A stretch of DNA of 64,000 nt, from the NCBI GenBank assembly GCA_016184105.1, contig JACPDI010000007.1, forward strand, positions 69,287 through 133,286, in the 5' to 3' direction. Within the stretch, counting starts at the first letter, position 1. Every line of letters starts with the position of its first letter. The translations under genes and the position numbers were made by a program. Below the pieces are notes generated by a model. The model saw only the letters and a list, made by a program, of their open reading frames with translations, searched no databases and was not told the origin of the DNA. Shown in pieces: positions 1-64,000 of this stretch. This DNA comes from Acidobacteriota bacterium. Its GTDB lineage: Bacteria > Acidobacteriota > Vicinamibacteria > Vicinamibacterales > 2-12-FULL-66-21.

Positions 1-2
1 CC

Positions 3-854
3 GAGTTCGCGCACGCGGCGCCGATGTACGCCACCGCCCGCGAGCTGCTGGAGACGCTCGCGGTCCCCGTTCCCAACGAGCACACCGAGCGGCTCGCGCG
101 AAAGGCGCGCGAGCACGGCATCTACATCCAGAGCGGGTCGATGCTCGAAACGGACGCGCGATGGCCCGGCGTCGTCTTCAACACGACGTGCCTGATCGGC
201 CCGGAAGGGATCCTGTACAAGTATCGAAAGGTCAATCCGTGGATTCCCTACGAGGTGCACGCGAGCCCGCACGACCTCCCGGGGTACGACGAGCCGCTCT
301 TCCCGGTCGCGGACACGCCGATCGGCCGGATCGGCTGCGCGATCTGCTACGACTGGCTGTTTCCCGAGGCGATCCGGCAGCTCGCCGCGAACGGCGCGGA
401 AGTGCTCGTGCGCGTGTCGGCGTACATGGATCCGTGGGGCGCAACCGAGCCGATGAACTGGTGGACGCTCGTGAACCGCTGCCGCGCGCTCGAGAACATC
501 GCGTTCGTCGTCGCCGCGAACCAGGGCGCGAGCCTGCGGCACTACCCGCCATACTCGTGGCCGGGCGGCAGCCAGGTCGTGGACTTCGACGGCCGGATTC
601 TCGCGGAGGCGTCACCGGGACCGGGCGAGCGGATCGTGGTGGCGCCGATAGACGTGGGCGCGTTGCGGCACGAGCGCGAGGTGCGCACCGGGCACCACAT
701 GCTGGCGCACCTGCGGACGGAGGCGTACCCGGTTTACTCGCGGCACGTGTATCCGCCGCTCGCGGCCGGGGCCGAAGGCCCAACGTTCTCTTACGAAGCG
801 AATCTCGAGCGGATCCAGGCGGCGAAGGGAACGTCGCGTCCCCCTCGATGTTAA
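3..854 (+). CDS. Carbon-nitrogen hydrolase (nitrilase/amidase superfamily), 5' end cut by window edge
   Basis: The frame stays open back to nt 3. It has the Lys motif YRKVNPW and the nucleophile-Cys motif GCAICYDWLFPE of the Glu-Lys-Cys triad family. The Glu segment would lie upstream of the window. Confidence 0.8.
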   Translation, partial: EFAHAAPMYATARELLETLAVPVPNEHTERLARKAREHGIYIQSGSMLETDARWPGVVFNTTCLIGPEGILYKYRKVNPWIPYEVHASPHDLPGYDEPLFPVADTPIGRIGCAICYDWLFPEAIRQLAANGAEVLVRVSAYMDPWGATEPMNWWTLVNRCRALENIAFVVAANQGASLRHYPPYSWPGGSQVVDFDGRILAEASPGPGERIVVAPIDVGALRHEREVRTGHHMLAHLRTEAYPVYSRHVYPPLAAGAEGPTFSYEANLERIQAAKGTSRPPRC

Positions 855-871
855 GGGGGACAGTCCCCCTT
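853..871. terminator. Short GC hairpin AAGGGGG-acagt-CCCCCTT between convergent genes
   Basis: A 7-bp perfect stem with a 5-nt loop sits in the 22-bp gap between the stop at 854 and the stop at 877. Its sequence equals the outer ends of the 60-bp palindromic element seen at 11.9, 19.4 and 24.9 kb. Confidence 0.45.
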
Positions 872-876
872 TTCCT

Positions 877-2883
877 TCAGCGAAATACCCCTTTGAGGGC
901 TCGGCCCAGCTCGGCAAGAAGCTCCTGCATCGCCCGTCGCGCACGCTGGCGCAGGCTGCCCTCGTGGAGCGGGCACAGCTTGGACGGCACCTCGTCTGCC
1001 TCCTTGAAGTACTCCGTGTAGAGCGGGCAGTCCTCGACGGGGCGCAGGTACGAGTCGCGGCAGAGCGGCTCCTCGGTGAGACCGGCCGGGCGGTCGAAGT
1101 CCTGCGGCGGATACTTCCGGGCGGCGCGACGCATGAAGTCCGACCAGATCGGCAGCGCGAAGCGCGCGCCGTACGCGCGGTCCGCGATCGTCGCGGGCTG
1201 GTCGAAGCCCACCCAGACGCCGGCGACAATTTCGCTGGAGAATCCGACGAACCAGGCGTCGCGGAAATCATCAGTCGTGCCGGTCTTGCCACCGGCCGGA
1301 AAATTCACGCCCCACTGCCGGGCCGGCGACCCGGTCCCGCGATCGATCACGTCGCGCAGCATGGACTGCATCTGGAACGCGACGTCCGGCTCCAGCACTC
1401 GCTCCTGGCGGACGTCGTTTCGCAGCGCCACGCCGCCATCGGCATCGAGCACCCGCTTGACCGCCCGCGGCCTGGCCCCAGTCCCCAGGTTGGCGAAGAC
1501 GCCGAAGGCTGCGGTCAGCTCGAGCGGCGTCACCTCGCCCGACCCGAGCGCCAGCGATGGCACGTCGGGCAGATCGCGCATGCCGAGCGCATCCGCCAGC
1601 CGCAACACGGGACGTGCGCCGATCTTCTGCTGCATGGCGGTCGCCGCGCGGTTGTCGCTCTCGACAATCGCGGCGCGGATCGTCAGTTCGTCCGCGTTGC
1701 TGTCGTCGCTGGCGTTTCGAGGCGACCACTCGTCCGGTCCTTGCGGTGGTATCGACGACAGGCCCTGCAGCACCGACACCGGCGAGTAACCGCGCGAGAG
1801 CGCGGCGGCATACACGAACGGCTTGAACGCCGACCCGGGCTGCCGCCGGCTGCGCACCGCGCGATTGAACTGGGACGTTGAGAAGTCGCGGCCGCCCACG
1901 AGCGCGAGGATGTCTCCCGTACGCGGATCGATCGCGACGAGCGCCGCCTGCAGGTCACGGCGCCGCGAGACGCGCGCGAGCCCCTGCTGCACGGCGCGCT
2001 CCGCCAGGTCCTGCAGCTCGGGATCGAACGTTGTCTCGATTTTCCAGTCTGGCGGATGGTCGCCGCCGAAGCGGTTGCGAAACTGCTGGCGCAGGTATTC
2101 CTTCGCGTAGCCGGCGCGCGCCTGCTGCGCCGCGGGATAGGGCCGGATGCGCACGCGCGCGCGCCTTGCCTGCGCCTCCTGCGCCGCGCTGATGAATCCC
2201 TGCTCGCGCATCCTCGCCAGCACGACGTGGCTGCGACGGACTGCGCCGTCCGGATTGCTCCAGGGGGAGAGCGCGCCGGGGGCGCGGATGAGCCCGGCGA
2301 CGAGCGCAGCCTCCGCGAGCGAGAGATCGCGCGAGGGCTTTCCAAACAGGTGCCGCGACATGGTCTCGACGCCGTAGTGCCCGGCGGAAATGTAAATGCG
2401 GTTGAGATACAGCTCGAGGATCTGGTCCTTCGTCAGCTCGCTCTCGAGCAGCAGCGCGATGCCGGCCTCGCGCGCCTTGCGTCCCCACGTGCGGCGGTTG
2501 CTCAGAAACAGCGTGCGCGCGAGCTGCTGGGTCAGCGTGCTGCCCCCTTCCACCACTTCCGCGTCCGCGACATTGCGGACAACCGCGCGGCCGAGCGCCA
2601 GCGGGTCGATGCCCGGATGGCGATAGAAGCGGTGGTCCTCCACCGCGATGACGGCATGCTGCAGGTGCCGCGAGATGCGCGCGAGCGGCACGTCCTGGCG
2701 CTGCTCGTCCATCCGGAACCAGGGGCGGCCGGCCCGGTCGTAGAACACGGTGTCGCCGACGCCGCGCGTCAGCTTGCGGATCGCCCAGCCGTAGCGCAAC
2801 ACCCAGCCGGCCGACAGCACGCCGATCGCGGCGACCACGACCAGGAGCACCGCGCCCGCGCGGCGTTGCGTGCGGGTCGTCAT
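877..2883 (-). CDS. Class A penicillin-binding protein (bifunctional transglycosylase/transpeptidase, PBP1A type)
   Basis: Glycosyltransferase motifs EDHRFYRHPGIDP and GGSTLTQQLAR are present, with transpeptidase motifs SAFKPFVYAAAL and KTGTTDD. I chose the start MTTRTQRR plus TM helix at 2883 (ATGA overlap with the upstream gene) rather than the ORF-track start at 3072. Confidence 0.9.
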   Translation of the reverse strand: MTTRTQRRAGAVLLVVVAAIGVLSAGWVLRYGWAIRKLTRGVGDTVFYDRAGRPWFRMDEQRQDVPLARISRHLQHAVIAVEDHRFYRHPGIDPLALGRAVVRNVADAEVVEGGSTLTQQLARTLFLSNRRTWGRKAREAGIALLLESELTKDQILELYLNRIYISAGHYGVETMSRHLFGKPSRDLSLAEAALVAGLIRAPGALSPWSNPDGAVRRSHVVLARMREQGFISAAQEAQARRARVRIRPYPAAQQARAGYAKEYLRQQFRNRFGGDHPPDWKIETTFDPELQDLAERAVQQGLARVSRRRDLQAALVAIDPRTGDILALVGGRDFSTSQFNRAVRSRRQPGSAFKPFVYAAALSRGYSPVSVLQGLSSIPPQGPDEWSPRNASDDSNADELTIRAAIVESDNRAATAMQQKIGARPVLRLADALGMRDLPDVPSLALGSGEVTPLELTAAFGVFANLGTGARPRAVKRVLDADGGVALRNDVRQERVLEPDVAFQMQSMLRDVIDRGTGSPARQWGVNFPAGGKTGTTDDFRDAWFVGFSSEIVAGVWVGFDQPATIADRAYGARFALPIWSDFMRRAARKYPPQDFDRPAGLTEEPLCRDSYLRPVEDCPLYTEYFKEADEVPSKLCPLHEGSLRQRARRAMQELLAELGRALKGVFR

Positions 2884-3692
2884 CAGGTTTCGCGGCGGGC
2901 TTCGCCGGCTTTCGTTCGCCGCCCCTGCAGCAGGAGGGAGAGCACAATGTAGTAGACGGGAAAGACGAGCGAGCCGATCACCAGCGCGCGGGGAGGCGCG
3001 GGCAGGGTCCAGACAACGACTATCATCGCAGCCGCCCATGCGGCGCCGAGCGCAAGGGTGGCAGCGCGCCACGTCGGCGTGCGGGACGGGTAGATATACC
3101 CGACGCGAACGAACACGAGCGCCGCCAGCAGCAGGAGCAGGGCCGCATTCAGCCCGGCGGTGGTGCCCAGCCCAATCATGTACAGCACGACGATGTTCCA
3201 GTACGAGGGAAACCCGGTAAAGAAGTGATCCTCTGTCTTCGCATCCTGCAGCGTGAAGCCAAAGGCGCTCGACAGCAGCATCGCTGCCACCACCGCGATG
3301 GCCAGGCCGTCGGGCACCATCCTCATCTGATAGACGATGAACGCGGGGATAAAGACGAACGTCAGGTAGTCGACGATGTCATCCATGCGGGCGCCATCGA
3401 GGGTCGCTGCGTACGTCTTCACGCGCGCCGCCCGCGCGAGCGCCCCATCAGTCCCGTCGATGAAGGTCGCGACAGCCAGCCAGGCGAAGGTCATCCGCGT
3501 GTCGCCGCGAATCGCGTCGAGCAGGGCCAGAAACGCCATGACGGCTCCCAAAGCCGTGTAGGCATGCACGAGCCAGGCGAACGCACCGCGATACGGCAGA
3601 GCTAAGGTTCGTTTTGTCAGAGGTTTACACCCATATTCGCGTCGTGTAAAATCAGTACACGCCTCGTTCCCCGGCGCGGCGCTTCCTAACAA
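2883..3692 (-). CDS. pcs: Phosphatidylcholine synthase (CDP-alcohol phosphatidyltransferase family)
   Basis: The DG(x2)AR(x8)G(x3)D(x3)D-type motif ([33 protein letters not shown]) is followed by [18 protein letters not shown], which closely resembles rhizobial Pcs as I recall it. The protein is multi-TM. The true start is uncertain and may lie downstream of 3692. Confidence 0.75.
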
Positions 3693-3716
3693 CTCATCAA
3701 CGTCCTCGCGGCTGCG

Positions 3717-5555
3717 GTGGACGTACGCCGCCGCGCTTCCCGGCGCGCGGCTGAAGGGGCCGTCTTGTTTTCCCGCATCTCACGGCATTTCCGCAAGCTG
3801 GCGCTGGCAGCCGGCATTTTCGCAATCCTGGTGCTCGGGACGGCCGTCTGGCGGCAGAACGCTGTGCCGGCGCTGACGGAGGTGCCCTTCTCGGAGTTCG
3901 TCCGGCAGGCCGAATCCGGCGCGGTGAAGCAGGTGACGATCGCCGGCACGGCCGTGGACATCGTGCTGAACGCCGGACCTACCGAACGTACCATCGCGCC
4001 GCCGTCGTTCTTCACGACCAACGGCGCGTTCCTCACCGACCTGGCGCGCAAAGGCGTGCGCGTGACGGTGGTGGCCGAACGGGAGTCGGCGATTGCCATC
4101 TTCACGCCGATCGTCGCGGGCGTGCTCGCGATTGCCCTCGTTGGCTTTGCAGTCTATCGCGTGACCGCGGGGCGGATCCCCTCGATGGAGCAGCGGGCGC
4201 GGGTCGCGGAGGGGGGAGATGCCGCCATCCTGTTCACGGACGTTGCCGGCGTGGACGAGGCGAAGGACGAGGTCAAAGAGATCGTTGGGTTCCTGCGCGA
4301 GCCCGGGAGATACGCGGCGCTCGGCGGGCGCATTCCCAAGGGTGTGCTCCTCGTGGGACCACCGGGAACCGGCAAGACGTTGCTGGCGCGCGCCATCGCC
4401 GGAGAGGCGGGCGTTCCGTTCCTGTTCGCGAGCGGCTCGGATTTCGTGGAGATGTATGCGGGCGTCGGCGCGTCGCGCGTCCGCAAGCTGTTCAAGGAGG
4501 CCCGCAAACACACGTCGTGCATCGTGTTCATCGACGAACTGGATGCGGTCGGCCGCAAACGCGGCGGCCACTCGCTGAGCCACGAAGAACGCGAGCAGAC
4601 GCTCAATCAACTGCTCGTCGAAATGGACGGGTTCGACGCGCGCCAGGGCATCGTCGTCATCGCGGCGACCAACCGGCAGGACATCCTCGATCCCGCGCTG
4701 CTGCGGCCGGGGCGCTTCGATCGCCAGGTGGTGGTCGGCAACCCGGATCTGAGAGGGCGCGACGAGATCCTGCGCGTGCACGCGCGGCGCGTGCGGATCG
4801 ATCCCGACGTGGACCTGCGCGCCATCGCGCGCGGGACGCCGGGCTTCTCGGGCGCGGATCTCGCGAACCTGGTGAACGAGGCGGCGCTGCTCGCGGCGCG
4901 CGAGGGACGTCCCAGCGTGTCGGCGCCCGACTTCGAGGCGGCGCGCGACAAGGTGATGATGGGCGCCGAGCGGCGGTCGATCGTGCTCAGCGAGGCGGAG
5001 CGCGTGAACTGCGCGTACCACGAGGCCGGGCACGCGGTGGTGGCGGCGCTCATGCCGGGCGCGGACCCGCTTCACAAGGTGACGATCATCCCGCGCGGCC
5101 GGGCCATGGGGCTCACGATGCAGCTGCCGGAAATGGACCGGCACGCCTACACGAAGGCCTATCTCGAGACATCCGTGGCCATCCTGATGGGGGGGCGCGT
5201 CGCCGAGGAGCTCTTCATGAACCACATGACGAGCGGCGCGTCGAACGACATCGAGCGCGCGACGGAGATCGCCGAGCGGATGGTGTGCGAGTTCGGGATG
5301 TCGCCGCTCGGCCCGCTGAAGTTCCCGCGCAAAGGGCCGCAGCAAGAGGGAGAGCGCCCGCACCAGTCGAGCGAGGCGACGGCCCAGCGCGTTGACGGCG
5401 AGGTGGAGCGCATCGTCATGGACGCCTACCAGGTTGCCCGCGCCCTGCTCGAGCGGCATCGTGATGCGGTGAAGGCGCTTGCCGAAGCGCTGCTGCAGAC
5501 CGAGACGCTCGACGCGGAGAACATCCGCGCCGTCCTCGCGCAGAACGGGATCTAG
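3717..5555 (+). CDS. ftsH: ATP-dependent zinc metalloprotease FtsH
   Basis: It has an N-terminal TM pair, Walker A GPPGTGKT, Walker B IVFIDELD, the SRH region, and the zinc motif HEAGHAV. Confidence 0.95.
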
Positions 5556-5584
5556 ACGCGCGGAGGTGCAGAGGTTCTGCACCG

Positions 5585-6325
5585 TCATCGCGGCACCGGG
5601 GTACAGAGATTCCCGAAGCTGAACCCCCGCGTGCGCAGCGCGGGGACCAGTCGATCGACGGCCGCGATCGCATACTGCCGATCGGCGCGCGGATCCCGGT
5701 GATGTCCATCGTGCAGGACGATGATGTCGCCGGGAGATGCGCGGCGCGTGATGCGCGCGACGATCGACTCGGCATCGCGCGCGCGATACCAGTTCCAGTC
5801 CCACAATCCCCAACCCCATCCCACGATTCGATAGCCGGCGCGCGCGGCGCCCGCGTACATCGATCCGCCGCGCCAGCCGGCGTGCGGGCGAAAGAGGCGG
5901 CACGGCGTCGCGCCGGCAAGCTGCTCGATGCGCTGCGCCGCCTGCTCGAGAAAACGCGCGAACTCGCCCGGCGTCTTCAGCATCAGCGCCCGCGTGTTCG
6001 CGTGAATGGCGACGGCGTGCCCTTCCTCCGCCATCCGGCGCACGATTGGCGCCGTGGATGCATTCAGGTGGTCGTCGATCAGGAAGAACGTGGCGGTGGC
6101 GCCGTGCCGGCGCAAGACGTCGAGCAGCTCAGGGGTGGCCGCCGGGTTCGGGCCATCGTCGAACGTCAGGTAGACGGTGGGCGTCGCGCCCGCGGGCATT
6201 CGCCACAGCGCCTGGGCCGGCGCGAACCGCTCCAGCAGAAACGGAAACGGCGCCGTGTGGGACAGCGCCTTGAGCACCGCGCCGATGACGAGGATCCACA
6301 GCATACGGCGGTATGATCGCCGCAA
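5585..6325 (-). CDS. Polysaccharide deacetylase (NodB homology domain) with signal/TM anchor
   Basis: It carries the TFDDGPNP motif and the downstream His motifs HANTRA and RPHAGWRGG, plus an N-terminal hydrophobic segment. Confidence 0.8.
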   Translation of the reverse strand: MRRSYRRMLWILVIGAVLKALSHTAPFPFLLERFAPAQALWRMPAGATPTVYLTFDDGPNPAATPELLDVLRRHGATATFFLIDDHLNASTAPIVRRMAEEGHAVAIHANTRALMLKTPGEFARFLEQAAQRIEQLAGATPCRLFRPHAGWRGGSMYAGAARAGYRIVGWGWGLWDWNWYRARDAESIVARITRRASPGDIIVLHDGHHRDPRADRQYAIAAVDRLVPALRTRGFSFGNLCTPVPR

Positions 6326-7065
6326 GGGGCCTGCTCGTGCGATACCTTCCGCTCCTGGTCGTTCTGCTCGGCTGCCCGCTCGCCCCTCAGCTCGACGTTT
6401 CCCGGCAGCCCGTCAGCGACCCGCCGCGCGCCGGCGCCCGCCGCGCGGAGCGCGACGGCATGGTGAGCGCGCAGATTGAGGCGCGCGGCGTCCGCGATCC
6501 CAGAGTCCTCGCCGCGATGCGCCGCGTGCCGCGCCACGAGTTCGTTCCGCCGGGACAGGCGCGCGACGCGTACTCCGATCGCCCGCTCGCGATCGGGCAC
6601 GGCCAGACGATCTCACAACCCTACATCGTGGCGTTCATGACCGAGCTGCTGCAGGTGACGCCGTCCGACGTGGTGCTGGAAATCGGCACCGGTTCGGGCT
6701 ACCAGGCTGCGGTGCTGGCAGAACTGGCCAGCGAAGTGCTGACGATCGAGCTGATTCCCGACCTCGCGGAGCGCGCGCGAGGCACGCTCGCGCGCCTCGG
6801 CTATCGAAACGTGCAGGTGCGTGCCGGTGACGGCTACGCCGGCTGGCCGGAGCGGGGGCCGTTTCCGCGGATCATCGTGACGGCCGCGCCGCCGGAGGTA
6901 CCGCGCGCGCTCGTCGATCAGCTGGCCGTCGGCGGAACGATGGTGGTCCCCGTGGGGAGCGCGTACCAGGAGCTGATTGCCATCCGCCGGACGCCGACGG
7001 GACTTGTTCGCGAGACGACGATCCCCGTCCGGTTCGTGCCGATGGTCAAACCGCCGCGGCGGTGA
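6313..7065 (+). CDS. pcm: Protein-L-isoaspartate O-methyltransferase
   Basis: It has GHGQTISQPYIVAFMTELL and the SAM motif VLEIGTGSGYQAAVLAEL. An N-terminal hydrophobic, lipoprotein-like leader makes the start uncertain. Confidence 0.9.
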   Translation: MIAARGLLVRYLPLLVVLLGCPLAPQLDVSRQPVSDPPRAGARRAERDGMVSAQIEARGVRDPRVLAAMRRVPRHEFVPPGQARDAYSDRPLAIGHGQTISQPYIVAFMTELLQVTPSDVVLEIGTGSGYQAAVLAELASEVLTIELIPDLAERARGTLARLGYRNVQVRAGDGYAGWPERGPFPRIIVTAAPPEVPRALVDQLAVGGTMVVPVGSAYQELIAIRRTPTGLVRETTIPVRFVPMVKPPRR

Positions 7066-7324
7066 GCGCGGCGAGGCGCTCGTCGATCTCCTTCAGCGCG
7101 AGCTCGACCTGCTGGCGGCGCACCGGGTGCGCGGCCGCTTCCGCCTGCTGCTGGAGTTGCGCGCGCGCGAGCCGCAGCGATTCAATTTCGCGGTGGCGCT
7201 CGGGATCGATCGTCACCGTGTTCAGCCGCCGCTCACGTTCAGCGGCCCGTTCGTCCATGCGTTCCTGGATACGTGCTTCAGCGTCGATAAGGCCTTCGCC
7301 GGAATCACCCATGACAATTTCCAC
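7046..7324 (-). CDS. Small coiled-coil hypothetical protein
   Basis: A 92-aa ORF rich in charged residues and heptads, with no recognisable motif. It overlaps the pcm 3' end convergently by 20 nt. An alternative start, MGDSGEG, lies at 7312. Confidence 0.45.
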   Translation of the reverse strand: MEIVMGDSGEGLIDAEARIQERMDERAAERERRLNTVTIDPERHREIESLRLARAQLQQQAEAAAHPVRRQQVELALKEIDERLAALTAAAV

Positions 7325-7343
7325 TATAACGTAAGATTCGGCT

Positions 7344-10300
7344 GTGGGACGACAGGGGAAGGCGATCGAGGCATTTCATCCCGCCGTGCGCGCGTGGTTC
7401 GAGGCGTCGTTCGAGGCGCCCACCTCGGCCCAGGCGCTCGGCTGGCCGGCGATCGCACGTGGCGAGTCCACGCTGATCCTCGCGCCGACCGGCGGCGGGA
7501 AGACGCTCGCCGCGTTTCTCTGGTGCATCAACCGCCTCATGTTCGAGGCACCGCCGTCCCCCGGGCGCCGCTGTCGCGTCCTCTACGTTTCTCCGCTGAA
7601 GGCGCTCGCGGTCGACGTGGAGCGGAACCTTCGCGCGCCGATCGCCGGGATCGCGCGCGTGGCCGGCGCGCGCGGCGACGCGCACCAGGTTCCCACGGTG
7701 GCGATCCGCACCGGCGACACGCCGCAGTCCGAGCGCGCGCGCTTTCGCCGGGAGCCCTCCGACATCCTGATCACCACCCCCGAGTCGCTGTACCTCATGC
7801 TCACGTCGGCCGCCCGCGACGCATTGCGCGGCGTGGACACGGCGATCGTCGACGAGATCCACGCGCTGGTGCCGACCAAGCGCGGCGCGCACCTGGCGGT
7901 CTCGCTCGAGCGCCTGGAGGAACTGACCGGCGGCACGTTGCAGCGCGTGGGACTGTCGGCCACACAGCGGCCGCTGGAGGAGGTCGCCAGGTTCCTGGGG
8001 GGAGTGGATGGTTCGAAAGGTTCGAAGGGTTCGAAAGGTTCGAGGGGTTCGAAGGGTTCGATTGGTTCGAAGGGTTCGGCCGCCGGTGTGCTGCACGACG
8101 AGTTCGCCGCGCGGCGCGCGGCGCCGGCGTTCAGGCCGGTCGCGATCGTGGACACCGGCGAGCGGAAGCGGCTGGAGTTGCGCATCGAGGTGCCCGTTGA
8201 GGACATGGCGCGGCTCGCAGCGCCGGACATCCCAGGCGGGCCCGCATCGCTGGGGCCGTCCGCACCGTCCATCTGGAGCGCCATTCACCCGCGGCTCCTG
8301 GAGCTTGTCCGCGCGCACCGGACCACGCTGATCTTCGTGAACAGCCGGCGCCTCGCCGAGCGGATGGCGGCGGCGCTCAACGAGCTGGCGGGTGACACGC
8401 TGGTCCGCTCGCACCACGGCTCGCTTGCGCGCGAGCAGCGGCTCGACGTCGAGGATCGGCTGAAGGCCGGCGCGCTTCGCGGCCTGGTCGCCACCTCGTC
8501 GCTGGAGCTCGGCATCGACATGGGCGCGGTGGATCTCGTCGTGCAGATCGAGGCGCCTCCATCGGTGGCGAGCGGCATGCAGCGGATTGGCCGCGCCGGC
8601 CACCAGATCGACGCGCCGAGCCGCGGAGTGATCTTCCCGAAGTACCGCGGCGACCTGGTCGCGTGCGCCGCCGTGACGCGCGCGATGCGCGAAGGGCGCG
8701 TCGAGGCGAGCCGGTACCCCCGTAACCCGCTCGACGTGCTCGCCCAACACATCGTGTCGATGACCTCCACGCGCGCGTGGGGCGTGGACGGCCTCTTCGC
8801 GCTCGTCCGGCAGGCCGCGCCGTACGCCGAACTCAGTCGCGCGGTGTTCGAGGGCGTGCTCGACATGCTTGCCGGCCGCTATCCGTCCGACGAGTTCGCG
8901 GAGCTGAAGCCACGCGTCACGTGGGATCGCGTGAAGGGCACGGTGGAGGCGCGCGAGGGAGCGGCGCGGGTTGCCGTTGCCAACGCCGGAACGATCCCGG
9001 ACCGCGGCCTGTACGGCGTGTTCCTGGCCGGCGCCGGCAAGGGCGCGGCGCGCGTGGGCGAGCTTGATGAAGAGATGGTCCACGAAAGCCGCGTGGGGGA
9101 GACGTTCCTGCTTGGCGCCTCGACGTGGCGCATCGAGGAGATCACGCACGACCGCGTGATGGTCTCCCCCGCTCCGGGCGAGCCCGGCAAGATGCCGTTC
9201 TGGAAGGGAGAGGGCGCGGGCAGACCACTGGAGCTCGGGCGGGAGATCGGCACCCTCGTGCGGACGCTCCGCCAGCTGCCCGCGCCGGCCGCGATCGATC
9301 GGCTGGTGCGAGACCACGATCTCGATCGCGGCGCCGCGGAGAATCTGGTGGCGTACCTGCGCGAGCAGGAGGCGTCCGGCGCCGTGCCGGACGAGCAGAC
9401 GCTCGTGATCGAGCGCGTGCGCGACGAGCTGGGCGACTGGCGCGTCTGCGTGCTGTCGCCGCTCGGCGGACGGGTGCACGCGCCGTGGTCGCTTGCCGTC
9501 ACCGAGCGCCTCCGCCGCGAGCGCGACCTCGTGGTCGAAACCATGTGGAGCGATGATGGGTTCGTGATCCGCTTCCCGGACAGCGACGCGCCGCCCGACA
9601 CCTCGCTCGTCCTCATCGACCCCGACGAGGTCGAGCCGCTCGTCGTCAGCCAGCTGGGAGCCTCGTCGCTGTTTGCCGCCAAGTTCCGCGAGTCGGCGGC
9701 GCGCGCGCTGCTGCTGCCGCGCCGCCGCGCCGCCGCGCGCACGCCGCTGTGGCAGCAGCGCAAGCGCGCGGCGGACCTGCTCGCGGTCGCGGCGCGGTAC
9801 GGATCGTTCCCGATCGTCCTCGAGGCGTATCGCGAATGCCTCCGTGACGTGTTCGACATGCCGGCGCTCGTGGAAACCATGAGGCTCGTGCGCGATCGCC
9901 GCATGCGGGCGATCACGCTCGATTCGGAGACGCCCTCGCCCTTCGCCGGGTCGCTGCTGTTCGGCTACGTCGCCAATTTCCTGTACGACGGCGACGCGCC
10001 GCTCGCGGAGCGCCGGGCGCAGGCGCTCGCCATCGATCAGTCACAACTCCGCGAGCTGCTGGGCGGTGCGGAGCTGCGCGAGCTGCTCGACGCCGACGCC
10101 ATCGACGAACTCGAGCGACAGCGCCAGCACCTCGAAGCGCGCGCGCGGGTCCGCTCGGCCGATGCGCTGCATGACGCCCTGCTGCGGCTGGGCGACCTCA
10201 ACGCGCCGGAGATCGCCGCGCGGTCGGCGGCCGGCTTCGACGCCGCGGACGCGACGGCGGCGCTTGCGGCGGCGCGCCGCCTGCTCCCGGTCCGCGTTGC

Positions 10301-11972
10301 CGGCGATCGGCGTTGGATTCCGGTGGAATACGCCGCGCGCTATCGCGACGCGCTGGGGGTGCCGCTGCCCGCCGGCGTGCCCGAGTCGCTGCTCGCGCCG
10401 GCGCCACACGCGCTCGCGGATCTCGCGCGGCGCTTCGCACGCACGCATGGTCCATTCACGGCGGCGCAGTTCGCCGGACGATACGGCCTCGGTGCCGCAA
10501 TCGCGCACGGCACGCTCGCCGGGCTGATGGCGGCCGGACAGCTCCTGGAGGGCGCATTCCGCCCCGGCGGCCGCGAGCGGGAATGGTGCGATCCGGAGAA
10601 CCTCGCGATCATCCGGCGCCGATCGCTGGCAAGACTGCGGAAGCAGGTCGAGCCGGTCGAGCCCCGTGCCCTCGGCCGTCTGCTCGCCTCGTGGCAAGGG
10701 GCCGCGCGCCCGCGGCGCGGGCTCGACGCGCTGCTCGATTCGATCGAGCTGCTCCAGGGCGCGCCGGTCGCCGCTTCCGTTCTCGAGCGCGAGATTCTGC
10801 CCGCACGCGTTGACGGCTACTCGCCCGCCGATCTCGACGCGCTCATGGCCGCCGGCGAGGTGGTCTGGACCGGCGTGGACCCACTGGGCGAGCGCGATGG
10901 ACGCGTCGCGCTGTTCCTGGCCGATTCCCTGCCTCGATTGTGGGCGCCTCGGGTGAATGCGGAAGACCTGGGGCCGCGCGAGCGCGCGATTCTCGAGCAC
11001 CTCGAGCGCGAAGGGGCGTCCTTCTTTCCGGCGCTGCACGAAGCGGCCGGGGGCGGATACCCCGCAGACACCGTCGGGGCCATCTGGACGCTCGTCTGGA
11101 GCGGGCTCGTCACCAACGACACGCCCCACGCGCTGCGCGCCTACCTAACCGCCGGCGGCAGCCGCGATCGCAAGGCGGCGCGCGCCGGCACGCGCTTCCG
11201 CAGTCGCCGGACGACGCCCGCGTCCGCGGAAGGACGGTGGTCGCTCGTCGAGGCGCGCGCGGGCCGCAGGGTGTCCCCCACCGAACGCGCGGCGGCGCTC
11301 GCGCAGCAGTTACTCGCGCGCTACGGCGTGCTCACGCGCGAGGCGGTCACCGCGGAAGGGATTCCGGGCGGGTTCTCGTCGATCTACGAGGTCCTCAAGA
11401 CGCTCGAGGACACGGGACGGGTCCGGCGCGGATATTTCATCGCCGGCCTCGCCGCCACGCAGTTTGCTGTGCCGCCGGCGCTCGACCTGCTGCGATCGCT
11501 GCGCGACGAGCCGCAGGAACCTGAGGCGATCGCGCTCGCAGCGACCGATCCAGCCAATCCGTACGGGGCGCTGCTGAAATGGCCCTTCGACTCGCCCGCC
11601 GGATCAACGAGCGGACTCGCTCAGGGCAAACCCACGCGCACCGTCGGCGCGAGCGTGCTCATCGTGAATGGCGCGCTCGCAGCTTTCATCGGGCGGGGCG
11701 GCCGGCAGATTCTCTCCTCCCTTCCCGGCGACGAGCCTGCGCGCAGCGTGGCCGCGCGCGCGCTGGCGGCGCGCCTGGCGGACATCGCGCGCGAGGGCAA
11801 GGGGCGAGGCGGAGGACTGCTCGTCACGGACATCGATGCCGTGCGCGCGGAAGATCATCCCCTCGGCCCGTACCTGCGCGATGCGGGCTTCGTCTCGTCC
11901 GCGATGGGCATGCTGCTCCCGCGCCCTCGGCGAGAAATAAGGGGGACAGTCACACTTATCATCCGATCGTGA
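7344..11972 (+). CDS. lhr: Lhr-family large ATP-dependent DEAH helicase
   Basis: It has Walker A APTGGGKT, the DEIH box, helicase-C motifs (TSSLELGID, QRIGRAGH), and the long Lhr-type C-terminal extension. The last 12 codons and the stop lie inside a palindromic repeat. Confidence 0.9.
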   Translation: MGRQGKAIEAFHPAVRAWFEASFEAPTSAQALGWPAIARGESTLILAPTGGGKTLAAFLWCINRLMFEAPPSPGRRCRVLYVSPLKALAVDVERNLRAPIAGIARVAGARGDAHQVPTVAIRTGDTPQSERARFRREPSDILITTPESLYLMLTSAARDALRGVDTAIVDEIHALVPTKRGAHLAVSLERLEELTGGTLQRVGLSATQRPLEEVARFLGGVDGSKGSKGSKGSRGSKGSIGSKGSAAGVLHDEFAARRAAPAFRPVAIVDTGERKRLELRIEVPVEDMARLAAPDIPGGPASLGPSAPSIWSAIHPRLLELVRAHRTTLIFVNSRRLAERMAAALNELAGDTLVRSHHGSLAREQRLDVEDRLKAGALRGLVATSSLELGIDMGAVDLVVQIEAPPSVASGMQRIGRAGHQIDAPSRGVIFPKYRGDLVACAAVTRAMREGRVEASRYPRNPLDVLAQHIVSMTSTRAWGVDGLFALVRQAAPYAELSRAVFEGVLDMLAGRYPSDEFAELKPRVTWDRVKGTVEAREGAARVAVANAGTIPDRGLYGVFLAGAGKGAARVGELDEEMVHESRVGETFLLGASTWRIEEITHDRVMVSPAPGEPGKMPFWKGEGAGRPLELGREIGTLVRTLRQLPAPAAIDRLVRDHDLDRGAAENLVAYLREQEASGAVPDEQTLVIERVRDELGDWRVCVLSPLGGRVHAPWSLAVTERLRRERDLVVETMWSDDGFVIRFPDSDAPPDTSLVLIDPDEVEPLVVSQLGASSLFAAKFRESAARALLLPRRRAAARTPLWQQRKRAADLLAVAARYGSFPIVLEAYRECLRDVFDMPALVETMRLVRDRRMRAITLDSETPSPFAGSLLFGYVANFLYDGDAPLAERRAQALAIDQSQLRELLGGAELRELLDADAIDELERQRQHLEARARVRSADALHDALLRLGDLNAPEIAARSAAGFDAADATAALAAARRLLPVRVAGDRRWIPVEYAARYRDALGVPLPAGVPESLLAPAPHALADLARRFARTHGPFTAAQFAGRYGLGAAIAHGTLAGLMAAGQLLEGAFRPGGREREWCDPENLAIIRRRSLARLRKQVEPVEPRALGRLLASWQGAARPRRGLDALLDSIELLQGAPVAASVLEREILPARVDGYSPADLDALMAAGEVVWTGVDPLGERDGRVALFLADSLPRLWAPRVNAEDLGPRERAILEHLEREGASFFPALHEAAGGGYPADTVGAIWTLVWSGLVTNDTPHALRAYLTAGGSRDRKAARAGTRFRSRRTTPASAEGRWSLVEARAGRRVSPTERAAALAQQLLARYGVLTREAVTAEGIPGGFSSIYEVLKTLEDTGRVRRGYFIAGLAATQFAVPPALDLLRSLRDEPQEPEAIALAATDPANPYGALLKWPFDSPAGSTSGLAQGKPTRTVGASVLIVNGALAAFIGRGGRQILSSLPGDEPARSVAARALAARLADIAREGKGRGGGLLVTDIDAVRAEDHPLGPYLRDAGFVSSAMGMLLPRPRREIRGTVTLIIRS
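8010..8081 (+). repeat. In-frame tandem repeat, 8 x 9 bp (GGTTCGARR), encoding (GSK)n
   Basis: Read directly as ggttcgaaa ggttcgaag ggttcgaaa ggttcgagg ggttcgaag ggttcgatt ggttcgaag ggttcggcc. It translates to GSKGSKGSKGSRGSKGSIGSKGS inside Lhr. Confidence 0.95.
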
Positions 11973-11999
11973 GATAAGTGTGACTGTCCCCCTTATTTC
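11934..11999. repeat. Palindromic repeat element copy A (27-bp perfect arms, 12-nt loop)
   Basis: The left arm is gaaataagggggacagtcacacttatc (11934-11960). The right arm, gataagtgtgactgtcccccttatttc (11973-11999), is its exact reverse complement. Confidence 0.95.
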
Positions 12000-13165
12000 C
12001 GCGCGGCCGTCAACGCGATCTCCACCAGCCCGTCCGGCGCCACGAGGGCGGTCTCGACCGTGGCCCGCGCCGGAAACGGCGGCGACATCGCCTCGCGAAA
12101 CGCCGCGTTCATCACCGCGAAGTGCTGCCGTTGACTGAGGTGCACAACGCTGTCCACCACGTCGGTCGTCTTGAAGCCGGCGCGCGCGATGAGGTCGTGC
12201 AGCCGGCGGAGCGCCTGCCGCGTCTGGGCACCTGCGTCGTTGCGCGTTTCCGGCGTCACCCCACGCGCCCCGGACAGATACAGCCTCGATCCCGCGACGA
12301 TCGCGGGGCTGCAATTCGAGTTCGGCGCACCATCGCCCGCAATGACCCGCTTCGGCGACCGGCTTGCCACGAAGGTCATCTCCACGAGGTACGCGGGCTG
12401 CATCAGCGCGGCACCGACGGTCGCCCGCGCCGGCGGATCCGCGGTGAAGTACGTGCGGTACACGGCGTTCATGGCGTGGACCTGCGCGCGGTCAGTGATG
12501 TACACGCGCGCGCTGACGACATGCTCGAAGCCGAGTCCGGCCTCGGCGAGGATCGCGCGCGCGTTCTCGAGGGCCGCCTTCGACTGCGCCGTCATGTCGC
12601 CGCCGGCAAACGAGTTGTCCGCCGCGTTGCGGGCGATGAGGCCGGAGAGAAACACGGTGTCGCCCGCCTCGACCGCGTAGCTGTAGGGGTTCGGCGAGCG
12701 CAGCCACGCCTTGGGATGCAGCACGCGGCGCGCGGTGCCGCGTGCCGCGGCCACGACCGAAATCTCGAGGAGTGCGTCCTCACGCATCATCTGTGCGACG
12801 ACGGTCGTGCGTGCCGGCGGCGCGTCGCCGACAAACGTACGGTACACCTCGTTCATCGCCGCGAAGTCTTCAGCGCGCTTGAGGTACACCGTGACCGAAG
12901 CCGCCTCGTGCAGCGAGATTCCCGATACGCCAAGCGCCGCGTTCACCCGCTCGAGCGTCGCGCGCGTCTGCGCCGTGATGTCGGCCGGAAGCGCCGCCGG
13001 TTCTTCCCCGGCGCGCATGCCGGATACATAGACGAGGCCGCCGGCGGTGACTGTTGGAGAGAGGGGGAGCGAACGTCTGTCAGGCTGCGAGAACGAAGAT
13101 GACGTCACGGCGAGGACTCCTGCGGCTGCGGCGGCAAGCGCGGCAGCCAGCGAGCCATTCAGCAT
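11993..13165 (-). CDS. Secreted protein made of three tandem RidA/YjgF/TdcF-type domains
   Basis: A signal peptide (MLNGSLAAALAAAAAGVLAV) is followed by three roughly 115-aa repeats. Each repeat has the RidA pattern (G..V.(V/L)SG ... Q(T/S)..(A/T)L.. ... V.(V/L)... ..M(N) .. Y..(F) .. PAR(T/A)TV ... (L)VE(I)). Confidence 0.8.
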   Translation of the reverse strand: MLNGSLAAALAAAAAGVLAVTSSSFSQPDRRSLPLSPTVTAGGLVYVSGMRAGEEPAALPADITAQTRATLERVNAALGVSGISLHEAASVTVYLKRAEDFAAMNEVYRTFVGDAPPARTTVVAQMMREDALLEISVVAAARGTARRVLHPKAWLRSPNPYSYAVEAGDTVFLSGLIARNAADNSFAGGDMTAQSKAALENARAILAEAGLGFEHVVSARVYITDRAQVHAMNAVYRTYFTADPPARATVGAALMQPAYLVEMTFVASRSPKRVIAGDGAPNSNCSPAIVAGSRLYLSGARGVTPETRNDAGAQTRQALRRLHDLIARAGFKTTDVVDSVVHLSQRQHFAVMNAAFREAMSPPFPARATVETALVAPDGLVEIALTAARK

Positions 13166-13338
13166 CGCGCAGAAGTCTATCGCATCGCGGCGTCACCTCC
13201 GTCAATCCCTCCACCAGCCGCAGGACCAGCGTCTCGCGATAAGCCTCCGGCAACTCGCCAGGCCGCGACGAACACGTCCTGGACCAGGTCATCGACCTGG
13301 GCGCGCGGCCCGGTCCGTCGCGACGTCTGGCAGCTCAT
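13166..13338 (-). pseudogene. Remnant of an ECF sigma-70 factor (region 2 and region 4 pieces, internally deleted and frameshifted)
   Basis: One frame reads AQVDDLVQDVFVAAWR, which is region-2-like. The adjacent frame reads ELPEAYRETLVLRLVEGL, which is region-4-like. The two are only a few nt apart, and there is no intact ORF of sigma-factor length. Confidence 0.4.
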
Positions 13339-13417
13339 TCATGAAGACGACCCCGCGCGCCCGGCGTCAACGCCCTGGTATACACTGCTCCAGTTCCCCA
13401 CATCGGAGGTTCGGCTC

Positions 13418-14401
13418 ATGAGAACACGTGCACTTACAGTGGCCCTGCTGGCGGTGGCGATTGGCACCGTGTCAGCCGTCCCGCTCGGTGGCGACGTCAA
13501 GACGCAGGAAAAGGGCCACGTCAAGTTCGAAGGGATGCTCGGCCGCATGGTGAACCTGTTCGGCGGCAAGGCAGCCAAAGAAGGGGTTGTGTCCGATGTC
13601 GCCGTGAAGGGCGACCGCAAGGCGACGCTGAACGAGAACACGGGGCAGATCATCGACCTGGCCGAGGAGCAGATCTACGACCTCGACGTGAGGAAGAAGA
13701 CCTACACGGTGACGACCTTCGAGGAAATCCGCCGGCGGATCCGCGAGGCGCGCGAGAAGGCGGACAAGGACGCGAAGGAAGAGGGGGGCGGGCAGCCGGC
13801 GGAGAAAGGCAAGGAGTACGAGATCGATTTCGACGTGAAGGAAACCGGCCAGACGAAGGCGATCGCCGGCTACAGCACGCGCGAGGTCATCGTGACCATC
13901 ACGATCCGCGAGAAAGGCAAGACGCTCGAACAGGGCGGCGGAATGGTGATCACGCAGGACAGCTGGCTCGCGCCGCGCATTCCGGCGATGAAAGAGATCG
14001 CCGACTTCGAGGTCCGGTATGCGAAGAAGCTGGATGCCTCCGGCGCGGCTGGGGTCTCGATGGAGCAGCTTGCGGCAGCGCTCGCGATGTACCCCGGGCT
14101 GCAGAACGGACTCGCGCGGATGCAGGCGGAGGGCTCGAAGCTGGACGGAACGCCGCTCGAGAGCGTCATGGTCGTCAAGGGCGTCAAGAGCCCCGAACAG
14201 CTGTCTCAGGCGAACGAGGAAGAATCAGGCGGCGGCGGGCTGGGAGGCATGCTCGCGCGGCGCATGATGAAGAAGAAGCAGGATCAGGCCGCCGGCGCGG
14301 AATCCACGGTCATGACCCTCACGCACCAGGTGCTCAGCGTCGGGACCAGCGTGACGCCAAACGACGTGCAGGTGCCCGCCGGCTTCAAGCAGAAGTCCTG
14401 A
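13418..14401 (+). CDS. Secreted hypothetical protein (Lys/Glu-rich)
   Basis: It has a GGAGG RBS at about 13404 and the signal peptide MRTRALTVALLAVAIGTVSA. I saw no diagnostic motif. Confidence 0.6.
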   Translation: MRTRALTVALLAVAIGTVSAVPLGGDVKTQEKGHVKFEGMLGRMVNLFGGKAAKEGVVSDVAVKGDRKATLNENTGQIIDLAEEQIYDLDVRKKTYTVTTFEEIRRRIREAREKADKDAKEEGGGQPAEKGKEYEIDFDVKETGQTKAIAGYSTREVIVTITIREKGKTLEQGGGMVITQDSWLAPRIPAMKEIADFEVRYAKKLDASGAAGVSMEQLAAALAMYPGLQNGLARMQAEGSKLDGTPLESVMVVKGVKSPEQLSQANEEESGGGGLGGMLARRMMKKKQDQAAGAESTVMTLTHQVLSVGTSVTPNDVQVPAGFKQKS

Positions 14402-15953
14402 GCGCTTCGTTCACGATCTTGACGAGGGCGTGTGTGCTGAACGGCTTCTGGACGAACGGAATGCCGCCCGCGGCCGCGGCCTGCCGCACGCCCTCGTTCG
14501 TATAGCCAGACATGTAGACGACCTTGATGCCGGGACGCTGGCGCCGCAGCTGCTGCGCCAGCTCGTGCCCGCTGCCGCCCGGCATGATGATGTCGGTCAG
14601 CAGCAGGTCGATGCGGTGATGGTTCTCCGCCACCTGCAGCGCCGTCGCGGCGTTCGGCGCCTCGAGGACCGTCAGGCCCTGGCGGCGCAGCACTCCCGCC
14701 GCAAGCGCCCGCACGGCGGCTTCATCCTCCACCAGCAGCACGACAGCATCCGCGGGTGCCTCCCCGGTCGCACGGGCGGCGGCCGCATCCGGCTCCGCCG
14801 CACGCGGGAAATAAATGGTGAACGTCGCTCCCTGCTGCTCGACTGAGTCCACGAAGATGAAGCCGTCGCTCTGCTTGACGATGCCGTAGACGGTCGCCAG
14901 GCCGAGGCCGGTGCCCCTGCCTTGCGGCTTCGTGGTGAAGAACGGCTCGAAGATGTGCGGCGCCACGTGGCGCGGGATGCCATGACCCGTGTCGGCGACC
15001 TCGAGCGCCACGTACGCGCCGGGGGTCAGCGGCACCAGCCGGTGCGCATCGGCGGGCGTCATCGTGACGTTGCGCGTGCGGATGGTGAGACGCCCCCCTT
15101 CCGGCATCGCATCGCGGGCATTGACCGCCAGGTTGATCAGCACCTGCTCGATCTGCCCCGGGTCGGCGACCACTTTGCCCAGATCCGGCGATTGCTCGAA
15201 GGCGAACACGATCTCATCGCTGACGAGCCGGCGCACGAGCTTGTCGACCCCGCCAACGATCGCGTTGAGATCCAGCAGCACCGGTTGGAGCACCTGCTTG
15301 CGCGAGAATGCGAGCAGCTGGCGCGTCAGCCCGGCGGCGCGCTCCGCCGCCTTCTTGATCTCCGTCAGGTCCCGGCGATGCTGGTCGTCTTCGTCGGGGA
15401 AATCGTCGAGCAGGAGATCGGTGTAACCCATGATCGCCGTGAGCACGTTGTTGAAGTCGTGTGCCACTCCCCCGGCAAGCCGCCCGATCGCTTCGATCTT
15501 CTGTGCCTGCCGCAGCTGTTCCTCGCGATCCCGGAGCGCCGCGAGCGCTTCTTCGGTCTTCCGCCGCTCGGTGATGTCGCGGACGATCGCGAGATAGCGG
15601 CCGTCCTGCATCCGCCTGGTCTTCGTTTCGGCGGGAACGATGGACCCGTCTTTCCGGACGAAACGGCGCTCCACGATGCGAACGAGCCCGGCCCTGAGCG
15701 TGTCCCAGCCGATCGGCTCCCGCTCGAGGTCGGCCGGATCGATGATGTCGGGGGCGCGCATCGCGAGAATCTCGTCGCGCGTGTATCCGAGCATCGCGCA
15801 CAGGGAGGGATTCGCCTCGACGTACCGGCCGTCGTCGTCGAACACCACGATGCCGTCCGACGCTTCTTCGAGCAGCGTGCGGTAGCGGACTTCCGTGTCA
15901 CAGTGCGAAGGCGACGGGCAGGGGTCCTCGGGCGACGCGTGCATCGGCTGCAT
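14385..15953 (-). CDS. Hybrid sensor histidine kinase (PAS - HisKA - HATPase_c - receiver)
   Basis: It has a PAS-like N-terminus, the H-box [13 protein letters not shown] boxes ([22 protein letters not shown]), and a C-terminal REC (VVLLVEDE ... [11 protein letters not shown] ... KPF). Confidence 0.9.
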
Positions 15954-16006
15954 GGAATTGAAGCTGGGAATCGGCCTATTGTACCCGGATCGGATAAAGT
16001 GAGGGC

Positions 16007-16528
16007 ATGACTCCAGGGCTCTACGCGCATTTCGACACGACCGAAGGCCGGTTCACCGTCCGTTTCTTCGAGAAGGAAGCCCCCAAGACGGTGGCGAATT
16101 TCGTCGGGCTGGCGGAGGGAACGAAAGAGTTCCGCGACCCGAAGACCGGCGCCGCCGCCAAGCGGCCGTACTACGACGGGATCGTCTTCCACCGCGTGAT
16201 TGACGGGTTCATGATCCAGGGGGGCGATCCGCTGGGACAGGGCTACGGCGGCCCGGGGTACAACTTCGCCGATGAGTTCCACCCGTCGCTGCGGCACGAG
16301 CGCGCCGGACTGCTGTCGATGGCGAATGCGGGACCGAACACGAACGGCAGCCAGTTCTTCGTCACGCTCGCGCCCACGCCGCACCTCGACAACCGCCACT
16401 CGATCTTCGGCGAGGTGGTGGAGGGGCTCGACGTCGTGAAGAAGATTGGCAAGGTCCCCACCGACCGCAACGATCGACCGGTGAAGCCGGTCGTGATGAA
16501 CACAGTCACCATCGAACGCGTGAAGTAG
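16007..16528 (+). CDS. Cyclophilin-type peptidyl-prolyl cis-trans isomerase
   Basis: It carries [30 protein letters not shown] and [12 protein letters not shown]. Confidence 0.93.
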
Positions 16529-17052
16529 TGGACGATCGCGATCGCGGCGCGCTCGACGAGATGCTGCCCGCCGTGTACGCGGAACTCCGGCGGGTGGCCG
16601 CGGCGTATCTCCGGCGCGAACGCCCGGGCCAGACGCTGCAGCCGACGGCGCTGGTCAACGAGGCCTACGTCCGGCTGGCCGGGCAGCACCCCCGCTTTCA
16701 CAACCGCGCGCACTTCTGCGCGATTGCCGCCAACGCGATGCGGCAGATCCTGGTCGAGCGGGCGCGCGCCCGCCACGCGCAGAAGCGCGGGGGCGGCGCG
16801 CCGCGCGTGACGCTGGTCGAGGGGCTCGCGGCGAGCCCTGAATCGCCCGTGGACCTCGATGCGCTGGACGAGGCGCTCACCCGCCTCGCGGCGCTCGACG
16901 CGCAGCAGGCGCGGATCGTCGAGCTGCGGTTCTTCGGGGGGTTGAGCGTGGAGGAAACCGCCGAAGCCCTCGGCGTGTCGGCGGCTACGGTCAAGCGGCA
17001 CTGGGCGGTCGCGCGCGCGTGGCTCGCGCGCGAGCTGGCGCGCCCCGTATGA
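16528..17052 (+). CDS. ECF-type sigma-70 factor (kinase-associated subgroup)
   Basis: It uses a GTG start overlapping the ppiase stop. The N-terminal LPAVYAELRRVAAAYLRRERPGQTLQPTALVNEAYVRL signature is the one I recall for kinase-linked ECF sigmas. Region 4 reads VELRFFGGLSVEETAEALGVSAATVKRHW. Confidence 0.85.
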   Translation: MDDRDRGALDEMLPAVYAELRRVAAAYLRRERPGQTLQPTALVNEAYVRLAGQHPRFHNRAHFCAIAANAMRQILVERARARHAQKRGGGAPRVTLVEGLAASPESPVDLDALDEALTRLAALDAQQARIVELRFFGGLSVEETAEALGVSAATVKRHWAVARAWLARELARPV

Positions 17053-18476
17053 GCGATGCCGATCGGGCGCGATGGCGCCGGGTGAGCGATCTCCTCGCCC
17101 AGGCGCTCGACCGCGCGTCCGGGGAGCGCGAGCGCTGGCTGTCCGAGCTCGCGCGCGCCGAGCCCGACGTCGCCGCCGAACTCCGCACGCTGCTCGCGGC
17201 GCACAAGCGCGCGTCGAGCGGGGGTTTCCTGGAACGGCCTGCCGCCGCGCTCGATCCCAACCTGGGCGTTCCCGTCGGACGCCGGGTGGGACCGTACGTC
17301 ATCCGCTCGCAAATCGCCCGCGGCGGCATGGGCGTCGTCTTCTGCGCGGAGGATACGCGCCTCGGCCGTACCGTCGCGCTGAAGGCGGTCGCTCCCGAAC
17401 TGGCGCGCGACGATCGGATGCGGGAGCGGCTCCGGCGCGAGGCGCGCGCGGCCGCTTCCCTGTCGCACCCCGCCATCGCCACCGTGTACGCGCTCGAGGA
17501 GAGCGACGGCGAGCTGTTCATTGCAAGCGAGTACGTCCCCGGCCATACGCTTCGTGAGGAGCTCACGGCGGGCCCCCTGCCGTCGGGGCGCCTGATGGAC
17601 ACGGCGCGCGCGATCGCGGGCGCGCTCGCGGCCGCCCACTCGCAGGGCATCGTCCACCGCGATCTGAAGCCGGAGAACATCGTGCGGCGGGAGGATGGGC
17701 AGATCAAGGTGCTCGACTTCGGCCTCGCCCGGATGATCGGGCTCGAATCGGCACCCACGCTGACGCGTCTCACCGTTTCGGGTGGACTGCTCGGCACGCC
17801 AGGGTACATGGCGCCCGAGCAGCTCCGCGGCGAGCCGGCCGATCGCCGCGCCGACATCTGGGCATTCGGCGTCGTGCTGCACGAGCTGGCCACCGGCGAG
17901 CGCCCCGGCGATGCGGCGCCGTCGCGCCCCATGGCCCCGCAGCTGGACGCCGTCATCCGGCGCTGCCTGCGCCCGAACCCCGACGAGCGGTTCGATTCGG
18001 GACTCGATCTGCTGGCCGCGCTCGCGGCAGGCCGCGAGAGCCTTCCGGCCGGCGCGGCTCGGTCAATCCGCCTCTGGTGGTGGCAGTTTCACCAGCTCGC
18101 CGTATCGGTCTTTCATTCTTCGATGCTGGTCGCGCTGTGGTTCGCACGCGGCTGGTTCCCACCGCCGTGGGGGAACGTCGTGTTCTACACGGCGCTCGCC
18201 GTCGAGACCGCGGCGGTGACGATGCGGCTGCACCTGTGGTTTACGTCGCGGTACGATCACGAGGGACTGGCCGTGCATCGCGCCCGCGTGCGGCGGCCGT
18301 TGCTCGTGCTCGATTTCGTGTACGCCGCGCTGCTTCTCCTCACGGCGCTGTCGGCCGCGAACGCCGACCTTGGGGCCGCGCCCCTCTTTATCGTCGCGGC
18401 CGTCGCGTCGTTCCTGGCGCTGCTCCTCATCGAGCCGGCGACGGCACGCGCCGCTTTCGGTCCCGGCGCCGCTTAG
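17049..18476 (+). CDS. Ser/Thr protein kinase with C-terminal multi-TM domain
   Basis: The ATGA overlap with the sigma-factor stop sets the start at MSDADRARW. It has the VALK lysine, the HRDLKPEN catalytic loop, DFG, and APE, followed by about 4 hydrophobic helices. Confidence 0.9.
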   Translation: MSDADRARWRRVSDLLAQALDRASGERERWLSELARAEPDVAAELRTLLAAHKRASSGGFLERPAAALDPNLGVPVGRRVGPYVIRSQIARGGMGVVFCAEDTRLGRTVALKAVAPELARDDRMRERLRREARAAASLSHPAIATVYALEESDGELFIASEYVPGHTLREELTAGPLPSGRLMDTARAIAGALAAAHSQGIVHRDLKPENIVRREDGQIKVLDFGLARMIGLESAPTLTRLTVSGGLLGTPGYMAPEQLRGEPADRRADIWAFGVVLHELATGERPGDAAPSRPMAPQLDAVIRRCLRPNPDERFDSGLDLLAALAAGRESLPAGAARSIRLWWWQFHQLAVSVFHSSMLVALWFARGWFPPPWGNVVFYTALAVETAAVTMRLHLWFTSRYDHEGLAVHRARVRRPLLVLDFVYAALLLLTALSAANADLGAAPLFIVAAVASFLALLLIEPATARAAFGPGAA

Positions 18477-18494
18477 ACGACGCGGGCGCCCTAT

Positions 18495-18578
18495 TCATTC
18501 GGCGCGCAGCGCGTCTGTGGGCGCGATGCGCGTCGCGCGCGCGGCGGGCACGAGGCACGCGACGAGGCCGACCGTCAT
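18495..18578 (-). pseudogene. Isolated 3' fragment of an FtsX/MacB-type ABC permease
   Basis: It translates to MTVGLVACLVPAARATRIAPTDALRAE*, the stereotyped C-terminus of FtsX-family permeases. There is no upstream permease body because the DUF4342 gene occupies that space. Confidence 0.4.
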
Positions 18579-18826
18579 TCCCGGCCCTCGCGTTCCACCT
18601 CGATCGTGCAGTCGTTCACAATGGCGACGAGCGCGCCGATTGCCGCCAGCACCGGCGCGAACACCGCGCCCACGACACCTGCCGTGAGCGGGAATTCCGC
18701 GATCGTGCGGGCGCCCTGTTTCACGACGACGCGGCGGACGTTGCCTTCGTGGATGATTCTCCTGAGCTCCTCGACGAGCTCGTTGCCCTGCGCGTTGACC
18801 TTCTCCCACCACGTGCGCTCGGTCAT
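18575..18826 (-). CDS. Small DUF4342-like protein
   Basis: The 83-aa sequence MTERTWWEKVNAQGNELVEELRRIIHEGNVRRVVVKQG...IEVEREGRE matches the family as I recall it. It shares an ATGA overlap with the msrA stop. It is the only credible part of the 788-aa track ORF 18575-20941. Confidence 0.7.
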   Translation of the reverse strand: MTERTWWEKVNAQGNELVEELRRIIHEGNVRRVVVKQGARTIAEFPLTAGVVGAVFAPVLAAIGALVAIVNDCTIEVEREGRE

Positions 18827-19425
18827 CCATGTCCTCTCTTCAGGCGATCCGGCAGTCGCGCGCGCAGCTTTTCGACCTTGGGCGCCGCGACGTACGCGAC
18901 GTACGGCTGCGAGGGATGACGCGCCGCGTAGTTCTGGTGGTACGGCTCGGCCTCGTAGAACTCCGTGAGCGGCTCGAGCGTCGTCACGATCGGCGCGGGA
19001 AAGACCCGCGCCGCGTCGAGCTGGCGGATATAGGCCGCGGCGGCATCTTTCTGCTGCGCGTCCTCGTAGAAGATCGCGGACCGGTACTGTGTCCCGCGAT
19101 CCGCCCCCTGCGCGTTGAGCTGCGTGGGATCGTGCGCGATGTAGAAGAACACCTTCAGGATCTGGCCGTACGTGATCCGTGAAGGATCGTAGCGAATCCG
19201 CACGGCCTCGGCGTGTCCCGTGGTGCCGCTGCACACCGCTTCGTAGTTGGCGGTCTCGCGGGTGCCCCCGGCGTAGCCGGAGACCACCGACGCGACACCG
19301 TCGAGCTGCAGGTACACCGCCTCCACACACCAGAAACAGCCGCCGGCGAGCACGGCGGCCGCCTCGCTTCCGCTCGCGGCCGCGAGGGGGATATCGGCGA
19401 TCGGATCGGGAAAACTCTCGCGCAT
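18823..19425 (-). CDS. msrA: Peptide-methionine (S)-S-oxide reductase
   Basis: It has the active-site motif GGCFWCVEAV and HDPTQLNAQGADRGTQYRS. A GGAGAG RBS lies upstream. Confidence 0.93.
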   Translation of the reverse strand: MRESFPDPIADIPLAAASGSEAAAVLAGGCFWCVEAVYLQLDGVASVVSGYAGGTRETANYEAVCSGTTGHAEAVRIRYDPSRITYGQILKVFFYIAHDPTQLNAQGADRGTQYRSAIFYEDAQQKDAAAAYIRQLDAARVFPAPIVTTLEPLTEFYEAEPYHQNYAARHPSQPYVAYVAAPKVEKLRARLPDRLKRGHG

Positions 19426-19445
19426 TCGCTCTCCAGCCGGGGGGG

Positions 19446-19507
19446 ATAAGGGGGACAGTCACACTTTCCGAAGTCGCGGCCCAGGAAAGTGTGACTGTCC
19501 CCCTTAT
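19446..19507. repeat. Palindromic repeat element copy B (24-bp perfect arms, 14-nt loop)
   Basis: The left arm is ataagggggacagtcacactttcc (19446-19469) and the right arm is ggaaagtgtgactgtcccccttat (19484-19507). It fills most of the divergent msrA/19526 intergenic region. Confidence 0.95.
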
Positions 19508-19525
19508 TCCACCTAGAATACCCCG

Positions 19526-20131
19526 ATGCTGCTCACCACCGCGCTGGTCGTCGCCATGCTCCACGTTGCGTCCTCGCTCCCGTCGCAGACGGAGGCGTCG
19601 GTCTGCATTGCCATGCCACGGGTGCAGATCGTCCAGGGCGATGCGGCAACCGCCGCGGCGGGCCTGCGCGACATGTTCGCGAGCTACCTGACGGGACCGA
19701 CGCTCAAGTCCGTGGCGCTCGAGGCGCGCCTCGCGTCGCAGGCGATGGAGGAAGCGCGCGTGAAGAACTGCGAGCGCGTGCTCCTCGCCTCGCTCACGCA
19801 GAAGCGCAAGGGCCCGAGCCGGCTGGGCAAGGTCGTCGGAGAAGCCGCCGAGGGGGCGCTCTGGCACGTGCCGGGCGGTTACTCCGCCGGCAGCGCCGCC
19901 GCCCGCTCGGCGGCGGTCGCGGGGGCGCGCGCGATCTCCACCGTCTCCTCCACCACACGCGCGCGAGACGAGTTCCGTCTCGAGTACCGTCTCGACACCG
20001 CCGATGGACGGCCCATCCTGCGACCGAAGACGGAACAGATGAAGGCGCGGACCGACGGCGAGGATCTGCTGACGCCGCTCGTCGAAAAGGCGTCGGAAGC
20101 CGTGGCTGCCGCGATGACGGCAAAGCAGTAA
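19526..20131 (+). CDS. Hypothetical protein with N-terminal signal-like segment
   Basis: A 201-aa ORF with the hydrophobic N-terminus MLLTTALVVAMLHVASS and no recognisable motif. Confidence 0.5.
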   Translation: MLLTTALVVAMLHVASSLPSQTEASVCIAMPRVQIVQGDAATAAAGLRDMFASYLTGPTLKSVALEARLASQAMEEARVKNCERVLLASLTQKRKGPSRLGKVVGEAAEGALWHVPGGYSAGSAAARSAAVAGARAISTVSSTTRARDEFRLEYRLDTADGRPILRPKTEQMKARTDGEDLLTPLVEKASEAVAAAMTAKQ

Positions 20132-20134
20132 CGC

Positions 20135-20947
20135 GTGCCCCGCGCGTCGATTCACCCGGGCCGCCCCGACGCCGTGAGCCTTTATTACGAGCTCCACGGC
20201 CCGGGCGACGCTCCTGCTCTCGTCCTGAACAACGGCATCCTGATGACCACGGCGAGCTGGCCGCTGCAGGTGCCGGTGCTCTCCCGCGAGTTTCGCCTCA
20301 TCCTGTACGACTGCCGCGGGCAGGGACAGTCGGACCATCCCGAGAGCCCCTACACCATGGCGCTGCACGCCGACGATCTGGCAGCGCTGCTCGATCATCT
20401 CCGGATCCCTCGCGCGCACATCGCCGGCATCTCGTACGGCGGCGAGGTGGCGCAGGCGTTTGCGCTCGCTCACCCGGATCGCGTCAGGAGCCTGGTCCTT
20501 GCGGATACCGTGAGCGAGGTCACGCCCGATCTCCAGGAGATCATCGGCGAGTGGCTCGAGGTCGCGCGCACCGCGGACGCAGAGCGGTTCTTCGACGTGA
20601 CGGTCGGCTGGAACTTCTCGCGGGCGTTCATCGACACGCACGCGGACCTGCTCGCGGACGCGCGGCGCCGCTACGATGCGCTCGATTTCCCTGCTGTCGC
20701 ACGGCTGTGCGAGTCCTTCCTGACATCGGTGGATTTCACCGGCCGGCTGCGCGAGGTGACCGCGCCGACGTGCGTTCTCGTCGGCGACCAGGATCGGTTG
20801 AAGGGGCCCGATCACGCCGCGCGCATCCATCGCGCGATTCCCGGCTCGGAATTCCGCGTCATAGCCGGCGCCGGTCACGCGTCCTGCTGGGAACGGCCGG
20901 AGGAGTTCAACCGGGTCGTCTTGTCCTTTCTGTCGGCGCACCCATAA
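20135..20947 (+). CDS. Alpha/beta-fold hydrolase
   Basis: It has the nucleophile elbow GISYGG, the oxyanion region LVLNNGI, and a C-terminal GAGHASCWERPEEF. Confidence 0.85.
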   Translation: MPRASIHPGRPDAVSLYYELHGPGDAPALVLNNGILMTTASWPLQVPVLSREFRLILYDCRGQGQSDHPESPYTMALHADDLAALLDHLRIPRAHIAGISYGGEVAQAFALAHPDRVRSLVLADTVSEVTPDLQEIIGEWLEVARTADAERFFDVTVGWNFSRAFIDTHADLLADARRRYDALDFPAVARLCESFLTSVDFTGRLREVTAPTCVLVGDQDRLKGPDHAARIHRAIPGSEFRVIAGAGHASCWERPEEFNRVVLSFLSAHP

Positions 20948-20998
20948 CGTACGATCGCTGGTAGTAGATCGAATCCCGTCCGTAGACTCAAGTCCTTC

Positions 20999-23212
20999 AT
21001 GCGTCAGTCGCGGCCGGCGGGCATCTTGTTCCCTGTTCTCATCCTGATCATCCTTCTTGGTCCGTCACCCGTGTCGGCGCAGGACGCCGCGGGATTCCAC
21101 GGGCGAGTCGTCGACGAGCGGACCAGCGTGCCGGTGGCCGGAGCCTCGGTCTCGATCGTCGGTCTCACCGGCTCGGTGCGGACCGCGGAAGACGGCCGCT
21201 TCACGTGGCTGCCACGCCCCGCGGTCCCGTTCCAGGTGATCGTGATCCTTCCCGGCGGACAGGTGGCGCGCCCCGTGCTCGTGGAATCGCTGGCCGACGA
21301 AATCACGATCCCGGTCAACCCGCTCGCGGACGAATCCGTCACGGTGCTCGGCGCCGCGCCGAGCGTTGATACGACACCGGCTTCGGGCACGACGATCCTC
21401 TCCAGTTCTCAGATCGCGCAGCGGACGCCCGAGCACCTGATGCAGGCGCTCGAAACGGTTCCCGGCGTCAACCAGGTGTCCGAGGGACACGCCGCGGTGC
21501 CAGCGCTGCGCGGCCTGGCGCGCGGGCGCACGTTGCTGCTCGTCGATGGCGCGCGCGTCACCGCCGAACGCCGCGTCGGGCCGAGCGCAACCTTTCTCGA
21601 TCCATCCGTCGTCGAGGGCATCGACGTCGCCCGCGGCCCGGGATCGGTCGCCTACGGATCCGATGCGCTCGGCGGCGTGATCTCGGTACGCACGCGCCGC
21701 GCCGAGCCGGGCAGCCCGCTGCGCGCGCGCCTCAGCGGCACGTATGCGGCCGGCAGCCCCGAACAGCGCGGCTCGCTGGAACTGTCAAAAGGGATCGCCC
21801 GCGGCGGCGTGCTCATGCACGCGCACGTGCGGAACGCCGAGGATTACGACACCCCTGCCGGAACGGTCTTCAACTCCGGGTGGGAAGATCGCGGTTTCCT
21901 GCTGCACGTCAACCACGAGCTGGCCGGCGGATTGTTCTCGGCGGGCTGGCAGAGCGACTACGGCCGCGATGTCGAGCGGCCCCGGAACAACTCGCGCCAG
22001 GTGCGCGTCTCTTACCCGTTCGAGAACTCGCACCGCCTCACCGCCTCCTATGAAGTTGCGGACGTGGCAGGGCTCAAGCAGATCTCGCTGACGGGCTTCT
22101 TCGGCACCTCCGATCAGCGCACGGACCAGGAGCAATTCGCCACCGCGACGAAGGGGCGGACCCTCGAGCGCGCTGACGTGACCGCGAATGATTTCCACGT
22201 GAAGGGCAGCGCGGAGAAGCTGGCCGGACAGTCAAGGCTGGAGTTTGGCGTGGATGTGAACGGGCGCTTCGGTCTCGAAGCGACCGACATGGTCGAGGTC
22301 TACGACCTCTCGGGCGCCCTGGTCGAAGACGCCGTCAACGTGTCGGTCGATAACGCCCGTCGCGTCGATGCAGGCGCATACCTCCAGGCGGAGTCAGCGT
22401 TCAGTTGGACGCGGCTCTCAGGGGGCGCCCGCGTCGATCGTGTCGCGACGAGGAGCGAAGGGGGCCACTTCGGCGACCACTCGACGACCCATGCTGCGGT
22501 ATCGGGCTTTGGCGCCGTGACTGTCGGCCCCTTCGAGGGGGCGAGCTTCAGCGCGCAGATCTCCCGCGGCTTCCGCGACCCGGTCCTGTCGGACCGCTAC
22601 TTCCGCGGGCCGTCGGGGCGCGGTTTCATCACCGGGAATCCGGACCTCGATCCGGAAACGAGCCTCCAGCTCGACGTCGCGGCACGCTACACCCGCGGGC
22701 GGGGGCAGGTCGCGGTCTACGCGTACCAATACCGGATCAATGATTTGGTGGAGCGGTATCAGGCGGAAACTGACTTCTTCTTTTTCCGCAATCGAGGGCG
22801 CGCGCGCCTGCGCGGCGTCGAGGTGGAAGCTCGCACCGAGATGGGCAGGGGTTACTCGCTCGAACTTGCGGCCCATACGGCACGCGGAATCGCGCTCGAT
22901 GACCGTGCTCATCTCGACGACGTGTCGCCGGCGAGCGTGTCCGTGGTGGGACGCAAATCGTTTGGCGAGCGGGCGTATGCGCAGGCCCGGTTCGCCGTCT
23001 ACGCTGAAGACGACCGGCCGGGGCCGAGCGAAGTGGTCTCGCCCGGCGCGGCGCTGTTCGATCTCGGCGGCGGCTGGCGCGCCAGCCGCTACCTCGAGTT
23101 CCGCGCCGTGGCGCGGAACCTGTTCGACGAGAAGTACTACGCCAGCCCGGACCCGCGCTGGGTGTACGCGCCGGGCCGATCGGCGTCGATCACCGCATCT
23201 CTGCAGTTCTGA
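20999..23212 (+). CDS. TonB-dependent outer-membrane receptor with N-terminal carboxypeptidase-regulatory-like domain
   Basis: It has a signal peptide, the motif GRVVDERTSVPVAGASVSIVG, and a plug region (ETVPGVNQV ... LLVDGARV). The long barrel ends in a terminal aromatic residue (...ASLQF). Confidence 0.88.
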   Translation: MRQSRPAGILFPVLILIILLGPSPVSAQDAAGFHGRVVDERTSVPVAGASVSIVGLTGSVRTAEDGRFTWLPRPAVPFQVIVILPGGQVARPVLVESLADEITIPVNPLADESVTVLGAAPSVDTTPASGTTILSSSQIAQRTPEHLMQALETVPGVNQVSEGHAAVPALRGLARGRTLLLVDGARVTAERRVGPSATFLDPSVVEGIDVARGPGSVAYGSDALGGVISVRTRRAEPGSPLRARLSGTYAAGSPEQRGSLELSKGIARGGVLMHAHVRNAEDYDTPAGTVFNSGWEDRGFLLHVNHELAGGLFSAGWQSDYGRDVERPRNNSRQVRVSYPFENSHRLTASYEVADVAGLKQISLTGFFGTSDQRTDQEQFATATKGRTLERADVTANDFHVKGSAEKLAGQSRLEFGVDVNGRFGLEATDMVEVYDLSGALVEDAVNVSVDNARRVDAGAYLQAESAFSWTRLSGGARVDRVATRSEGGHFGDHSTTHAAVSGFGAVTVGPFEGASFSAQISRGFRDPVLSDRYFRGPSGRGFITGNPDLDPETSLQLDVAARYTRGRGQVAVYAYQYRINDLVERYQAETDFFFFRNRGRARLRGVEVEARTEMGRGYSLELAAHTARGIALDDRAHLDDVSPASVSVVGRKSFGERAYAQARFAVYAEDDRPGPSEVVSPGAALFDLGGGWRASRYLEFRAVARNLFDEKYYASPDPRWVYAPGRSASITASLQF

Positions 23213-23860
23213 TCAGGCACGCAGCCGCGCCCGCACCGCTTCAATCTCGTCGCCGTTCACCGTGTGCCCCATGCCGGGGTAAATCCGTTCGTCCACCGCG
23301 GCGCCCAGGCGGCGAAAGACGCCGCCGGCTTCGTCCACGCGCCCGGCGGGGATATGCGGGTCCCGGTCGCTGCACCCGAGGAACACCGGCGTGCCCTCCA
23401 TCGTGCCGCCATAGCCGCGGTCCGTTCCATCCGGCCCGATGAGCCCGCCGCTCAGCCCGAACACGCCGCCGTAGCGCCGCGCGTGGCGCGCGGCGAACTC
23501 CAGCGCCAGACAGGCGCCCTGAGAAAAGCCGAGCAGGATGACGCGGTCGGCGCCGACGCGTTGCTGCGCGAGCGATTCCAGCAGCCTCTCGATTGCCCCG
23601 AGCCCGGAACTGATCCCCGGCTCGTTTTGCGCGATCGGCGAGAGAAAAGAGTACGGATACCACGTGCCGCCGGCCGCCTGCGGGGCCAGGTACGCAACAT
23701 CGGGCTCGGAGAACTCCTGCGCGAGCGCCATCATGTCGCCTGCCGACGCGCCGCGCCCGTGCACGAGGATCATCGCGAGCCGCGCGTCCGCAGCGCGCGC
23801 GCCGGCGTGCAACACGGGCTGGCCCGCGTGTGGATCGAGTGTGGCGACCTCCCCGATCAT
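23213..23860 (-). CDS. Phospholipase/carboxylesterase-family serine hydrolase (MhqD-like)
   Basis: It carries GFSQGA (GxSxG), a CSDRDPHIP Asp region, and a GMGHTV His region. Confidence 0.8.
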   Translation of the reverse strand: MIGEVATLDPHAGQPVLHAGARAADARLAMILVHGRGASAGDMMALAQEFSEPDVAYLAPQAAGGTWYPYSFLSPIAQNEPGISSGLGAIERLLESLAQQRVGADRVILLGFSQGACLALEFAARHARRYGGVFGLSGGLIGPDGTDRGYGGTMEGTPVFLGCSDRDPHIPAGRVDEAGGVFRRLGAAVDERIYPGMGHTVNGDEIEAVRARLRA

Positions 23861-23864
23861 CGCG

Positions 23865-24833
23865 TCACTTCGCCGGCACGGCGGCCGGCAGTGACACCGG
23901 GGGCAGCGCCTGCTCGATTCGCGCGCGCGCCGGTTCGAGCCACGGCGGCAGGATCAGCGCTTCGCCGAGATGCGCGGGATCCTCGTCCACGGAGAATCCA
24001 GGACCGTCGGTGGCCAGCTCGAACAGCACGCCGCCAGGCTCCTTGAAGTACACGGATTTGAACCAGAACCGATCGATCACCGGAGTGGCGTGCGCCCCCT
24101 CGTGTTCGACCGAGCCGCGTACCTGCAGCTGGTGCTCCTCGTCCGCCACGCGCCACGCGAGGTGGTGCACGCTGCCGACGCCCCATGCGCCGCGACGGGC
24201 CTCCGGGGCTTCGCGGATGTCGAGGACGCCGGCCGCATCGGCAATGCCAAACCGCGTCCATCCGTTGTGGGCGCCCAGGCGCTGAAACCCCAAGGACGAG
24301 GTCAGAAAGCGGGCGGTCGTCTCCGCGTCCCGTTCCCACAGCTGAGCCCCGTAGAGACCGCGGATCTGCCGCTCGGGTGCGACCGTGCTGTGCTCCCACG
24401 GTGTGAACTCGCGCGGCGGCGCGGGCGAGGGTTCCACCAGCGCCACGCGAAGGCCGTGCGGATCGACGAGCGCCAGCGCCCGGTCGGCGAACCGATTCTC
24501 GATCTCGCCGAGCGGGACGCGGTATCCCGAGAGCCGGCCTCCCCAGAATTCGAGGCTGCCGGCCGGGACCTCCAGGCCCACTTCGACGGCGAGCCCATGG
24601 CCAAGCCGCGGCGGGGCAAGCTGCACCCACGGAAAGAACGTCAGGTCCGCGCCCGGATGACCTTCGGCGTCCGCGTAAAACAGGTGGTACGTGCCCGGGT
24701 CGTCCTGGTTGACGGATTTCTTGACGAGCCGCATCCCCAGCACGCCGGCGTAGAAGTCGATGTTTTCCTGCGCGGGCCCGGAGATCGCGGTGATGTGGTG
24801 GATTCCGTTGACCCCGGAATTGACGCGAGACAT
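23865..24833 (-). CDS. Ring-cleaving dioxygenase of the glyoxalase/VOC superfamily (MhqO/MhqE-like)
   Basis: It has GIHHITAISGPAQENIDFYAGVLGMRLVKKSVNQDDPGTYHLFYAD and a second VOC repeat ending in HHLAWRV. It is paired with the esterase, as in the B. subtilis mhqED arrangement. Confidence 0.8.
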   Translation of the reverse strand: MSRVNSGVNGIHHITAISGPAQENIDFYAGVLGMRLVKKSVNQDDPGTYHLFYADAEGHPGADLTFFPWVQLAPPRLGHGLAVEVGLEVPAGSLEFWGGRLSGYRVPLGEIENRFADRALALVDPHGLRVALVEPSPAPPREFTPWEHSTVAPERQIRGLYGAQLWERDAETTARFLTSSLGFQRLGAHNGWTRFGIADAAGVLDIREAPEARRGAWGVGSVHHLAWRVADEEHQLQVRGSVEHEGAHATPVIDRFWFKSVYFKEPGGVLFELATDGPGFSVDEDPAHLGEALILPPWLEPARARIEQALPPVSLPAAVPAK

Positions 24834-24882
24834 AACACCTCGTCCTGTAATGACGCCTCGAGAGGTGCGGAGGGTCCATAAT

Positions 24883-24937
24883 AAGTGGGACAGTCACAGT
24901 TTCCGAGGCGGCCCAAGAAAGTGTGACTGTCCCACTT
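24883..24937. repeat. Palindromic repeat element copy C (21-bp arms, 1 mismatch, 13-nt loop)
   Basis: The left arm is aagtgggacagtcacagtttc (24883-24903) and the right arm is gaaagtgtgactgtcccactt (24917-24937). The loop shares GCGGCCCA with copy B. Confidence 0.9.
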
Positions 24938-24941
24938 CGTT

Positions 24942-26497
24942 TCAGAGCACGTACTGCTTCGCCAGCGATGTGAACGCCGCGACCTCGCGGCGCTGCCACC
25001 CTTCGTCACGCTTCAGCTCCCGTGCCATCAGCCGTGCCACTTCCGGCGCCATGCGCGTGGCGGCAGCGGCGTCGAGAAACAGCGCGCGGCACCGGCGCGC
25101 CAGCACGTCCTCCACGGTTCGCGCCATCTCGACGCGCGTGCTCCACACGACCTCCGCGCCCGTGTGTGGCAGCGCCGCATCCAGCGGCTCGGCCAACTCC
25201 GGATCGATCCGCATCAAATCCTGGATCGCCAGCGCGTCAGACCCGTAGACGCTGAGGGGGCCGAAACGTTCGGCGTGGGGGTGAAAGCCGTGGATGTTCA
25301 GCGTCCTGGTCACGCACGGCTTCTCGGGCAGGCGCGCCAGCTCGATCGCCTGGTTCACCGTGTCCTCCGCCATGTGCCGGTACGTCGTCCACTTGCCGCC
25401 GGTCGTGGTAAGGAGTCCGGACCGATCGATGTGGATCGTGTGATCGCGCGAGAGCGCCGCCGTGATCCGCGGATCGCCGCTCCGCACGAGCGGCCGGATT
25501 CCGACAAACACGCTCAACACATCGTCGCGCGTGGGCGCTTTGTGCAGATACCGCCCGGCGGTCTCCAGCACGAACTCGATCTCCGCCTCGCGCGCCACGG
25601 GCTCCAACGTGGGCTCGTCGATCGGCGTGTCCGTCGTGCCGACCAGCGTGTGGCCGTGCCAGGGAATGGCGAACATCACGCGGCCGTCGCGCGTGTGGGG
25701 CACCATGATGGCGCTGCGGCCCGGAAGGAACGACCGATCGAACACCAGGTGGATACCCTGGCTCGGCGCGATGAGCGCGGGAGCGCCTGGATCCGAGAGC
25801 TTCCGAACGGCGTCCGAGAACGGGCCGGCCGCGTTGATGACCACCTTGGCCCGAACGCGCAGCTCGCCACCCGACTCCAGGTCCCTCGCCACGACGCCGT
25901 CGAGCAGGCCGTCGCTCCCCCGCGTGACCGCGACGACCTGCGCGTAATTGATCAACGTTGCGCCTTGCTCGGCGGCGGTCTGCGCGAGGCTCACCAGCAG
26001 GCGCGAATCGTCGAACTGGCCGTCGTAATAGACGACGCCGCCGCGCAGGCCGTCCGTCTTGATCGTCGGCAGCCGCTCGAGCGTCTGCTCGCGCGTGAGG
26101 ATCTCCGAATTGCCGAACCCGTACTTGCCGGCGAGCAGGTTGTAGACCTTGAGGCCGACCCCGAAGAAGGGCGCCTCCCACCAGTCGTAATTCGGCACGA
26201 CGAACGGCAGGTTGCTCACCAGGTGCGGCGCGTTCTGCCGGAGAACGCCGCGCTCTTTGAGCGCTTCCATGACGAGCGAGATGTTTCCCTGCTCGAGATA
26301 GCGGACGCCGCCGTGCACCAGCTTCGTGCTCCGGCTCGAAGTGCCCTTTCCAAAGTCGTGCTGCTCGAGGAGCAGCACGTCGCAGCCGCGCGATGCTGCG
26401 TCCACGGCAATGCCCACGCCCGTCGCTCCGCCGCCGACGATGACGAAGTCCCATTCGGGTTTCTGCTGCCGGAGCCGCCCGAGCATCTCGTCGCGGT

Positions 26498-26501
<4 letters not shown>
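24942..26501 (-). CDS. glpD: FAD-dependent glycerol-3-phosphate dehydrogenase
   Basis: The start MNRDEM shares an ATGA overlap with the glpK stop. It has the dinucleotide fold [13 protein letters not shown] and the C-terminal GlpD-type helical domain. Confidence 0.9.
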
Positions 26502-28033
<1,532 letters not shown>

Positions 28034-28046
28034 CCCGGAGCGTTGA

Positions 28047-28868
28047 ATGGCGCAGCAGCCGCAGAGCATCGTCCGAGAGGTCCTCGCCGAATTTCTGGGT
28101 ACGTGCGTGCTGATTCTCTTCGGCGCGGGGGTCGTCGCGCAGTTTCTCCTGAGCGCCACGACCGCCGGAAGTTACCTGTCCATCAACATCGCCTGGGGGC
28201 TCGGGGTCACCATGGGCTGCTACGTCGCCGGCGGCGTGTCTGGTGCCCATCTCAACCCCGCGGTCACGCTGGCGCTCGCCGTCCACCGCGGCTTTCCGTG
28301 GCGCAAGGTCCTGCCTTACACCGCGGCGCAGACAGCCGGCGCGTTTGTCGCGTCGATCGTGGTCTTTGTGACGTATCACGAGGCGTTCGCGGCGTTCGAT
28401 GGCGGCGTGCGCCAGGTGCTCGGCGCGCAGGGGACGGCGGGAATCTTCGCCACCTACCCGCGTCCTTTTCTGAGCACGTTTCCCGGGGGATTCATCGACC
28501 AGGTGGTGGGCACGGCGATCCTGATGGGCGTCATCTTCGCCATCTCCGACGCTCGCAACGTGCCGCCGCCCGCAGGGCTCGCGCCGCTGATGGTGGGTTT
28601 GCTGGTCGTCGGGATCGGTGCTTCGTTCGGCTTCAACTCTGGTTACGCGATCAACCCGGCGCGCGACTTCGGTCCGCGGCTGTTCACGGCCGTCGCCGGC
28701 TGGGGAATGGAAGTCTTCCGCGCAGGCAACTCCTGGTGGTGGGTGCCGATCGTCGGTCCCTGCATCGGCGCGGTCGCCGGAGGCTGGGTGTACGACGCGC
28801 TCGTCGGTGGCCGTCTCCCGGCGGTCAACGCCGCGGGCGTCGAGGAAACTGGTCGGGATTATCCGTAA
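28047..28868 (+). CDS. glpF: Aquaglyceroporin / glycerol uptake facilitator (MIP family)
   Basis: It has two NPA boxes (HLNPAVT, INPARD) and six hydrophobic helices. It is divergent from glpK. Confidence 0.92.
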
Positions 28869-29742
28869 ACACGGCGTCGACTCCATAGTCGTACAGAAAC
28901 TTTTCCATTTCCGCGCGAACGTCCGGGAACGATCCCGTGTTCGACGAGCGGAAGGTCCATGGCGTGACGGTGAGGCCCGCGGCGTGCGCCCACGAGACCA
29001 CGTCCGGCCGCGCGGAGACGATCGTCTTGTTCGGCCCGAGGCCGGTGGCCCACGTGGCAATCTCCTTCATCTTCCCGGGCGAGTCCACGCGGTGCGTCGC
29101 ACCCGGATCGACGAGAAACACGCGCGGGATCGCCGGAAGGTCCCTGGCAAGGTGCTTGAGCGTCGTATCGTCGAACGACTGGATGATGATCGGTGTCTTC
29201 GCGTCGGGAAGGGCGTTCTTCTTCAGGATCTCCGCCAGCAGCGTCTCCGGGCTCACGCCCCGCCGGCGGTAGAACTCCGGATCCTTGAGTTCCGGGTAAA
29301 GGCCGGCCTTTCCCTTCACCAGATCGATCGCTTCCTGGAATGTCGGGATGCGTGCCCCGGTGTACTTCTTGTCGAACCAGGCACCGGCGTCCAGCGTCTT
29401 GAGCTCGGCGAGCGTGAAGTCGCCAACAAGCCAGCGCCTCACCGCCGCCCCGCTCCCCTTCTGCTCGACGAACCGATTCGGAAACACGTCTTCGACGTTG
29501 GTGGTCCGCTCGAGCGTCAGGTCGTGGATACAGACCAGCACGCCGTCCTTCGTGACCGCGAGGTCCTGCTCGACGAAATCGGCCCCCTGCGAAAGAGCGA
29601 GCGTGTAGGCGTCGATCGTGTGCTCGGGCGCATACGCGGACGCGCCGCGATGGGCCACGAGCTGCTTCGTCGCCCCGGGCTGCCGGCCGCTGACCGCCAC
29701 AACTGCAAGCATAAGCGCGCACACCGTCAGAGCCGTTCGCAT
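28825..29742 (-). CDS. glpQ: Secreted glycerophosphodiester phosphodiesterase
   Basis: I chose the start MRTALTVCALMLAVVAV (signal peptide). It has HRGASAYAPEHT and FVEQDL GDPD motifs. It overlaps the glpF 3' end convergently by 44 nt. Confidence 0.85.
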   Translation of the reverse strand: MRTALTVCALMLAVVAVSGRQPGATKQLVAHRGASAYAPEHTIDAYTLALSQGADFVEQDLAVTKDGVLVCIHDLTLERTTNVEDVFPNRFVEQKGSGAAVRRWLVGDFTLAELKTLDAGAWFDKKYTGARIPTFQEAIDLVKGKAGLYPELKDPEFYRRRGVSPETLLAEILKKNALPDAKTPIIIQSFDDTTLKHLARDLPAIPRVFLVDPGATHRVDSPGKMKEIATWATGLGPNKTIVSARPDVVSWAHAAGLTVTPWTFRSSNTGSFPDVRAEMEKFLYDYGVDAVFTDNPDQFPRRPRR

Positions 29743-30029
29743 GGATATGTGGACGCGAAAAAGAGGAAGCGCATTTCTGCGCCTCCCCTTGCGCCTCGTG
29801 CGGGGAATAGCGCCACGCCCGCCGCGACCGCCAGCGCGATGGCGAGCCAGATGCCCGGAGGCACCAGCAGCCACGCCGGATCGGGGCACGGTCATGGCGA
29901 GCCCGTTGATCCAGGTGGCGGGCACGTCCACCGCGCGCTCGCCTGCGAGCCGCGTATGAGTCAGGGGGGATTATAGACACGGGGAGAAGGAAAAAGGGAA
30001 AACGCAAAAGGCAAAAGCAGGGCCTGTCG

Positions 30030-30197
30030 TTACCCGCGCGAGGTTTCCTGCGCGGCGCGCCGGGCGTCAATCTCCCGCTGCCCGCGGAGAATCGAGCACC
30101 ACGGCTTATGGTCGTGCACGGGCATGCCGCATTCGACGCAGACGTGAATCCGCTTGGGCGGCTCCCCCCTGCCAATCAGGCGTTTCCAGAATGTCAT
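30030..30197 (-). CDS. 55-aa Cys/His-rich small protein (possible zinc-ribbon); not in the ORF track
   Basis: My translation is MTFWKRLIGRGEPPKRIHVCVECGMPVHDHKPWCSILRGQREIDARRAAQETSRG*. A GGAGAGGG RBS lies 6-8 nt upstream of the ATG at 30197. It sits 88 nt downstream of the small cytochrome-like gene on the same strand. Confidence 0.45.
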   Translation of the reverse strand: MTFWKRLIGRGEPPKRIHVCVECGMPVHDHKPWCSILRGQREIDARRAAQETSRG

Positions 30198-30285
30198 CGG
30201 TCCCTCTCCAGTCCCTCGCCCCGGCCACCGGGCCAGGTGCCCTGTGTTCGAATACGAGGGACGGAGAGGGAGGGTTCCACGGCAG

Positions 30286-30708
30286 CTACTGGCGGCTCGC
30301 CGCCAGCTTGTACTCGTAGAGTTCCTTCTTGCGGATCTTGGAGTCGTAGACCGCGAACTCGTAGATCTCCATGGCGTCGGCCGGGCTGATCATGGCGCGC
30401 CCCGCCCGGCGCATCATGCGCTTGATGTAGCGCTCCCAGTCGTCCTCGAGCACGAAGTCGCAGTTGACCGCGCGCGCCAGCGGGTGGCACTTGCCGCCGC
30501 ACCGGTCGGCGAAGATCTTGTACTTGCGCTTCATCTCGGGCGTGTATTTCGACACGTCAATCTTGTCCGGCCCGGCGTCCCACGAGATCACCTTCTTGTC
30601 GAGCGGGCGGTCGTCGTAGATCTGCGAGCCGATCACCCGGACCGACACGGCGGCCGTCAGGACCATCGAGACGAACACCATTGCCACCAGTACCTGCTTC
30701 ACGGTCAT
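30286..30708 (-). CDS. Small membrane-anchored protein with CX3CH motif (putative variant monohaem cytochrome), paralogue 1
   Basis: It has a GGAGGA RBS, the N-terminal TM segment MTVKQVLVAMVFVSMVLTAAV, and the motif CGGKCH followed by PLARAVNCDFVLEDDWERYIKRMMRR. Confidence 0.7.
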   Translation of the reverse strand: MTVKQVLVAMVFVSMVLTAAVSVRVIGSQIYDDRPLDKKVISWDAGPDKIDVSKYTPEMKRKYKIFADRCGGKCHPLARAVNCDFVLEDDWERYIKRMMRRAGRAMISPADAMEIYEFAVYDSKIRKKELYEYKLAASRQ

Positions 30709-30742
30709 CCTCCGAACGTGAATGTGTTGACGGGGTCGTGCG

Positions 30743-31156
30743 CTACTCCGATCCCTGTTCCTTCAGCCGGCGCTCGTACAGCTCGCGCTTGCGGACCTTC
30801 GCATCAAAGACCGCGAACTCGTAGGACTCGAGCGCCTGCGCCGGCGTGATGAGCGAGCGGCCGCGGCGCATCATCCGCTTGATGTACCGCTCCCAGTCGG
30901 CTTCGAGGACGAAGTCGCAGTTGACGGCGCGCGCCAGCGGGTGGCACCGCGCGCAGAGGTCTTCGAAGGTCTTGTACTTCTTCCTGATGTCCGGCGGGTA
31001 CTTCGACACGTCGATCTTTCCCGGGCCGCTGTCCCACTGCACGATCAGCGGATCGATCTGTCGTGCCGCGCCGGACTGTTGTGCCTGTGCGAGCAGCAGC
31101 CGCGCGGGCATCGCGAGGGCCATTATCAATACGGCTGCAGACAGAATCCGGGGCAT
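30743..31156 (-). CDS. Small secreted protein with CXXCH motif (putative monohaem cytochrome), paralogue 2
   Basis: It has a GAGGAG RBS and a signal peptide ending in LLLAQA. The motif CARCH is followed by PLARAVNCDFVLEADWERYIKRMMRR, and the core aligns residue-for-residue with paralogue 1. Confidence 0.7.
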   Translation of the reverse strand: MPRILSAAVLIMALAMPARLLLAQAQQSGAARQIDPLIVQWDSGPGKIDVSKYPPDIRKKYKTFEDLCARCHPLARAVNCDFVLEADWERYIKRMMRRGRSLITPAQALESYEFAVFDAKVRKRELYERRLKEQGSE

Positions 31157-31173
31157 GTGCGTCTTCTCCTCAC

Positions 31174-31193
31174 GGGTGGCCGTCCGGCCACCC
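31174..31193 (-). other. Intercistronic stem-loop (8-bp GC stem, 4-nt loop) between the barrel gene and the small cytochrome-like gene
   Basis: On the + strand gggtggcc gtcc ggccaccc is a perfect inverted repeat. The RBS and ATG of the next gene follow directly. Confidence 0.5.
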
Positions 31194-31201
31194 TCAACTC
31201 C

Positions 31202-33376
31202 TTACCACGTCCAGATGAACCGCACGGCGGCGGACTTCGCGGTGTACGGCCGCAGGACGTAGCCCAGCAGGAGGCTGCCCGGCAGGTCGATCCGGTTCAG
31301 CGTCTCTGGGCTCATGGCAAAATCGTCCACGTCGTACCTGTCGTACCAGCCGAGCAGCCCGATCGCGACCCGGCGCGACAGGTGGAACCGCAGATCGCCG
31401 GTCGCAGACGTCAGGTCGTGAGTGATCGCCGGCAGCTGTACCGGCGCCACCAGCGTGCTGTCGGCCGGCAGCCGATACACGTACGTCGCGCGCGAGCGCG
31501 AGTCGTCGAACGACATGCTGACGTCGACCCTCGGCAACAGCCTGAGGAGATCCAGGGAGAAGCCGATCGTCTCGGTGCGGTCGGCGCTGTCGGTCGCCCA
31601 GTCGCGCCGGTGATCGACGATGAGCGCGGTGCCCGGCACCAGGGTGGAGTGCGAGTTCTGCAGCGCCGCAAAGCGCTCGTTCGTGTACGACACGCTCGCC
31701 GCGACACGCGACCCCGGCGTGATGTCGGCGGTCACGGTGTACGACTTGTTCTCGTTGTTCCTCAGCCCCAGGGCGCTGTTCAGGTAGTCGTCCTTCCCGT
31801 ACGACGCGGACGCCGTCAGGCCGAAGGCGTCCACCGGCGCCAGCTGGATCAACGCCGTCACGCGGTCGCGGTCGCGATCGGCGACGTCGAAGTGGCGGAG
31901 CCCGAGCTGTTCGGTCGCCGAGAGCAGCAGATGCTCGTCGAAGCCGGATCCCCGCCGCTGCGAGCGCTCGAGGATCGCGCGGACGGTCACGAAGCCGGCC
32001 GACGAGTCGACCGACGCGCGCACGAGGTCCTCAGTCGTCTTCTGGAAGATGCGGAAGGTGCGATCGTCGGTGTTGCGCGAGTACCCGATCCGCATCGCGG
32101 TGAGCGGCACGGGCGTGAACGACGCGTCGGCGTCGAAGTTGTAGCGCGTGAAGCTCAGGGGTTCGGTCTCGGCACCCTCGTGCACGGTCTGGTCGAACAC
32201 GACGTCGATCGGGGTGTGGAACACGGGCGTGCGATTGTCGAAGTCGTAGGATCGGAACCGTGCGCTGAGGAAGACATACCGCGTCGGCTGCGAGGTGAAC
32301 CCGACGTTGGTCGCCACCGTCCGCGCGTCCCCTTCAAGCGTCTCGCGGGGCAGCGGCGCCGCGGGCACCGCGGTGTTGATCGTCACCGGCAACAACTGCG
32401 CGTCCTGGGTCCACGCGCCGAACGTCATGCTGGCCGTCACGCGGCTGTTGGCCGGCAGCTTCGCCGTGCCGGACGCGGTGATCCCCTGCATGCGGCTGTC
32501 GGGCGGCATCGCCATGCGCCCGCGCGATCCGCCGAGCCCGTTCGAGTAGTTGTTGGAGGCGGTCGAGTCGGTGAGCTTCAGCGGGTTGTCCCACACCAGC
32601 GTGGGCACGTTGTTCTCGAACGCCGATCCCTGGTAGCCCACGCGCACCATGCCGCGCGCGTTGGCCCACTCCACGCCGCCGCTCACGTCGGTCGTGCGCG
32701 TGTCGAGCGGCGCCATGACCTCGACGACGTCCGCGAAGCCGAATGACGCGGTCTGCGGGTACGTCCCGTCGCGCCGTGTGTGCTTCACGCCGAGGCTCAC
32801 GGTGAGCTCGCGTGTCGGGCTGTACGCCAGGTCGACCCTGGCGATATCACGCCGGGAGGTGGCAGCCATCGGCGACGCCGCGCCCGCCGACTGCGACAGG
32901 GTCGCGCGTCCCGCCTGGATCGCCGCGCGCATCGCATCGTCCAGGCGCAGCACGCCTGGCGACTCGCTCGTGTAGAGCGTGCGCGTGTCGCCGCTGATCC
33001 AGAGCGGGATCTGGTCCCACTCGACGGACACGCGGACCTTCGATCCGTTGCGGAAGGTGGCGGACAGCCGCCGGTCTTCCGCGCTCAGATGGTCGCCGCT
33101 GGCATTGAACGTCCAGCCGGTCCCCTGGCGATCGAGCGTGAAGTGCTCGACCACGAGGCCGTCACTGAAGTCGCGGTACCGCTGGAAGCGGTACTTGTCG
33201 CCCGTGACATCGGTGAAGCGGCTGCCGGCGTCGAACGACGCGGCGAAGCCCTGCGGCGCGGCGAGCTGCGCGGCGGAGGGAACGAAGATCTGCTGGCCGG
33301 GGTCGTTCTGCTGCGCCGAGGCCGCCGCGCCCGTGAGAAGAAGTCCGGCTGCGACAAACGTCAGTGGGGTGCGCAT
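31202..33376 (-). CDS. MtrB/PioB-family outer-membrane beta-barrel (decahaem-associated porin)
   Basis: The start MRTPLTFVAAGLLLTGAAASAQ (signal peptide) lies 17 nt after the cytochrome stop. The roughly 724-aa product has alternating beta-strand character and a C-terminal aromatic end (...RFIWTW). The track ORF extension to 34189 overlaps the cytochrome gene in another frame and is rejected. Confidence 0.75.
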   Translation of the reverse strand: MRTPLTFVAAGLLLTGAAASAQQNDPGQQIFVPSAAQLAAPQGFAASFDAGSRFTDVTGDKYRFQRYRDFSDGLVVEHFTLDRQGTGWTFNASGDHLSAEDRRLSATFRNGSKVRVSVEWDQIPLWISGDTRTLYTSESPGVLRLDDAMRAAIQAGRATLSQSAGAASPMAATSRRDIARVDLAYSPTRELTVSLGVKHTRRDGTYPQTASFGFADVVEVMAPLDTRTTDVSGGVEWANARGMVRVGYQGSAFENNVPTLVWDNPLKLTDSTASNNYSNGLGGSRGRMAMPPDSRMQGITASGTAKLPANSRVTASMTFGAWTQDAQLLPVTINTAVPAAPLPRETLEGDARTVATNVGFTSQPTRYVFLSARFRSYDFDNRTPVFHTPIDVVFDQTVHEGAETEPLSFTRYNFDADASFTPVPLTAMRIGYSRNTDDRTFRIFQKTTEDLVRASVDSSAGFVTVRAILERSQRRGSGFDEHLLLSATEQLGLRHFDVADRDRDRVTALIQLAPVDAFGLTASASYGKDDYLNSALGLRNNENKSYTVTADITPGSRVAASVSYTNERFAALQNSHSTLVPGTALIVDHRRDWATDSADRTETIGFSLDLLRLLPRVDVSMSFDDSRSRATYVYRLPADSTLVAPVQLPAITHDLTSATGDLRFHLSRRVAIGLLGWYDRYDVDDFAMSPETLNRIDLPGSLLLGYVLRPYTAKSAAVRFIWTW

Positions 33377-33393
33377 GCTGTCCTCTCTTCGCC

Positions 33394-34572
33394 TCACCGC
33401 TCGAGGTACTGGCCAGACGGGTGGTTCGACCCGTGGAGATTCGGGTGGCAATTGACGCAGGCGCGTCCGACCAGCCGGTTGTTGCGGTTGGCGAGCGCCA
33501 CGCGGTCGTAGATCGTCGCCGGGTGTCGCGACACGATGTGGCAGCGCTGGCAGAGCATCGGGGCCTTGGCCACGAGCATCCGGTCGTTCGAAGAGCCGTG
33601 CGCGTCGTGGCAGGTCGCGCAGCTCTCCCGCACGGGCGCGTGCTCCCACATGAACGGGCCGCGCTTCTCGGCGTGGCAGCTCAGGCAGGATTCGTTGATC
33701 GTGTTGCCCGCCTTCAGCAGGCGCACGTTCGTCGTGCCGTGCGGGCCGTGGCAGGAGGTGCAGTCCATCTTGCCCTCGCGCACCGGCATGTGCGCCGAGC
33801 GCTGGAGCTTCGCGGCCTTCTCGCGGTGGCATCGCGCGCAGGTGGCGACAATCGTCGCCCCGCGCAGGTGGCCGTCCGTGGATTTCGGATCGTGGATGCT
33901 GTGGCAGCCGGCGCACGGCACGTTGCGCGAGGCATGCACGCTGCCCTGCCACTGCGCGTGCTCGCCGCGGTTGTGGCACGAGAGGCAGAACTCGCTGGCC
34001 TCGCGCGGCGACATCTTGACGAACGGGCGCAGCAGGAGCCCTTTCTCCGCCGGCTCGTCGTCGTGCGCCTGGCCCGGGCCGTGGCAGGTCTCGCAGCCGA
34101 GCGACGCGGCCGGCGTCCGCTCGTCCCACTCGCGGCCGTGCGGCCCTTCGCGGTACGCCTTCAACTGCTTCATGTGGCACCGCGCGCACTTCGCCGTGCC
34201 CGTGTAGGTGAACCTGCGCGTCCGGGGCGCGTCCGGCTCCTCGTCATCGGCCTCGAAAGGATTCGTCGGCTTGGCCGCCTTCTGTCCCGGCGCCGCGCCC
34301 TCTTCTTCCTCTTCTTCCTCCTCGTCCGGATCGAGAAATGGATTGCGTTTCGGCTCCGGCGCGGGCGCCGGTTCCGGTGCGGACGGCGCGGGCTTCGGCG
34401 CCGCCTGGCCCGATGGCGGCGGCTGCGGCGGTGGCGTCTGCGGGGCGGAGAACGCCAGGCTCACCATCGCGGCAAAAGTCCAGCAGATGACCCCCGCGAC
34501 GATCGCGACAGCCGGACGGCTCGGCACCCGCCGAAGCAGGTGCGCCCTCGCGGGCGTGTTGGATGGCGTCAT
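33394..34572 (-). CDS. Periplasmic decahaem c-type cytochrome, MtrA/DmsE/PioA family
   Basis: I counted ten CXXCH motifs: CARCH, CETCH, CLSCH, CAGCH, CARCH, CTSCH, CLSCH, CATCH, CQRCH and CVNCH. It has the family-typical C-terminus HGSNHPSG. I chose the start MTPSNT (GAGGAG RBS, signal peptide). Confidence 0.9.
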   Translation of the reverse strand: MTPSNTPARAHLLRRVPSRPAVAIVAGVICWTFAAMVSLAFSAPQTPPPQPPPSGQAAPKPAPSAPEPAPAPEPKRNPFLDPDEEEEEEEEGAAPGQKAAKPTNPFEADDEEPDAPRTRRFTYTGTAKCARCHMKQLKAYREGPHGREWDERTPAASLGCETCHGPGQAHDDEPAEKGLLLRPFVKMSPREASEFCLSCHNRGEHAQWQGSVHASRNVPCAGCHSIHDPKSTDGHLRGATIVATCARCHREKAAKLQRSAHMPVREGKMDCTSCHGPHGTTNVRLLKAGNTINESCLSCHAEKRGPFMWEHAPVRESCATCHDAHGSSNDRMLVAKAPMLCQRCHIVSRHPATIYDRVALANRNNRLVGRACVNCHPNLHGSNHPSGQYLER

Positions 34573-34620
34573 GATGTGCTCCTCGCGCCGCAGGCCGATG
34601 CGAGCGCGGAAGGATGGAGG

Positions 34621-34636
34621 GCAACTGCCGTGCCTC
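34621..34636 (-). promoter_or_regulatory. Sigma-54 (-24/-12) promoter upstream of the decahaem cytochrome gene
   Basis: The minus strand reads GAGGCACGGCAGTTGC, that is GGCACG-N4-TTGC with exact GG-N10-GC spacing. The GC element is 49 nt upstream of the ATG at 34572. Confidence 0.65.
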
Positions 34637-34774
34637 CCTGTTTGCGGTGGCATCGACTCAGACAACCTGTTTGCCCGTCAGCAGTTGCGAGCGGCAAGTG
34701 GCCGCGGCGCGGTGCGTGCGCTGGCACGGCACGTCCGTGGTTCGGATTCGCGTCCAGATCCGGGACGAGCGGGT

Positions 34775-36175
34775 TCACGCCGCTGCCAGCCTTTCGGCCC
34801 TCGTGGCCACGTCCCGGAACTGGGGACCGACCTCCGCGAGCAATTCGCGATAGACACCGAGTGCCTGCGACTCCTGGCCGATCGCCTCGAGCGTCAGGGC
34901 GAGCTGATAGGCAAGCTCGTGCCCGCCTTCCTCCGTGGCTGGCGGCACCTGCGCGACCCACTCGAGGCACGCAAGCGCGTCCATCGGGGCGCCGCGATCG
35001 CGGTACACGCCCGCGAGGCGCGAGCCGGCGCTCGCGCGCAGGTGCGGCGCGCACATGGCTTCCTCGAGCGATGCGACTGCCGCGTCGAACTGCTGCGACT
35101 CGATCAGGCGCTCCGCCTCCGTGAGCCGCTCCTCCGCGGCAGCCGCCGCCTCTTCGATGAGCGCCGTGCGAATCTCCTCGAAGGCCGAGTCCACGTCGCT
35201 CGCCGGTGCCGGCTTGGGCGGGACGTCCGGCACCGCTTCGCTGACGTCTCGTGCCCGGCTGACCCGCGCCAGCAGCCCGCGATGCGCGGCGGCGTCGGGC
35301 TCGCGCTCGGTCAGATCGACCGCGATGTTGTAGGCCTGTTCCGTGCGCCCGCAGTCGTAGCACGCGCCCGCGAGGCGCGCCTGCGCCGAGATGAGCGCGC
35401 GGTCGAGCCGCCCCTCGACGCCGACGTCGATGAGCTTCTCGAGCGCCTCGATGTGCTGCGGCTGCGAGGCGAGGAACTGCTCGATCGCCGACACGGCGCC
35501 GGTGAAATTGCGACGCGCCACTTCGCCGTCGGCCGCGAGGATCACCTGGCGGAAATCGTACAGGTCGTCATCGACTGCCACCGCCGGTGACGGGTCCGGC
35601 GCCGGCACGACACCGGACTCGACCGCCTCCTGATCAGGCGCCAGGACCGCCGCCCACTCGTCCGCCCACTCGCTGGAACTCGCGGGCATCGCCGCCGCCG
35701 CCGGAACGTCGCGCGGCGGCGGCGGCGCGGGCAGCCGTGTCTCCTCGACGCGCATCGGCTCCGGCGGAGCGTCCGGCTCCACGACCGCGCTCTCGCGTGC
35801 GGCCCTCGCGGTCTCGAGTACCCGTTTGAGGAACGGGCTGACCTGGGCCGATTCGTTGCGCTCGAGTTCGTCCACGCGGCGGCGGGCGGTCTCGTTGTCA
35901 GGCTGGATGCGAAGAATCTTCCGATAGAGGGCGCGCGACTTCGCCGCGAACCCGTCGGCCGCCAGGTGCTCGGCAAGCGACGTGAAGTGCGCGATGGCGG
36001 CGTCCGCCTTGCCGGTGCGAATGTACAAATCCCCCAGCGTGTTGCCGATGCTCCAGTCCTTCGAATCGTTCTGAAACAACTTTTCGTACAGTGTGACCGC
36101 GCCGTCCAGGTCGCCGCGCGTGACGAGGCGGGCCGCCTTGTCGACGAGATCGGAGCGATCCAGGGCGCGAGCCAT
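34775..36175 (-). CDS. TPR-repeat protein
   Basis: The start MARALDRSDL lies 2 nt after the upstream stop. It has repeated TPR-like helical pairs at both ends (GDLDGAVTLYEKL..., ALACLEWVAQ...) and a Pro/Ala-rich middle. Confidence 0.7.
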   Translation of the reverse strand: MARALDRSDLVDKAARLVTRGDLDGAVTLYEKLFQNDSKDWSIGNTLGDLYIRTGKADAAIAHFTSLAEHLAADGFAAKSRALYRKILRIQPDNETARRRVDELERNESAQVSPFLKRVLETARAARESAVVEPDAPPEPMRVEETRLPAPPPPRDVPAAAAMPASSSEWADEWAAVLAPDQEAVESGVVPAPDPSPAVAVDDDLYDFRQVILAADGEVARRNFTGAVSAIEQFLASQPQHIEALEKLIDVGVEGRLDRALISAQARLAGACYDCGRTEQAYNIAVDLTEREPDAAAHRGLLARVSRARDVSEAVPDVPPKPAPASDVDSAFEEIRTALIEEAAAAAEERLTEAERLIESQQFDAAVASLEEAMCAPHLRASAGSRLAGVYRDRGAPMDALACLEWVAQVPPATEEGGHELAYQLALTLEAIGQESQALGVYRELLAEVGPQFRDVATRAERLAAA

Positions 36176-36177
36176 GT

Positions 36178-37161
36178 TCACACTGCCGCGGCCACCCGGC
36201 CGTCCGCGTCCTGCGGCACGGCGCCGGGACCCGCGATGATGGCGTCGACATCCAGCAAGGCGACCGCGTCGCCCGCGACCGAGAAGATTCCGCGCGTGAA
36301 CCACTCGCGGCGCTCGACCTCAGCGTGCCGCCGATCGGCCGCGGTCGCACGATGGAGCGCGACGTCCGCCCCGACGCGGAACGCGAAGAAGCCGCCGCGG
36401 CCGCGACCTCCGGATCGCGCCACCAGGAACCGTTCCGAGCCGTTGACGTCCGCGCCGTGTTCCCCGTTGAACCGCAGGATCGGCACGGCGTGGTCCCGCC
36501 ACCATCCGACCGCATGGATGTGCGGCGCCGCACCCGGCAGCGGGATCCAGGGCAGCGACTGGACGATGCCTCCCACGCGATCCGCGGCCAGGGCGTACCT
36601 CGCTGCGTGCACGCTCGGCAACGCGGCGCTCGTGAACGTCAGCGCCATGCCGGAGGCGACCGCACCCGTCCTCCCGCCCGCTGGCTGCGCGATCGGCGGC
36701 GTGGCGCGGCGCGGCGCGGCGGGCGCCAGCGGATCGATGCCCCGTGGCGAGAGAACGAGGCAGAACACGACGTCCCCCATCCGCAACAGCCCGTCGAACC
36801 ACGCCGAGGGCGTCGCGCCGGCCGCCGCGGGGAGCGGCAGCAGCGCGGGCGATCCGGCAGGAGTGCGCACGATGCGATCGACGAGCAGGCCGAACGACTC
36901 GCCGTCGCCTCGCGTCACGATGACGTAGCGGTCGGCGACCGACGACTCGGGCGCGCGTCCGAACAGTCCCGACAGGCCGTAGACCGGCAGCGTTTCGGCG
37001 CCGTACCGCAACGTGCCGACGCGGTTCGCAGGCCCCGCCCCTTTCTTCACGTATTCCGCGCGGGCGACGACGCGGATGTCGGCGCCGGCGAGCGCGTACT
37101 GTTCCATTCCCACGACGCAGCAGATGAAGCCACCAAGTCCGGATTTCCGTTCACCTGTCAT
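36178..37161 (-). CDS. CheW-like coupling protein with two CheW-type domains (ChpC position)
   Basis: It shares an ATGA overlap with the cheB stop. It has two segments resembling the CheW fold (...YALAGADIRVV...LVDRIV... and ...YALAADRVGGIV...). Only the last 327 codons of track ORF 36178-38154 are used. Confidence 0.65.
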   Translation of the reverse strand: MTGERKSGLGGFICCVVGMEQYALAGADIRVVARAEYVKKGAGPANRVGTLRYGAETLPVYGLSGLFGRAPESSVADRYVIVTRGDGESFGLLVDRIVRTPAGSPALLPLPAAAGATPSAWFDGLLRMGDVVFCLVLSPRGIDPLAPAAPRRATPPIAQPAGGRTGAVASGMALTFTSAALPSVHAARYALAADRVGGIVQSLPWIPLPGAAPHIHAVGWWRDHAVPILRFNGEHGADVNGSERFLVARSGGRGRGGFFAFRVGADVALHRATAADRRHAEVERREWFTRGIFSVAGDAVALLDVDAIIAGPGAVPQDADGRVAAAV

Positions 37162-38219
37162 GACGACTGCCCCCGCATGGCGAGCATCGAGCCGATGACA
37201 TCGGGCGTGCCGACGAAGTCGGCGCCCGCGCGTTCGAGCGCCTGCGTCGGCATGCTGTCGATCACGCAGCTCGAGGGCTCCTGCACGTACGCGTCGCCGC
37301 CGCGCTGCCGCACGCGCTTCAGCCCCTCGGCCCCGTCGCGCCCCATGCCTGACAGCACGACGCCCACGCTCGATGCGCCGTAGCTTTCCGCCGCCGAAAC
37401 CATCGCGAAGTCGATGGAGGGCCGGTACAGTTCCTCTTCTGCCGTCGGCCGCAATTCCAGCCGGCCTCCGGGGCGCACCAGCAGGTGGCGCGAGCCGGGC
37501 GTGACGATGATCGATCCGCGGGCGAGCCCGACCCCCGCGTCCGCCTCTCGGACCGGCAAGCGGGCATAGCGCCCAAGTTCCGCGGCGAAGGCGGTCGTAA
37601 ACGTCGCGGGGAGGTGCTGGACCACCACGCAGGGGATCCGGAAATCGGACGGCAGCTGCGCGAGGAGCTCGCGGAGCGCCGCCGGACCGCCCGTCGAGGC
37701 CCCGATCACGATGATCCCTTCGTGACCTGGCGCGGTCCTCGGGCCGTGCAGGCGCCCGCGCGGGTCGGGGTGACGGACGGGCGGACGCGCGACGGCCCGT
37801 TCCGGTTTCCGCGCATGGCGCGGCCGGACGGTGGCGGCCGTCATGACCTTGCTCACGATCTCCCTGCGCAGCGTCGCGGGGCTGACGGGCGCGCCCGGCG
37901 TGTACTTCAGGACGAAGTCCACCGCTCCCACCTCCAGCGCCCGCAGCGTCGTCGCGGCCGCGCGGCGCGACACGCCGCTCACGACCACGACGGCGGCGGA
38001 GGTTTCGGCCACGATTTGCCGCAGCAGCCCGAGGCCTTCGGCTCCAGGCATCTCGAGGTCCAGCGTGAGCACGTCGGGCGACGTGCGGCGGACGAGATCC
38101 ATCGTCGACGCCGCGTTGTGCGCGGTGCCGACCACCTCGCAGTCGCCGGCGCACTCGAGGTACGAGGCCAGCAGGCGGCAGGTGAATGCCGAGTCGTCGG
38201 CGACGGCCACTCGGATCAC
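37158..38219 (-). CDS. cheB: Protein-glutamate methylesterase CheB (REC + methylesterase)
   Basis: It has the REC motifs IRVAVADDS and DVLTLDLEMPG, and the esterase motifs IGASTGGP, HLP..FT and GMGRDG. Confidence 0.9.
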   Translation of the reverse strand: MIRVAVADDSAFTCRLLASYLECAGDCEVVGTAHNAASTMDLVRRTSPDVLTLDLEMPGAEGLGLLRQIVAETSAAVVVVSGVSRRAAATTLRALEVGAVDFVLKYTPGAPVSPATLRREIVSKVMTAATVRPRHARKPERAVARPPVRHPDPRGRLHGPRTAPGHEGIIVIGASTGGPAALRELLAQLPSDFRIPCVVVQHLPATFTTAFAAELGRYARLPVREADAGVGLARGSIIVTPGSRHLLVRPGGRLELRPTAEEELYRPSIDFAMVSAAESYGASSVGVVLSGMGRDGAEGLKRVRQRGGDAYVQEPSSCVIDSMPTQALERAGADFVGTPDVIGSMLAMRGQSS

Positions 38220-41137
38220 GATGCCTTCCTCTGTGCCGCGCGCGAGGCTTTGATCAGGTCGCCCGCCTGCTGGATCAACGCCTCCTCCTGGAACGGCTTC
38301 ACGATGTAGCCGGTGGCGCCGAGCCCCATGGCTTTCTCGCGATGCTTGTCGCCGCCGCGCGAGGTCAGCATCACGATCGGCACCGAGCGGTACTGGCTCT
38401 GCGCGCGTATCGTCGCCAGGAATTCGTAGCCGTCCATGCGGGGCATCTCGATGTCGAGCAGGATCAGGTCGGGCGGATCCGACGCGCGGTGGATCAGCTC
38501 GAGCGCCTCGACGCCGTCGCGTGCCTGCACCGGGTTCCAGCCGGCCTTCTTGAGCGCGTTCGACAGCACGTGACGCATGCTCAACGAGTCGTCCACCACC
38601 ATCACCGTGTACGACTGCAGCTCGATGGCGGCGGCGCGCGGCGCCGCGGGGCGCACGCGCGGTTGGTCGGCGGTGCCGGCCAGGTCGGTTGGATTGAGGA
38701 TCAGGATGACGGTGCCGTCGCCCAGCAGCGTGGCGCCCCAGACGCCCGTCACGCGCCGGAGATGCGTCCCGAGCGTCTTCACGACCGCATCGCGGCTCTG
38801 CACGATCTCGTCGACGACGAGCGCCATGCGCCGGCCGCCCAGGTTCGCGATGAGCACGGGGCGATTGACGGACGTCTCGGCCGCACGCGGCAGATCGAGC
38901 AGCGACGACAGGTCGCGGAGCGGGTATGTGCGCCCGTCGACCTCCACGACGCGCTCGGTGCCGACCGAGGTGATGGCCGGCGCGTCAGGCCGCGCGATCT
39001 GGAGGACCGCGCCGAGCGGCAGGCCGACGGTCTGCCCGCCCGTGCGCACGAGCAGGATGCGGGTGATCGCCAGCGTCATCGGGACGCGGACGGTCAGCGT
39101 CGCGCCTGCGTTCGGGCGGGAGGCGATGCTCAGCCGGCCGCCGAGCCGCGTGACCTTCGCCTTCACGATGTCGAGGCCCACACCGCGCCCCGAGACCTCG
39201 CTCAGCCGGCGCGCGGTGCTGAAGCCGGGCTCGAACACGAGCGCGATGAGCTCTTCTTCCGAGAGCGTCCCGGCGTCCGCCTCCGACGCGTACCCGCGCT
39301 CGACGGCCGTGCGGCGGATGCGCTCGAGATCCAGGCCGGCGCCGTCGTCTTGAACTTCGATGAGGACGTCGGTGCCCTCGTGAGACGCGCGCACGGCAAT
39401 GCGCCCGCGCGCCGGCTTGCCGGCGGCGAGGCGCTCGGCCGGCGTCTCGATCCCGTGATCGACCGCGTTGCGAAGCAGGTGCAGCAGCGGGTCGCTCATC
39501 TCTTCGAGCAGCGTCTTGTCGAGCGCGACGTTCTCCCCCTCGAGCACGAGATCGGCCGCCTTGCCGCACTCCTCGGCGGTGACGCGCACCGCGCGCTCGA
39601 GCCGTGCCGCCAGCGTGACGAGCGGCACCATGCGGAACTCCATGACCTTGTCCTGGACTTCGCGCGTGAGCCGGCCGAGGCGCGTGAGATCGCCGTCGAA
39701 GTTGCCGATCGTCTCGGAGAGGCGGGTGCTGATCGTGCCGATGTCGCTCGCCGTTTCGGTCATCTCCCGCGACAGCAGGTGAAAGTCGGTGTACCGATCG
39801 AACTCCAGTTCGTCGAAGCCATGGCCCCCCGGCCCGGCCGAGGCCGCGACGTTGCCCGCCAGCGCGCGCACTTCGTAATCGGTCTCGAGCTTGAGCGCGA
39901 GGCGGCGCAGGCGCGCGGTGCTCAGCTTCAACTCGTCCACCTGCTCGACGAGGCCGGCGTAGTGCTGGTCGAACGAGGACCGGTTGATGACGAGCTCGCT
40001 GACCGACCGCACGAGTTCGCCGAGGCGTTCGAACGGCACGCGTACCACCTGCGAGCCGCCCCGACGCCGGTCCTCCGCGTTGCGGCGGCGATCCGGCCGT
40101 GTACGGCGCTCGGGCTCGCGGGGTTCCGCAGCGACAGCGGGTGCTGCCGGCGCGGCGCTGCCAGCGATCGCGCCGGGCGCCTGGCCGGCGGTTGTCGCGA
40201 CGGCCGGCGCCGTGCCCGTCCAGCCGACGGTGCGGTCGTACTCGGCGAGGAGGCGAACGAGGATCTCGCGAAGCGTCGCGGGATCGTCGGGAGGCGAGGC
40301 AATGAGATCGTCCAGCGCGTCGGAGGAACTGGTGATGAGCCGCATCGCCTCTGGAGTGGCGGCGGCGGTGCCGTCGTACAGGCGATCGAGCAGGTCCTCC
40401 ATCCGGTGGGCCAGCCGCGAGGCGGCCTTGTAGCCCACGATGCCCGCCGCCCCTTTGATGGTATGAACCGCGCGACGCAGTTCCTGCAGCGCGTCCCGAT
40501 CGTCGGGCGTCGAGCAGATGTGCGCCGTCAGGCGCGCGATGGCCTGCAGATTCTCCTGGGCCTCCTGCGCGAATACCTCGGCGAGCTCCTGTGGGACGGG
40601 TTCGGCGGGAACCAGGTCCAGGTCCAGGTCGTCATCGCCCCTGGGAGGCGGCGCCGGCGCCGCGGCGGGCGCGTGCTGCTCGAGCCCGCGGCGATCCAGC
40701 TCGATGAGATCGAGCAGCATCGCGTCCGGCTCCTCCGGATTGCAGCCGGCGAAATCCCTGTACGCCTTCGACAGCTCGAGCGCGACGTCGCTGGCGCACT
40801 CGCCGCGGCACGCGGCCTCGACGTACGCGGGACACTTCGGCACCGTCACTCGCAGCAGCGCCAGGACGGGCTCCGGCACGGCGCGCCCTTCGTTGACCGG
40901 CACGTCGAGCATCTCCTCCGCCTGGTTCAGCACGTGGCCGAGGGCGGCCAGTCCGACCATCGATGCCGCGCCCTTGAGCGCGTGGATCAGGCGGAACGCC
41001 TCGTGCGCCGCGGGACTCGGCGCGCCTTCCCGTTCCGCCACGTCGAGCGCCGCGAGCACGCGCGGCACGCTCGAGCGCACTTCCTCGGAGAATGCCGCGA
41101 CCGCGATGATGTCGAGCGGTCTGGTGATCGCCGTCAT
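38216..41137 (-). CDS. Hybrid CheA-type histidine kinase (2 x Hpt - dimerisation - HATPase - CheW - REC), ChpA-like
   Basis: It has Hpt motifs HALKGAASMVG and HTIKGAAGIVG, the kinase motifs DPLLHLLRNAVDHGIE and GRGVGLDIV, a CheW-like region, and a C-terminal REC (VMVVDDS...DLILLDIEMPRMDG...KPF). I chose the start MTAITRPL, which overlaps the cheR stop. Confidence 0.9.
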   Translation of the reverse strand: MTAITRPLDIIAVAAFSEEVRSSVPRVLAALDVAEREGAPSPAAHEAFRLIHALKGAASMVGLAALGHVLNQAEEMLDVPVNEGRAVPEPVLALLRVTVPKCPAYVEAACRGECASDVALELSKAYRDFAGCNPEEPDAMLLDLIELDRRGLEQHAPAAAPAPPPRGDDDLDLDLVPAEPVPQELAEVFAQEAQENLQAIARLTAHICSTPDDRDALQELRRAVHTIKGAAGIVGYKAASRLAHRMEDLLDRLYDGTAAATPEAMRLITSSSDALDDLIASPPDDPATLREILVRLLAEYDRTVGWTGTAPAVATTAGQAPGAIAGSAAPAAPAVAAEPREPERRTRPDRRRNAEDRRRGGSQVVRVPFERLGELVRSVSELVINRSSFDQHYAGLVEQVDELKLSTARLRRLALKLETDYEVRALAGNVAASAGPGGHGFDELEFDRYTDFHLLSREMTETASDIGTISTRLSETIGNFDGDLTRLGRLTREVQDKVMEFRMVPLVTLAARLERAVRVTAEECGKAADLVLEGENVALDKTLLEEMSDPLLHLLRNAVDHGIETPAERLAAGKPARGRIAVRASHEGTDVLIEVQDDGAGLDLERIRRTAVERGYASEADAGTLSEEELIALVFEPGFSTARRLSEVSGRGVGLDIVKAKVTRLGGRLSIASRPNAGATLTVRVPMTLAITRILLVRTGGQTVGLPLGAVLQIARPDAPAITSVGTERVVEVDGRTYPLRDLSSLLDLPRAAETSVNRPVLIANLGGRRMALVVDEIVQSRDAVVKTLGTHLRRVTGVWGATLLGDGTVILILNPTDLAGTADQPRVRPAAPRAAAIELQSYTVMVVDDSLSMRHVLSNALKKAGWNPVQARDGVEALELIHRASDPPDLILLDIEMPRMDGYEFLATIRAQSQYRSVPIVMLTSRGGDKHREKAMGLGATGYIVKPFQEEALIQQAGDLIKASRAAQRKAS

Positions 41138-41997
41138 GGCCGTACCTCTCTGCTCACTCGGCCGACGCGCCGGAACGCCCGGACGCCGGGCAGCGCGACC
41201 GGTTCCAACCCCGCCGGGCACTCGAACGGCGCTTCACCGGGGCCGAGGAGGAGATACCCTCCCGGCGTGAGCCGTGACCCCAGCATCGCGACGAACGGTG
41301 TGACCGCCGGCGGCGCGAAATAGATCAGGACGTTCTGACAGAAGATGACGTCGTGGTTGAGAAAGATGTCGCACGCCGAATAGAGATTGATCGCGAGAAA
41401 CCGCACACGGCGGCACAGCTCCGGATCGATGCCCCATGCCCCGCCGCCCCCGGCGGCTCGAACGAACTTCCGGCGGTACTCGGCCGGGATCGCCGACACG
41501 GCCTTCTCGCTGTACCGCCCGATCCGCGCCGCTTCCACGGTGCGGCGGCTGATGTCGGCCCCCCACACCAGGAACTCTCCGCCGAATGCCGGATCCGACA
41601 TCGCCGTCATCGCGAGCGAGTACGCCTCCTCGCCCGTGGAGCATCCCGCGCTCCACAAACTGAGGAGGTTCCGCCCGATGTCCGGCCGCCGCCGCAGCTC
41701 CGGCAGGATGTGCGTGCGCAGCGCCTCGAATGACGGCGGGTGGCGGAAGAACGAGGTTTCGTGGCTGATCAGCTGATCGATCAGCTCCGTCCACTCGCTC
41801 CCCCCCTTGCTCTCCTCCTCGAGCAGCTCGTAGTACTCGTCGCAGCTGGCCAGCCCGCGCGCGCGCATCCGCGCGGGCACGAGGCCGGCGAGCGCCGAGA
41901 GCTGCGGCTCCCGCAGCGCGAGCCCGCAGTGCCGCAGGAGCAGGTCGCCCCACGGCCCGCAGGACTCCGTGTCGGCCGGCGTCGGGAAGCCGATCAT
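41134..41997 (-). CDS. cheR: Chemotaxis protein methyltransferase CheR (PilK position)
   Basis: It has [12 protein letters not shown], the SAM-binding motif [17 protein letters not shown], and [11 protein letters not shown]. Confidence 0.9.
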
Positions 41998-43886
41998 CGC
42001 GCCGCCGATTCGGCCTGCCTGGCCGCGTCAGCCATCGGCACGACGTAGCCGCTTCCGTTGCCGTTGCCGTTGGTCGGCAGCTTGAACCGCGCGACCGACT
42101 TGTTGAGGCCGTCGGCCAGCGCCGAGAGCGATCCGATCGCGACGGCCGTCTCCTTCGTGCTCGTCGCCGTCGTGCGCGTGACCGAGGACATCTCGTTCAT
42201 CGACCGCGCGATCTGCTGCGACCCGCGCGCCTGCTGCTGCGCGGCGTCGGAGATCGCCTGGATCAGCTCGGCGAGGCGGTTCGACACGCCCTGGATTTCG
42301 GTGAGCGCGACGCCCGCCTCGTTCGCGATGGCCGACCGGTTCACGACCTCCCGCGTCGTGTCTTCCATCGCCGACATGACTTCCGCCGTCTCGCTCTGCG
42401 TCGTCTTGACGAGCATCGCGGCCTTCTTGGTCGCCTCGGTCGCGCGGTCCGCGAGCCGTTCGACTTCTTCGGCGACCACGCCGAACCCGCGGCCCGCCTC
42501 GCCGGCCATCGCCGCCTGGATCGACGCGTTCAGCGCGAGGATGCTCGTGCGGTCCGCGATGTCGCCGATGAGCTCGACGATCTCGCCGATCTCCTGCGAG
42601 CTCTCGCCGAGCCGCTTGATCCGCTTCGCGGTCTCCTGCACCTGGTCGCGGACGGCTTTCATCCCCTCGATCGTGCGGGCGACGGCGCGGGCGCCCTGCT
42701 CCGCGTTCGCGCGCGCCTGCTCGGCGACCGCCGCCGACGAGGACGCGTTTTCAGACACCTGGTTGATCGACGTCGCCATCTCCTCGATCGCGGCCGACGC
42801 CTCGATCGCCTGCGACGCCTGCGCCTCCGTGCCGGAGGCGAGCGACGAGGTGAACGACCGCAGCTCGACGAGCGAGCGGGAGACGTCGTGCGTCGCCCCC
42901 TGCACGTGGCCGATGATGCCCCGCAGCTCGGCGATCATGAAGTTGAAGGAGTCGGCGAGCGCGCCGGTCATGTCCGCGGTGACCTCCGCCTGCGCCGTGA
43001 GGTCGCCGTCCGCCACGCCGCTCACCTCGTCGAGCAGCTTCATGATGGCGGCCTGCATCGCGTCGCGCTCCTGGCGCGACTGCACGAGGGCGACCGTGTT
43101 GTCGAGCATCGTGTTGAGCGACCGGCCCACCATGCCCAGCTCGCTCTTCCCGGGATTCTCGACGCGGCTCGTGAAGTCGCCGACCGTGATGGCGTCGCAC
43201 ACCTTCACGAGCGAGTTCGCTTCATTCAGGATCGGGCCCTGGACGAAGTACTTCATGAACGGCAGGAGGACGACGAACGCCAGCAGCAGCGCGAGGATCA
43301 CGCCCACGTACGCGCGGCCGATCCCCTGCTCCACCTGGCGGCCGCCGGCCGCCATCCGGTCGCGGTACCGGACGAAGAACGCGCTCGACAGCGACTGCAG
43401 CTGGTCGACCGTGGCGCGCATCGCCTTCGCTTCCGGCCCGGTCGGGTCCGCCGCCATGAAGCTGCCGCTCTGCGCGGCCTCGCGCGCGCCCTCGAACTCC
43501 TGCTGGTACGTGGCGAGCGCGGCGCGAATGGCCTTCGCGGTCGCCTGCTCGTCCGGTTCGGTGGCCAGCGAGTCGATTTCCTTCAGGCGCTCGACCGCGT
43601 GTCCGTGCGCCGTTCTCCAGTTCTGCAGCTGGGCCATCGCCTCGCGCGACCGCGGCGCGTCGTCCAGGAAGAACGTGCGCTCGAATCGGACCAGCTCGGC
43701 GACGTGCAGCGCGAACTGCGCGGCGGCGCCCGCCATCTGCGCGTCCTTGTGCACGAGCTGTCTCGCCTGCTGGTCGACGGTCCGGATGCTCCACAGCCCC
43801 GCCGCCGTGCCGCCCGCCAGCATGACGGCCAGCACGGCGACCGTCAGGAGCAGCCGGCTTCTGATTTTCAGGTTCTTGCTTCGCAT
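41994..43886 (-). CDS. Methyl-accepting chemotaxis protein, PilJ-like
   Basis: The start is [14 protein letters not shown] followed by a TM segment. It has a four-helix-bundle-like periplasmic domain, a second TM and a HAMP domain. The segment [35 protein letters not shown] is followed by the conserved signalling hairpin ([34 protein letters not shown]). Confidence 0.9.
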
Positions 43887-44575
43887 GATGCTTCCTCTCT
43901 CCGATCTTCGAACTGCCGGATGTCCGCCGAACGCAGCAGTCGCTCGAGGTCGAGCACGGCGACGAGCCGCTCGCCCACCTGCGACACGCCCGTGAGATAG
44001 GGCGCCAGCGCTCCCTCGATGGGCCCGGACGGGGGCTTCACCGAGTCGAGCGCCACGCCGACGATCTGCTCGACCGAGTCCACGAGCAGGCCCGCCGTGA
44101 ATTCCTCGTCGGCCAGCCGGACGACGAGCAGGCGTCCGGTATAGGGGGAGACCGCCTCGAGCCCGAGGAGCGCTCTCAGGTCGATCACCGACACGACATC
44201 GCCGCGCAGGTTCACCACGCCCCGCACCCAGGCGGGCACGTGGGGCACCGCCGTGATGCCGGGCACGCGCGCGACCTCGGAGACCAGCGCCTGCGAGACG
44301 CCGTACATCGACCCCGCCACGCCAAACAGGATCAGCCGCGTGCGCGGGCTCGCGGCCTCCGCCGGCGCGGCGTCTGCCGCGAGCGGCGCGGCCGCGTCGG
44401 ACGACAGCGCGTCGAGCAACGAACGATCGCCGTCGCCACCGGCAAGCGGCGGCGCTTCCGCCGATTCGCCGGGCGCCGGCGCCGGAGGCGGCATCGCGTC
44501 GCCGGGCGACGCCAGCCAGTCCTCCAGCAGCGACGACGGATCGATCTCCGGCTCGTGATGACGTCGGTCGTCCAT
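43868..44575 (-). CDS. cheW: CheW-like coupling protein (PilI position)
   Basis: The start MDDRRHH shares a TGATG overlap with the cheY stop. The CheW domain reads [25 protein letters not shown]...[19 protein letters not shown]. Confidence 0.85.
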
Positions 44576-44937
44576 CACGACTGTCTCGCCACCGCGGCGA
44601 GCAGATCGGCATCCTGGTAGGGTTTGGCGATGTACTCGTCCGCCCCCTGCTTCATGCCCCAGAACCGATCGCTCTCCTGGTTTTTGCTGCTGACGAGGAT
44701 GATCTTGATGTCGCTCGTTCCCGCCGTCGTCTTGAGCTGCCGGCACACCTGGAAGCCGTTCTTCTTCGGCAGGATGATGTCGAGCACCACGATCGGCGGG
44801 TGGGTCGCCGATGCCTTGTCGATCGCTTCCTCGCCATCGACCGCGGTCGTCACCTCGTACCCGTGCTTCTTGAGCAGCGAGACGAGCATCTGCAGATCCG
44901 TCGGACTGTCATCCACGACGAGCACTTTCTTGGACAT
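44575..44937 (-). CDS. Single-domain response regulator, PilH-like CheY
   Basis: An AAGGAGAGG RBS precedes [14 protein letters not shown]. Further motifs are [12 protein letters not shown] and [23 protein letters not shown], which by recall is close to P. aeruginosa PilH. Confidence 0.88.
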
Positions 44938-44964
44938 TGGCCTCTCCTTGAGCATTCGCGCGGT

Positions 44965-46329
44965 CTAGCCATGCGCCACCTCCGGGCCGCCCGGGCAGTG
45001 CGTCGCGATCACCGCGAGCACGGCGGGCGCCTGGAACGGCTTGGTCAGGTACTCGGTCGCGCCCACCATGCGTCCCTTGACCTTGTCGAAGAACCCGTCC
45101 TTGCCCGAGAGCATCACGACGGGCACGTGCGCCGTGCGCGGGTCCTTCCTGATCCGCTTGCAGACCTCGTAGCCGTCGAGTTTCGGCATCGTGATGTCGA
45201 GCAGGATCAGGTCGGGCACGAACTGCGCGAGCCGCTCGACGGCGCGCTCGCCGTCCGGCTCCGCCACGACGGCGTAGCCCGCGCGCTCGAGCGTCATGCC
45301 GAGAATCTTGCGGATCGTCGCGCTGTCGTCGACGACCATGACGGTGCGCCGCTCCGCCGCGGCGGTGGCACGCGCGGCCGGCCCCTTTCGGCGCGCAGCG
45401 GACGCGGGTGCGGCGGGCGCCGGCGCCGGCGCTGCCGTCGCACGCGCCTGGAGCCGCGCGAGCCACGCGGCGGCGCGCTTGTGCGCGGGGTCGATGCGGC
45501 ACGCGGTCTCGACCGCGTTGCGGATCTCGGCCTCGTCGGCCGACGTGGACGCGATGCCGAGCCAGGCGTCCGGGTCGCGCTCGTCGAGCGACAGCGCTTC
45601 GCGCCAGCGCTCGTGCGCCTCGCCCTGCTGCCCCGCGGCGCCAAGCGCGGTGGCGTCGGCGACGAGCGCCTTCTTCAGCGCGGCGCCGCCGCCGGGATGC
45701 GCGGGGGCCACCCGCAGCAGCTCGCGGCACGCGCTCACCGCGTCGGCGGGACGCTCCGCCAGCCGCGCGAGCGCCTGCCAGACGCGCGGGTCCTCCGGGT
45801 TGATCGTCGCCGCCTCGCGGAACAGCGCGCGCGCCTCGGCGATCTTCGCGGTCTTGGCGCACAACACCGCCTGGTGCAGCACCGCCTCGTGCAGTCTGGT
45901 GCGGAATTCCTGGCGGTGCGGCGCCACCGCGGCCGCGTGGCGGAGCGCGTCCAGCCGCTGCGCGGGGTCGTCACTGAAGTGCGCCAGGGCCGCCCACGCG
46001 GTCTCGAGTTGCGGCGCCAGCTCCACGGCCTGCGCGAGCAGCGCGCGCGCGCCCGCCCGATCCTGCTCCGCGGCTGCAAGCGCCTGCGCGACGAGCAGCT
46101 TGCCGAACGCTTCGCGCGCGGGCCCGTGCGCGGGATCCACCTCGAGGACCTTCCGCAGGCACGTCACGGCGGTCGCCGCCTCCGGCGACGCGATCGCCAG
46201 CCAGAACCAGACGGCGGGGCTGTCCGGCGCCATCTCCGCGGCGTGCTCGAGCAGCGTGCGGGCGCGGTCGAACTCGCGCGCGTACGCGGCCGAGATGCCG
46301 TCGCGCAGGGATTCAGCCGCGCCGCGCAT
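44965..46329 (-). CDS. TPR-domain protein fused to a PilG-like receiver domain
   Basis: The C-terminal REC reads VMVVDDSATIRKIL...LLDITMPKLDGYEVC...VVMLSGKDGFFDKVKGRMVGATEYLTKPF, which by recall matches PilG's MLSSKDGLFDKAKGRIVGSDQYLTKPF. The N-terminal roughly 320 aa are TPR-like repeats. Confidence 0.85.
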   Translation of the reverse strand: MRGAAESLRDGISAAYAREFDRARTLLEHAAEMAPDSPAVWFWLAIASPEAATAVTCLRKVLEVDPAHGPAREAFGKLLVAQALAAAEQDRAGARALLAQAVELAPQLETAWAALAHFSDDPAQRLDALRHAAAVAPHRQEFRTRLHEAVLHQAVLCAKTAKIAEARALFREAATINPEDPRVWQALARLAERPADAVSACRELLRVAPAHPGGGAALKKALVADATALGAAGQQGEAHERWREALSLDERDPDAWLGIASTSADEAEIRNAVETACRIDPAHKRAAAWLARLQARATAAPAPAPAAPASAARRKGPAARATAAAERRTVMVVDDSATIRKILGMTLERAGYAVVAEPDGERAVERLAQFVPDLILLDITMPKLDGYEVCKRIRKDPRTAHVPVVMLSGKDGFFDKVKGRMVGATEYLTKPFQAPAVLAVIATHCPGGPEVAHG

Positions 46330-46735
46330 GCCCGTTCACCACCCGTTCGATGTGCCGCATGAGCCGCGGCAGCTCCACCGGCTTCGTCTGGTAGATGTCC
46401 ACGCCGCGCCGGACCGCCTCCTCCTGCGTCGCCTCAGACCCGTACGCCGTCAGCATCACGACGCACGCGACCGGGCTCCGCAGGCGCGCGTGCTCCGCGA
46501 TGCGCAGCCCCTCGCCGATGCGCCCCGGCGACAGATGGAGATCGGTGATGACGGCGTCGTACTGATGGAGGTCGAGCAGCTGCAATCCCTCTTCGGACCG
46601 CAGCGCGCAATCGACGTCGTAATCGGCGAGCGTGAAGAACGACCGGAGCGCGAGCACCGTCCCGAGCTCGTCGTCGACGATGAGAAGGCGGCTGCGTTGG
46701 ACGACAGGGTGGAGGGCGTCCGAGGCGGTTCCCAT
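46313..46735 (-). CDS. Stand-alone receiver-domain response regulator
   Basis: It has LLIVDDE, AVITDLHLSPG and TKP. I chose the start MGTASD, but no obvious SD precedes it, so the start is uncertain. Confidence 0.75.
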   Translation of the reverse strand: MGTASDALHPVVQRSRLLIVDDELGTVLALRSFFTLADYDVDCALRSEEGLQLLDLHQYDAVITDLHLSPGRIGEGLRIAEHARLRSPVACVVMLTAYGSEATQEEAVRRGVDIYQTKPVELPRLMRHIERVVNGHARRG

Positions 46736-46742
46736 GACGGCC

Positions 46743-46772
46743 CTGCCGGGGCAACCATCATGCCCCCGGCAG
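46743..46772. other. Stem-loop (9-bp perfect stem CTGCCGGGG/CCCCGGCAG, 12-nt loop) in the NtrC-REC intergenic region
   Basis: Read directly. On the minus strand it ends 8 nt before the ATG at 46735. Confidence 0.5.
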
Positions 46773-46872
46773 TTGTCAGGGCGCGCGAACCGCAAGTGCC
46801 GCGCGCGCGGTCAGTTGCCGCGTTCCGGGGGCGCTTTGCCGGGATGCGCGGCGCCGCGCCGGAGTCTGGCGT

Positions 46873-48243
46873 TCACACTTCAGTCCAGATTCTGGACGAC
46901 TTCAGCTTCTGGTACATCGTGCTGCGCGGAATCCCGAGCCGGCGCGCCGTGCGCGGCACGTTGCCCTGCTCTTCTTCCAGCACGCGCTTGATGTGCTGCC
47001 ACTCCAGTTCTTTCAGCGTGCTCGCGTTGGTCGCCGGCATCCCCTTGGCCGGCGGGCAGAACAACCGCAGGTCCGCGCGGCGCAGCACCGGCGACGAGGC
47101 CAGGAGCACGGCGCGCTCGAGCACGTTGCGCAGCTCGCGGACGTTGCCCGGCCACGTGTGGGCGACGAGCGCCTGCTCCGCATCGGGGCCGAGCTGCGGC
47201 ACGGGACGCCGGATGTCGCGCGCCAGCAGCGCGAGCAGGTGCTCGGCGATGGCCGGCACGTCCTCGACGCGGTCGCGGAGCGGCGGCAGCCGCAGCACCA
47301 CCGTGTTAATCCGGTAGTAGAGATCCTCGCGGAAACGTCCTCCAGCAACGAGCCGCGACAGATCGTGGTTGGTCGCCGCGATGAACCGGAGATCGACGCG
47401 TCGCTCGGCGACGTCGCCGAGCCTCCGGAAGCGCTTCTCCTCGACCACCTTCAGCAGCTTCGGCTGCAGCGACATGTCCATGTCGCCGATCTCGTCGAGG
47501 AACATCGTTCCCCGGTGCGCCGCCTCGAGCAGCCCGGGCTTCATGCCGGTCGCCCCGGTGAAGGCGCCCCGCTCGTGCCCGAACAGTTCAGACTCGAGCA
47601 GCTCGCGGGGCAGCCCCGCGCAGTTCAGCTCCACGAGCGACTCGCGCGAGCGGCTGCTCGACTGGTGGATCCACCGGGCCAGCACCCCCTTGCCGGTGCC
47701 CGTCTCCCCTTCGATGAGCACCGGGACCTCGCTCGACGCGACCGACCGCGCGTCGCGCGCCAGCGCCCGCATCGCGGCACTGCGGCACGCGAACAACACG
47801 TCCACCGGCGTCTCGACCCCGCGCGAGCGCGTGGCGTACAGGCGCCGGGAGTTCTGCTGGTGCTCGATGAGGCGCTCGATCAGCACCACGAGCGATCCCA
47901 GCTCCACCGGCTTGGTCAGAAACTGCTCGGCTCCTTCCTTGATGGCGGTGACGGCAAGCTCGATCGACCCGTGTCCCGTCAGCACCAGGACCGGCACGTC
48001 GACGGCATCCGCTTTCAGCCGCTTGAGGAGGTCAACGGCGTTGCCATCGGGGAGCGCGTAGTCGAGCAGCACGACGTCGGGAACGTCCACGTCCAGGCGC
48101 GCGCGCGCGGCTGCGCACGTGTCCGCCTCCTCGACCTCGTAGCCGGTGGCCTCCAGGTACGAGCGCACGCCCAGGCGCACGCTCGCATCGTCATCGACCA
48201 GCAGGATACGGCTCTTCAACACGGGTGACTCCTTGAGCGACAC
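46873..48243 (-). CDS. Sigma-54-dependent response regulator (NtrC family: REC - AAA+ - Fis-type HTH)
   Basis: It has ILLVDDD and VLLDYALPDG, Walker A GETGTGKG, the GAFTGA loop (ERGAFTGA), ESELFGHE, RFREDLYYRIN, and the C-terminal HTH RTARRLGIPRSTMYQKLK. Confidence 0.93.
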   Translation of the reverse strand: MSLKESPVLKSRILLVDDDASVRLGVRSYLEATGYEVEEADTCAAARARLDVDVPDVVLLDYALPDGNAVDLLKRLKADAVDVPVLVLTGHGSIELAVTAIKEGAEQFLTKPVELGSLVVLIERLIEHQQNSRRLYATRSRGVETPVDVLFACRSAAMRALARDARSVASSEVPVLIEGETGTGKGVLARWIHQSSSRSRESLVELNCAGLPRELLESELFGHERGAFTGATGMKPGLLEAAHRGTMFLDEIGDMDMSLQPKLLKVVEEKRFRRLGDVAERRVDLRFIAATNHDLSRLVAGGRFREDLYYRINTVVLRLPPLRDRVEDVPAIAEHLLALLARDIRRPVPQLGPDAEQALVAHTWPGNVRELRNVLERAVLLASSPVLRRADLRLFCPPAKGMPATNASTLKELEWQHIKRVLEEEQGNVPRTARRLGIPRSTMYQKLKSSRIWTEV

Positions 48244-50314
48244 GGACCTGGCGTTCGGGCGGCGTGAGCGGCAGCGAGACGGTCACGATCGCGCCACCCT
48301 CCGGATGGTTCGCCGCGGCGGCGGTGCCGCGGTGCTCCGCGACGATCCGCTCGCTGATCGCGAGCCCGAGGCCGAAGCCTCCCGCCCGGCGGCTGAAGAA
48401 CGGCGCGAACACGCGGGGCAGATCCTCGGCCGCGAACCCACGCCCCCGATCGCGCACCGTGATGTCGACCAGCCTCGGGCGGGCGGGGGGACGCAGCGCG
48501 ACCGCCACGCTGACCGCCGCTCCGGCCGGCGAATGCTGAATGGCGTTCTGAATGAGGTTGATGAAGACGCGGACCAGCCGCCGGGAATCCATCCACACCT
48601 GGAGATCCGGAGCCGGCCCGGCGGCAACCCGCACGCCGTGCTGCTCCGCTTCGGGCGAGCAGGCGCGCACCGCCTCCTGGATGACCGTCGCCAGCGGCGA
48701 GGGCTGCAGCACGACCTTCGTCGGCCGCCCGTACTCGAGCAGTTCGGTCATCAGCGTGTTGACGCGCCCCACCTCGTGCCTCAGCGCGTCGAGGAACTGC
48801 GAGGGATCGCGGTTGGTCTGCACGGACCACGCGTCAACCAGCGACGACATGGCGAACAGCGGGTTCCGCACCTCGTGCGCCACGCCGACGACCACCGAGC
48901 CCAGCGCCGCCATCGTCTCCGAGCGGCGCAGCGACCGCTGCAGTTCGACGAGCGACGTGGTGTCGCGCGCCACGACGACGACCGACCCGCTCCCGTGCGG
49001 CGACCGGCACCAGAGATCCCACGTGCGGCCGGTCTCGGCGTGGTGTACGCGCGCCGCGGAAGCCTCCTGCGTTTCGACCGCCTCGCGCGCCAGCGCCAGC
49101 GCCGAGTCCCACGGCGGGTAGAACGCGAGCTCCTCGCTCGGCAGCCCCAGCCACGAGAACGGCTCGCCGGGCAGTGTGTCGGAGGCGACGCGGTTCATGC
49201 GCGCGATCTTCCCGAACGGATCGAGGACCATCAGCGCGGCGTCGATCGTGTCCACCGTGGTGCGCCATTCGACGGCCGCACTTTCGAGCCGCGCGTTGAG
49301 CGCCGTCAGCTCCGCGTGGCTGCGTTCGAGATGCTCGCGGCGCGCGGCTTCCGCCTCCGCCTGGATCCGGCGCCGCCGCTGCGCCCACGTCACCTGCATG
49401 ACCAGGCCAAGGGCGAGCAGCGTCGCGGCCATCAGGGCGGCAAGCTGCCGGAACTCGGCGCCGAGCACGCGCACCACGCTGTCGGCGGGCGCCATCAGCG
49501 CGGCGACCCAGCGCTCCCCCTCGAAGTCGAACGGCGCCACGGCGCCGAGGTGCTGTGCGCCGCGCAGCGAGTACCGGATCGCCCCGCGCGGCATCTCGAA
49601 CATGCGCTCGACGTGGTCGAACGACTGGTGACACGTGCGGCACAGCGGCGTGCGCCGCTTGATGTTGCGGAGGCGCATCTCCGGGTGCGCCGTTCGAAAG
49701 ACGACATTGCCGCGGCCGTCCAGGATCAGCCCGGCGACGGACGGATCGTCGAGCGTGGCCCCGGACCCGGACAGCAACGAATCCAGCTCCGACTCCGCCG
49801 CAAGGACACCGCCCGGGCCGCCGTGCGGGCCGGCCGCCGGCTCGCGGACCGGCGTGGCGAAGACCAGCGAGGGCGTGACGGCAGAGGACACCGCCGTTTG
49901 CATCCGGCCGGCGTTCGCCGGATCGCCGGCCCACCGCGCCTGCGCGTCAATCTCGGGGGAAGACAGGCCCGGCGACCGGCCGGCGGCGTAAGCCAGGCGG
50001 CCGTCCGCGCCGTAGAACGCGATCCCCACAAAGCACGGCGGTTCCGTGCAGCGGACCTGCTCGTCCAGCATCGCGCGGACCGACGCCACGTCGGGCTGGC
50101 GCGCGATGGCGCCCGACAGCGCGCGCAGCGTCCGGGCGGCGCCCGTCAGCTCGGCGCGCAGCGTGGCCGCCACCACGTCGGCCGTGTGGAGCTGGTGTTC
50201 CTGGAAATCCTCGATCGCGCGCGACTTGTTGTACGTGTGGAGACGCCAGCCGACGGCGACCGCCGACACCAGCACGCACGCAATGACACCGGACATGAAC
50301 CGGGACGTAAGCAT
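48191..50314 (-). CDS. Sensor histidine kinase with periplasmic domain carrying a CXXCH motif
   Basis: A GGAGGGGAG RBS precedes it. TM1 spans about aa 8-24 and TM2 about aa 285-310. CRTCH lies at aa 225-229 (nt 49628-49642), between the two TMs. A cytoplasmic PAS-like region follows, then the H-box AHEVRNPL and the HATPase motifs (NLIQNAIQHS, DRGRGF, GFGLGL). Confidence 0.88.
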   Translation of the reverse strand: MLTSRFMSGVIACVLVSAVAVGWRLHTYNKSRAIEDFQEHQLHTADVVAATLRAELTGAARTLRALSGAIARQPDVASVRAMLDEQVRCTEPPCFVGIAFYGADGRLAYAAGRSPGLSSPEIDAQARWAGDPANAGRMQTAVSSAVTPSLVFATPVREPAAGPHGGPGGVLAAESELDSLLSGSGATLDDPSVAGLILDGRGNVVFRTAHPEMRLRNIKRRTPLCRTCHQSFDHVERMFEMPRGAIRYSLRGAQHLGAVAPFDFEGERWVAALMAPADSVVRVLGAEFRQLAALMAATLLALGLVMQVTWAQRRRRIQAEAEAARREHLERSHAELTALNARLESAAVEWRTTVDTIDAALMVLDPFGKIARMNRVASDTLPGEPFSWLGLPSEELAFYPPWDSALALAREAVETQEASAARVHHAETGRTWDLWCRSPHGSGSVVVVARDTTSLVELQRSLRRSETMAALGSVVVGVAHEVRNPLFAMSSLVDAWSVQTNRDPSQFLDALRHEVGRVNTLMTELLEYGRPTKVVLQPSPLATVIQEAVRACSPEAEQHGVRVAAGPAPDLQVWMDSRRLVRVFINLIQNAIQHSPAGAAVSVAVALRPPARPRLVDITVRDRGRGFAAEDLPRVFAPFFSRRAGGFGLGLAISERIVAEHRGTAAAANHPEGGAIVTVSLPLTPPERQVRVAQGVTRVEEPYPAGR

Positions 50315-50658
50315 CCGCGACTCCCCTCCAAGTCACAGGGCCTGACGTGGCGTGGAGCCGGGCGACGTCAGCGAGCTGCGGGCGCGACCGGATGGTGAAC
50401 TTTCTACGTGAGTAGAAAAGCGTAATCGGTCACGAACGAAGTCTGGATTCTGCACAAGCAATGAGTGGACCGGATGGGCTTGGCGCCGGAGAATGGAGGG
50501 AACGGAATTCCGGCAACGCGCGCGAAATGCCACGGCCGCAAGGGGACGGAGACACGCGTCGTGCGCTCGCGAACGGTGCGGCAGACATCACTGCCGAAAC
50601 TCCGTCAGCGTCGCGCGAGCATTCCAAGTCCTGAATCTGGACAGCGATTGCAGTTGCG

Positions 50659-51441
50659 TCAGCGCCTGCCGGCGCCGTCCGGATCAGGCGTCATGGTGAA
50701 CACGCGCGTCACGATGGCGCCGTCGCGTCCGAGCACGCCGGCGTCGCGGCCGTCAATCGTCACCGCCACGGCCCCCGCATCGCCGGCGCGGATGGCGACC
50801 GCACGCTGGGCGCGCAGCGGGATCCGCTCCCCGGCCGGGACCTCGCGCTCGAACGCCCTTCGGCCGTCGATCGTGACCCTCATCCACACGGCGCGCCGCG
50901 TCAACAGCTCGAGGTTCACGCCTGCCGGCGGCGCTGGAGCGGCGGGTGTGCGCGGCTCGACAGGCGGCACGGGCGGAGGCGCCGATGGCTGCGGACGGAT
51001 GCCGGCGGCCGCCGGTGTGTCAGAGGGTTGCGCGGGTTGCGATGCGAGGTCGGGACGCGTGCGCCACGCGCGCACCGCGAGCACGGCGGCGAGCGCGGCC
51101 ACCACGATCAGCAGTGCAACGGCGACGCGCGCGGCGCGACGCGTGGCCGGCGCCGCAGCGGGAGATGAATCCTCGTGCGCGGTCGCGTGGACAGGCCCGG
51201 GAGCCCGCACCGACCGCTCGCCCTTCGTCCCGACCTCGGCCTCGACTTCCTGCTCGCGGAACCCGCGCACGAACTTGTCGAACTCCGCCTCAGCGCGGTC
51301 GCGTTGCACGCGCGCCCGCTGGATCTCGCGATGAAGCTTCTCGAGGTCGGCGAGCGCGCGCTGCTCGTCGAAGGCCGGCACCGGGTGCGCAGCGCGATCG
51401 TTCACGCCGTTAGTTGACGCCCGCGGGAATGGATCCGTCAA
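50659..51441 (-). CDS. Membrane protein with C-terminal DUF4115/RodZ-C-like domain
   Basis: It has a coiled N-terminus, one TM (VAVALLIVVAALAAVLAV) and a Pro-rich linker. The C-terminus reads LELLTRRAVWMRVTIDGRRAFEREVPAGERIPL...AGDAGAVAVTIDGRDAG. It uses a TTG start, which is uncertain. Confidence 0.6.
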   Translation of the reverse strand: MTDPFPRASTNGVNDRAAHPVPAFDEQRALADLEKLHREIQRARVQRDRAEAEFDKFVRGFREQEVEAEVGTKGERSVRAPGPVHATAHEDSSPAAAPATRRAARVAVALLIVVAALAAVLAVRAWRTRPDLASQPAQPSDTPAAAGIRPQPSAPPPVPPVEPRTPAAPAPPAGVNLELLTRRAVWMRVTIDGRRAFEREVPAGERIPLRAQRAVAIRAGDAGAVAVTIDGRDAGVLGRDGAIVTRVFTMTPDPDGAGRR

Positions 51442-51519
51442 CCTGAGCCGCGCCGGATTCGATCCGGCGACAACGTCGGCAGAAGCGGCTTCACAACGTC
51501 AAGACGTGGCTCGCCTCGT

Positions 51520-51707
51520 CTGGCGGCGTGAACGGCGTGTTCCGATCCGGCGCGTGGGTCCCGACGGTGTCGCACGTCGATCACACCGAGCACGGCGTGC
51601 AGGTGCTCGTGACCGAGCAGGGGCTGGCGGACCTGCGCGGCCTGCTCGCCGAGGCGCACGCGTGGCACCTGAACTACCTGCGGACGGGACGGATGGTGGC
51701 GAGGTGA
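51520..51707 (+). pseudogene. Fragment of an acetyl-CoA hydrolase/CoA-transferase C-terminal domain
   Basis: My translation of the frame ending at TGA 51705-51707 gives [32 protein letters not shown]. This matches the conserved (I)VP(M)[11 protein letters not shown]...VTEQG(L/V)ADLRGL block of the family. There is no upstream body, and the tail diverges. Confidence 0.5.
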
Positions 51708-51717
51708 GCGGTGGCCA

Positions 51718-52563
51718 CTAGACGATGACCGAGCGGGCTTTGAGGAGCGGCCGCGCAAGCTCCGCCCGCCCCTCGATCTGAACGGCGCCGGCGGCATCGC
51801 GCTCCGGAAGCGCGTTGAACAGCAGCTTCCACGCTGTCTCGTCGGAGAGCCGGACCCGCGTGGCCGCGGCCGACGCCTCGCCCGCGTGAATCGTCCATCG
51901 CTCCGGCTCGCGCAGAAGCGACCACGTCCCCCCTGCCGGTCCGCTCACGTCCAGGACGAGCGCCGCTCCGGTTCCCGCCTCCGCGTCCCGGAACGCGTGC
52001 GGCAGGCCGCGAACGGCGATCGCGATGACCGCGCGCAGGTATCTCGCGTCGCCGAGCGATGGCGCGCCGACGGCCATGCGGATCTGCTCCTGGTGATGCC
52101 ACAACTCGGTGAACTCCCGGCCGACGTCGAACCAGCCCTCTGACGTCTGTTCGCCGGCCCAGGAGACGCCGAACAGCGCGGGGGCGTCGAGCGGCAGCCG
52201 CTCGAACCATTCGGCCAGGCCGGCGCTTGCCATCTCGAAGAGATCGGTGAGCACCTCGGGGCTGAGTCGCTTCGCGGCGTCCACCCATGCGGCGTTCAGC
52301 GCGTTGATGAAGCGCACGAAATCGCGCTCGGAGGCGATCGGATGCGGCGGAGGCGGCGGCGTCATCCGATCGCGATGGAACGACAGCCGGCGGAACGTCA
52401 GGTCGATCAGATGCGCGACGACGTCCCTGACCGCCCAGCTGCCCGCGATCGTCGGCCGCTCCCAGTCCGCCGCCGGCAGAGTGCGCAGCAGCGTGACAAG
52501 CGCCGAAGAGACCGGTCGAAAGAAGGCGCGGGTATCGGTCGGCGGCAGGGGCGAAAGAGCCAT
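51718..52563 (-). CDS. DinB/MDMPI-like (maleylpyruvate isomerase N-terminal domain family) protein
   Basis: It has WAVRDVVAHLIDL, a His-containing four-helix-bundle signature, and a C-terminal SCP2-like tail. The assignment is from recall and is moderately secure. Confidence 0.65.
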   Translation of the reverse strand: MALSPLPPTDTRAFFRPVSSALVTLLRTLPAADWERPTIAGSWAVRDVVAHLIDLTFRRLSFHRDRMTPPPPPHPIASERDFVRFINALNAAWVDAAKRLSPEVLTDLFEMASAGLAEWFERLPLDAPALFGVSWAGEQTSEGWFDVGREFTELWHHQEQIRMAVGAPSLGDARYLRAVIAIAVRGLPHAFRDAEAGTGAALVLDVSGPAGGTWSLLREPERWTIHAGEASAAATRVRLSDETAWKLLFNALPERDAAGAVQIEGRAELARPLLKARSVIV

Positions 52564-52742
52564 CGGAGGCCTATGTTACCGGCGAAGGCTCCACGGCGAT
52601 CGCCGTGTTCGAGGCGGGAGCCGCGTCTCAGGCGCCCTTGACAAAGTTCGCGTCGCTCGTCGAGTCGCGGGCTGTTCGACTGTCCAGGACGGTTTGAGAC
52701 GGACTCGTGCGCGCCATCGCTCGGCAGGCGGCACCCCGGCGT

Positions 52743-53237
52743 TCACTGACCATGGCCGTATTCTTTCAGCTTTCTGAACAGCGTTGCGGGCCCGATGCCA
52801 AGGACCGTCGCAGCCTTCGTGCGATTGCCGTCCACCGAATCGAGCACGTTCAGGATGTAATCACGTTCGACGTCGGCCAGCCGTCGCTGCCGGCCGGGTG
52901 AACCGATCGCCGGCATCGCGAGGCGCACTTCCTCGGGCAGATCGTCCACGTCCACGCGGTTACCGCGGGCCAGCACCATGGCTCGTTCCACTACGTTCTG
53001 CAGCTCTCGCACGTTGCCGGGCCAGCCCCACTGAAGCAGCTGGTCCGCCGCACGAGGCCTAAACCCGGTCACGGGCAGATTCAAGCGGGCAGCCGTGTCA
53101 GCCAGGAATTGGCGCGCAAGCGGCAGCACGTCGTCCCGGCGCTCGCGGAGCGGAGAAATACGGATCTCGATCACGCGCAACCGGTAGTACAGATCCTGTC
53201 GGAATCGGCCAGCCGCGACTTCTCCGGCGAAGAGGCC
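52743..53237 (-). pseudogene. 5'-truncated sigma-54-dependent activator (only distal AAA+ and HTH retained)
   Basis: Homology starts abruptly at ...GRFRQDLYYRLRVIEIRISPLRERRDDV. It then runs through WPGNVRELQNVVERA to the Fis-type HTH KAATVLGIGPATLFRKLK. Walker A/B, GAFTGA and any N-terminal domain are absent. Confidence 0.75.
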
Positions 53238-53567
53238 CTGCGACTGTTCACGGTCGGCAGCGCATGGTTCAGCGGAGACGAACAGATCAAGGGTCGTATC
53301 GCGCCCGGCCAACTCGCGGATTTTGCGGTGCTCACCGCTGACTATCTCGCCGTTCCCGAGGAGCAGATCAAGAACATCGAATCAGCGCTCACCGTGCTCG
53401 GCGGTGATGTCGTCTATGCCGCCGCGCCGTTCGACCGGCTTGCGCCGCCCCGTCTGCCAGCCGTGCTGCCGGCGTGGTCTCCGGTGGCTCACTTTGGGGG
53501 GGTTCAGGCTGCGCAGCGAGGCACCGCTCTCGCGATCAGAAGCGGTACGTTGCCCAGACGGCGGTGA
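53220..53567 (+). pseudogene. 5'-truncated amidohydrolase (Amidohydro_3-type C-terminus only)
   Basis: It reads EEALRLFTVGSAWFSGDEQIKGRIAPGQLADFAVLTADYLAVPEEQIKNIESALTVLGGDVVY, the typical last roughly 70 aa of metal-dependent amidohydrolases. The upstream part is occupied by the oppositely oriented activator fragment. Confidence 0.7.
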
Positions 53568-54534
53568 AGCCGATGGTGCGGGCAGGCCCGGATTCCTGGA
53601 TGAACGGCCCGGCGGTGAAGAGCGACGCGTTGCCAGTCATGGACAGGTGCTCGGTCACTTGCCACTCGACCTCGACCCCTGGTGAGGGCCCGACAAGTCG
53701 CGAACGTGTGCCCTGTCCGGAACGAACGAGATTCCCCGGTATCCCATAGATGCCGTCGTCGACCTGCCGCCGCCAGAAGAACAGCCAGCTCGCCGTCATC
53801 ACGAGTCCGTCGCGGGGATTCACGGTTACTTGGGGGTCCAGGTCCATGTGGTTCGATGGCCCCGCGGAGGCAATCAGCCCGAAGTACGCGCCTTTGGGAA
53901 ACAGCGGATTGAACGTCCCGAGCCGATCGTCGTTGCGATCGCGATCACCGCTCGTGATGTCGGCGCGCAGGCCGAACCTCGGTCGTCCTGCCGCTCCAAT
54001 CGGGTAACCGGTGTCTGACGCGATCGTCCAGGCACGGATGTCGGTGTTTGCGAAGTGTCCCGTCTGGACGACGGCTTCCACGTTGTAGTCAAGGGCACCC
54101 GACGCCTTCCAGAAGCGGGCGCCCCACGAGTGCCGGAGTTCCCGGCCTTGACCCTGATCGAACGTCGCCTCCTTCCGCCGATACCCGAGGTAGTAGAGAT
54201 CCGCCCCCTTGGTCCGGCCTTGATCGAGCCAGCGAACGGCGTGCCCGCCGGCCCGCCCGATCTCGATGCCGCTCTTCAGCTCTCCGTACAACCGCACTCG
54301 CCGCGAGAGCCGCGCGTCGAGCTGAAACATGTAGCGCTCGAGCCAGTAGCCATCGGCGTCTGGCACCTCGGCGCCCCACTCCTCGTTCGCGAACCGTTCG
54401 TATTGCTGCCGAACCTGGCCGCCCGTCGAGACGAACGACCCCGCACGGCTGTCGTCGGCGCCCCGAACCGCGACCTGTGCGTTCACGCCGGCCACGAGGA
54501 CCAACAGTCCGACTAATACGCCCGGCACGCGCAC
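53536..54534 (-). CDS. Alginate-export-family / porin-like outer-membrane beta-barrel
   Basis: I chose a GTG start giving the signal peptide RVPGVLVGLLVLVAGVNA. Motifs include RQQYERFANEEWG and GDRDRNDDRLGTFNPLFPKGAYFG, with a terminal ...WATYRF. The track ORF extension to 55122 is rejected. Confidence 0.7.
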   Translation of the reverse strand: MRVPGVLVGLLVLVAGVNAQVAVRGADDSRAGSFVSTGGQVRQQYERFANEEWGAEVPDADGYWLERYMFQLDARLSRRVRLYGELKSGIEIGRAGGHAVRWLDQGRTKGADLYYLGYRRKEATFDQGQGRELRHSWGARFWKASGALDYNVEAVVQTGHFANTDIRAWTIASDTGYPIGAAGRPRFGLRADITSGDRDRNDDRLGTFNPLFPKGAYFGLIASAGPSNHMDLDPQVTVNPRDGLVMTASWLFFWRRQVDDGIYGIPGNLVRSGQGTRSRLVGPSPGVEVEWQVTEHLSMTGNASLFTAGPFIQESGPARTIGFTAVWATYRF

Positions 54535-54694
54535 CCGAGCGGTCCCCACAGCGATGCCAGTGCGGGTCGTCTGGTCGCGGTTGCCGCATAACCCTCGCAG
54601 CGGACGTGGGTGGCGCGGGAGGCGGGAGCGGTGAGAGCTGGGCGGCTTCGCGCAGTCCAGACCGAACCGGAAGAGTTGCCGGGAATTTCGACGC

Positions 54695-55100
54695 TCACTG
54701 ATGACGCCCGCCGCGTCTGAGCTGCCCTCCCGACCAAGGCTCAGTGAATTCGAACGGTACGAACTGATGTATGCGCTCGAAATCGCGCCGATTGTCAGTG
54801 ACGAGCACGCATCCCGCCTCGCGACATGACAAAGCCAGGAGAACATCGTTGGCGAATGCTTTCGAAACACGGGCGATTTCCAAGCCCTCTCTCCGGGCCA
54901 TCTCCGCGAGGAGATCGCCGGATCGGTGCCAGGCGCCGGCCGATGGGATAGTAGTCCGATTTGCTCGCCTCGAAGACCCTCAGAACGTTCTTTTCCAGCG
55001 CCTTTCGACCCCGCGGACGTTGAATGCCAGCTCGCAGCTCCTGGGCAACGATGACGCTGAAGTACTCGGATGTGGCAGCACGAGGATGTCCTCGAACCAC
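54695..55100 (-). pseudogene. Degraded PIN-domain (VapC-like) toxin gene: 5'-truncated and frameshifted, no antitoxin
   Basis: The N-part frame reads ...SVIVAQELRAG...LRVFEASKS. The C-part, in another frame, reads ...AGAWHRSGDLLAEMARREGLEIARVSKAFANDVLLALSCREAGCVLVTDNRRDFERI. The frame switch lies near 54950-54965. The first acidic PIN motif and a vapB partner are missing. Confidence 0.6.
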
Positions 55101-55134
55101 GCGATTCCGCGATCACGCGCACGCGATGACCGCT

Positions 55135-55164
55135 ATTATCTTATTTGTATGATAATATGATAAT
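55135..55164. promoter_or_regulatory. AT-rich operator/promoter region with Fur-box-like GATAAT hexamers
   Basis: It contains ATTATC (55135-40), GATAAT (55151-56) and GATAAT (55159-64), including the tandem ATGATAAT-ATGATAAT. It lies 55-85 nt upstream of the molybdoenzyme ATG and is the only strongly AT-rich tract for kilobases. Confidence 0.4.
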
Positions 55165-55218
55165 TTGTCGGCTTTGCCACGTGAACGGCGCCCGGCGTTC
55201 GTTCCTGGAGGGTGAGAC

Positions 55219-58176
55219 ATGAAACTCTCGATCCTGCTGTGGGGCATTCCGCAGGCGATGCGAGTGGCTGCGCGCGTGTACCCCGAGTACGCCTCCCGCT
55301 TGAAGGAGAGGAATCTCGTCGCGCAGTTCAGACTGCGGGACAGGCCAGAGGGTCGCTGGATCGGGCTCGATAACGGCAGGATCAGCTCAGGACGCGGCAT
55401 CCACGAGCATCCCGACATCACCATCGAGTTCAAGAACAAGGCGATCGCGGAGAGCTTCCTCACGCCGCCGGTCGACTTGCTGGAGCGCATCGACGCCGCG
55501 AAAAACTACAAGGTCCGCCTGATCGGCCCTGATGACCTCGCGACCTGGTTCCTGGGCATCCTGACCCGGTTGGAGTCGGTCACCTGGAAGGCCGGGACCC
55601 GTATGGGCAACGGCGTCGTGCGCTACACGAGCGGCACCAACGGCGGCCCGATCTTCGTCTACGTCAAGGACGGCAGGATCATCCGCACCACGCCGATCGA
55701 CTTCGACGACAAGGACGCGCCGTCCTGGTCCATCACCGCGCGCGGCAGGACGTTCACCCCGTCGCGGCGGACGACGCTGGCCGCGCACGGTATGTGCCAG
55801 AAGTCGATGGTGTACTCGAGCGGCCGCCTGCTCTATCCGATGAAGCGGGTCGACTTCGACCCGAACGGCGCGCGCAACCCCCAGAACCGGGGCAAGTCCG
55901 CGTTCGAGCGCATCACCTGGGACGAAGCGCTGGACATCGTCGCCAGCGAGATCAAGCGCGCCAAGGCCGCAGGTCCGGGCGCCATCGCGGTCGACCACGG
56001 CTCGCACCACCAGTGGGGCAACCTCGGACACTACCTGAGCGCCTTCAACCGCTTCTGGAACCTGATCGGCGTCACCAAGCTCGTGCACAGCCCCGACAGT
56101 TGGGAAGGCTGGTTCTGGGGCGCGATGCACCACTGGGGCAACAGTTTGCGCCTCGGGTGCCCCGAGTTCTACGGCACCGTGGAGGACTGCCTCAAGGAGG
56201 CGGAGATGATCGTGTTCTGGTCCAGCGACCCGGACACGACCTACGGGTTCGAGGGGGCGCAGCGGCGCGAGTGGGCCAAAGAACTCGGCATCAAGATGGT
56301 CCACATCGATCCTTACCTGAACCACACCGCGGCGCACCTGGGCGGCAAGTGGATCGCGCCCAGGCCGGGGACCGACCCCGCGCTTGCGCAGGCGATCTGC
56401 CACGTCTGGATCGCCGAGGGGCTCTACGACAAGGAGTTCGTCGCGAACAGGACCACGGGGTTCGACGAATGGAAGGCCTACGTTCTGGGTGAGAGCGACG
56501 GCGTGCCGAAGTCGCCCGAGTGGCAGGAGGCCGAGACCGGTGTGCCGGCGCGCGACGTCCGCGCACTGGCGCGCGAGTGGGGAACCAAGAAGACCTACCT
56601 CGGCGCGGGAAGCTGGGGTTCCGGCGTCGGCGGCGCCGGCCGCGGCCCGACGGGCATGCAGTGGGCCCGGATGATGACCATCCTCGCCGCGATGCAGGGT
56701 TGGGGCCGCCCGGGCTGCAACTTCGGCAACCTGCAGTTCGGCGCGCCGGTCGACTTCAACTTCTATTTCCCGGGCTACGGCGAGGGCAGCTTCTCCGGCG
56801 ACCTGGCCTTCAGCGCCAATTCGGCCAACAACTACCAGCGCATGCCGCACATCGTGACGATGAACACGGTGCGGCAGGCCGTCCCCAGGATCTGGTTCCC
56901 CGAGGCGATCACGCAGGGGAAGGCCATGGCGTACATCAACGACGTCTCGTCGGTGCAGGGGCAGTTCTTCCCGGTCTTTTACCCCTCGCCGGGCCACGTG
57001 CCCGTGCAGATGCTCTACAAGTACGGCAGCCAGTTGTTCGGCACGATGGTGGCCGGCAACCGCTGGGCCCGCGCGTACCAGCACGAAAGCCTGAAGTTCA
57101 TCGTCAACCAGTCGGTCTGGAAGGAGGGGGAGACACCGTTCTCGGACATCATCCTGCCCGCGTGCACGGTCTTCGAGAAGTGGGACATCGGCGAGTGGTA
57201 CAACGTTGGCGCCGGGTACGTGCACCACATGTACTCGATGAACAACCACCGCGTGATCTCGCTGCAGCACAAGTGCATCGAGCCGCTGGGCGAGTCGAAG
57301 TCCGACTACAACATCTTCCTCGCCGTCTCGGAGAGACTGGGCCTCGGAGCCGTGTACTCGGAAGGCGGCACCTCAGAGCTGGACTGGTGCAAGCGCGTGT
57401 TCGAGTCCTCCGACCTGGCCGGGCACATCTCCTGGCGGCAGTTTCTCAAGAAAGGCTACTTCGTCGTGCCCGCCGATCCGGAACCGGCGCGTGCGCCGGT
57501 CGCGAACCGCTGGTACTACGAAGGCCGGAAGAAGGACACGCCCGAACCCTATCCGCTGCCGTCGGACTACGTGGGCGGATACCTCGAGGGCCTGCAGACG
57601 CGTTCGGGTAAGTACGAGTTCGTGGCCCAGTCGCTCGAGAGCATCGACGATCCGGACCGCCCGCCGCTCAACCGGTACATGCCGACCTACGAAGATCCGA
57701 AGCGCAACCCGGATCTCGCCGACTTTCCGCTGAAGCTGCAGACGGCGCACACCCGCTACCCGTACCACGTCATGGGCGACGCCGAGGGCAGCACGCTCAA
57801 CGACATCCGGGAACATCGCGTGTTCAACAACGGACGCTACTACCTCGTGGCCCGGATGAGCAGGGAGGATGCCGAGGCGAGAGGGATCAAGGACGACGAT
57901 CTGATCCGGCTGTGGAACCACCGCGCCTCGATCGTCTGTGCGGCCCAGGTCACGGAACGGCTCCGGCCGGGCACCGTCAGCGCCTATTCGGGATCGGCCA
58001 AGTACGACCCGGTGGGAGAACCCGGCAGGTCCACAGACCTCGGTGGCTGCGTGAACATGCTGAATCCCAAGGAGTCGATCACGAAGAAGGGGCATGGGAT
58101 CAAGCCCAACTGCGTGCTGATCCAGGTTGAGAAGTGGGCCGGCGTCGACACCTGGCAGCCGACGGAGACCGCGTGA
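55219..58176 (+). CDS. Molybdopterin oxidoreductase large subunit, pyrogallol-phloroglucinol transhydroxylase (AthL)-like, with extra N-terminal domain
   Basis: A GGAGGGTGAG RBS precedes it. From about aa 125 it reads YTSGTNGGPIFVYVKDGRIIRTTPIDFDDKDAPSWSITARGRTFTPSRRT...FWSSDPDTTYG...ILPACTVFEKWDI, which closely parallels the Pelobacter transhydroxylase alpha subunit as I recall it. It has no N-terminal Fe-S Cys cluster and no Tat signal. Confidence 0.8.
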   Translation: MKLSILLWGIPQAMRVAARVYPEYASRLKERNLVAQFRLRDRPEGRWIGLDNGRISSGRGIHEHPDITIEFKNKAIAESFLTPPVDLLERIDAAKNYKVRLIGPDDLATWFLGILTRLESVTWKAGTRMGNGVVRYTSGTNGGPIFVYVKDGRIIRTTPIDFDDKDAPSWSITARGRTFTPSRRTTLAAHGMCQKSMVYSSGRLLYPMKRVDFDPNGARNPQNRGKSAFERITWDEALDIVASEIKRAKAAGPGAIAVDHGSHHQWGNLGHYLSAFNRFWNLIGVTKLVHSPDSWEGWFWGAMHHWGNSLRLGCPEFYGTVEDCLKEAEMIVFWSSDPDTTYGFEGAQRREWAKELGIKMVHIDPYLNHTAAHLGGKWIAPRPGTDPALAQAICHVWIAEGLYDKEFVANRTTGFDEWKAYVLGESDGVPKSPEWQEAETGVPARDVRALAREWGTKKTYLGAGSWGSGVGGAGRGPTGMQWARMMTILAAMQGWGRPGCNFGNLQFGAPVDFNFYFPGYGEGSFSGDLAFSANSANNYQRMPHIVTMNTVRQAVPRIWFPEAITQGKAMAYINDVSSVQGQFFPVFYPSPGHVPVQMLYKYGSQLFGTMVAGNRWARAYQHESLKFIVNQSVWKEGETPFSDIILPACTVFEKWDIGEWYNVGAGYVHHMYSMNNHRVISLQHKCIEPLGESKSDYNIFLAVSERLGLGAVYSEGGTSELDWCKRVFESSDLAGHISWRQFLKKGYFVVPADPEPARAPVANRWYYEGRKKDTPEPYPLPSDYVGGYLEGLQTRSGKYEFVAQSLESIDDPDRPPLNRYMPTYEDPKRNPDLADFPLKLQTAHTRYPYHVMGDAEGSTLNDIREHRVFNNGRYYLVARMSREDAEARGIKDDDLIRLWNHRASIVCAAQVTERLRPGTVSAYSGSAKYDPVGEPGRSTDLGGCVNMLNPKESITKKGHGIKPNCVLIQVEKWAGVDTWQPTETA

Positions 58177-59027
58177 TGGCCAAGATGTGGAACCTGATCG
58201 TCGACGTGGCGCGCTGCGACAACTGCCGACTCTGCTTCCTTGCGGTCAAGGACGAGTACGTGGGCAACGATTTCGCCGGCTACTCGGCCGCACAGCCCGT
58301 CCAGGGACATCACTGGCTCGACATCCGGCGCAAGGAGCGCGGCACCTACCCGTTCGTCCAGGCGCGCTTCATGCCGGTGATGTGCAACCACTGCGACCAT
58401 GCACCCTGCATCAAGGCGGCACGTGACGGCGCCGTGCGCAAGCGCCCGGACGGCATCGTGATCATCGATCCCGAGAAGTCGAAGGGCCAGAAGCAGATCG
58501 TGAACGCCTGCCCCTACGGCGCGGTCGCCTGGAACGAGGAGAAGCAGATCCCGCAGGCGTGGACGTTCGACGCGCATCTACTGGACGAGGGCTGGACCCG
58601 GACGCGGGCCGAGCAGGCCTGCCCGATGAACGTCTACCGCACGATCAAGGTCGAGGACGAGGAGATGCAGCGGATCCAGGCCGAGGAGCACCTCGAGGTC
58701 CTCGAGCCCAGGCTGGCGACGAAGCCGCGCGTCTACTACAGGAACCTCCACGTGATCACGAAGTGCTTCGTCGGCGGGACCGTCGTCCAGCGGATGGACG
58801 GCGTCGAGGATTGCGCCGCCGGCGTCGAAGTCGTTCTCGAGAAGGATGGCCGTGAGGCCGGGCGGGCGACGACGGATGCCTTCGGTGAGTTCATGATCGA
58901 CGGGCTCGAGCCGAACAGCAGCCGCTATCACCTGAAAGCCGCCGGCCCGTCGGGACGGTTCTCGACGCAGTTCGACCTTGCCGACGAGAGCCGCTATCTC
59001 GGCGTGCTCACACTGGCCGCGGGCTAG
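58176..59027 (+). CDS. Iron-sulfur (4Fe-4S ferredoxin-type) small subunit of the molybdoenzyme with C-terminal beta-sandwich domain
   Basis: A TGATG overlap with the large subunit sets the start at MAKMWNLIVDVARCDNCRLC. Further Cys clusters are CNHCDHAPC and CPYGA...CP. The C-terminal GGTVVQRMDG...VEVVLEKDGRE... is carboxypeptidase-regulatory-like. Confidence 0.85.
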   Translation: MAKMWNLIVDVARCDNCRLCFLAVKDEYVGNDFAGYSAAQPVQGHHWLDIRRKERGTYPFVQARFMPVMCNHCDHAPCIKAARDGAVRKRPDGIVIIDPEKSKGQKQIVNACPYGAVAWNEEKQIPQAWTFDAHLLDEGWTRTRAEQACPMNVYRTIKVEDEEMQRIQAEEHLEVLEPRLATKPRVYYRNLHVITKCFVGGTVVQRMDGVEDCAAGVEVVLEKDGREAGRATTDAFGEFMIDGLEPNSSRYHLKAAGPSGRFSTQFDLADESRYLGVLTLAAG

Positions 59028-59065
59028 CAGCAGCACCACCGTCACCGTCACCACCAACACCATGA

Positions 59066-60487
59066 TCACCGCTCAGACGCCTGCAACGCGTCACGTGCCG
59101 CGCGGGCCCAGATCTCCTGCCATGCCGTGAACTCCGCTGGCCTGATCGGATAGCGCGCGAAGTTGCCCTCGTGGAGACCCAACAACTCGGTCTCGGCGAC
59201 CTCGCGAAACGCCGCCCGGTCGCTCTCTTCGAGATGCGCCGTCGCCCATGACGCGATGTGGGCAGCAGCCGTCTTTCGGTCCATGCGGCCCCGCACAACC
59301 TCCGCGACCACAGCGCGGAGCGCGTCTCGATGATGCAGCCGGAAGGGATCGGGCTCGCCGAGTGACTGCCGCACGGCGGCATAGCGCTCGGCAGAACGCT
59401 CATACGACCAGATGAACACATCCCGGAGAAGTTCGATCCGGTTGAGCTCGTAGACTCCGAGAGCGGCGTGCGCGTACAGGCCGCGCGGCAGATCCGTGAA
59501 TGAAAGGGGCGAGAGATTGGCTCTGATGAACGGAATGTTCGCCGCCATTCGGGACACGCGCTTGTTCACATCATCAAACGGCTGCAGGTACGGCAGCTGC
59601 ACCATCACGAAGAAGGACTGCTCGAATGGATCTGTAATCGCCGCAGCGGTCGCGAGCAGCTGGTCAAAGCACTCCTCGACAAGCTGCGGGGTCTCAGGCG
59701 GGTGGTAGACCGATCCGTCGATGCCAACCCCGATGTGACGCAGTCGTCCGGCAGCCCTCTCGTCGGCCAAGAGGTTGTTCGCAAGGATGGCATGCAGGTT
59801 CAAAATCGTGTACCGGTTGAAGCCGATCTCCGCCGCGTTGCCGACGAGAAACTCCACTGCATCCTTGTGATTGAGAATCATCTGGGCTTCGAGCCGGTCT
59901 CGACCTTCCGCCTCCTGGCCGAACTCAATCAGCCGCTTCGTGTCGAGCAGTGAGTACGTGTTCCCCTCGAGACGACTCGAATTCCATGACAGGTCGATCA
60001 GAAGTCGGTTCAGGATTTGCCGCGCGTACGTTCCCGCCGGCTCCTGCCCGCTCACCGGTCTCGCCCCTATCTCGGCTAGGCGCGCGCGCGCGCGCTCCGG
60101 AAGGTAGAACGTTTCTCCCGGGCGGTAGGTATTCAGGAATTCCCGGTTGTAGCCGACCGGCTTGCGCGCGACGAGCGGCTGGCGTAGATACACCCTGATC
60201 TCCTGGCTCTCAGGGGACAGGGGTACCGCGGCTTCATCTGCCGCGGCTTCTGGCTGCGCCGGGGCACGCGCGGCGCCGGGCGCACTGTAACGCGCCCAGC
60301 GCCCTTCGCCCTCGCGAAGAACGCGGCCGCCATCCACGAGACGCTTCAACCGGAACTGCAGCGTGCGCCGCGGCACTTGTTCACTGAGGACATCCCCGAT
60401 CTCGGCCGAAGTGATCCCTGGGTGGGCGCGCACGGCGTTCTCGATCTCATCCAGCTCGTCAGCGGGGATCGGTCTAGGCACGGTCAA
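59066..60487 (-). CDS. Fic/DOC-family protein with N-terminal winged-helix domain and degenerate active-site motif
   Basis: The N-terminal wHTH reads RRTLQFRLKRLVDGGRVLREGEGRWARY. The Fic-fold core is present, but the catalytic motif position reads QPFDDVNKRVSR rather than HPFx(D/E)GN(G/K)R. Confidence 0.75.
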   Translation of the reverse strand: MTVPRPIPADELDEIENAVRAHPGITSAEIGDVLSEQVPRRTLQFRLKRLVDGGRVLREGEGRWARYSAPGAARAPAQPEAAADEAAVPLSPESQEIRVYLRQPLVARKPVGYNREFLNTYRPGETFYLPERARARLAEIGARPVSGQEPAGTYARQILNRLLIDLSWNSSRLEGNTYSLLDTKRLIEFGQEAEGRDRLEAQMILNHKDAVEFLVGNAAEIGFNRYTILNLHAILANNLLADERAAGRLRHIGVGIDGSVYHPPETPQLVEECFDQLLATAAAITDPFEQSFFVMVQLPYLQPFDDVNKRVSRMAANIPFIRANLSPLSFTDLPRGLYAHAALGVYELNRIELLRDVFIWSYERSAERYAAVRQSLGEPDPFRLHHRDALRAVVAEVVRGRMDRKTAAAHIASWATAHLEESDRAAFREVAETELLGLHEGNFARYPIRPAEFTAWQEIWARAARDALQASER

Positions 60488-60514
60488 AGGCCTCGAAGTT
60501 GCGCGGACAGCTCA

Positions 60515-60643
60515 TACGCGCAATTAAACCACTTGTATGCGCAATAATCAAGTGTACGAGCAATTATTGTTGCGCCTATGGTCAAATGGCCGTATACGCG
60601 CAACAACGACAGGCCTACGCGCAACGAACTGCCCTGCGCGCAA
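60515..60643 (+). promoter_or_regulatory. Phased array of six direct 9-mers TA(C/T)G(C/A)GCAA (plus one inverted copy) upstream of the Fic gene
   Basis: Copies start at 60515, 60536, 60555, 60595, 60616 and 60635, giving spacings of 21, 19, 40, 21 and 19 bp. An inverted TTGCGCC sits at about 60571, in the gap. Most copies are followed by AT-rich tails. Confidence 0.7.
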
Positions 60644-60838
60644 GCAGCAATTGGGCCTTCAGGGCCGCTGCACGAGTGCGCTCGTCGCACGAAAAGCCGA
60701 GCTCGTTCTTTGGCTCGTCTTGCCAGGCGGACTCTTGAAGAAATTTGCAGCCGCATTCTCCAAGCAGTCTCTGTTCAATGGCCTACAAGCAGGTGTGATG
60801 CCCGACTGGTACGCAAAATGCTCCTCTCGACAGTGCCT

Positions 60839-61558
60839 ATGAGCGCGGAAGCTCTGTTCGAACTGAGCGAGCCGCACCGCATGAGTTCGCAAGACGTGAA
60901 GACGTGGATTCGCGATCGTGGGCTGACGCTGCTGTTGATGTCGATGTTCGCGCTGTTCGTCGTCGGACAGGTCGCGACCGGGCATGCGGAGTACAACGCG
61001 GAGCAGCAGGAACATGGAAAGCCCCGCGTCACGCTGACGACCTACCTCGGCACCGGCCATCCGTGGGAGGCGCTATTCGAGAACTGGGAGAGCGAGTTCC
61101 TGCAGATGGCTGTCTTCGTACTCCTGACCACCTTTCTGATTCAGAAAGGCTCGCCGGAATCGAGACGACCGGGCGTCAAGGAACTCGTCGATACCGACCC
61201 CCGCGACTTCGCCGACGATCCCGAGGCACCGTGGCCGGTCCGACGCGGTGGCTGGATCCTGCGACTCTACGAGCATTCGCTCGGGCTCGCCTTCATTGGG
61301 CTGTTCATCGGGTCATGGGTCGGTCATGCGGTGGGCGGATTCGCGGAATATGCCGCCGACGAAGTCCTGCATGCGCAACCGCAGCCCACATTCGTCGATT
61401 ACATCGCATCATCCCGGTTCTGGTTCGAATCGTTTCAAAACTGGCAGAGCGAGTTCCTGGCGATCGCGTCGATGGTGTGGCTCGCGGTCTACCTGCGACA
61501 ACGCTGGTCCCCGGAGTCGAAACCCGTGCACGCGCCGCACTCGGAAACGGGACGCTGA
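60839..61558 (+). CDS. DUF6766-like integral membrane protein
   Basis: It has a duplicated motif, ENWESEFLQMAVFVLLT and QNWQSEFLAIASMVWLAVYLRQRWSPESKP, and four TM helices. The start is ambiguous (60818, 60839 or 60881), and the track start at 60578 is rejected. Confidence 0.7.
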   Translation: MSAEALFELSEPHRMSSQDVKTWIRDRGLTLLLMSMFALFVVGQVATGHAEYNAEQQEHGKPRVTLTTYLGTGHPWEALFENWESEFLQMAVFVLLTTFLIQKGSPESRRPGVKELVDTDPRDFADDPEAPWPVRRGGWILRLYEHSLGLAFIGLFIGSWVGHAVGGFAEYAADEVLHAQPQPTFVDYIASSRFWFESFQNWQSEFLAIASMVWLAVYLRQRWSPESKPVHAPHSETGR

Positions 61559-61572
61559 GAGGACGAATCACG

Positions 61573-63099
61573 ATGCCCACGAAGAGCACCAGCACGACAC
61601 CCTACTGGGCCACGTCGGCCACGTTCCCGCAGTTCGCGAAGCTCACCCAGGATGTCGTGACTGACGTCGTCGTCGTGGGCGGGGGCGTGACAGGCCTGAC
61701 CGCGGCCTGCCTGTTGGCAAAGGGCGGCAAGCGCGTCGTGGTGCTCGAGCGCGACCGCTGCGCGATGACCGACACCGGCCACACGAGCGCGCACCTCACG
61801 ATGGTAACCGACGCGCGCCTGACCGAGCTTGTAAATCGGCTCGGGCGCGATCACGCGCAAGCCGTCTGGGACGCGGGTTTGGCGGCGATCGCGACGATCG
61901 ACGAGATCATTCGCGAGCATGCGATTGACGCTGGCTTCGAGTGGGTCGATGGATACCTGCACGCGCCGCTGAAGGAGGGCACCCTTGAAGAGTCGGCGCG
62001 TCTGCGGGAAGACACCACGCTGGCCCGCGAGATGGGATTCGACGCCGAGTACATCGAGACCGTACCACTGGCCAATCAACCGGGCGTCCGCTTCGCCGAT
62101 CAGGCGCGCATTCACCCACGGAGCTATTTGGCCGGCGTCGCGAAGGCCTTTATCGCCCGCGGTGGCCGCATTTTCGAGCACTCGGCAGCCGACGAGTTCT
62201 GTGACGACCCGCGAGCGGTGAAGGTGAGTGGCCAGACGGTTCGGTGTGAGGACCTTGTCATCGCGACGCACAATCCGGTGGTCGGCTTGGCCGGTCTGGC
62301 GGGCGCAACCCTCTTTCAGACGAAGCTGGCGCTGTACACCAGCTACGTCGTTGCCGGCCGCGTACCGAAGGGCCAGGTGCCTGACGCGCTGTGGTGGGAC
62401 ACGAGCGATCCGTACTACTACCTGCGCGTCGAGCCGCACCGGGACTTTGACGTCGTCATCCTCGGCGGCGAGGACCACAAAACCGGCCAGCAGGACGACA
62501 CCGTCGCGTGCTACGAGCGCCTCGAAACGCGTCTCATTGCGCTCATTCCTCAGGTGGACGTGACGCATCGCTGGTCCGGCCAGGTCATCGAGACGCCCGA
62601 TGGGCTGCCCTACATCGGGCAAATCACTGACCATCAATACGCAGCCACCGGATATGCCGGCAACGGCCTGACGTTCGGCACGTTGGCGGGCATGATGATG
62701 TCCGATGCCATCCTCGGACGAACGAACCCGTGGAGTGAGCTGTTCGACCCAGGCCGGAAGGCGCTCACGCGCGGCGCCTGGGACTACCTCAAGGAGAACG
62801 TCGACTACCCGTACTACGTGATTCGCGACCGCTCTGCAGGGACCGACGCTCGATCGCTTTGGGCCGTGAAACGAGGGCAGGGTCGTATCATCGAACGCGA
62901 CGGTGCAAAGGTTGCCGCGTATCGCGACCCGTCGGGAGCGGTCACGCTCCGCTCCGCGACCTGCACCCATATGGGATGCGTCGTGGCGTGGAACACCGCC
63001 GAGCGGACATGGGATTGCCCCTGCCATGGATCGCGGTTCAAGCCAACCGGAGACGTGATCTCCGGGCCCGCCGAAGCGCCGCTGCCCAAGGTGGAGTGA
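61573..63099 (+). CDS. FAD-dependent oxidoreductase (DAO family) fused to a C-terminal Rieske [2Fe-2S] domain
   Basis: It has a GAGAGGA RBS and the start MPTKSTS. The dinucleotide fold reads DVVVVGGGVTGLTAACLLAKGG. The Rieske motifs are CTHMGC...CPCHGS. Only the last 508 codons of track ORF 60904-63099 are used. Confidence 0.88.
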   Translation: MPTKSTSTTPYWATSATFPQFAKLTQDVVTDVVVVGGGVTGLTAACLLAKGGKRVVVLERDRCAMTDTGHTSAHLTMVTDARLTELVNRLGRDHAQAVWDAGLAAIATIDEIIREHAIDAGFEWVDGYLHAPLKEGTLEESARLREDTTLAREMGFDAEYIETVPLANQPGVRFADQARIHPRSYLAGVAKAFIARGGRIFEHSAADEFCDDPRAVKVSGQTVRCEDLVIATHNPVVGLAGLAGATLFQTKLALYTSYVVAGRVPKGQVPDALWWDTSDPYYYLRVEPHRDFDVVILGGEDHKTGQQDDTVACYERLETRLIALIPQVDVTHRWSGQVIETPDGLPYIGQITDHQYAATGYAGNGLTFGTLAGMMMSDAILGRTNPWSELFDPGRKALTRGAWDYLKENVDYPYYVIRDRSAGTDARSLWAVKRGQGRIIERDGAKVAAYRDPSGAVTLRSATCTHMGCVVAWNTAERTWDCPCHGSRFKPTGDVISGPAEAPLPKVE

Positions 63100-63139
63100 C
63101 GGATGGTACGACCGATGGCGGGGAGGCTCCGATCGACTG

Positions 63140-63454
63140 GTGCGACCGCGTCAGAGGCGTGCGGCGGTCTTCGCGGAGGCGACCAGTGAGTTGCGCGCGC
63201 ATTTCGAGAAGTCGATCCCAGTCTTGGCGCACGTAGAGACGCCGGTGGCGTGGGAGGGGCTGTTCGCGATGACCCCAGACAGCCTGCCGTATATCGGGCC
63301 ACATCGGCGCTATCCCCGCCACTGGTTCGCGTTGGGCTATGGAGGAAATGGCATGACGTTCGGCGCCCTGGCGGCGCGGCTGCTCGTCGAGCGATGGCAG
63401 GGGGCGACCTCTGACGACCATGCGCTCTTCGAGTTCGGCCGAATGCGGCAATGA
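63140..63454 (+). pseudogene. C-terminal fragment of a second DAO-family FAD oxidoreductase
   Basis: It reads WEGLFAMTPDSLPYIGPHRRYPRHWFALGYGGNGMTFGALAARLL. This parallels WSGQVIETPDGLPYIGQ...ATGYAGNGLTFGTLAGMM of the upstream gene. It has no FAD-binding N-terminus. Confidence 0.55.
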
Positions 63455-63512
63455 ACAGAGACCCTTGACGCTCGCTCACGGAGCGTCTCTGAATGTGGCG
63501 AAGGAGATTGTG

Positions 63513-64000
63513 ATGTCACCAGCTAAGCCCGTACGCTACGCGGTGGTCGGACTCGGCCACATTGCCCAGGTTGCTGTCCTTCCGGCGTTTGCGCATGCTC
63601 GACGCAACTCCAAGCTCGTCGCCGTCGTGAGCAACGATCGAACGAAACGGCGGGAACTCGCCAAGCGCTACCGGCTCGAGCACGCCTTCTCATACGACCA
63701 ATTCGAGGACTGCCTGAACGAGGTCGACGCGGTGTACATCGCACTGCCGAACTCGATGCACGCCGAATACACGGTGCGAGCGGCCAAGGCGGGCGTGCAC
63801 GTCTTGTGCGAGAAGCCGATGGCCGTCACCGTGCGGGAGTGCCGGCACATGATCGCCGCCTGCCGACAGGCACGCGTCAAGCTCATGATCGCGTACCGGC
63901 TGCACTTCGAGACCGTCAATCTCTCGGCCATGGACCTGGCGCGTCGTGGCGACCTGGGCGACTTGAAGTTCTTTACGTCCTCGTTCTCCCTGACGGTGCG
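63513..64000 (+). CDS. Gfo/Idh/MocA-family NAD(P)-dependent oxidoreductase, 3' end beyond window (absent from ORF track)
   Basis: An AAGGAG RBS at 63501 precedes ATG 63513. My translation is MSPAKPVRYAVVGLGHIAQVAVLPAF...VYIALPNSMHAEYTVRAAKAGVHVLCEKPMA..., showing the Rossmann and EKP motifs. The frame is open to the window end. Confidence 0.85.
   Translation, partial: MSPAKPVRYAVVGLGHIAQVAVLPAFAHARRNSKLVAVVSNDRTKRRELAKRYRLEHAFSYDQFEDCLNEVDAVYIALPNSMHAEYTVRAAKAGVHVLCEKPMAVTVRECRHMIAACRQARVKLMIAYRLHFETVNLSAMDLARRGDLGDLKFFTSSFSLTV

Follow-up and report, generated by a model that had tools for sequence, protein, structure and literature searches.

A porin-cytochrome module behind a chemosensory operon

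We analyzed a window of 64,000 nucleotides (contig C68:69287-133286) from a genome of 4.24 Mb and 68% G+C, assembled in 69 contigs and 96% complete. The closest named relatives of the window proteins are found in Vicinamibacterales/Acidobacteriota MAGs, and the public sequencing runs that contain the window are groundwater and sediment metagenomes; no RNA run was found to contain it. The organism itself is uncultured and is known solely as a metagenome-assembled genome. Acidobacteriota are abundant in soils and aquifers and are poorly tractable. Genes were called with our own simple codon log-odds caller, whose output is approximate (3497 genes, 88.8% of the genome coding), and proteins were compared with Pfam and NCBIfam models.

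As presented in Table 1, the minus strand carries every gene around the finding. The cluster begins with a sensor histidine kinase and an NtrC-family activator, continues with a Pil-Chp-like chemosensory operon, and leads, across a gap of 202 bp between the TPR gene and the mtrA-like gene, to a decahaem cytochrome gene followed by a porin gene. Both of these proteins scored above their NCBIfam family cut-offs, and a match to PF11854 (E = 8e-86) was also observed. The target of the promoter is an MtrAB/PioAB porin-cytochrome module. Two small ORFs come after the porin gene. Scans of the 202-bp gap for sigma-70-like promoters, intrinsic terminators and Rfam families came back empty.

Table 1. 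Genes and sequence elements of the cluster, in the order of transcription.
Feature	Position in the window	Strand	Remarks
Third palindrome GTCCAGATTCAGGAC	50628..50642	-	Upstream of kinase gene; position conserved in G001
Sensor histidine kinase	48191-50314	-	First gene of the cluster in transcription order
NtrC-family activator	46873-48243	-	After kinase gene
Second candidate composite enhancer GTCCAGAATCTGGAC-N13-CCAGAC	46864..46897	-	Overlaps 3' end of activator gene
Second sigma-54 element GGGCATGATGGTTGCC	46750..46765	-	126 bp after centre of second enhancer; G001 has GGGCACGAGGGTTGCC
REC protein	46313-46735	-	Heads chemosensory operon
TPR-REC protein	44965-46329	-	
REC protein	44575-44937	-	
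CheW	43868-44578	-	
MCP	41994-43886	-	
CheR	41134-41997	-	
Hybrid CheA	38216-41221	-	
CheB	37158-38219	-	
CheW	36178-37107	-	
TPR protein	34775-36181	-	Last gene of chemosensory operon
Candidate enhancer (UAS) palindrome GTCCCGGATCTGGAC	34752..34766	-	Centre 34759, 125 bp upstream of first G of -24 GG
Third half-site ACGGAC	34733..34738	-	13 nt after palindrome; CCAGAC or CAGAC in six other instances
Distal repeat GCAAACAGG	34666..34674	-	C>G at 34666 in runs X7 and X14
Proximal repeat GCAAACAGG	34637..34645	-	Abuts -24 element; G>A at 34640 in run X7
Sigma-54 -24/-12 element AGGCACGGCAGTTGCC	34620..34635	-	GG 34634-34633, GC 34622-34621
RBS GAGGAG	34579..34584	-	6 nt before ATG at 34572
mtrA-like gene	33394-34572	-	DmsE-family decahaem cytochrome (TIGR03508, 254.5 bits; cut-off 192.2); first gene behind promoter
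MtrB/PioB-family outer-membrane porin	31202-33376	-	18 nt after mtrA (TIGR03509, 241.4 bits; cut-off 240.05)

The -24/-12 element upstream of mtrA

An earlier note on this DNA had read AGGCACGGCAGTTGCC on the minus strand, with its GG-N10-GC spacing, as a sigma-54 promoter located 49 nt before the mtrA ATG and followed by a GAGGAG RBS. We found the element at 34635 to 34620, with 49 nt from its -12 C (34621) to the A of the ATG (34572), and the RBS at 34584-34579, exactly as described. From this position, transcription is predicted to start near 34609. The wording "near-consensus", used for the element in the same note, suits its 10-base core, GGCACG-N4-TTGC, which is exact, but not the whole site, which achieves only a mid-rank score because of an A at -26 and a C at -11.

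We then considered how such sites are distributed in the genome, of which intergenic DNA makes up 11%. The pattern GGCAC-N5-TTGC occurs at 46 sites; 41 of them (89%) are intergenic and 33 lie at most 300 nt upstream of a gene on the same strand. By contrast, with the control spacing N4 we observed 41 sites, of which 9 were intergenic and 1 correctly placed, and with N6 24 sites, of which 4 were intergenic and 1 correctly placed. All seven genomic occurrences of the longer core GGCACG-N4-TTGC were correctly placed. Both strands were also scanned with a sigma-54 matrix, which was started from the published consensus and retrained on the best sites of the genome, the mtrA candidate being left out of the training set. 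Already with the first matrix, 93 of the 129 matches of at least 12 bits fell in the 11% non-coding DNA. With the retrained matrix, the candidate scored 12.5 bits and ranked 104 among intergenic matches. Measured against the genome background, the site belongs to a strongly intergenic score band (24 intergenic matches between 12 and 13 bits, versus about 3 expected from the 22 intragenic ones), but ranks only 137th overall. The genome possesses rpoN, on contig C13, and about 39 full activator genes (PF00158).

A same-genus genome, G001, encodes an MtrA 75% identical to that of the window and carries the whole cluster in the same gene order. Its gap aligns with ours in blocks only, namely the sequence immediately following the TPR stop codon, the -24/-12 element and part of the 5' leader, while the spacer aligns no better than shuffled sequence (z = 0.7). 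The element is kept in G001 as GGGCATGACCGTTGCC (aligned as GGGCATGACCGTTGCCCT against AGGCACGGCAGTTGCCCT); the orthologue retains GG...GTTGCCCT, at a distance to the ATG of 49 versus 51 nt. A scan of metagenome contigs for closer orthologues brought up nothing closer than distant relatives, with 56-59% identity.

Across the order, 15 of 37 MtrA-homologue loci exhibited a sense upstream site of at least 11 bits, compared to 6 of 111 control stretches, which were taken from the antisense strand upstream and from either strand downstream (Fisher P = 1.4e-6). A site of this strength stands within 300 nt of 3.4% of all genes in our own genome. The loci devoid of a site include cases in which mtrA lies inside an operon and is preceded by a small cytochrome gene. 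A paralogue in our own genome (C36:93455-94435) carries GGGCACGAGTGTTGCC 65 nt upstream. Judging from the order-wide counts and this paralogue, MtrA-type conduits seem to be recurrently under sigma-54 control in this clade, and this may be the usual control of MtrAB-type conduits in the order.

Taken together, the genome statistics, the presence of rpoN and activators, the same-genus conservation and the recurrence before MtrA homologues support the reading of the earlier note, and the promoter predicted upstream of mtrA is very probably a real sigma-54 promoter.

A composite palindrome and its candidate activator

The palindrome GTCCCGGATCTGGAC stands directly after the TPR stop codon in the window and, with identical sequence, in G001. 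When it was searched as CGTCCCGGATCTGGACG with at most three mismatches, mostly intragenic noise was recovered; the signal emerged once a second copy had been spotted by eye and the consensus re-centred. This second copy, GTCCAGAATCTGGAC at 46897..46883, lies within the last codons of the activator gene and precedes GGGCATGATGGTTGCC, itself located 16 nt upstream of the start codon (ATG) of the first gene of the chemosensory operon, which encodes a REC protein. The genome contains only three palindromes of the AGAWTCT-centred GTCC-N7-GGAC type; they cluster within 16 kb around the activator gene, and G001 has kept the position of each. At most one mismatch to GTCCAGAATCTGGAC is tolerated genome-wide only by the copies at 46883-46897 and 50628-50642, the mtrA copy at 34752-34766 differing by two.

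In functional-looking instances, the palindrome is followed 13-14 nt further on by a third half-site, CCAGAC or CAGAC, which reads ACGGAC at the mtrA gene of the window. Exactly two copies of the composite pattern GTCC-N7-GGAC-N14-CRGAC exist in the 4.24 Mb, on the coding strand of the mtrA and of the chemosensory promoter, in both cases upstream of sigma-54 GG elements, by 125 and 126 bp, respectively. Neither a third half-site nor a canonical -24/-12 element at the standard distance accompanies the third palindrome, which precedes the kinase gene: the best match for a kinase-operon promoter lies at 164 bp (8.1 bits), and in G001 at 144 bp (9.3 bits). This copy may be an autoregulatory operator. 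We also considered that one of the two promoter regions, mtrA and che, might be a copy of the other, and rejected this, their spacers aligning not above the shuffled level (z = 0.8).

The gene 46873-48243 encodes a protein with REC, AAA+ and HTH_8 domains (Pfam PF00072, PF00158, PF25601, PF02954) and a GAFTGA loop, and it is the sole protein of the cluster to match a DNA-binding domain model (HTH_8). Its scores fall below the NCBIfam equivalog cut-offs for AtoC (370.8; cut-off 714), NtrC (366.7; 558.6) and ZraR (321; 760); it is an NtrC-family member and not a named NtrC, AtoC or ZraR orthologue. The earlier note had called it the only sigma-54 activator in the cluster. It is the only complete one in the window, but a remnant is present at 52743-53312 and about 38 others are encoded elsewhere in the genome. 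The kinase, also as announced, bears a periplasmic CXXCH: a CRTCH haem-c motif at aa 225-229, between two hydrophobic, transmembrane helices.

Among about 460 genomes searched, orthologues of the activator were detected in only three others: in G001 (83% identity, on the same contig as mtrA and at the same distance from it), in G350, of a different family (67%), and in G013 (65%). The palindrome adjoins the activator orthologue in all three. In G013 and G350, which represent two other genera, the palindrome with a CAGAC half-site lies 126-129 bp upstream of sigma-54 elements, and the genes behind these promoters encode CheB, CheA, CheW, CheR, CheD, CheY and CheX; no MtrAB was found near the activator orthologues of these two genomes. 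The link between activator and MtrAB was found in one other genome only, G001, of the same genus.

Between the centre of the palindrome and the first G of the -24 GG we counted 125 bp for our mtrA and 126 bp for our che promoter, 126 bp (mtrA) and 128 bp (che) in G001, 126 bp for cheB in G013, and 129 bp (cheB) and 126 bp (a kinase-like gene) in G350. The composite site thus stands 125-129 bp upstream in seven instances from four genomes, always beside the activator lineage. Because sigma-54 matches of at least 9 bits are so rare (about 9e-5 per position and strand), these seven coincidences of distance are not attributable to chance. Most promoters of this set share an unusual non-T at -26 and TTGCC or TTGCG at -12/-11. 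Over the 112 genomes of the family, GTCC-N7-GGAC-N14-CAGAC gave 37 matches versus 19 for the reversed control; among those 37, an AGAWTCT-like centre was present only in G000, G001 and G013, and the pattern alone is too loose outside the lineage. On this evidence, we consider with good confidence that the palindrome is the enhancer of the mtrA sigma-54 promoter. The local activator probably is its binder; among the about 39 activators of the genome, proximity and co-occurrence would designate this one.

It is unlikely that another of the approximately 38 activators serves the promoter and that the palindrome is an operator bound by another factor or an RNA hairpin at the end of the chemosensory operon. 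A hairpin would fit the position of the palindrome, which starts 9 nt past the TPR stop codon and has a potential 5-7-bp stem, but no U-tract follows the stem, the terminator scan was empty, and the fixed 125-129 bp to the -24 in seven instances, the conserved loop letters and the extra half-site would be left unexplained. Service by another activator draws on the number of activators in the genome and on the kinase-upstream sites, where no canonical promoter is found at the standard distance, yet the motif occurs only beside this activator lineage.

We likewise weighed a second set of candidate sites, the two direct repeats. The earlier note had located CCTGTTTGC twice on the plus strand, exactly 30 bp apart, and had taken the pair for phased activator sites. 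Two copies are indeed present, the first at 34637-34645 as described, but the second is at 34666-34674, not at 34667-34675, and the spacing measured is 29 bp. It is very unlikely that the activator, or a different regulator, uses the two GCAAACAGG copies as phased sites just upstream of the -24. An exact 9-nt repeat does stand in the gap, but resampling the 139-nt stretch with a first-order Markov model produced one of this kind in about 10% of cases (P about 0.10), and the 9-mer has 32 copies in the genome, mostly intragenic and without a link to sigma-54 sites. The repeats are absent from the same-genus orthologue, in a spacer that aligns at the shuffled level, and each copy is substituted in sister strains from other metagenomes (34640 G>A; 34666 C>G). 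Counted from the predicted start, they span about -27 to -65, which is atypically close for an NtrC-class enhancer.

The distal copy occupies the place where G001 has ATCAACAGCTTA, a near-perfect IHF core with one mismatch, so this copy may overlap a bending site; against WATCAANNNNTTR, however, our own spacer shows three mismatches in nine. An IHF reading of the distal repeat was judged weak. The genome encodes two IHF-like proteins. Most likely, the direct repeats are incidental spacer sequence.

Strain variation was examined in Logan contigs from eight metagenome runs. The gap contains 12 variable sites, 2 of which fall in the direct repeats. Substitutions in the promoter core or the palindrome amount to zero (31 nt of elements; P about 0.14, suggestive only, not significant alone), and none was observed in 34723-34770.

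Finally, a fortuitous -24/-12 match, with mtrAB depending on transcripts that run on from the chemosensory operon or on a promoter that went unrecognised, is most improbable: the genes are all co-directional across a gap of just 202 bp and about 12% of intergenic matches in the score band are expected by chance, but the element is conserved in the orthologue amid a diverged spacer, correctly placed matches number 33 versus 1 for wrong-spacing controls, an enhancer is paired with it at the canonical distance, and sigma-54 sites recur before MtrA homologues.

Proposed circuit and comparison with known systems

Overall, we favour with reasonable confidence a model in which the 202-bp gap holds a sigma-54-dependent mtrA-mtrB promoter, activated by the NtrC-family regulator through the composite enhancer. 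The wiring to the NtrC-type activator that the earlier note had proposed would accordingly run through the composite palindromic site 125 bp upstream and not through the direct repeats. In this model, sigma-54 RNA polymerase would sit on the GG/GC element (34634-34621) in a closed complex unable to open by itself. The kinase presumably carries periplasmic haem c and would report a redox state or a haem ligand, which we infer to be the signal; it presumably phosphorylates the NtrC-family regulator encoded 12 kb upstream of the promoter. Bound to GTCCCGGATCTGGAC-N13-ACGGAC, centred 125 bp upstream, the activator would loop to the promoter, possibly helped by an IHF-type bend in the spacer, and ATP hydrolysis would drive promoter opening. 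The mtrA and che promoters would be opened together, so that one activator would switch on the conduit and the sensory pathway jointly.

A wider proposal, which we hold tentatively and at somewhat less than even confidence, is that haem-c kinase and activator govern a small "seek and respire" regulon in one Vicinamibacterales-like genus, ancestrally chemosensory, in which Pil-Chp-like chemosensing and MtrAB are co-induced via two promoters of rigid geometry. The original regulon was likely the chemosensory cluster, and the adjacent mtrAB would have gained its enhancer and sigma-54 promoter later, in the genus of the window.

The architecture is that of a classical NtrC-class promoter, and the type of element is ordinary. 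Well-known examples of the class are E. coli glnAp2 with NtrC and the NifA-dependent nif promoters with a single TGT-N10-ACA site. As in these systems, we observed a -24 GG and a -12 GC, a palindromic candidate activator site about 100-150 bp upstream, an activator with REC, AAA+ (GAFTGA) and Fis-type HTH domains whose kinase is encoded nearby, and a possible IHF-type bend. The present case differs by its one palindrome with one extra half-site instead of two full sites, by a very rigid palindrome-to-GG distance (125-129 bp), and by its apparent targets, a chemosensory operon and an electron conduit instead of nitrogen genes. We know of no site matching the enhancer GTCCAGAATCTGGAC-N13-CCAGAC.

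What is new here is the phylum, the type of conduit (MtrAB/PioAB), the sequence of the enhancer with its rigid geometry, and the pairing with a Pil-Chp-like chemosensory operon. To our knowledge, most work on how MtrAB/PioAB/MtoAB-type conduits are regulated concerns Shewanella and Rhodopseudomonas, and our literature search found nothing on the present case. In Shewanella oneidensis, mtrCAB depends on cAMP-CRP, and in Rhodopseudomonas palustris, pioABC depends on FixK; both operons have sigma-70 promoters with CRP/FNR-type activators. The decahaem cytochrome and the MtrB/PioB porin described here are homologous to theirs, whereas the promoter is of the sigma-54 class and about 40% of the MtrA-homologue loci of the order have sigma-54 sites.

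Sigma-54 has also been placed over extracellular electron transfer genes in the metal-respiring Geobacter sulfurreducens: the RpoN regulon of that species has the consensus TTGGCACGGTTTTTGCT, omcB is up on RpoN over-expression, and activator genes adjoin their target promoters, as with PilR next to pilA (PMC2725144). Unlike in Geobacter, the organism here belongs to the Acidobacteriota, the conduit is an MtrAB/PioAB-type porin-cytochrome pair and not of the Omb-Oma-Omc type, and a specific candidate enhancer would tie together the conduit, one haem-sensor two-component system and a Pil-Chp-like chemosensory operon.

These results suggest that chemosensing and the conduit are co-regulated, and they point to a redox state or a haem ligand as a trigger of extracellular electron exchange in these bacteria. 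The proposed circuit, made up of a kinase with periplasmic haem, an activator, a 34-bp enhancer, a sigma-54 promoter and the conduit, is open to reconstitution, and the enhancer motif is usable for finding the regulon in other genomes. The locus would also offer an example of a regulon that grew through the gain of an enhancer-promoter module.

Third palindrome upstream of the kinase gene

Upstream of the haem-c sensor kinase gene, a third palindrome was observed together with a degenerate copy, as presented in the table. Its flanks are kept in G001, a same-genus genome with the same cluster gene order (gcgctgacgcaaYtgca). No canonical -24/-12 element was found at 125-129 bp from this palindrome in the kinase gene upstream region; TGGCATTTCGCGCGCG is located 104 bp away and CGGTCCACTCATTGCT 164 bp away. 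The third palindrome may have a role in autoregulation.

Predicted regulatory features in the window and in contig C36 of the same genome
Feature	Sequence	Position	Strand	Remark
Third palindrome	GTCCAGATTCAGGAC	50628-50642	minus	upstream of kinase gene
Degenerate copy	GTGCAGAATCCAGAC	50441-50455	minus	187 bp downstream of GTCCAGATTCAGGAC
Inverted promoter half	GCAGTTGC	34681-34688	+	exact
Inverted promoter half	GGCACGGCA	34723-34731	+	exact
Strong predicted sigma-54 site	TGGTACGCAAAATGCT	60807-60822	+	13.4-15.4 bits
High-scoring sigma-54-like site	TGGCATTGCCGATGCG	24234-24249	minus	13.9 bits
Second activator gene remnant		52743-53312	minus	AAA+ lid and HTH_8 domains only
Sigma-54 element	GGGCACGAGTGTTGCC	C36:94500-94515	minus	65 nt upstream of MtrA paralogue C36:93455-94435

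The mtrA and chemosensory-operon promoters

In the gap before the mtrA-like gene, a block of the predicted mtrA 5' leader (34591-34606, minus strand) is kept between the window (GCGCTCGCATCGGCC) and G001 (GCGCACGCATCGACC); the remainder of the gap has diverged. This block may pair with the stretch directly before the ribosome-binding site. Both halves of the mtrA promoter also recur, inverted and exactly matched, upstream of it on the opposite strand; GCAGTTGC and GGCACGGCA make no promoter there and may reflect chance in G+C-rich DNA.

At the chemosensory-operon promoter (46733-46765, minus strand), the -12 C (46751) and the first REC gene's ATG (46735) are only 16 nt apart, and the spacing in G001 is identical. 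Such a spacing implies an mRNA with no leader or almost none, unless the REC start was called wrongly.

Other sigma-54 sites and MtrA paralogues

The strong site TGGTACGCAAAATGCT is 17 nt away from the ATG of the DUF6766 gene downstream of it (60839-61558), which is followed by a FAD/Rieske oxidoreductase gene. TGGCATTGCCGATGCG falls within a predicted gene (23865-24833); it is an internal promoter or else belongs to the false positives expected inside genes. The activator remnant is without the ATPase core. Five MtrA-like genes were counted in the window's own genome; one paralogue is preceded by GGGCACGAGTGTTGCC, and two activator genes lie near another (C36:130087-130848).

Distribution of sister populations

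Sister populations approximately 97-98% identical over 34450-34950 were detected in metagenomes of groundwater and sediment from several independent studies (public runs X3-X18), which suggests that the organism occurs widely in aquifer sediments.
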